A stretch of DNA of 27,787 nucleotides from an uncultured Eggerthellaceae bacterium (GTDB lineage Bacteria > Actinomycetota > Coriobacteriia > Coriobacteriales > Eggerthellaceae). Numbering within the stretch: the stretch's first letter is position 1; every line of letters begins with the position of its first letter. Positions 1-27,787 of this stretch are shown here, in pieces. A program made the position numbers and the translations under genes. Location: contig CAYOBD010000002.1 of the NCBI GenBank assembly GCA_964402005.1, positions 1 to 27,787 on the forward strand, read 5' to 3'. The notes under the pieces are model-generated. The model saw only the letters and a list, made by a program, of their open reading frames with translations. It ran no database searches and had not been told where the DNA came from.

Positions 1-1
1 G

Positions 2-3000
2 CTTACGTTGTCGGGTGTCGGGCGCGAGGAGAGGCGCCGCCGTGCGAAGGAGGCGCTCGAGCGCGTGGGTCTGGGCGATCACATCAACAAGAAGCCGAGC
101 CAGATGTCGGGCGGCCAGATGCAACGTGTCGCCATCGCCCGCGCTCTGATCAACGATCCCGAGATCCTGCTTGCAGACGAGCCTACGGGTGCGCTCGACT
201 CCAAAACCAGCGTGCAGATCATGGACCTGCTGACCGAGATTGCCGCCGACCGCTTGGTCGTCATGGTCACACACAATCCCGATTTGGCAGAGCAATATGC
301 AACGCGCACCGTCGAGCTCTCGGACGGTTCCATCGTGTCGGACAGCGATCCGTATATCCCGACCGAAGACGAGATCGCCGCCGTCCGCGCAAAGCCGGTC
401 AGGCGCACGCGCATGTCGTTTTTGACGGCGCTTTCGCTGTCCTTTACTAACCTGATGACGAAGAAGGGCCGTACGTTCATGACGGCGTTTGCCGGCTCAA
501 TCGGCATCATCGGCATCGCGGCCATCCTGGCGCTGGCAAATGGCGTGAACGACTATATCAAGACGGTCGAAGAGGAGACGCTTTCGGTGTATCCGCTGCA
601 AATCATGAGCACCGGATTCGATTTCACCTCGCTGATCGTGGCGAACGCAGCAGGTGGAAGCAGCGACTCGGGGGATGCGGCAGGCGGCGAAGGCGCTGAC
701 AGCAGTGGAGAAGTGAAAACCCTGCGCGACGAGATACGGGAAGAGGTGCCGGAAGGCACCATCGGCGAGTCGAAGATTACGAGCCGTATGTTCGCAAGCA
801 TCGGCAGTAACGATCTGAAGGCGCTCAAGGAGTTCTTCGACAGCGGCACGTCCGGCATCGAGCAGTACACGAACTGCATCTACTACGAATACGCCGTGGC
901 TCCGCAGATCTATTCGACGAACACGGAAAACGGCGTGCGCCAGGTGAACCCCGACCAGTCGTTCTCGTCGCTCGGCATCGGTTCGACCGCATCAACGAAC
1001 AGTCTGGTTTCAATGACGATGTCGACAGACCAGTTCTCCGAGATGATGGACAACAATGAGGTCATCGCCGGCCAATATGACCTTGTGGCGGGCAAGTGGC
1101 CCGAGAAGGCCAACGAACTTGTGCTGGTGCTGTCGCAGAGCGGCAAGATCACTGACTTTATGGCATATACGCTTGAATTGCGCGACCCCGAAGAGCTTAA
1201 GGAAATGGTCAAGCAGTTCGCCAACGAAGAGGAAGTAAGCGTTCCCGAAGACAAGCTGGATATAACGTACGACGACGTGCTCGGCAAGACGTTCAAGCTG
1301 GTGCACGCAACCGATTACTACAAATACGACGAGGACCGCAACGTCTGGGTTGATAAGACCGATGACAAGGAATACATGGCGCGTCTGGTTGATGCCGGCG
1401 AGGACCTGACCATTGTGGGTATCCTGAAGCCCAATCCCGACGCGTCTGCTATTGCGCTTACGCCGGGGTTGTATTACACGCCGGCGCTTACGCGCCATAT
1501 CGTGGAGCGTGCAGCTGAGACCGATATCGTGAAAGGCCAGCTCGCGGATTCGAAGGTCGACGTGTTTACGGGCAAGACGTTCGAGGAGGAGGCCGAAAGC
1601 GACGGAAGTGATTTCGACATGCAGTCGATTTTCACGATTGACGAGACGGCGCTTGCTTCGGCGTTTTCGGTCGACGAGAGCGCACTGACGGCGGGTATTT
1701 CGGGCCTTGAGCTGGATGCGTCATCGCTGGGGATAGATGCATCTTCGTTCGGGAACATGGATATGTCGGGTATGGACATGTCGAACATGGACATGTCGGC
1801 GCTTGAAGGACTCGATCCGAGTACATTGTTTAATCCAAGCGCTCTTGCCAATATCAAGTTACCAGAAAACCTCATGGAGGACGCAGTTGATGCGCAGGCA
1901 CTCGGGACATCGCTCGCCGAAATAATGAATCCGGATAATATCACCGGCTGGGCTCAGGCGCATCCCGAGCAGGCGGCTGCTACTGGCATAAATCCGGCGA
2001 CGAACCCGTTTGGGTGGTTTACAGCGATTAGCGGCTTGTATATGGCTGATCCAGATACGCAGGCCAAGATGGGTGCAGCTATCAGCGGCGCCCTAGATAC
2101 GAAAAAGCTGAGCGCAGCCATCAGCGAATCGATTCAGACGCAGATTGCAGACGTAATTACACAGCAGATGCAGCAGGAGGTCATACCGGCGCTGGTTAAG
2201 GCCTTGCAAGCTAAGATTGCCAGCCAGATTCAGCCGGCCGTGGAGAAGATGGTCACCGAAATGATGGCCAAGTCCATGGAGGCCATGGGCGCGAAGATCA
2301 GCTCTGAGATGCAGAAGTCCATGCAGCAGCTGGCAACGAACATGGCGGGCGCCATGAACATCGACGCGAATGCTTTCATGAACGCGTTCCAGTTCAACCT
2401 GACCGAAGAAGAACTCTCCGAACTCATGATGTCGATGATCGCCAGCGAGACGGCGTCCTACGACAACAATCTGAAGAAGCTCGGTTATGCCGACTTCAAT
2501 AAACCCTCCGAGGTGAGCATCTATCCGATCGACTTCGAGAGCAAAGAGCATATCATCGAAATCCTGGATGGCTATAACGAGCAGATGCGCGCCATCGATG
2601 AAGATAAGGTCATCTCGTACACCGACATCGTCGGCACGTTGATGGAGTCGGTGACCACCATCGTGAACATGATTTCGACCGTGCTGATCGCCTTCGTGGC
2701 AATCTCGCTGATCGTGTCATCCATCATGATCGGCGTGATTACCTACATCAGCGTGCTCGAGCGCCGCAAGGAAATCGGCATCCTGCGCTCCATCGGCGCT
2801 TCGAAGGGCAACATCAGCAGCGTGTTCAACGCCGAGACCGTCATCGAGGGGCTGATCGCTGGCATCCTGGGCGTCGGCATAACGGCGCTCGGCTGCATAC
2901 CCGCGAATGCGATTGTGTACAGCATCTTCGATGTACCGAATGTGGCGCAGCTCCCGCTGGATGCTGCAGCTGTGCTGGTCGTCATCAGCGTGGTGCTCAC

Positions 3001-3073
3001 GTTCATCGCTGGCCTGATCCCGTCTCGCTCTGCAAGCCGCAAGGATCCAGTCGAGGCTTTGCGCAGCGAGTAG
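2..3073 (+). CDS. MacB-like ABC transporter, fused ATP-binding and FtsX-type permease domains (5'-truncated by the window edge)
   Basis: The frame is open from base 2, so the TTG at 8 is not the real start. It has the ABC signature ([15 protein letters not shown]), Walker B/D-loop ([12 protein letters not shown]) and H-switch (VMVTHN). One TM segment ([21 protein letters not shown]) precedes a very large extracytoplasmic region and three C-terminal TMs with the FtsX motif [18 protein letters not shown]. Confidence 0.92.
1754..1798 (+). repeat. 3 x 15-bp coding tandem repeat ([15 protein letters not shown])
   Basis: aacatggatatgtcg / ggtatggacatgtcg / aacatggacatgtcg, read directly. Confidence 0.9.
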
Positions 3074-3105
3074 TGAATCATTGGGGAGTCTCCCCAATGA
3101 TTCAC
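3073..3105. terminator. Perfect palindrome (16-bp arms, central T); probable bidirectional terminator between convergent genes
   Basis: gtgaatcattggggag-t-ctccccaatgattcac. It starts on the last base of the transporter TAG and ends 24 bp from the aminotransferase stop. There is no strong U-tract. Confidence 0.7.
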
Positions 3106-3129
3106 CTTCGATCTCCTCGAGGCGCCCTG

Positions 3130-4311
3130 CTATTCCGCGTAATCCTCTTTCAGCGCCTTCCAGGCTTTCATGCTGCCTTCGATCACTTCGGGCGCGACGC
3201 AGTAGCTGCAGCGTACCCAGCCGCCGCAGCCGAAGCTGTCTGATGCGACGATCAGCAGATCATGCGCCTTTGCGCGGTCGCTAAACGCCTGTGCGTCTTC
3301 CTCGAGCGCGCGCACCCACAGATAGAATGCCCCATCCGGCTCGATGTATTCGTAGCCGAGCTCGTCAAGTCCCTCAGTCAGCATCTTGCGGTTGCGGGCA
3401 TAGGCTTCCACGTCAGCGGGTTCTTCTTGGCATACCTGAATTACGCGCTGGAACAGTACCGGGGCGCACACGTTGCCCAGCGCGCGGCCGGCACCCGCAA
3501 CGGCCGCTGACGTTTCGGCCGCATCCGGCATGTTGTCGGACACATAGACATAGCCGATGCGCTCGCCCGGCAGCGAGAGGCTTTTCGCCCACGAATAGCA
3601 GACCACGGTATCGCGGTAGTAGTTGGGGACGAATGGCACCTCGGCGCCGTAGGTGATCTCGCGATACGGCTCGTCGCTGATCAGGTAGATCGTATGCCCG
3701 AATTCCTCTTCCTTGGCGGTCATCAGCTCGCCGAGTGCGCGGATGGTCTCTTCGGTGTAGACGCAGCCTACCGGGTTGTTCGGCGAATTGACGACGACGG
3801 CGGCGGTCTGCGGCACGATGGCGCGGTCGAGCGCTTCGATGTCCAGTTGGAAGTTGTCGGGGCGCATGGGCGCGCGCACGCATTCGGCACCTGCCGTCTC
3901 GATGAGTACCTTGTACTCGGGGAAATGCGGTGCATTCACGATAACCTGCTCGCCCGGCTGCGTGAGCGCAGAGAACACGATGGCGAGCGCCGAGGTGGCA
4001 CCCGTCGTCATGTACACGTTGGCGGCGGTGGCGGCGATGCCGAAGCGCCGATGCAGGTTGTCGGCGACCGCCTGGCGCACTTCCATCAGCCCGGCTGCCA
4101 TCGAGTACCCGTGCAGTTCGGCTGCCGGCATATCCAGCAGCTCGGCGATGCGGCTACGTACTGTCTCGGGTGCAGGAACCGACGGGTTGCCGATGCTCAG
4201 GTCATATACGTTCTCATCGCCTACCTCGGCTTTGCGTTGCAGTCCGTACGCATACAGTTGACGGATAGCGCTCGGCTCTTTACCTAGCCCCAACATCCTT
4301 CGGTTTATCAT
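3130..4311 (-). CDS. PLP-dependent aminotransferase class I/II (aspartate aminotransferase-like), 393 aa
   Basis: Motifs DLSIGNP, VNSPNNPVG, SDEPYREI, PLP-lysine segment YSWAKSLSLPGERIGY and WVRCSY. RBS GAAAGGA lies upstream of the ATG. Confidence 0.92.
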   Translation of the reverse strand: MINRRMLGLGKEPSAIRQLYAYGLQRKAEVGDENVYDLSIGNPSVPAPETVRSRIAELLDMPAAELHGYSMAAGLMEVRQAVADNLHRRFGIAATAANVYMTTGATSALAIVFSALTQPGEQVIVNAPHFPEYKVLIETAGAECVRAPMRPDNFQLDIEALDRAIVPQTAAVVVNSPNNPVGCVYTEETIRALGELMTAKEEEFGHTIYLISDEPYREITYGAEVPFVPNYYRDTVVCYSWAKSLSLPGERIGYVYVSDNMPDAAETSAAVAGAGRALGNVCAPVLFQRVIQVCQEEPADVEAYARNRKMLTEGLDELGYEYIEPDGAFYLWVRALEEDAQAFSDRAKAHDLLIVASDSFGCGGWVRCSYCVAPEVIEGSMKAWKALKEDYAE

Positions 4312-4340
4312 GGTTTTCCTTTCGTTTCATTTCTTTGAAA

Positions 4341-4374
4341 ATGCGGCCAAAAGGGATGCCCCCTTTTGGCCGCA
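4341..4374 (-). terminator. Probable intrinsic terminator after the usp gene
   Basis: atgcggccaaaaggg-atgc-cccttttggccgcat: 15-bp perfect arms, 4-nt loop, followed by TTTC on the minus strand, 30 bp after the usp stop. Confidence 0.75.
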
Positions 4375-4404
4375 TAGGTGCTCAAACGACTCTTGGAAAG
4401 GCGT

Positions 4405-4857
4405 CTACGCCTTATCACCTTCGGGCTTCACGACCAGCACATCGCAAGACATGTTGCGGATCAGGAACGTGGACACGCTGCCTACGAACGCGTACTTGAT
4501 GTTGGAAAGCCCGCGGGCGCCGCAGATGACCAGGTCGGGGTCGAATGGGCCGATCAGGTTCTCGGCCAGCGTATCTTGGATGCGGCCGGCGCGCACGAGC
4601 ACTTCAACCGACTTGATTTTCTCGTCGGCGCGCGCTTGCGCGAGCAAATCGCTGATTGACTCTTCGATGCGACGGGCGCCGTCCTCGCACAGCGCCGCGA
4701 AATCGATGCCGTTCGCTTCGTAGGGTACCGAATCGATTACGTGGCCGAACAGCAATTCTGCCTCGTTGTCGTGGGCAAGTGCAATCGCGCGCCGTGCAAC
4801 GGCTTCTTGACCGGCGCTGCCGTCGAGCGAAGCGAAGATTTTCCCGTACTTGAACAT
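4405..4857 (-). CDS. Universal stress protein (UspA family), 150 aa
   Basis: KIFASLDGS at the N-terminus, DLVICGARG and FVGSVSTFLIRNMSCDVLVVK. The start is moved to the ATG at 4857 because GAGGAAAGG lies 8 nt upstream of it. Confidence 0.92.
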   Translation of the reverse strand: MFKYGKIFASLDGSAGQEAVARRAIALAHDNEAELLFGHVIDSVPYEANGIDFAALCEDGARRIEESISDLLAQARADEKIKSVEVLVRAGRIQDTLAENLIGPFDPDLVICGARGLSNIKYAFVGSVSTFLIRNMSCDVLVVKPEGDKA

Positions 4858-4900
4858 AGAACCCACCTTTCCTCGGATTCGATGGCGCTATTGTACCGCA

Positions 4901-6115
4901 TCAACGCCAGGGGTCGGGCTCGAAGAACGGCTCAGGGTCGGCTGGGCGGTCCGAATACGGATCGTAACCGTCGTCATCTTCGTTCTCGGCGCGCAGAAAC
5001 GCGCTGCGTGACCAGGCGTTGCTGCCGGCGGTTCCTGTGGGTGCGTTCGAAGTCGGGTTTTTGTTGACCGCACTGCCGATGTCTGCAAGGCGCCCCAGCG
5101 GCATGCCCGCGCGCGCTACGGCGCCCTGCGCATCCAGGTGCTCAACGGTTTCGCCGCTTTCCTCGAGGGCGCGTAGGCCTTCGGCAATCGCCTGCGCGCT
5201 GCCTACCTGCGTCACATCGTAGGGCGTCGTCTGGTACACGTAGTAATTCAGCCAGTTCGTGTACAGCAGCTGCGCGTGGGCCCGCCATGTTGCCAGCGGG
5301 GTCTGCGTCGGATCGTCGTTGGGGTAGTAATGCGCAGGCACGTCCGGGTCGATTCCGCGTCCCAGATCGCGCTCGTATTCGCTTGCGAGGGTTGCGCGGT
5401 CGTACTCGGGGTGGCCGAACACGAAGAAATTCTGGCTATCTGTGCTTTTCGCAAGAAATACGCCCGCCTCATCGGATACGGCGATGAGCTCCAAATCGGG
5501 ATTTGCCTCGATGTCGGCAGCGCGCACCTCGGTGTAGCGTGAATGGGGCGCGGCGAACACGTCATCGAACCCACGCACGATCGGCGATGTCAGCTTCACC
5601 TGGTGATGCATGAATACCCCCGACATCTTTGCGGGCAGCTCGTATTTGGGAATGCCGTAATGGAAGTAGATGCCCGCCTGTGCGCCCCAGCAGATGTGCA
5701 GTGTGGAATGCACGTGCGTGCGCGTCCAGCGCATGATTTCGCACAGCTCCGGCCAATAGTCCACGTCCTCGAAATCCAGATGCTCCACAGGTGCGCCCGT
5801 GATGATCATGCCGTCGAAATGCTCTTGCCTGATCTGCTCGAACGTACGGTAGAACGACTCCAGATGGTCGGTTGACGTGTTTTTAGAATCGTGGGTCGAC
5901 ATGTGCAGCAGCGTTATCTCCACTTGGAGCGGCGTGTTGGATAGCTTCCTCATGATTTGCGTCTCAGTGGCGATTTTCGTGGGCATCAGGTTCAGCAGCA
6001 CCACGCGCATCGGACGGATGTCCTGGTGCATGGCGCGATACTCGGTCATGACGAATATGTTCTCGCCCTCGAGCGTCTCGCGTGCGGGTAGTGCGTCGGG
6101 TATGCGAATGGGCAT
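4901..6115 (-). CDS. metA: Homoserine O-acyltransferase MetA family, probably acetyl-CoA specific, with a 104-aa C-terminal extension (404 aa)
   Basis: MPIRIPDALPA start with RBS GAAGGAG 7 nt upstream of the ATG at 6115. Motifs LNLMPTK, DGMIITGAPVE, catalytic ICWGAQA, PHSRY, GHPEYD and NWLNYYVYQ. Confidence 0.95.
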   Translation of the reverse strand: MPIRIPDALPARETLEGENIFVMTEYRAMHQDIRPMRVVLLNLMPTKIATETQIMRKLSNTPLQVEITLLHMSTHDSKNTSTDHLESFYRTFEQIRQEHFDGMIITGAPVEHLDFEDVDYWPELCEIMRWTRTHVHSTLHICWGAQAGIYFHYGIPKYELPAKMSGVFMHHQVKLTSPIVRGFDDVFAAPHSRYTEVRAADIEANPDLELIAVSDEAGVFLAKSTDSQNFFVFGHPEYDRATLASEYERDLGRGIDPDVPAHYYPNDDPTQTPLATWRAHAQLLYTNWLNYYVYQTTPYDVTQVGSAQAIAEGLRALEESGETVEHLDAQGAVARAGMPLGRLADIGSAVNKNPTSNAPTGTAGSNAWSRSAFLRAENEDDDGYDPYSDRPADPEPFFEPDPWR

Positions 6116-6279
6116 TTCGATCTCCTTCGATAGGCAGTGCCGTCCATGATAGCGGAATCTCGATTCAATTATCTTGTGGGTTGTCGAGCTGATTGTCGAT
6201 TCCAGGTTATCGAATTCGGTGATGGCGGATGGGTTTTTTATTCTGGGTATGCGAAAACTCATTTGATTAACTGGGAGCG

Positions 6280-6310
6280 CGGTTTGCATGAAGTATCATG
6301 ATGCAAACCG
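6280..6310. promoter_or_regulatory. Inverted repeat (10-bp arms, 11-nt spacer) in the divergent metA / rsbU-like intergenic region; possible operator
   Basis: cggtttgcat-gaagtatcatg-atgcaaaccg, in an AT-richer region between divergent starts. Confidence 0.4.
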
Positions 6311-6374
6311 TAAATCAGCCCCGTATCGCAATGCGGAAGCCGATTGAAGCTGCAAAGAAAGGTGCACTGCATCC

Positions 6375-8861
6375 ATGGACGTCACCACGATTGCGCAATT
6401 CGCGTTCGCAACGCTACTGCCAGTAGCGGCATGCGTGGTGCTTTCAGCGCTGCGGCAGCGTACGGGTTTGAGTCGGATGCGTTGGATGGGCTGGCAGACG
6501 CTTGTGGGCATCGTCTTCGGCGCCATCGCGATCTACGGAACTGAGGCAGGCATCCCGTTAGAGGGTGCCATGATGAACGTGCGCGATGCGGCCCCGCTTG
6601 TGGCGGGCTTGTTCTTCGGCGGACCGGCGGGCATTATTGCGGGCATCATCGGCGGTGTGGAGCGCTGGCTCGCGGTGATGTGGGGCGTTGGTGCGTTCAC
6701 GCAGGTGGCATGCAGTTTGGGCACGATATTCGCAGGCTTGTACGCGGCGATGTTGCGCAAGCATCTGTTCGACGGGCGCATGCCATCGTGGCCGATGGCC
6801 CTGGCAACGGGCGTGGTCGCCGAAGTAATGCATCTCCTGCTCGTATTTGTAACCAATCTCGACCAGGTTCCGCGGGCGTTCGGGGTTGTTCAGCTGTGCG
6901 CATTGCCTATGATCAGCTGCGTAGCCATTTCAACATGCCTTTCCGCTGTGGCGCTCGCTTTGCTGAACAAGCAGCCCATACTGGTACCGCGCGAGCAGCG
7001 GGGTGTCGCGCAGATTATGCAGGGACGCCTGCTCATCGGCGTCGTTGCGGCATTTTTGATTACGATTGGCTTTACGGCGATATTGCAGGCGAATCTATCG
7101 CGTTCCGACACCGAATCGTTGTTGAAATTGAATATCTCCGATGTGGAGAACGATATCGTCGACGCATCGGATGCCAACTTGCTTGCGCTTACAAGACTGG
7201 CAGCGCAAGATTTGCGCAAGGCATACAATGCGACCGATGAAAAATGCGTGCAGGTAGCCGAAGAGCTCGACGTCGCAGAGATAAATGTCGTTGACCGCAA
7301 TGGCATCATCGTCGCCAGCACGCAGCCTGAATTCGTCGGGTTCGACATGGCATCAGGCGAACAGTCGGCGGCTTTTCTTGAGCTACTGCCTCGCAGTGGG
7401 CCGATGCAGCTTGTGCAAAGCTACCAACCCATATCGTACGACGAGAACATGTGGCGCAAATATGCCGGGAAAAAGATTATCGGCGGATTCGTCCAGGTAG
7501 GTTACGATGCGCAGAATTTCGTCGGCGATCTGTTCTCCCAGATCAATACTTCGGTGAAGAACCGCCACGTTGGGCAGACGGGGGAGCTCATCGTAATCGA
7601 TGAAGAGGGTTCAGTTATCGGCACTCGTGACGGCATCGAAGATCAGGAAGCCGACCACCTTATCGCCGACGCTTCCGTCTTCGCGCCGAATACGCTGTTC
7701 GCTACGACTTTCGCTGGCAAGGATTACTATGCCGAATACGATGTCGTGGAGGGTTATCGCGTCATTGCGCTGCTCCCGAAGGCCGAAGCCGAGTTCTCGA
7801 GCAACGTGTCGGTGCTCATCATGTCGTTTATGGAAGTAATCGTCTTCGCGGCGCTGTTCTTGATCATCTACTTCACTATCAAACGTATCGTCGTGCGCAG
7901 CATCTGGCAGGTCAATGGCCGACTGGGCCAAATCACGGACGGCGATCTGAGTGTCGAAGTCGATGTCCGTGCGAGCTCCGAATTCGCATCGCTTTCCGAC
8001 GACATCAACAAAACGGTTGGGGCGCTTAAGGATTCGATTGCGCTTGTGCAGGCGGACCTCGATATGGCGGCCGACATCCAGGCGAATACGTTGCCGGATA
8101 TCACGCAGAGCATCAAAGAGCGCAGGGAGTTCGAGCTGTTCGCCAGCATGGAACCTGCCAAAGAAGTGGGTGGGGACTTCTACGACTTCTTCATGATCGA
8201 CGAGCATCGCATCGGGCTTGTTGTAGCCGACGTGTCAGGCAAGGGTGTGCCTGCGGCGTTGTTTATGATGCAATCGAAGACCGTCATCAAAATGGAGGCG
8301 CTCTCGGGTTTGTCCCCCGATCGCGTGATGCTTCGAGCCAATGCGGACCTGTCGGAGAAAAACGACGATGACATGTTCACAACCGCCTGGATGGGGGTGC
8401 TGGAGATTCCCACCGGAACGCTTGTATACGCCGATGCGGGACATGAGAAACTCGCCCTGTACCGCAACGGTACATGGGAGCTGCCGCCCAAGCCGAACGG
8501 TGCTGTTGCCCTTGCATCATTCCCGCCGGAGGACTATGAGGAGCTGCCGGATAGATACCGCTTCCGCACCCATACGATAACGCTTCATCCAGGTGATGCT
8601 CTGTTCCAATATACCGATGGTGTAACTGAAGCGACCAATGCGGAAAACGAGCTATTCGGCGAGGAGCGACTTCTGAAGGCTCTGAACGATGCGCCGAGCG
8701 TGCATCCGGAGACGCTGCTGCCCTTCGTGCGTAAGCAGATCGCCGAGTTCGTGCAAGATGCACCGCAGTTCGACGACATCACCATGCTCGGCTTGGTGTA
8801 TCAGGGCGTGGAGGCCAATTGGGGTGATGGCGAAGACGACGATACCGTATTAAGATATTAG
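6375..8861 (+). CDS. Membrane sensor PP2C phosphatase (RsbU/SpoIIE family): LytS/YhcK-type 5TM domain, Cache-like extracellular region, HAMP and PP2C; 828 aa
   Basis: 5TM-LYT-like NVRDAAPLVAGLFFGGPAGIIAGIIGGVERW. HAMP-like region (IWQVNGRLGQITDGDL...EFASLSDDIN). PP2C motifs EVGGDFYD, VADVSGKGVPAALFM, AGHE, YTDGVTEA, FGEERL and FDDITML. Confidence 0.9.
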   Translation: MDVTTIAQFAFATLLPVAACVVLSALRQRTGLSRMRWMGWQTLVGIVFGAIAIYGTEAGIPLEGAMMNVRDAAPLVAGLFFGGPAGIIAGIIGGVERWLAVMWGVGAFTQVACSLGTIFAGLYAAMLRKHLFDGRMPSWPMALATGVVAEVMHLLLVFVTNLDQVPRAFGVVQLCALPMISCVAISTCLSAVALALLNKQPILVPREQRGVAQIMQGRLLIGVVAAFLITIGFTAILQANLSRSDTESLLKLNISDVENDIVDASDANLLALTRLAAQDLRKAYNATDEKCVQVAEELDVAEINVVDRNGIIVASTQPEFVGFDMASGEQSAAFLELLPRSGPMQLVQSYQPISYDENMWRKYAGKKIIGGFVQVGYDAQNFVGDLFSQINTSVKNRHVGQTGELIVIDEEGSVIGTRDGIEDQEADHLIADASVFAPNTLFATTFAGKDYYAEYDVVEGYRVIALLPKAEAEFSSNVSVLIMSFMEVIVFAALFLIIYFTIKRIVVRSIWQVNGRLGQITDGDLSVEVDVRASSEFASLSDDINKTVGALKDSIALVQADLDMAADIQANTLPDITQSIKERREFELFASMEPAKEVGGDFYDFFMIDEHRIGLVVADVSGKGVPAALFMMQSKTVIKMEALSGLSPDRVMLRANADLSEKNDDDMFTTAWMGVLEIPTGTLVYADAGHEKLALYRNGTWELPPKPNGAVALASFPPEDYEELPDRYRFRTHTITLHPGDALFQYTDGVTEATNAENELFGEERLLKALNDAPSVHPETLLPFVRKQIAEFVQDAPQFDDITMLGLVYQGVEANWGDGEDDDTVLRY

Positions 8862-8921
8862 CAATCCGAAGGGGGACAGGGCGTCGATGCCTGTTCTGTT
8901 TGCAACGGCGAAGGAGGCAGT

Positions 8922-9236
8922 ATGGATGGGGGCGCGCTATCAATCACCAGCTTCGTGGACGGAGACGTCAACGAGGTGAAACTCGTGGGACGGCTCGATG
9001 TGAAGGCCGCAAAGGAGGCCGATGCCGCATTCGTGCAGGCTGTATCCGAGGCGAAGAACATCGTGCTTGATATGACCGAGCTCGATTACATCGCCAGTGC
9101 TGGCCTGCGCACGTTGAAGCGGCTTCGCACCGCCGTGCGTGGAAATGGAGGCACGCTGACGCTTCGCGGCGTTAAGGAAGAGGTCATGGAGGTTTTCGAA
9201 ATGACCGGTTTCGCGGCGATGCTCACATTCGAATAA
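8922..9236 (+). CDS. STAS-domain anti-sigma factor antagonist (RsbV/SpoIIAA-like), 104 aa
   Basis: LVGRLD, IVLDMTELDYIASAGLR (phosphoacceptor Ser at the D-S-x-G position) and VMEVFEMTGF. RBS AAGGAGG. Confidence 0.92.
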   Translation: MDGGALSITSFVDGDVNEVKLVGRLDVKAAKEADAAFVQAVSEAKNIVLDMTELDYIASAGLRTLKRLRTAVRGNGGTLTLRGVKEEVMEVFEMTGFAAMLTFE

Positions 9237-9260
9237 CCGCGCAAGAAAGGAGCACGGCTC

Positions 9261-9671
9261 ATGAAGAGCATCACCGTTCCCGCAACTGACGAGGATCCCA
9301 ATCCCGTAATCGAATTCGTGGAAGAAGAGCTTTCCCGCCACGATTGTCCGTCGCGCGCTCTCTACCAGATCGAGGTCGCCATTGAGGAAATCCTGGTCAA
9401 TATCGTGAACTACGCGGGGCTTTCAGGCGATGAAGGCGTAGAGGTTCGCTGCGAGGTGCGCGACGAGCCGCTGAGCGTGATCATACAATTCCTTGACGGA
9501 GGCATCCCCTTCGATCCTTTGGCGATGAAGGATCCCGATATTTCGCCAGAGGCGAACGAGGAACGTGAAGGGGGTCTCGGCATTTTCATGGTGAAGCAGA
9601 TGATGGACAGCGTGTCCTATGCCTACGAAGGCGGCAAGAATACGCTCACGATTCTGAAGAACCTGGAATAG
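9261..9671 (+). CDS. Anti-sigma factor Ser/Thr kinase (RsbW/SpoIIAB-like, HATPase_c), 136 aa
   Basis: N-box IEEILVNIVNYA, G1 FLDGGIPFDP and G2 EGGLGIFMVKQMMD. RBS AAAGGAG. Confidence 0.92.
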   Translation: MKSITVPATDEDPNPVIEFVEEELSRHDCPSRALYQIEVAIEEILVNIVNYAGLSGDEGVEVRCEVRDEPLSVIIQFLDGGIPFDPLAMKDPDISPEANEEREGGLGIFMVKQMMDSVSYAYEGGKNTLTILKNLE

Positions 9672-9697
9672 GTTCCTACTAATCGGGAAGTTTCTTG

Positions 9698-9736
9698 AAA
9701 ACTGCGCAAGGGCACTGGGTGCTTTTGCGCAGTTTT
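9698..9736 (+). terminator. Probable intrinsic terminator ending the partner-switch operon
   Basis: aaaactgcgcaagggcac-tgg-gtgcttttgcgcagtttt: an 18-bp stem with two G-U pairs ending in a T run, 26 bp after the rsbW-like stop. Confidence 0.75.
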
Positions 9737-9757
9737 TGCAATAGAGCGGAGAAACAT

Positions 9758-10615
9758 ATGGAGACGATTGCATATTACGACGGGCAGATCGGCAGCCCTG
9801 ATGAGCTGACGGTGCCGTTCAATGACCGTACGCATTTCTTTGGGGATGGTGTGTACGATGCGGCCATGGGTGTGAACGGACGGGTGTTCTTAATCGACGA
9901 CCACCTGGATCGTTTCTACTCGAGCGCGGCGATTTTCGGCATCAACGTGCCTATGGGGCGCGACGAGCTCGGAAGATTGTTGCATGATCTGCTGGCGCGG
10001 GTGGAAGGGCCGTCCCATTTGGTGTACTGGCAGGTTTCGCGCGGCATCCAACTGCGCGGTCATGCATACGATCCTGCGATCCCGGGTGTGCTGTCGGCCG
10101 TGATGATCCCCGATCCCATCGGCGATCCCGACGTGCCGTTCAAGCTGATCACGCATGAGGATCTGCGCTTCGGATATTGCCATGTGAAAACGCTGAACCT
10201 GATGCCAGCTGTGCAGTATGCGCAGTTGGCGACGCTAGCGGGCGCCGATGAGACCGTGCTGCACCGCGATGGCATCGTGACGGAATGCGCCCATTCGAAC
10301 GTGAGCATCCTGCGGGGAGGCACGCTGTATTCGCATCCCAACGACAACCATATTCTGCGCGGCATTGCGAAGACGCACTTGATTCAGGCGTGTTATCGCG
10401 AGGGCGTGGAGGTGATGGAGCGTGCGTTCACGCTCGATGAGCTGATGGAGGCTGATGAGGTAATCGTGACGGCCTCGTCTCATCCGTGCACGTTCGCAAG
10501 CGAAGTAGATGGCGTGCCCGTTGGCGGCCACGATCCGCAAACGCTCGCCCGTCTGCAGCAGGCAACTTACAAGGAGCTCTTCGACTATTGCGGCATCGAT
10601 GCCATTCCGCGGTAG
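9758..10615 (+). CDS. dat: Aminotransferase class IV, probably D-amino-acid aminotransferase (285 aa)
   Basis: DRTHFFGDGVYD, RGIQLRGH (R-x-H as in Bacillus D-AAT), Schiff-base KTLNL, TECAHSNV and ILRGI. The start is moved to the ATG at 9758; the track's upstream extension runs through the terminator. Confidence 0.8.
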   Translation: METIAYYDGQIGSPDELTVPFNDRTHFFGDGVYDAAMGVNGRVFLIDDHLDRFYSSAAIFGINVPMGRDELGRLLHDLLARVEGPSHLVYWQVSRGIQLRGHAYDPAIPGVLSAVMIPDPIGDPDVPFKLITHEDLRFGYCHVKTLNLMPAVQYAQLATLAGADETVLHRDGIVTECAHSNVSILRGGTLYSHPNDNHILRGIAKTHLIQACYREGVEVMERAFTLDELMEADEVIVTASSHPCTFASEVDGVPVGGHDPQTLARLQQATYKELFDYCGIDAIPR

Positions 10616-10701
10616 CAAACAAACGCTCCCGATCACCAAAGGACAGGCATCCCAGGCGGCCGCAGCGGCAGCTTGTTTCGCCGGCCGATAGGTCGGTGGA
10701 G

Positions 10702-11718
10702 CTAAATAGACGGAATGGCAATCAAGAAGCAGGCGCCGCCTTCGGGGCGATTGAAGGCCTCTACGGTGCCGTCATGTGCTTCGACGATGGATTTCACGAT
10801 GGCAAGCCCCAATCCGGTGCCGCCCGTGTTGCGCGCGCGCGATACGTCGGCGCGGTAGAAGCGGTCGAATAGCAGGTTGGGATCGATGTCGCCGAATCCG
10901 CAGCCATCGTCTTTCACCTGCACGACGGAATTGTCGCGCAGGCCGCACAGATCCACTATGATGTGCCCGCCTGGCTCGATGAAACGGCTGGCGTTTTCGA
11001 CCAGGTTCGTGAGTGCCTCCTTCAGACGGTCGGAGTTGCCCAGCACGTCGGGGGCCTCGCCGACCACCTTCACGTTGGCACCGCGCTCCTCAAGGATGGG
11101 ATGCAGCGCATCCACGACGCTTTCTGCGACATCGCGCAGGTTCACGCGCCGCAGGTTGGTCGTCGTATCATCGTTCTCGATGCGCTGAAGCGTGAGCAGG
11201 TCGTTGACCAGGCGGCTGAGGCGCTCGCTTTCGCCGACGATGATCTTCACGAACTTCTGATGGAGCTCTGGCGGCAGGTCGGGATCATCGAGGAGCTCGG
11301 CGTTGCCGCGGATGGCCGTCAGGGGAGTGCGCAGCTCGTGCGCCACATCGCTGACGAATTCGTTCTGCCGGTTGCTTTCGCGCATCAGCTCGCTTTGCTG
11401 CGATTGCACCTTATTGATCAAGCTGCCGATGGTGACCGAGATGGAGTCTGCCTCATACAGGCGCCCGTCAGGGGCGAATTCGACATCGACTCCGCTGCGA
11501 TACAGCTCGACCTTGCGAACAAGCAGAAGGAGCGGCTCGGCAAGGAAATGCCCGATCACCAGGCTCAGCACGAAGGTGATCAGCGCCGCCGGCACAAGCA
11601 GCGCGAATGCTCGCCAAGGTACGCCGAACAGGAACATGCAGATAAAGAGCACGATAGCCCCAGCGAGCAGCATCAACAGCGTCGCCAGAAGCGCGAAGTA
11701 TGTCTCTAGGCGCTTTAT
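10702..11718 (-). CDS. Sensor histidine kinase (2 TM, HAMP-like, HisKA, HATPase_c); start uncertain (ATA 11718, or TTG 11676 / ATG 11673)
   Basis: H-box FVSDVAHELRTPLTAI, N-box NLVENA, DDGCG, FDRFYRAD and GGTGLGLAIVKSIVEAHDG. The frame is open upstream of 11676 as IKRLETYFALLATL. Confidence 0.88.
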   Translation of the reverse strand: MKRLETYFALLATLLMLLAGAIVLFICMFLFGVPWRAFALLVPAALITFVLSLVIGHFLAEPLLLLVRKVELYRSGVDVEFAPDGRLYEADSISVTIGSLINKVQSQQSELMRESNRQNEFVSDVAHELRTPLTAIRGNAELLDDPDLPPELHQKFVKIIVGESERLSRLVNDLLTLQRIENDDTTTNLRRVNLRDVAESVVDALHPILEERGANVKVVGEAPDVLGNSDRLKEALTNLVENASRFIEPGGHIIVDLCGLRDNSVVQVKDDGCGFGDIDPNLLFDRFYRADVSRARNTGGTGLGLAIVKSIVEAHDGTVEAFNRPEGGACFLIAIPSI

Positions 11719-12410
11719 TGCTTGAACCTGTAGCCGTAGCCGCGGACCGTTTCAACGAGGCCGGGATCATAGCCGGCTTGTTCGATCTTGTCACGCAGGC
11801 GCTTGATGTGCGTATCGACGGTCTTGGTTTCCGTCAGATATTCCCAGCCCCACGCATCGCGCAACAGATCCTCGCGCGAGACGACCTTGCCGGCGTTCTT
11901 CATCAAGCTGGCGAGCAGTTCGAACTCGCGTGGCGTCAGGTCGAGCGGGCCGGCGTCGCCTTTTGCCGTATGGGCATCCTCGTCCAGCGTGATGCCGCCT
12001 GCCGTGATGGCATGCGACGAGGTGGGGAAATCGCCGCCTGAACCGCGCCGCAGTAGCGCATGCACGCGCGCAATCAGTTCGCGGACGCCGAATGGCTTGG
12101 CCAGATAGTCATCAGCGCCCAGTTCCAAGCCAACTACTTTATCAAGCTCGGTGTCGCGGGCCGAAAGGAACAGCACCGGGGCAGAGGTCATGGTGCGCAG
12201 CCGGCGGCACAGCTCGTAGCCGTCCATGCCGGGCAACATGATGTCGAGCACGAACAGGTCGTACGCGGTGCTCTTCGCCATAGCCAGCGCTACTTCGCCG
12301 TTGTCTGCTACATCGACGTCGTAGCCTTCCTTCTTCAGCGCGTAGCCGACGAACTCGGTAATGGAGCTTTCGTCGTCTACGACCAGTATGCGTCTTCCCT
12401 TGTCTGCCAT
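11715..12410 (-). CDS. OmpR/PhoB-family response regulator (231 aa)
   Basis: ILVVDDE, LFVLDIMLPGMDG, FLSARD, GADDYLAKPF, and winged-helix motifs LTPREFELL, VDTHIKRLRDK and TVRGYGY. RBS GAAAGGA supports the ATG at 12410. Confidence 0.95.
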   Translation of the reverse strand: MADKGRRILVVDDESSITEFVGYALKKEGYDVDVADNGEVALAMAKSTAYDLFVLDIMLPGMDGYELCRRLRTMTSAPVLFLSARDTELDKVVGLELGADDYLAKPFGVRELIARVHALLRRGSGGDFPTSSHAITAGGITLDEDAHTAKGDAGPLDLTPREFELLASLMKNAGKVVSREDLLRDAWGWEYLTETKTVDTHIKRLRDKIEQAGYDPGLVETVRGYGYRFKQ

Positions 12411-12582
12411 AGGACGTTCCTTTCTCGGCAACGGTTTACGCCAGTGCATGCCGTCAAACGAGCTGCAACCCTGCAGTCGATTCCGACGCCGCATTTGTCT
12501 TAGCTGCTATCATAGCGTTATGCGCCTAAAAGCGGCGCGAGATGAGCGCTCGTAACTGCATGCGAAGGGGATTGTTGGAATC

Positions 12583-13365
12583 ATGTTACTTGCAATCGAC
12601 GTGGGAAATACGCAAACCGTGTTCGGCGTGTACGATGGCGAGTCGCTACGCAGCATGTGGCGGGTCGCGACTAATAAGAACCATACGCCCGACGAGTTGC
12701 GCCTGAAGGTGCTCCCGCTGCTCGATGCAGGCGGTTATGACCTGGATGCCATCAACGGGGCAGTGCTGGCTTCGGTTGTGCCGTATCTTACGGCTGCTTG
12801 GAGCGATGCGCTGCAGAGTCTGCTGGGCAAGCCGCCGCTGGTCCGCAATGCGCAGACGGCAGGAGATTTGTTCCAAGCGGAGTATGCCAACCCGTCCGAA
12901 ATCGGCGCCGACCGCGTGGCCGATGCGGTGGCAGCGCGCGCATTGTATGGAGCGCCGGTCGTTGTAGTGGATTTCGGCACGGCGACCAACATCGAGGTCG
13001 TGGACGCGCGGGGCAAGTTCATCGGCGGTGTTATCGCGCCCGGTATGGAGACGTCGGCTGCGGCGTTGTTCTCGCATGCCACAAAACTGGCTGCCACCGA
13101 GTTGGTCGAACCGGGGACGGGCATCGGAGGCAACACGGCGCAGGCTATCCAGGTCGGTATCGTGTACGGCGAGGTCGACCGCGTCGACGGTTTGGTGACC
13201 CGCATCTTCAACCAGTTGGGTTATACGGCTCCCGTCATCGCGACCGGTGGCTTGGCGCAGCGCGTGGCGCCTCTGTCGCGTACGATCACCGATGTGAATC
13301 AGGAACTCACCCTGGAAGGCTTGCGCCGCATCTATGAATGCTCGGGCGCAGATTCTCGAGAATGA
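12583..13365 (+). CDS. coaX: Type III pantothenate kinase (260 aa)
   Basis: LLAIDVGNTQT, EIGADR, VVVDFGTATN, GGVIAPG and LTLEGL. Confidence 0.95.
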   Translation: MLLAIDVGNTQTVFGVYDGESLRSMWRVATNKNHTPDELRLKVLPLLDAGGYDLDAINGAVLASVVPYLTAAWSDALQSLLGKPPLVRNAQTAGDLFQAEYANPSEIGADRVADAVAARALYGAPVVVVDFGTATNIEVVDARGKFIGGVIAPGMETSAAALFSHATKLAATELVEPGTGIGGNTAQAIQVGIVYGEVDRVDGLVTRIFNQLGYTAPVIATGGLAQRVAPLSRTITDVNQELTLEGLRRIYECSGADSRE

Positions 13366-13422
13366 GTCGCAGAGAACTGTTCTTATCGATGAGTCGCAGA
13401 GAACTGTTCTCTGCGACTCATT
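13361..13422. repeat. 22-bp direct duplication plus a perfect 33-bp palindrome; probable coaX terminator
   Basis: atgagtcgcagagaactgttct at 13362-13383 and 13389-13410. The palindrome atgagtcgcagagaac-t-gttctctgcgactcat spans 13389-13421. Confidence 0.85.
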
Positions 13423-13635
13423 AAGGTCGTCTTGATTTCACATCTTAGCCTTGCATTCCGGTCTTATCGTGATCGGTTGGAAATCGATGGGGAAGGCTGT
13501 TAGAAAAGACGGCGTCCCAGAGCCATGCATTGCGAAAGAGATATGGAATTGATCGTCTTTAAATTCAAGAAAACTGCATTTCAGCGATGGTTGCCGCGCC
13601 GTTTCGTCTGTTAGCGCTCTGCATGCGGAAAAGCT

Positions 13636-13665
13636 GGGACAAAGGTTACTGTCTGTACGTATAAT
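13636..13665 (+). promoter_or_regulatory. Candidate housekeeping-sigma promoter of the giant gene
   Basis: Perfect TATAAT at 13660-13665, with GGGACA (4/6 to TTGACA) 18 bp upstream. A small dyad actta-tctgg-taagt (13667-13681) covers the expected start site. Confidence 0.5.
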
Positions 13666-13704
13666 GACTTATCTGGTAAGTGTAACAACGCTCGGGGGGC
13701 TGCG

Positions 13705-13791
13705 ATGAAATTGACTATGGTTCGCAGGGTTTTGGCGTTTGTAGTATCTGCATCGATGGTCTTCGGATTGACGCCGGCGTACGCTTATGCG
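13705..13791 (+). other. Sec signal peptide of the giant protein
   Basis: MKLTMVRR (basic) - VLAFVVSASMVFGL (hydrophobic) - TPAYAYA (A-x-A cleavage site). Confidence 0.85.
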
Positions 13792-16700
13792 GACACGTCT
13801 GCAGCCGAGCCAGAGGTGCAAGAAGAGCCGGCAGCATCGGCGGAACCTGCTGCGCTCGCAGCGCCAGCCGCTTCTGCAACCGATGCCCTCGATGTGCCGA
13901 ACGCGTTTATCCCGCAATCCGGCGCTATGCTCACCGTGGGCACGCCTTCCACCGCTCAGGCGATTGTGGTAAGCGATTGGGAAACCCTGCAAGAAGAAGT
14001 CACAAATGCCAGCGCTGACCAGGAATTCAAACTGGGCGGCAATGTGGTCAATTACGGGAAGGATAAGGGCCGCATCAAAGTCACCAAGTCCATCACGATC
14101 GATCTTGCCGGCCATAAACTGGACCGCGACCTCGCTGAATCATCCGTGAGAGACGGCGGCCACGTCATAGAGGTTTACTCAGGCGCAACGCTGACCGTCA
14201 AAGACAGCGTGGGCGGCGGAACGATTACCGGCGGCCACGGATACTGGGGCGGAGGCATCTACGTCAACGAAGGCGCCACGTTCAAGCTCGAAAGCGGCAC
14301 CATCACCGGCAACACCGCCAATACCCTTGGCGGCGGCATATACGTAGGCGGCACCCTGATCATGTCGGGCGGCTCCGTCTACAAAAACACGTGCACAGGC
14401 GACGAAGACAGCCACGGAGGCGGCGGCGTATACGTAGACGGCTCCATGACCATGTCGGGCGGCGCCATCTCGAACAACACGAGTTATGGCGACGGCGGCG
14501 GTGTCTACGTATACAAGAACGCCAGCATGACCATGTCGGGCGGCGCCATCTCGAACAACGAGACTAGCAGCGACGGCGGTGGACTTCGCGTGAGCGGAAC
14601 CCTGACCACGACGGGCGGCACCATCTCGAGCAACACCGGAGATAAGACCGGCGGCGGCATCTACGTAAGCGATGATGGCCGGATTAACCTTGACGGCACG
14701 ACCATATCCGGCAACATCTCGAACGGTACCGGCGGTGGTTTGAACGTGCATCTGAAGGATGACACGTCGGTCATCAAGAACTGCTCGATTACGGGCAATA
14801 GTTCGAAGGATTTCGGCGGCGGCTTGCGCTTGGACCCGGCCAGCAACAGCAGAAAGCTGACGGTCGAAAACACGCGCATCGATAACAACAGGACGACCGC
14901 CTACAACGACGGTGGCGGCATCTACGTGAGCTACGGATCCCTCACGATGACCGGCGGCACGATCTCCGGCAACACCGCATACGGCGGCGGTGGCGGCGTC
15001 AAAGTCAAAGACGGCACGACCTTCACTGCAAATGGCGTTACCATCAGCAACAACACGGCAAGCCGGGAAGAAGGCGGCGGCATAAAGAACTTCGGCACCA
15101 CGAGCCTTGCGAACTGCACAATCTCGGGGAATACCGCGAAGTTTCAGGGTGGCGGCATCTACAACGACGACGATGGCAATGGCAACGGCGCTGGCTTGTT
15201 GACGCTTACAAGCTGCACCATTACCGGCAATCAATCAACCAGCAGCAATGGCGGCGGCGTCTACTCAAACGAGACGCTGAGAGTACACGGCGGCAGCGAT
15301 TCCGCAAGCGCAGTGCGGATTTCCGGGAACACCGCAAGCACCGGCGGCGGCATCTTCCTCGGCTCGGACTCCGATGACACCAGCATTTGGGGTTTGATCG
15401 TGGTGGAAAACAACATCGCGTCCACCGGCAAAGACATCTACCTGCGACCGGAACGAAAGCTTGCCATGTCCAGGTTCGCGGGCCAGCTGGTCGAAGGCTC
15501 CCATATCGGCGTCACCATGTACGAAGGGCTCGGAACCTTCACGACGGGCTATAGCAGCAAAAACTCCGCCGACCCCTCAACGTATTTCTTCTCCCCGGAT
15601 GGGTACGAGATTGCCTTCACCGACAATAAGCAGGAGGCGCAGATCGTAACCCAGTGGAAGGCCCTTCAAATCAACATCGACGCCGAACCCGCAAACGGAA
15701 CCGTGTCGCTGACACACGATTACACGAGGCTTTCCAGCGACATCAGGCTGCAGATCAAAAAGAATGTCACGATCGACTTGGCCGGCTTCACGCTGAACCG
15801 CAACCTCTCATCGTTGAAAGACAACGGCCATGTCATTGAGGTGCTCAACGGCGCAGCGCTCACCATCACGGATAGCAGCGCTTCGGACGGCAATCTGGGG
15901 ACCGGAAAGATCACCGGCGGATACGCCGGTTGGGGCGGCGGCGTCTACGTCGCCGAAGGCGCCGCGTTCAACTTCGAAAGCGGCACCATTACCAGCAATA
16001 CCGCCAATACCCTTGGCGGCGGCATATACGTTGGCGGCACCCTGACCATGTCGGGTGGTTCTGTCTATAAAAACGACTGTAAAGGCGACAACTCCGGTCA
16101 CGGCGGCGGTGGCATATACATTGACGGCTCCATGGCCATGTCGGGCGGCTCCATCTCCGGAAATACGGTCGAAGGCCACGGCGGTGGTATTTTCGTTTAT
16201 AGCAACGCCTCCCTCACTATGACGGGCGGCACCATCTCCAGCAACGAGACGACCTCTGGCGCGGGCGGCGGAATCTTTGTGAAGTCCAACGGCTGGATCA
16301 AGCTCAGCAATGCAATCATCACTAACAACACCGCAGACGATGAAGGCGGTGGCATATATGTTCATCTGAGGTCGAATTCGTCCATCGATAATTGCAAAAT
16401 CACCTCCAACCACGCAGGCGATGCAGGCGGCGGCCTGTACATGGATGAATCGGGCCGCAAGCTTACGATCACTGACACGCAAATCGACAATAACGTGTCA
16501 GGGGAAGGCGGCGGAGGCCTCTGCTTGCATAACGGTACCATCGAGATGTCTGTCAGCGAAGGGCAGTCAGGCTCCATTTCGCACAACAAAGCACCTGAAG
16601 GCGGCGGTGCGACGATAGCGAGCCAAACATCTTTCACAGCGACCGGTATCACCGTCGAAGACAACGAGGCGGAAACCGGGCAGGGCGGCGGCATCAAGAA

Positions 16701-19700
16701 CTTCGGCATCACGAAACTTTCAGGCTGCACCACACGTTTGAACCATGCGCATGAGCAAGGCGGCGGCATCTTCAATGACAACAACCCGAACAACAGCAAG
16801 AGCGAAGGCACCCTGATACTTGAGAACAGCGTCATCTCCGGCAACAACTCCGACGACGATGGCGGCGGCATCTACACCGACAAGGTGCTGAAGATCAACG
16901 GCGGAACCACCTCTGAAAACAGCGTATACATTTTCAACAACACTGCGATACGCGGCGGCGGGGTCTTCGTCGGCCTGGATTCCGACACGACAGAAATCAA
17001 GGGCGACATTGTCGTGAAGGATAACTCCGCAGTGGCAGAGGCTCCGGATGTCTACGTTCGGGAAGACCAGGTGCTCACCGTAACCGGAGCGCTGTCCGAG
17101 AGCGCGCGGATCGGCATCACGATGGAAGACGACATCGGGACCTTCACGAGCGGGTACAAAGCGAAAAACGGCACGAACCCGCCCGATAAGTACTTCTTCT
17201 CACCCGATGGGCTCGATGTCGGCTATGACTTTTTACACACCGAGGCGCAGCTCAAATCGACATGGAGAACCCTCCAAGCAGATATCGACGCCACTGCAAG
17301 GGGCGGAGTCCTCACGCTTCCGCATGACTACACGGCCACATCGGTCGACGATCGGCTTCAAATCAAGAAGGACATCACGATCGACCTGGCCGGCTTTACG
17401 CTGAACCGGAACCTTTCAGATAAGAAGGAAGACGGCCACGTCTTCGAAGTGTTCAACGGCGCAACGCTCACCATCATTGACAGCAGCGACACGGGTACCG
17501 GCACAATCACCGGCGGTTATTCGGCATACGGAGGCGGCATCTACGTCAACAAGGGCGCTACCCTCAAGTTCGAAGGCGGCACCATCACCGGCAACAAGGC
17601 CGGCACGGATGGCGGCGGCATCTACGTATCGGGTACGCTCGTCATGACGGGCGGTGCCGTGTCCTACAACTATGCAGATGACGAAGGCGGCGGCATATAC
17701 CTGGAGGCGCAGGCCAATTCGACTATCAAAGACTGCACGATCGACCATGACGAATCAGATAAAGCCGGCGGCGGAATCTATATGGACGCAAAAGGCAAGA
17801 AACTGACGATTTCCGGCGCAAGTATCACCGACAACAAGGCCGGCAAGAAAGGCGGCGGCATCTGCCTGCACTGGGGCACCATCGAGATGAACGGCGGCAC
17901 ACTGTCCAACAACACCGCGTCCGGCGCGGGCGGCGGCATCGCGGTCACAAGCGGCACGGTCTTCACGGCGACCGGCGTCACCATCAACGACAACACCGCG
18001 GGTGATGAAGGCGGCGGCGTCAATAACGTCGGCACGGCGACGCTGAAGAATTGCGACATCATGGGAAACCGTGCGAAGGAGCAGGGCGGCGGCATCTTCA
18101 ACGACAACGACGGCGATAGCCTGGGCGACATGACGCTCGAGAGCTGCACCATCTCCAACAATACGTCGGGTGACGACGGCGGCGGCGTCTACTCCGATAA
18201 GATGCTGAAGATCGTCGGCGGGACAATCGGCAAGACCACCAGAAACGGCGTGGAGATTCCCGGCAACACCGCAGATGACAAAGGCGGCGGCATCTTCATC
18301 GGCAAGGAAGCCGATTCCACAGAAATCAAGGGCGCCATCCTGGTAGAAGGCAACACAGCGCCAACTGCCAACGACCTCTATCTGCGGAAGAGTCAGAAGC
18401 TAACCATCGCCGGGGCCATCACAGGCACCAGGATCGGCTATATCGACATGCAGGACCCTGGAGACTTCACGGTGAATTACCGCAACAGGCACTCGGAGGC
18501 CCCCAATACGTTTTTCGGCACAGGAGACGGGGCGATTCCCGTCGTTTGGTCGGAGAGCAGGACGGAAGCAAGGATCCATTCTTCCTGGCCGGCGCTTCAA
18601 GAGCTTATAAACCAAGCAGCGGAAAACGGCCGGCCCGTAGTGCTCAGCCAAAGCTACACAGCATGTTCGACCGATAAGGTGCTGAAGATTCCTGCAGGCA
18701 AATCCGTCACGATAAACCTGAACGGCTATACGCTGGACCGCAACCTTTCGTCCCACGAGGAAGACGGCCACGTCATCGAGGTGCTCGAAGGCTCGAGCAT
18801 CGCGAAGACGACCTTGACCATCCAGGACAACCCAACCGACAACCACGGTCCAGGGCCTGGAACGATTACCGGCGGCTTTTCGGGTCGCGGCGGCGGCATC
18901 TACATCCATGACAACGCCATCCTCAACTTGGAGGGCGGCGCCATCGTCGGCAACGGTTCGAAAAAGGACGGCGGCGGCATCCTTGTCAGAAGTGAGGGCA
19001 CCCTGAACATGTCGGGCGGTACCGTGTCGGACAACAGAGCGGGCACGGATGGCGGCGGCATTTGCGTAGAAGGCTCTATGAACTCGACGGGCGGCACCGT
19101 TTCCGGCAACACTGCGGATGATACCGGCGGCGGCATCTATGTAAGCTCCAGCGGGAAGATCGACCTGGATGGCACGACCATCTCCGGCAACACTGCGGAT
19201 GATACCGGTGGCGGCCTGAACGTGCATCTGAACGACGACGAGTCGATAATCAAGAATTGCTGGATTACCGACAACAGGTCCGATGACTTCGGTGGCGGCC
19301 TGCGCCTTGATGCAAGCGGCAGGACGTTGACGATCAGAGATACGCACATCGATGGCAATACGGCCAGCGATAACGACGGCGGCGGCATCTACGTGCGCTA
19401 CGGAACCCTCCATGTGATAGGCGGCACGATCTCCGGCAACATCGCATCCGACGGGGGCGGTGGCGTGAAGGTGAAAGACGGCGCGACCTTCACTGCATCG
19501 GGCGTTACCATCAGCGACAATACGGCAAGCGGTGCTGAGGGCGGCGGTGTCAAGAGCTTCGGCACGGCGAGCCTTGCGAATTGCACAATCACGGGGAACA
19601 CCGCGCATAAGCAGGGCGGCGGCGTCTACAACGATAACGAGAGCGGCGGAAAAGGCGAGCTGACGCTTACGAATTGCACCATTACCGGCAACAGGTCGGA

Positions 19701-22700
19701 TGATGACGGCGGCGGCGTCTACTCTGACGAAACACTGAGGATCATCGACGGAACGAGCGGTACAGGTACCTCCGAAGGTAGCACGCTGATTTCCGGGAAC
19801 ACCGCAGAACGAGGTGGCGGCGTCTTCGTCGGCGGGAACTCCGATCCCACTGGAATCAGGGGCAGCGTCATCGTGCAAGGCAACTCGGCAACCATCTTCG
19901 GCAATGACGTATTCCTGCGCGAGGGTAGGAAGCTCAAGCTCACGGGGCAGTTGGCCGACGATGCGAAGATTCATGTGGACATGGAGGACGGCGTCGGCGT
20001 ACTCACCGAGAACTACCGTCTTTTCAACGGCAGCGCCGATCCGCATCAATATTTCGCTGTGACAAGAGGCTACGACATGAACCTCAATGCAGACGGCGAA
20101 GTGGAGATCAGCTCCGAGTGGTCGACGCTGAAGCGCACTATCGAAAACGCGGCCGACGGTGCAACGATCACGCTTATCAGAGACTATGCCGCGAAGCCAT
20201 CCGATGACAGGATCAAGATTCCTCAGGGTAAAAGCATCACAATCAACCTGGCAGGCCACACCCTGAATCGCAACCGTATGGAGTCGGACAAAGATGGCCA
20301 CGTCTTCGAGGTTTTCGGGACGCTTACCCTGCAGGACACAGACGAGCAAGGGAACAACCTGGGAACTGGCACCGTCAAGGGCGGTTGGGCGATACACGGC
20401 GGCGGCATCAACGTCAACGAAACGGGTACGCTGAACCTGGAGGGCGGCATCATCGAAGGCAACCAGGCAACCGACGACGGTGGCGGCATCTACGTGTACG
20501 GCACCCTCAACATGGCAGGCGGCATCGTCAGGGCCAACGCAGCGGAAGAGAACGGCGGTGGCATCGGCCTGGAAACGGATGGCACGCTGAACCTCGAAGC
20601 CGGTACGATCACCGGCAACAAGGCCGATGAGCGCGGCGGCGGCATCATGGCGAACGAGGGCTCGGCGATCAACGTAAAAGGCGGACCCGTCGTGCAGAAC
20701 AACAAAGCAACGCTCGGCGGCCCTGATATCTATCTGCCTTCCCAAGGCAGGCTGAAGGTAACGGGCGATTTTGCCGAAGGTGCGAGTATCGGCGTTTCCA
20801 TAAAAGAGGGATGGGGCACGTTCACAAGCGGGTATAGCGACGACAGCAAAAACAAGGACAAAAGCCCTGTACTGTATTTCACGTCGCCCGAGGGGTACTC
20901 GGTTTACGAGCTCAACGGCGAGGCCGCATTGGGGTTGGACAACTTCGGGGAAACGGAGTACGAAAGCCCGTTCGTCAGCTGGAATGATCAGTTGAACTTC
21001 AATACAACGACACTGACCGGTCTAAATTGGATGTCCGGCATTTCCGGCGAGCGCTATCTCAACGAGATCAACATGCCCGGATCCCATGATTCCGGAATGA
21101 ACAACGTGAAATACTATTGGGTTGACGGCACGGCATTCGTGGCCTTCCTTTTCCCTTACATAGGTGCTGAATTCGCCAAGACGCAGCAAGACTACATCTA
21201 TCAGCAGCTCGACCAGGGTGCGCGCCAGTTCGATATCCGCCTGAATGATAACTACAAAACAAAGCAAGGCGGGGGTTACAAATGGAAAGACGACGGTCGC
21301 AACCTTTGGGTTTGCCATGGCGCGGAGGGTGCGGCAGGTACCTATTACGCTATGAATAGCGATGACGATCTACTGAGTTTCGTCCAGGTGCTCAACTGGA
21401 TGAAGGATTTCCTGAAGATGCATCCAACGGAAACGATTGTCCTCAACATAAGGCCGGAGACGACTTTGTCGGGCCATAGCGGCCCCATTTACCGGCGCGC
21501 TCGAAAAACGCTGGAAGCCCTTCTGCTCCAGGATAATCCCTCGACTGGAGAACCCTATCTCTACAAAGAGGCTGGCTCCGACTCTTACTTCGCTGCGTAC
21601 ACGCACATGCCGCAGCTCAAGGATTGCCGCGGGACGATCGTGATTCTCCCGGGCGATGAAGAAGGCCTCAGCATCTGCGGCGGTTTCAGGGGAACCTCGT
21701 TCGACGGCATTGCTTATACGGACCCGACGCATTACGCGGACAGTGAAGAGGCGATGGTAGAAAACGTAAACAAGTCGTATGTGGAAATGGGAGGCAACCA
21801 GAAATGGCTTCCCACCGATGCGGACGAAAACTACGACTGCCTTTGGTACTGGGAGCTGAATTGCACCGAGAAGGACAAATACGATAAGAGCGGTTGGTTT
21901 GCGGATCTCATTAAATACAATTCCTGGATGGCGAATATTGTCCATTATACCGCTGGAGATAATCCGGTCGAAGTCGCGCAATATGTGAACAAGCGGTTGG
22001 TCGGCGAGGGAAACATCTTCGGTCCGATGAACACGGGGCACTACATCGGCTGGGTCAGGATGGATGACTTCAATGCCGAGCATGCGGAGGCAATTTGGAG
22101 GACTAACTTCTTCGAAGGCTTGCAATACTGCACCATTACCGTGAAGTCGGGGCTCGATGACGACGCGAAATACCCCCCGCAAACCTACAAGGTGCTGAAG
22201 GGGACGGATCTCGAGATTCCCGGAAACATCTACAGGCATCTGGAGGGCAGGTATCTCGGCAGTTGGAAAGCGAAAGGGGCGACCGCAGAAGAGCGGACCT
22301 GCAAACCAGGCGAGGCGTTCACGGTCGACGAGGACGTCACTTTCACGGCCCAATGGCTGCAACCAGGCGAAATTCCCGTTAGGATCGTATGGATGGATGG
22401 CGACAACGCCGACAGTCTGAGAGCGGACAGCGTGGAGCTGCTCGTCTCCGAAGGGGAGCCCGATCGGATAACGCTATCGAAGCAGCAGGGTTGGACCGGC
22501 GTCGTGAAAGGCACCCTTGAGAGCGTGGTGGTTGTTCCGAGTTGGTCTTGCATTAAACCGACCGAGAATGATCCATTCGGACGGGACGCCATCGGGCAGT
22601 ACCGCTACGAGGTGAGCTCCGATAGCACCAATGGGGTCATCCTTACATTCGTCCATACGCCGTCAACCAAGATTACGATTGCGGGAACGATCTTCTGGGA

Positions 22701-25700
22701 CGACGACAACGATGCCGATGGATTGCGTCCTAACTCGGTGACGGTCCATCTGCGGAAGAAGGGCAGCGATGTCGATCTTGCACCCGCTGCAACGGTCGCT
22801 CCGGACGCGAATGGCAGCTGGCAATACAGCTTCGGCGAGTATGACCTGTATGCTGCAGGCGAGAAAATCGAATACGAGATTGTCGAGAATGACATTACCG
22901 GATATAGCACGATTGTCGATGGCTTCGCCGTTACCAACACCCATGCATCAAGCAGGCAGGACGAAACCGAAGCGTTCGGCTTGGTGGAATGGGACGATGC
23001 CAAGAACGTGAACGGCGATCGCCCGGAGAAGGTCGCAGTGCATCTGTATGCGAATGGCGTAGAGGTCGAGAAAGTCAGTCCCCAGGAGGTTACCGAAGGG
23101 GAAAGCGGGCTGTGGCCGTTCAGCTTCGGCAAGGTCCCCATCAGCGATTCTGAGGGGCAGCCGATCGTCTATACCCTCACCGTAGATGTCGATGAAAAAT
23201 ATGAGCCCAGCGTGATGAAATTCGACACCTGCGCATTCCTCGTTACAAATACGCTCGTGGTTCCCGATGGGAAAAAGGAGGATGTGACAAACGTAGAAGC
23301 GCCGATCATCAACGAGCTGGTTTACACGGGCGAGCCGCAGATGCTGATCGATGAAGGCTCTTGCTCCGGCGGAACTATGATGTATGCCCTGGGCGAGAAT
23401 GCCACGGAAGCTCCCTCGGACGACGCATTCGGCGTAACGCCGCCCACCGGAACGAACGCCGGCACCTACTATGTATGGTATTACGCGAAAGGCGATGCAT
23501 ACCACAGGAACACCGCCAAGGTGTGCGTGGAGGATCCGAACCCGGATGTGGACGGGTATCCGACGATCGCGCCGCGTCCGGTGACTTTCGCGGGGCAATC
23601 TGCCACCGAGTACTACACAGGCTCCGAACACGAGATCGCAGGCGTTTCGGTTTTGGGAGGCGGGCTCGTTTCCGGCCATACGCACAACGTGACCTACTCG
23701 GCAAAAGGAACCGAAGTTGGTGAGTATCCCGGCAATATCACGGCGGCGGCCGACGTGGTCATCATGGCGGGCGATGCCGTCGTCACCGACAACTACGATA
23801 TCACGGTCGAAAACGGTGCATTGGCTATCGAGAAGGACCCATCACTGGTGCTTGCAGTGTCGCTTGAAGACGCGACGTTCACATATGACGGCGAGCCGCA
23901 CGCGCTGTCCGCAGCGACGGCGGATGCGCTGAGCGGTGTGACGAAGATCGAGTACAGCAAGGACGGCGAAACCTGGACGACCGAGCTTGCGAGCCTGACT
24001 GCTACAGACGTGGTTGACGGCTGCACGATCAAGGTGCGTGCTTCCAACCCGAACTATACCAATGAAGCCACGGACAGCGCGACGCTCACCATCTCGAAGC
24101 GCAATGTGACGTTGACGAGTGAAAGCGGCACGAAGATCTACGACGGCACGCCGCTCGCAAAGCCCGAGGTGACCGTTGCAGGCGATGGTTTCGTGGACGG
24201 CGAGGTAACTGGCCTTGAGGCGACCGGCTTTGTGACGAACGTCCCCGATGGGGAGGTAACGAACACGATTGTTTTCACCGAGGGCGAGGCTTACAAGGCG
24301 GGTAACTACGAAATCAGCAAGGACGAAGGCAAGCTGTCTATAGAACAGCGCCCGGTAACCTTCAGGGGCAGGTCCGAGACCAAGGACATCACGGGATTAG
24401 AGATCGAGATATCGACCGTGATAGTGGAGGGCCTGGTCGAGGGCCATACGCACAACGTGACCTACTCGGCGAAGGGAACCGATGTGGGCGAGTATTCCGG
24501 CAATATCACGGCGAAGGCCGACGTGGCCATCACGGCGGGCGGTGCCGTTGTCACCGACAACTACGATATCACGATCGAAAACGGCAAGCTCACCATCCAG
24601 GAGAGGGGCGATACGCTTACGGTGTATTTCGACGGGAAGTCCTTCACGTACGATGGCAAGCCGCATGCGCTGCCCGTCGAAGCTACAACCAACGCTCCGA
24701 AGAATACGACCACGTTCAAGTACTCGCTGGACGGTGAGTACTGGACGGAAGACCTTTCTAGCCTGACTGCTACAGACGCCGGCACCTACCCGGTTCAGGT
24801 GCGTGCGACCAGCACGGATTATCCCGGCAAGCTCGGCGAGGGCAGCGCTACGCTGATCATCAGTCCGAAGGTTGCGACCGTTACGGCCCAAAGCAAGGCT
24901 TTCACCTACAACGGCACAGCTCAGAGTTGGGGCGAATACGACGTCGAGGGCCTTGTGGGCGATGATGAAATCAGCGCGGTCGTGACCGGCTCTGTCACCT
25001 TCCCGAGCGAAGGCACGGTGTCCAACACGATTTCGAGCTATAAGTTCACCGTCGGCAAGCCCGGCAACTACGAGGTGACTACATCCGACGGCGAGCTTAC
25101 GATGGCCAACGCCTCGGTTCCCATCACCATCACGGCTGCGAGTGCCTCCAAGACTTACGACGGCACGGCGCTGACCGCCCCGGCTGTTATCAAGGTTACC
25201 GGGGAGCTGTTCGCGGGCGATACGCTCGTGGCGAGCGCCAACGGCTCCGCAACAGATGTCGCCGACACCGTCTCCGGCAATAACCCGGTCGCGGAGGGCT
25301 ATAAGGTCATGCACGGCGAGCAGGATGTGACTGCGAGCTACGATATCACCCCGATAGCCGGAACGCTGGCTATAACCAAGCGCCCGGTGACTTTCGCGGG
25401 CAGATCCGAGACCAAGGACTACACGGGGTTCGAGATCGAGATTTCGACCGTGGCGGTGGACGGCCTGGTCGAGGGGCACACGCACAACGTGGTGTTCTCG
25501 GCGAAGGGCACCGATGTCGGCGGCCCGTATGCGGGTGCCATAACGTCTGCGAATAAGGTGGCTATCAAGAGCGGCGAGGCTGATGTCACTGCGAATTACG
25601 ACGTCAAGGTGGAAAACGGCGCTTTGACCATCCAAATTGCGAGCGGCGAGCTTACGGTGTTGCTCGATGGGAAGGAATACACATACGATGGCAGGCGTCA

Positions 25701-27216
25701 TGCTCTTCCGCTGGATGCGTCCACCAACGCGTCGAGCGGTGAGACCACGATTCTGTACAGCAAGGATGGCGAGAACTGGACGGAGGACCTCTCAAGCCTG
25801 GTTGCCACCGACGTGGAAGATAGTTGCGCGATCCAAGTGCAAGCGACTAACTCAAACTACACCAATACAGCGACGGCCAGCGCCCCGCTGACTGTCAAGG
25901 AGAGGACCGTGACGATTACAGCGGAGTCCGAGGAGTTCACCTACGATGGCGCTGCGCACTCAAACGGCGGTTTCGTCGTCAACGGCCTCGTGGGCGAAGA
26001 TGAGGTCACCGACGTCGTGGTCGAGGGCTCTGTCACCTTCCCAAGCGATGGTTCGGTGCCCAACAGGGTTTCGAGCTACAAACTTTTGAGCGGCAAGCCT
26101 GGAAACTACACGATTGAAACGGTCGACGGCGGGCTTACGGTGAAGAACGCCTCGGTTCCCATCACCATCACGGCTGCGAGCGCCTCCAAGGTCTACGACG
26201 GCACGGCGCTGACCAACCCGGCCGTCACGGTGACTTCCGGCGAGCTGATCGCTGGCGACGCCTTCGAGGGCGCGGCCGATGGCTCTGCGGTGAATGTCGC
26301 CGATACCGCCGAGGGCAACAACCCCGTTGCCAGCTATAGGATCACGCACGGCGGTGTGGACGTCACTGCGAGCTACGTTATCACGATCGAGGATGGCGTG
26401 CTGGCTATCGAGCCCGCGAAGGTCACTATCAAGGCGGATAGCGCCTCCAAGGTGGCGGGCGAGGACGACCCGGCTTTCATCGGCACGGTCGAGGGGCTCG
26501 TGGCCGAGGGTGATCTGGGCACGGTGTCTTACAAGCGGACGAACTCCGACGAGGCGCCCGGCACCTACAAGGGCGTAATCACGGCTGAGTACACGGCTAA
26601 CGGGAACTACGATGTGACCGTCGTTGCGGGGGATTTCACGATTAGCGAGGAGCCCGTCGAGAGGGGCGTTTACAGAGTGACGTCGGGTGCAGACGGCACC
26701 TGGACGAGGGGCTCGGGCGAGGCGCTCGATCTAAAGGTCGAGCGCACGGTCGACCCAGAGACGGCATTCGCGCACTTCGTCGGCATCGAGGTGGACGGCG
26801 AGGCCGTCCCGCAGAAGGGCGCTTCTGGCGAGGCGAATTGGACGGCCGAGAGCGGCAGCGTGATTCTCGAGATCCAGCCTGCCTACCTCGAGACGTTGGC
26901 GGACGGCGAGCACACCGTTGCCGCCCTCTTCGACGACGGTGATCCCGCCACGGCGAAGTTCGCCGTGGCCGCAAAAGCCGCGCCTGCGCCGGACCCGGAC
27001 GACGGGGGCAATGGCAGCGGCGGCAACGGCAGCAATGGCGGCGCTTCGTCGGGCTCCGACAAGACCACGACGGCCAAGGCAAGCGCCTACGCACAGAGCG
27101 CATCCGCCAAGACCGGCGACTCGATCGGGATGGCGGTCTTGGCGCTCGGCTTTGTCGCTCTGACGGCCCTCTGCCTGGCACTGGTCGCCCTCCGTCGCCG
27201 CAGGAACGTGAAATAA
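13705..27216 (+). CDS. Giant (4503 aa) cell-wall-anchored surface protein: signal peptide, 5 beta-helix cassettes, PI-PLC domain, InlB-B/CnaB/MBG stalk, X2-like domain, sortase signal
   Basis: A single uninterrupted ORF with an N-terminal signal peptide and a C-terminal SAKTG + hydrophobic helix + RRRRNVK. Domain evidence is given in the sub-features. Confidence 0.93.
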   Translation: MKLTMVRRVLAFVVSASMVFGLTPAYAYADTSAAEPEVQEEPAASAEPAALAAPAASATDALDVPNAFIPQSGAMLTVGTPSTAQAIVVSDWETLQEEVTNASADQEFKLGGNVVNYGKDKGRIKVTKSITIDLAGHKLDRDLAESSVRDGGHVIEVYSGATLTVKDSVGGGTITGGHGYWGGGIYVNEGATFKLESGTITGNTANTLGGGIYVGGTLIMSGGSVYKNTCTGDEDSHGGGGVYVDGSMTMSGGAISNNTSYGDGGGVYVYKNASMTMSGGAISNNETSSDGGGLRVSGTLTTTGGTISSNTGDKTGGGIYVSDDGRINLDGTTISGNISNGTGGGLNVHLKDDTSVIKNCSITGNSSKDFGGGLRLDPASNSRKLTVENTRIDNNRTTAYNDGGGIYVSYGSLTMTGGTISGNTAYGGGGGVKVKDGTTFTANGVTISNNTASREEGGGIKNFGTTSLANCTISGNTAKFQGGGIYNDDDGNGNGAGLLTLTSCTITGNQSTSSNGGGVYSNETLRVHGGSDSASAVRISGNTASTGGGIFLGSDSDDTSIWGLIVVENNIASTGKDIYLRPERKLAMSRFAGQLVEGSHIGVTMYEGLGTFTTGYSSKNSADPSTYFFSPDGYEIAFTDNKQEAQIVTQWKALQINIDAEPANGTVSLTHDYTRLSSDIRLQIKKNVTIDLAGFTLNRNLSSLKDNGHVIEVLNGAALTITDSSASDGNLGTGKITGGYAGWGGGVYVAEGAAFNFESGTITSNTANTLGGGIYVGGTLTMSGGSVYKNDCKGDNSGHGGGGIYIDGSMAMSGGSISGNTVEGHGGGIFVYSNASLTMTGGTISSNETTSGAGGGIFVKSNGWIKLSNAIITNNTADDEGGGIYVHLRSNSSIDNCKITSNHAGDAGGGLYMDESGRKLTITDTQIDNNVSGEGGGGLCLHNGTIEMSVSEGQSGSISHNKAPEGGGATIASQTSFTATGITVEDNEAETGQGGGIKNFGITKLSGCTTRLNHAHEQGGGIFNDNNPNNSKSEGTLILENSVISGNNSDDDGGGIYTDKVLKINGGTTSENSVYIFNNTAIRGGGVFVGLDSDTTEIKGDIVVKDNSAVAEAPDVYVREDQVLTVTGALSESARIGITMEDDIGTFTSGYKAKNGTNPPDKYFFSPDGLDVGYDFLHTEAQLKSTWRTLQADIDATARGGVLTLPHDYTATSVDDRLQIKKDITIDLAGFTLNRNLSDKKEDGHVFEVFNGATLTIIDSSDTGTGTITGGYSAYGGGIYVNKGATLKFEGGTITGNKAGTDGGGIYVSGTLVMTGGAVSYNYADDEGGGIYLEAQANSTIKDCTIDHDESDKAGGGIYMDAKGKKLTISGASITDNKAGKKGGGICLHWGTIEMNGGTLSNNTASGAGGGIAVTSGTVFTATGVTINDNTAGDEGGGVNNVGTATLKNCDIMGNRAKEQGGGIFNDNDGDSLGDMTLESCTISNNTSGDDGGGVYSDKMLKIVGGTIGKTTRNGVEIPGNTADDKGGGIFIGKEADSTEIKGAILVEGNTAPTANDLYLRKSQKLTIAGAITGTRIGYIDMQDPGDFTVNYRNRHSEAPNTFFGTGDGAIPVVWSESRTEARIHSSWPALQELINQAAENGRPVVLSQSYTACSTDKVLKIPAGKSVTINLNGYTLDRNLSSHEEDGHVIEVLEGSSIAKTTLTIQDNPTDNHGPGPGTITGGFSGRGGGIYIHDNAILNLEGGAIVGNGSKKDGGGILVRSEGTLNMSGGTVSDNRAGTDGGGICVEGSMNSTGGTVSGNTADDTGGGIYVSSSGKIDLDGTTISGNTADDTGGGLNVHLNDDESIIKNCWITDNRSDDFGGGLRLDASGRTLTIRDTHIDGNTASDNDGGGIYVRYGTLHVIGGTISGNIASDGGGGVKVKDGATFTASGVTISDNTASGAEGGGVKSFGTASLANCTITGNTAHKQGGGVYNDNESGGKGELTLTNCTITGNRSDDDGGGVYSDETLRIIDGTSGTGTSEGSTLISGNTAERGGGVFVGGNSDPTGIRGSVIVQGNSATIFGNDVFLREGRKLKLTGQLADDAKIHVDMEDGVGVLTENYRLFNGSADPHQYFAVTRGYDMNLNADGEVEISSEWSTLKRTIENAADGATITLIRDYAAKPSDDRIKIPQGKSITINLAGHTLNRNRMESDKDGHVFEVFGTLTLQDTDEQGNNLGTGTVKGGWAIHGGGINVNETGTLNLEGGIIEGNQATDDGGGIYVYGTLNMAGGIVRANAAEENGGGIGLETDGTLNLEAGTITGNKADERGGGIMANEGSAINVKGGPVVQNNKATLGGPDIYLPSQGRLKVTGDFAEGASIGVSIKEGWGTFTSGYSDDSKNKDKSPVLYFTSPEGYSVYELNGEAALGLDNFGETEYESPFVSWNDQLNFNTTTLTGLNWMSGISGERYLNEINMPGSHDSGMNNVKYYWVDGTAFVAFLFPYIGAEFAKTQQDYIYQQLDQGARQFDIRLNDNYKTKQGGGYKWKDDGRNLWVCHGAEGAAGTYYAMNSDDDLLSFVQVLNWMKDFLKMHPTETIVLNIRPETTLSGHSGPIYRRARKTLEALLLQDNPSTGEPYLYKEAGSDSYFAAYTHMPQLKDCRGTIVILPGDEEGLSICGGFRGTSFDGIAYTDPTHYADSEEAMVENVNKSYVEMGGNQKWLPTDADENYDCLWYWELNCTEKDKYDKSGWFADLIKYNSWMANIVHYTAGDNPVEVAQYVNKRLVGEGNIFGPMNTGHYIGWVRMDDFNAEHAEAIWRTNFFEGLQYCTITVKSGLDDDAKYPPQTYKVLKGTDLEIPGNIYRHLEGRYLGSWKAKGATAEERTCKPGEAFTVDEDVTFTAQWLQPGEIPVRIVWMDGDNADSLRADSVELLVSEGEPDRITLSKQQGWTGVVKGTLESVVVVPSWSCIKPTENDPFGRDAIGQYRYEVSSDSTNGVILTFVHTPSTKITIAGTIFWDDDNDADGLRPNSVTVHLRKKGSDVDLAPAATVAPDANGSWQYSFGEYDLYAAGEKIEYEIVENDITGYSTIVDGFAVTNTHASSRQDETEAFGLVEWDDAKNVNGDRPEKVAVHLYANGVEVEKVSPQEVTEGESGLWPFSFGKVPISDSEGQPIVYTLTVDVDEKYEPSVMKFDTCAFLVTNTLVVPDGKKEDVTNVEAPIINELVYTGEPQMLIDEGSCSGGTMMYALGENATEAPSDDAFGVTPPTGTNAGTYYVWYYAKGDAYHRNTAKVCVEDPNPDVDGYPTIAPRPVTFAGQSATEYYTGSEHEIAGVSVLGGGLVSGHTHNVTYSAKGTEVGEYPGNITAAADVVIMAGDAVVTDNYDITVENGALAIEKDPSLVLAVSLEDATFTYDGEPHALSAATADALSGVTKIEYSKDGETWTTELASLTATDVVDGCTIKVRASNPNYTNEATDSATLTISKRNVTLTSESGTKIYDGTPLAKPEVTVAGDGFVDGEVTGLEATGFVTNVPDGEVTNTIVFTEGEAYKAGNYEISKDEGKLSIEQRPVTFRGRSETKDITGLEIEISTVIVEGLVEGHTHNVTYSAKGTDVGEYSGNITAKADVAITAGGAVVTDNYDITIENGKLTIQERGDTLTVYFDGKSFTYDGKPHALPVEATTNAPKNTTTFKYSLDGEYWTEDLSSLTATDAGTYPVQVRATSTDYPGKLGEGSATLIISPKVATVTAQSKAFTYNGTAQSWGEYDVEGLVGDDEISAVVTGSVTFPSEGTVSNTISSYKFTVGKPGNYEVTTSDGELTMANASVPITITAASASKTYDGTALTAPAVIKVTGELFAGDTLVASANGSATDVADTVSGNNPVAEGYKVMHGEQDVTASYDITPIAGTLAITKRPVTFAGRSETKDYTGFEIEISTVAVDGLVEGHTHNVVFSAKGTDVGGPYAGAITSANKVAIKSGEADVTANYDVKVENGALTIQIASGELTVLLDGKEYTYDGRRHALPLDASTNASSGETTILYSKDGENWTEDLSSLVATDVEDSCAIQVQATNSNYTNTATASAPLTVKERTVTITAESEEFTYDGAAHSNGGFVVNGLVGEDEVTDVVVEGSVTFPSDGSVPNRVSSYKLLSGKPGNYTIETVDGGLTVKNASVPITITAASASKVYDGTALTNPAVTVTSGELIAGDAFEGAADGSAVNVADTAEGNNPVASYRITHGGVDVTASYVITIEDGVLAIEPAKVTIKADSASKVAGEDDPAFIGTVEGLVAEGDLGTVSYKRTNSDEAPGTYKGVITAEYTANGNYDVTVVAGDFTISEEPVERGVYRVTSGADGTWTRGSGEALDLKVERTVDPETAFAHFVGIEVDGEAVPQKGASGEANWTAESGSVILEIQPAYLETLADGEHTVAALFDDGDPATAKFAVAAKAAPAPDPDDGGNGSGGNGSNGGASSGSDKTTTAKASAYAQSASAKTGDSIGMAVLALGFVALTALCLALVALRRRRNVK
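13978..20935 (+). repeat. Five tandem right-handed parallel beta-helix cassettes (GGG(I/V)Y...I(S/T)(G/N)N turns, POMP/pectin-lyase-like), starting at 13978, 15655, 17263, 18586 and 20119
   Basis: Each cassette opens with W-x-x-L-(Q/K)...I(T)IDLAG(F/H)TL(N/D)R...DGHV(I/F)EV and closes with an IG(V/I)(T/S)M...GTFT.GY...P..YF.SP(D/E)G-type cap. Dozens of GGGIY/N turns lie between. Confidence 0.85.
21025..22110 (+). other. Bacterial phosphatidylinositol-specific phospholipase C (PI-PLC X-box) domain inside the giant protein
   Basis: NWMSGISGERYLNEINMPGSHDSG, TQQDYIYQQLDQGARQFDIRL, LWVCHG, FLKMHPTETIVL and C-terminal GWVRMDDF...IWRTN. These match the motif order of Bacillus/Listeria PI-PLC. Confidence 0.85.
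22126..22359 (+). other. InlB B-repeat / Listeria-Bacteroides repeat-like domain
   Basis: CTITVKSG...YKVLKGTDLEIP...YLGSW...PGEAFTVDEDVTFTAQW. Confidence 0.6.
22372..23256 (+). repeat. Three Cna B-type domains (22372-22662 degenerate, 22669-22944, 22963-23256)
   Basis: IFWDDDNDADGLRPNSVTVHL...W.YSF...Y.I.E...GY...VTNT and VEWDDAKNVNGDRPEKVAVHLYANG. The first copy reads IVWMDGDNADSLRADSV. Confidence 0.8.
23290..26643 (+). repeat. Stalk of about ten MBG-like Ig-fold repeats of several subtypes
   Basis: Recurrent YTG/YDG...P, K.YDGT.L and NY.IT...G.L.I motifs. The last unit, KVTIKADSASKVAGEDDPAF...NYDVTVVAGDFTI, is a typical MBG_2. Confidence 0.75.
26668..26967 (+). other. X2-like Ig/carbohydrate-binding-module-like domain preceding the wall anchor
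   Basis: F.GIEVDG...WTAESGSVILEIQPAYLETLADGEHTVAALFDDG.ATAKF. Confidence 0.55.
27103..27216 (+). other. Sortase sorting signal, non-canonical SAKTG
   Basis: SAKTGD - SIGMAVLALGFVALTALCLALVAL - RRRRNVK*, preceded by an APAPDP / Gly-Asn-Ser linker. Confidence 0.85.
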
Positions 27217-27251
27217 GGAACAGAATGGGACTGTCCCTTTCTGTTCCTTTT
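27215..27251 (+). terminator. Intrinsic terminator of the giant gene
   Basis: aaggaacagaatgggac-t-gtccctttctgttcctt: 17-bp arms with one mismatch, ending in a T run and overlapping the TAA. Confidence 0.8.
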
Positions 27252-27393
27252 GCGTCCAGCCCTGTCTATATCGTCACATATGGTTTTCTATGTTTGGTCA
27301 CTTCTCTGCATGATTATTTCAATCTACTCATATACAATGCAAGTTTGTAACCGTAAGGAGAGCGGTAACATTCCCAACGAATAGGAGGAAACA

Positions 27394-27787
27394 ATGCCAT
27401 CTGATATCGAGATCGCGCAGGCAGCAAAACCGCAGCATATCCTGGAGATTGCCAAGAAGGTCGGCATCCCCGAGAAGTACATCGAGCTTTACGGCAACTA
27501 CAAGGCCAAGATCGACTACAACGTGCTGCTTGACGAGCCGCAGGAGCCGGGCAAGCTGGTTCTGGTCACGGCCATCAACCCGACGCCCGCTGGCGAGGGC
27601 AAGACCACCACGACCGTGGGTGTGGCGGACGGCCTGAGCAAGCTCGGCAAGAAGGTCATGGTTGCTCTGCGTGAGCCGTCGCTGGGCCCTGTGTTCGGCG
27701 TTAAGGGTGGCGCAGCTGGTGGCGGTTACGCCCAGGTCGTTCCCATGGAGGACATCAACCTGCACTTCACCGGCGACTTCCATGCCA
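27394..27787 (+). CDS. fhs: Formate--tetrahydrofolate ligase (3'-truncated; absent from the ORF track)
   Basis: My translation: [16 protein letters not shown]...[10 protein letters not shown]...[22 protein letters not shown]...[50 protein letters not shown] lies upstream. Confidence 0.97.

What the first reader, a model, noticed from the sequence alone, without database searches (positions are those of the whole stretch)
13705..27216. One-gene 'adhere and cleave' surface machine: beta-helix head, enzyme, Ig stalk, sortase anchor
Seen: a single 13.5-kb ORF, about half the window, ordered as signal peptide, ~2300 aa of beta-helix, PI-PLC, InlB-B, 3x CnaB, ~10x MBG, X2-like domain and SAKTG anchor. 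I do not know a characterised protein with this combination, which is a limit of recall and not proof of novelty. Inference: the distal beta-helices bind a surface or glycan and position the lipase against a membrane, making this a candidate colonisation, predation or nutrient-scavenging system in a gut or rumen anaerobe.
Basis: partly seen in the sequence, partly recalled or inferred. Interest (0 to 1): 0.82.

Follow-up and report, generated by a model that had tools for sequence, protein, structure and literature searches.

The report
Wall-anchored giant fibre carrying a PI-PLC
A rumen Eggerthellaceae bacterium encodes a 4,503-residue cell-wall-anchored fibre with an apparently active inositol-lipid-cutting enzyme in its middle. 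It belongs to a large uncharacterised family found mainly in ruminant-gut genomes of Bacillota, Coriobacteriia and methanogenic archaea, and the target it cuts is unknown.

Summary
Window 13705-27216 (+) is one intact 4,503-aa ORF. Its order is: signal peptide, five tandem beta-helix cassettes, a PI-PLC domain, a Flg_new-like domain, 3 CnaB, 13 MBG/YDG domains, an X2-like domain, then an SAKTG sorting signal.

- **Not unique.** At least 92 protein clusters carry this enzyme subtype, nearly all inside 1-5 kaa surface proteins. The commonest order is beta-helix, PLC, Flg-like, CnaB. The MAG itself has three paralogues and three class B sortases.
- **Distribution.** Holders are mostly ruminant-gut MAGs of Lachnospiraceae, Ruminococcus, Coriobacteriia and Methanomassiliicoccales-type archaea. 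Only 4 of 300 other Eggerthellaceae species have it, and the domain tree interleaves phyla.
- **Assembly.** Contigs from other samples bridge seven domain junctions. No long read spans the gene and no RNA run was listed.
- **Function.** Inferred only: a tethered adhesin-enzyme acting on inositol lipids or GPI anchors of eukaryotic surfaces. Rumen ciliates are the most interesting candidate.
- **Prior reports.** I found no characterised counterpart. The scan had noted this only on this same window.

The parts
13636..13699 (+). Promoter-like site (GGGACA-18-TATAAT, 13636-13665) and G-rich ribosome-binding-like run (13694-13699)
   Evidence: Consensus scan, 10 of 12 matches; sequence read. These are pattern matches only.
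13705..13791 (+). Sec-type signal peptide, aa 1-29, with a likely AYA|D cleavage site
   Evidence: Translation. The N-terminus is conserved in paralogue P0003. The cleavage site is inferred from the AxA pattern.
13792..13956 (+). Ala/Pro/Glu-rich linker, aa 30-84
   Evidence: Translation.
13957..15639 (+). Beta-helix cassette 1, aa 85-645
   Evidence: Alignment A1; Pfam Beta_helix.
15640..17244 (+). Beta-helix cassette 2, aa 646-1180
   Evidence: A1, 51% identical to cassette 1. The best Pfam Beta_helix stretch is aa 803-976.
17245..18567 (+). Beta-helix cassette 3, aa 1181-1621 (shorter, lacks several rungs)
   Evidence: A1.
18568..20100 (+). Beta-helix cassette 4, aa 1622-2132
   Evidence: AF2 model pLDDT 93.9, pTM 0.93: a right-handed beta-helix with an N-terminal helix cap. 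Pfam NosD at aa 1731-1897. No specific PDB match, best E 0.03.
20101..20964 (+). Beta-helix cassette 5, truncated, aa 2133-2420
   Evidence: A1, 38% identical to cassette 1.
20965..22122 (+). PI-PLC-like TIM-barrel phosphodiesterase, aa 2421-2806. Conserved H2461, D2462, D2510, R2512, H2538, R2642, D2787
22123..22374 (+). Flg_new / InlB-B-repeat-like domain, aa 2807-2890 (weakly supported)
   Evidence: No Pfam hit on this segment. The same position in homologue P0033 gives Flg_new E 2.8e-5. Atlas look-alikes are dominated by Flg_new/SHIRT clusters at 0.92-0.93. The segment follows the enzyme in 81 of 96 relatives.
22375..23283 (+). Three Cna_B domains, aa 2891-3193
   Evidence: Pfam Cna_B E 4.9e-39, three stretches.
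23284..26652 (+). Thirteen MBG_2/YDG-type Ig-like stalk domains, aa 3194-4316
   Evidence: Pfam MBG_2 98.6 bits and YDG 32 bits. Boundaries counted by eye from the repeated motifs. DNA super-repeats of 768 and about 1035 nt.
26653..26973 (+). X2-like domain, aa 4317-4423 (weakly supported)
   Evidence: Pfam CBM_X2 E 0.25. Atlas CBM_X2 clusters score 0.92 with 205 shared features.
26974..27102 (+). Pro/Gly/Ser/Asn-rich wall-spanning linker, aa 4424-4466
   Evidence: Translation. A 9-nt length polymorphism at 27028 appears in two other samples.
27103..27216 (+). Sorting signal: SAKTG (aa 4467-4471), hydrophobic span, RRRRNVK tail, stop codon
   Evidence: Relatives end in the same [ST]AKTGD or SPKTGD signals. 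The genome has three class B sortases.
27217..27251 (+). Intrinsic-terminator-like hairpin (GGAACAGAA...TTCTGTTCC) followed by TTTT
   Evidence: Sequence read.

Best explanation
The gene encodes a monocistronic, Sec-exported surface fibre that a class B sortase most likely links to the cell wall.

**Layout, from the wall outward (shown by sequence and models).**
- A low-complexity linker and an X2-like domain.
- A stalk of 13 MBG/YDG and 3 CnaB Ig-like domains, then a Flg_new-like domain.
- A complete bacterial-type, metal-independent PI-PLC TIM barrel with its catalytic residues intact.
- A head of five self-capped beta-helix cassettes.

**Family.** It is one elaborate member of a family found mainly in ruminant-gut genomes. 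The family appears to have been exchanged between Bacillota, Coriobacteriia and Thermoplasmata archaea. Its commonest downstream partners are a Flg-like domain and a CnaB stalk. The number of beta-helix cassettes and the type of C-terminal anchor vary.

**Mechanism (inferred).**
- The beta-helix head and Ig-like domains hold the cell on a eukaryote-type surface or particle, such as a rumen ciliate, an anaerobic fungus or plant membrane debris.
- The tethered enzyme cleaves the glycerol- or ceramide-phosphate-inositol bond of phosphatidylinositol, GPI anchors or inositol sphingolipids there.
- This would release diacylglycerol and inositol phosphate, or shed GPI-anchored coat proteins, next to the cell instead of letting enzyme and products diffuse away.
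For: **Gene integrity and signals.**

**Enzyme.**
- D2462, D2510, R2512, H2538, R2642 and D2787 are invariant, and H2461 near-invariant, across 47 relatives that are only 31-57% identical. That argues for selection on catalysis.
- The Arg aligned with B. cereus Arg69 marks the metal-independent type (plus established knowledge of that enzyme).

**Anchoring.**
- The motif, hydrophobic span and basic tail are present.
- The genome's other candidate substrates end in xPxTGD.
- Relatives carry [ST]AKTGD.
- The MAG has three sortases, all class B above cut-off.

**Family and modularity.**
- 48 giant homologues.
- 421 representatives at E<=1e-3 and 92 at E<=1e-30.
- Architecture tallies.
- Three paralogues in this MAG.

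**Habitat and spread.**
- 24 of the 37 best genome loci have titles that name ruminant sources, counting the RUG/Tb.RUG isolate labels as rumen genomes on my own knowledge. None names another habitat.
- The runs holding the gene are bovine or sheep gut metagenomes.
- 4 of 300 other Eggerthellaceae species carry the module.
- The window's domain sits in a clade (support 98) with Ruminococcus copies, and phyla interleave with at least 5 forced changes.
- Archaeal contigs encode a 3,212-aa Chlam_PMP, PLC, Flg_new, MBG protein that ends in a plain membrane span.

**Assembly.** Depth is an even ~7x across the gene and its upstream flank in two samples. Contig pieces bridge the five cassette junctions (1/2 to 5/PLC) and the PLC/Flg-like and Flg-like/CnaB junctions.
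Against: - No activity, expression or surface exposure is shown. No RNA run was listed.
- The Pfam PI-PLC-X score is below the gathering cut-off.
- I could not identify equivalents of the inositol-binding Asp198/Tyr200 of the B. cereus enzyme, so the head group may differ.
- The domain carries about 100 extra residues relative to solved PI-PLCs.
- The enzyme sits behind a long head, which is an awkward position for reaching a planar membrane.
- The beta-helix cassette matches nothing specific in the PDB, so its ligand is unknown.
- The sorting motif has Ala where characterised class B substrates have Pro.
- No single read or contig spans the 13.5-kb gene.
Confidence: 0.55

Rival explanations
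1. Ciliate docking or anti-predation device. The family lets hydrogen-consuming bacteria and archaea attach to rumen ciliates, or survive inside them. The PI-PLC would shed or remodel the GPI-anchored surface coat, or breach the food-vacuole membrane much as Listeria PlcA helps escape from vacuoles.
For: - The taxa holding the family are Lachnospiraceae, Ruminococcus, Coriobacteriaceae/Eggerthellaceae/Atopobiaceae and methanogenic Thermoplasmata.
- Levy and Jami 2018 report methanogens, Lachnospiraceae, Ruminococcaceae and Coriobacteriaceae as enriched in the ciliate-associated fraction (PMC6217230).
- The same paper cites a Methanobrevibacter adhesin-like protein that binds protozoa.
- The distribution is mainly ruminant-gut and crosses domains of life.
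- This MAG has [NiFe] and [FeFe] hydrogenases.
- Abundant GPI-anchored surface antigens in ciliates are established knowledge for Paramecium and Tetrahymena.
Against: - The evidence is purely correlative. The same taxa are simply the common monoderm or wall-less rumen lineages, so the overlap may be trivial.
- Nothing is known here about rumen-ciliate GPI coats.
- No localisation or binding data exist.
Confidence: 0.2
2. Tethered nutrient-scavenging lipase. The enzyme harvests diacylglycerol or ceramide and inositol phosphate from plant, fungal or protozoal membrane debris in digesta. The fibre keeps the enzyme and its products at the cell surface, and the beta-helix and X2-like parts bind plant-derived polysaccharide particles.
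For: - The catalytic set is intact.
- In 21 of 96 relatives the enzyme sits at the tip directly after the signal peptide. That fits an exo-enzyme displayed on a stalk.
- The X2-like domain is of a kind found in cellulosomal proteins.
- Beta-helix folds are shared with polysaccharide lyases (weak).
- The rumen is rich in plant membrane lipid. This is established knowledge; phospholipase activities of rumen Butyrivibrio are known from my own recall and were not checked here.
Against: - No uptake or catabolic genes for inositol phosphate or glycerolipid lie beside the gene. The neighbours are housekeeping and signalling genes.
- It is unclear why methylotrophic methanogens would need such a lipase.
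- The very long, costly fibre is more typical of adhesins than of scavenging enzymes.
Confidence: 0.2
3. The PLC-like barrel acts on a non-inositol phosphodiester, or serves mainly as a binding module. Candidate substrates are a teichoic-acid-like or lipoglycan polymer of neighbouring microbes, or inositol-phosphoceramide of Bacteroidota such as Prevotella. The protein would then work in microbe-microbe adhesion or antagonism.
For: - Equivalents of the inositol-contacting Asp198/Tyr200 were not identified. The domain has about 100 residues of family-specific insertions and conserved motifs of its own, such as NPSTGEPYLY and NWMSGISGE.
- The Pfam score is below cut-off.
- MBG and Flg_new domains are typical of cell-cell adhesins.
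Against: - The structural match to true PI-PLCs is very strong and covers nearly the whole enzyme.
- The Arg163 equivalent (R2642), which contacts inositol in B. cereus, is invariant.
- Catalytic residues would not be conserved in a pure binding module.
Confidence: 0.12
4. Assembly artefact: the 13.5-kb ORF is a chimera of several repeat-rich genes joined by a short-read assembler in a fragmented MAG.
For: - The MAG has 436 contigs with N50 7.9 kb.
- The gene is repeat-rich.
- No read or contig spans it, and de Bruijn graph joints occur at repeats.
Against: - Internal repeats are only 60-91% identical and short.
- Depth is an even ~7x through the gene and its flank in two samples. Independent contig pieces cross seven domain junctions, including one piece from a sheep study.
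- The reported joints have only 20-22 matching letters on one side.
- The reading frame is unbroken for 4,503 codons.
- Dozens of relatives on other contigs have the same order of parts.
- GC3 is similar along the gene and in its neighbours.
Confidence: 0.03

Closest known systems
Secreted bacterial PI-PLCs (B. cereus/thuringiensis PI-PLC, S. aureus Plc, Listeria monocytogenes PlcA)
   Different: - Those enzymes are about 300-aa free, soluble proteins.
- This one is about 385 aa with insertions and lies in the middle of a 4,503-aa wall-anchored fibre.
- The Asp198/Tyr200 equivalents were not found.
- The Pfam score is below cut-off.
- The substrate is untested.
Wall-anchored enzyme-adhesins of Gram-positive cocci (e.g. 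S. pneumoniae BgaA and NanA, S. suis SntA, S. agalactiae CdnP)
   Same: The logic is the same: a hydrolytic enzyme displayed on the cell by a sortase signal, flanked by binding and stalk domains. SntA and CdnP are described as wall-anchored phosphodiesterases in PMC8981391. BgaA and NanA are from my own knowledge.
   Different: The enzyme class differs, since no characterised example carries a PI-PLC. This protein is far larger, has a five-cassette beta-helix head, uses a class B type signal, and comes from a commensal rumen anaerobe.
Adhesin-like proteins of gut and rumen methanogens, and Flg_new-rich proteins of Methanomassiliicoccales
   Same: They are large, repeat-rich surface proteins tied to host-associated habitats and thought to mediate cell-cell contact, including binding to rumen protozoa (PMC6217230; PMC13658579 and PMC10673518). 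Archaeal members of this very family exist.
   Different: The one adhesin-like-protein paper I text-searched (PMC13658579, on Methanobacteriales) mentions no phospholipase, phosphodiesterase or enzyme. The other papers were not checked for this. The archaeal versions use a plain membrane span instead of a sortase signal.
Beta-helix adhesins: chlamydial Pmps and autotransporter passengers (Ag43, pertactin, TibA)
   Same: Right-handed beta-helix built from Gly-rich GGxI-type rungs. Homologues hit Pfam Chlam_PMP. The best PDB neighbours, though weak, include Ag43, pertactin and TibA.
   Different: No beta-barrel translocator is present in this monoderm host. Here five separately capped cassettes are strung in tandem. 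No PDB match is significant (best E 0.03).
Clostridioides difficile SrtB substrates ((S/P)PxTG proteins)
   Same: The genome has only class B sortases, and its candidate substrates end in SPKTGD, TPKTGD, LPKTGD or SPSTGD.
   Different: This protein has SAKTG, with Ala for Pro. The same variant recurs in relatives. The motif specificity of these sortases is untested, and the C. difficile motif is from my own knowledge.

Membership tests
Bacterial metal-independent PI-PLC (PLC-like phosphodiesterase TIM barrel) | Incomplete (beta/alpha) barrel fold superposable on 1PTD, 3V18 and 1AOD | tested here: met
Bacterial metal-independent PI-PLC (PLC-like phosphodiesterase TIM barrel) | Catalytic His32/Asp33, Asp67/Arg69, His82 and Asp274 (B. 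cereus numbering) | tested here: met
   - H2461/D2462 and D2510/R2512 align directly with PG(S/T)HD and D-I-R in the PDB sequences.
- H2538 and D2787 are assigned by order and invariance, not by residue-level superposition.
- All are invariant or near-invariant in 47 relatives.
Bacterial metal-independent PI-PLC (PLC-like phosphodiesterase TIM barrel) | Inositol-binding residues (Arg163, Asp198, Tyr200, Lys115) | tested here: inconclusive
   R2642 (the CRG motif) is invariant and aligns with the RGK/KGK motif. An Arg stands at the Lys115 position. No conserved Asp-x-Tyr equivalent was found in the poorly aligned 2660-2720 stretch.
Bacterial metal-independent PI-PLC (PLC-like phosphodiesterase TIM barrel) | Pfam PF00388 PI-PLC-X at or above the gathering score | tested here: not met
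   17.8 bits against a 23.1 cut-off, E 0.0028 on the excised domain. There was no hit on the whole protein. Some homologues do carry a precomputed PF00388 hit.
Bacterial metal-independent PI-PLC (PLC-like phosphodiesterase TIM barrel) | Cleavage of PI or GPI to diacylglycerol and cyclic inositol phosphate | not testable with these tools
   Needs an enzyme assay.
Sortase-anchored surface protein (class B type) | C-terminal motif, then a hydrophobic span, then a basic tail | tested here: met
   SAKTG, then GDSIGMAVLALGFVALTALCLALVAL, then RRRRNVK.
Sortase-anchored surface protein (class B type) | Cognate sortase in the genome | tested here: met
   Three Sortase-domain genes, all TIGR03064 class B at about 170 bits against a 153.75 cut-off.
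Sortase-anchored surface protein (class B type) | Canonical (S/P)PxTG motif | tested here: inconclusive
   This protein has SAKTG. Other proteins of the genome have xPxTGD. Relatives P0002, P0007, P0005, P0033 and P0042 also have xAKTGD, so this is a recurrent variant. Cleavage is untested.
Cna_B (PF05738) | Pfam match above the gathering score | tested here: met
   133 bits, three stretches in aa 2885-3200.
MBG_2 / YDG Ig-like stalk domains (PF18676, PF18657) | Pfam match above the gathering score, in tandem | tested here: met
   MBG_2 98.6 bits and YDG 32.2 bits. 13 units counted by eye.
Flg_new / InlB B-repeat (PF09479, PF18998) | Pfam match above the gathering score | tested here: not met
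   No hit on aa 2803-2895. The homologous segment of P0033 scores 24.6 bits against a cut-off of 27. Atlas feature look-alikes are mostly Flg_new clusters at 0.92. I treat the domain as Flg_new-like.
CBM_X2 (PF03442) | Pfam match above the gathering score | tested here: not met
   11.9 bits, E 0.25. Atlas CBM_X2 clusters score 0.92 with 205 shared features. I treat the domain as X2-like.
Right-handed parallel beta-helix (PF13229) | Pfam match and a beta-helix fold | tested here: met
   183.5 bits over 10 stretches. AF2 model of cassette 4 has pLDDT 93.9 with regular three-strand rungs.
Autotransporter / Pmp adhesins | C-terminal outer-membrane beta-barrel translocator | tested here: not met
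   The C-terminus is a sortase signal and Pfam finds no autotransporter domain. The resemblance is confined to the beta-helix.

The most novel reading that the evidence does not exclude
The PLC-on-a-stalk family may be a shared, horizontally traded toolkit. Hydrogen-consuming rumen bacteria and methanogenic archaea would use it to dock onto hydrogen-producing ciliates, or to survive inside them. It would work by cutting or gripping the protozoan GPI-anchored surface coat. That would make it a molecular basis for protozoa-prokaryote consortia that matter for methane output.
Probability: 0.2. Interest if true: 0.85.

Novelty: new variant of a known kind. Interest (0 to 1): 0.55.

Why it matters
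**Known context.**
- Characterised bacterial PI-PLCs are small secreted proteins, mostly studied as virulence factors.
- Here the same enzyme, apparently active, is built into giant wall- or membrane-anchored fibres.
- The fibres occur in commensal anaerobes and archaea, mostly from ruminant guts.

**What this points to.**
- It suggests an unstudied way for rumen microbes to interact with eukaryote-type membranes of ciliates, fungi, plant debris or host cells.
- It gives a concrete and easily assayed enzyme as a handle on the otherwise opaque class of giant adhesin-like proteins.
- If the ciliate link holds, the family would mark and help explain protozoa-associated hydrogen consumers, including methanogens. 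That is relevant to methane mitigation.

**If the enzyme only scavenges lipids.** Then this is a neat but ordinary example of enzyme display on a stalk.

Tried and rejected
- **Pfam and NCBIfam on the whole protein.** They miss the enzyme. Only the excised domain gives a sub-threshold hit.
- **PDB sequence search with cassette 1.** Nothing found.
- **Foldseek with the confident cassette-4 model.** No significant match, best E 0.03, generic beta-helices only. I therefore assign no enzymatic or ligand specificity to the head.
- **Pfam on the Flg-like and X2-like segments.** No hit above threshold.
- **RNA runs.** None was listed, so expression is untested.
- **Read laying joints** (for example 14317 to 17575). 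These have only 20-22 fitting letters on one side and fall in the GGxGGGIY rung repeats. I read them as graph noise or other organisms, not deletions.
- **Runs X5 and X6.** They lack the PLC segment at 95% likeness or more. These are likely related strains or paralogues, and I did not pursue them.
- **Recent-transfer signal.** GC3 of the parts (0.67-0.84) overlaps that of the neighbours (0.70-0.79). The PLC part is only slightly low at 0.67, so I make no claim of recent acquisition.
- **Neighbouring genes.** They give no functional link: an ABC/FtsX transporter, aminotransferases, MetA, an RsbU/V/W-like triad, a two-component system, CoaX and Fhs.
- **Literature searches.** No paper turned up describing a wall-anchored PI-PLC or this family.
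Full report
**1. The observation.**

The window is the whole of contig C2 of a fragmented MAG: 436 contigs, 2.5 Mb, 76% complete, 58% GC. A single ORF runs 13705-27216 (+) and translates to 4,503 residues without a stop.

The gene looks self-contained:
- A promoter-like GGGACA-18-TATAAT sits at 13636-13665.
- A G-run lies 5 nt before the ATG.
- A hairpin plus T-run follows the stop at 27217-27251.

The neighbours are unrelated housekeeping and signalling genes. Upstream are an ABC/FtsX transporter, two aminotransferases, MetA, an RsbU/V/W-like triad, a two-component system and CoaX. Downstream is formate-tetrahydrofolate ligase, identified from its N-terminal sequence on my own reading. A neighbouring aminotransferase is 70% identical to Eggerthellaceae MAG proteins and 66% to Gordonibacter. 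The organism is therefore an uncultured member of Eggerthellaceae.

**2. Anatomy.**

- **Signal peptide and head.** After a Sec-type signal peptide and an Ala/Pro/Glu linker come five tandem cassettes: aa 85-645, 646-1180, 1181-1621, 1622-2132 and a truncated 2133-2420.
  - The later cassettes are 38-54% identical to the first.
  - Each opens with a W..LQ helix cap and a conserved TIDLAG.TLNRNL...DGHVIEV strand set.
  - Each closes with an IG...G.FT.GY...P..YF element.
  - Pfam calls them Beta_helix/NosD.
  - An AF2 model of cassette 4 is very confident (pLDDT 93.9, pTM 0.93) and is a regular right-handed beta-helix.
  - It has no significant relative in the PDB. The best hits (E 0.03 and weaker) are generic: Ag43, pectate lyase, tailspikes and pertactin. 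The ligand of the head is unknown.
- **Enzyme.** See section 3.
- **Flg_new-like segment, aa 2807-2890.** Pfam does not recognise it. The homologous segment of P0033 gives Flg_new at E 2.8e-5, and Atlas look-alikes are mostly Flg_new/InlB-B/SHIRT clusters.
- **Stalk.** Three Cna_B domains score 133 bits. Thirteen MBG_2/YDG-type domains occupy aa 3194-4316.
- **X2-like domain.** Pfam gives E 0.25 and the Atlas 0.92.
- **C-terminus.** A Gly/Ser/Asn/Pro linker is followed by SAKTG, a hydrophobic span and RRRRNVK.

**3. The enzyme.**

It holds on stronger tests:
- phmmer against PDB sequences finds Listeria PlcA (E 2e-5) and S. aureus PI-PLC, and aligns PGSHDSG with PGTHD and FDIR with IDIR.
- I aligned 47 relatives and folded the domain, giving pLDDT 88.4.
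- Foldseek's top 24 hits are all bacterial PI-PLCs, at E down to 3e-13.

Residue conservation across relatives only 31-57% identical:

| Window residue | B. cereus equivalent | Conservation |
|---|---|---|
| H2461 / D2462 | His32 / Asp33 | near-invariant / invariant |
| D2510 / R2512 | Asp67 / Arg69 | invariant |
| H2538 | His82 | invariant |
| R2642 | Arg163 | invariant |
| D2787 | Asp274 | invariant |

H2538 and D2787 are assigned by order and invariance, not by residue-level superposition. I could not find equivalents of Asp198/Tyr200. The domain also carries about 100 extra residues and family-specific conserved motifs. The chemistry (phosphodiester cleavage by two histidines, metal-independent) is well supported, while the exact head group is not.

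**4. Anchoring.**

- Other candidate surface proteins of the MAG end in SPKTGD, TPKTGD, LPKTGD, SPSTGD or APNTGD, followed by a hydrophobic span and basic tail.
- The MAG has three sortase genes, and all score as class B above cut-off.
- SAKTG has Ala where these have Pro. The same [ST]AKTGD variant recurs in relatives P0002, P0005, P0007, P0033 and P0042. It is therefore a family trait, not a defect.
- Other family members end differently: in unrelated C-terminal modules, or in a plain membrane span for the archaeal L032. The anchor is swappable.

**5. It is a family, not a one-off.**

- A search restricted to 2.5-7.9 kaa proteins found 48 homologues of the enzyme segment at 30-55% identity. 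They carry Beta_helix/Chlam_PMP, PI-PLC-X, Flg_new, Cna_B and MBG_2.
- The exhaustive representative search found 421 clusters at E<=1e-3 and 92 at E<=1e-30. Nearly all the best hits are 1-5 kaa proteins.
- Among 96 fetched proteins that hold the whole domain:

| Feature | Count of 96 |
|---|---|
| Beta-helix upstream of the enzyme | 74 |
| Flg-like segment directly downstream | 81 |
| Cna_B downstream | 67 |
| Enzyme directly after the signal peptide | 21 |

- The core is therefore the enzyme, most often followed by the Flg-like segment and a CnaB stalk. The beta-helix cassettes are a variable, expandable addition.
- The window's protein is at the elaborate end of this range.
- The MAG has two further paralogues, on C12 (3,429 aa, ending SPKTGD) and on C161.

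**6. Where it occurs.**

- In the species-representative genome collection, 24 of the 37 best loci have titles naming ruminant sources. I counted reindeer, sheep, roe deer, buffalo, goat, 'ruminal' and the RUG/Tb.RUG series, the last from my own knowledge of those labels. No title names another habitat.
- The holders are Ruminococcus, Lachnospiraceae, Eubacterium, Erysipelotrichaceae, Bacilli, Eggerthellaceae, Coriobacteriaceae and Atopobiaceae. They also include Methanomassiliicoccaceae, Methanomethylophilaceae and other Thermoplasmata MAGs.
- One archaeal contig encodes a 3,212-aa protein with Chlam_PMP, PLC, Flg_new and MBG parts.
- The runs that hold the window's gene are gut, bovine-gut and sheep-gut metagenomes from several studies.
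- Within Eggerthellaceae only 4 of 300 other species, in 3 of 64 genera counting the window's own, have the module. Those that have it often carry 2-3 copies.
- In a maximum-likelihood tree of the domain, the window's copy groups with its paralogues, one Eggerthellaceae MAG and two Ruminococcus MAGs (support 98). A second Coriobacteriia clade is sister to a Lachnospiraceae clade. At least five phylum changes are forced by well-supported branches. Three of the four archaeal copies form one clade among the bacterial ones, and the fourth (L055) is a long branch at the midpoint root.
- Transfer between rumen lineages is the simplest reading, though old paralogy and bin contamination cannot be excluded.
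- GC3 along the gene matches its neighbours, so any transfer is not recent.

**7. Is the assembly sound?**

- Internal repeats are diverged: at most 91% over 143 nt and about 80% over 300 nt.
- In two samples of one study, depth is an even ~7x through the gene and its upstream flank.
- Contig pieces bridge the domain junctions as follows:

| Junction | Bridging pieces |
|---|---|
| Cassette 1/2 | X2-11, and X6-24 from a sheep study |
| Cassette 2/3 | X1-2 |
| Cassette 3/4 | X1-3 |
| Cassette 4/5 | X1-4 |
| Cassette 5/PLC | X1-5 |
| PLC/Flg-like and Flg-like/CnaB | X2-14 |

- The listed joints have only 20-22 fitting letters on one side and fall in rung repeats.
- No record spans the whole gene, so long-read confirmation is still wanted.
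- No RNA run was listed, so expression is untested.

**8. How it most likely works.**

- **Shown:** the export signal, the sorting signal with cognate sortases, the order of parts, a complete PI-PLC fold with conserved catalytic residues, and family-wide modularity.
- **Inferred:** the C-terminus is fixed to the wall. The Ig-like stalk holds the enzyme tens of nanometres out, and the beta-helix cassettes extend further. The fibre binds a surface, and the enzyme cleaves inositol-phosphate-linked lipids or GPI anchors there.
- **Candidate targets:** such lipids are mainly eukaryotic, which points to ciliates, fungi, plant debris or host cells. The position of the enzyme behind the head, and the head-less relatives, argue that the head is an accessory binder, not a device that positions the enzyme.
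- **Ciliates as the most interesting candidate:**
  - The holder taxa overlap closely with those reported as enriched on rumen ciliates: methanogens, Lachnospiraceae, Ruminococcaceae and Coriobacteriaceae (PMC6217230).
  - All of these groups include hydrogen users.
  - This MAG has [NiFe] and [FeFe] hydrogenases.
  - The link is correlative only.

**9. Comparison and novelty.**

The enzyme is a member of the bacterial PI-PLC fold family, with divergent sequence and insertions. The whole protein works like the wall-anchored enzyme-adhesins of streptococci and like methanogen adhesin-like proteins. I found no characterised protein, and no paper, that describes a PI-PLC built into such a fibre or describes this family. 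Public names for the relatives are 'Ig-like', 'Cna B-type domain-containing' or 'hypothetical'. The scan's own notes show the same window only, with no earlier find on other DNA.

I rate it a new variant of a known kind. It is interesting chiefly for its habitat-linked, cross-domain distribution and for offering an assayable enzyme within giant adhesins.

Noticed in passing
G000:C12:10132-11331 and G000:C161:2567-3826 (own genome, outside the window): Two further paralogues carry the same PLC-like module, at 58% and 52% identity. The C12 copy is a 3,429-aa ORF ending in SPKTGD. The C161 copy is cut by the contig end.
   Followed up: partly
L031, L032 (6575-16213), L033, L055: Contigs binned as Methanomassiliicoccaceae, Methanomethylophilaceae and Thermoplasmata encode the same PLC-like module. 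In L032 it lies inside a 3,212-aa Chlam_PMP, PLC, Flg_new, MBG protein that ends in a plain membrane span, next to a phage-type integrase gene. I did not verify that the contigs are truly archaeal.
   Followed up: partly
window 6375-9671: A co-oriented SpoIIE/PP2C phosphatase (with 5TM-LYT, Cache and HAMP parts), a STAS protein and an anti-sigma-type kinase form an RsbU/V/W-like partner switch. No sigma factor gene lies in the window.
   Followed up: partly
window 13366-13430: Just after coaX, a 23-nt direct repeat (gatgagtcgcagagaactgttct, twice) contains an inverted repeat (cgcagagaactgttctctgcg). It is probably the coaX terminator region.
   Followed up: no
window 18400-20745 (-), 24397-25701 (-), 14179-15234 (-): Long antisense ORFs of 781, 434 and 351 aa lie inside the giant gene. 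They look like shadow frames of the GGC/GCC-rich rung repeats, not genes.
   Followed up: no
window 27028: A 9-nt deletion polymorphism in the Gly/Ser/Asn linker appears in bovine and sheep samples. Many synonymous-looking differences occur in the PLC segment in sample X2, which indicates co-existing strains.
   Followed up: no
window 27297-27787: Depth over the downstream formate-tetrahydrofolate ligase gene is 10-20 times that of the giant gene in all four runs. Conserved sequence from other organisms probably maps there, which likely explains why the contig ends here.
   Followed up: no
window 22375-23283: The three CnaB domains have F, E or V where isopeptide-forming CnaB domains have the N-terminal Lys before the conserved Trp. 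They also carry D-x-D-x-DG-x-RP loops like the calcium-binding Sdr B repeats. This is by eye only.
   Followed up: no
G000:C58:5291-6811 and G000:C269:611-1465: The MAG encodes a [NiFe] hydrogenase large subunit and a [FeFe] hydrogenase.
   Followed up: no
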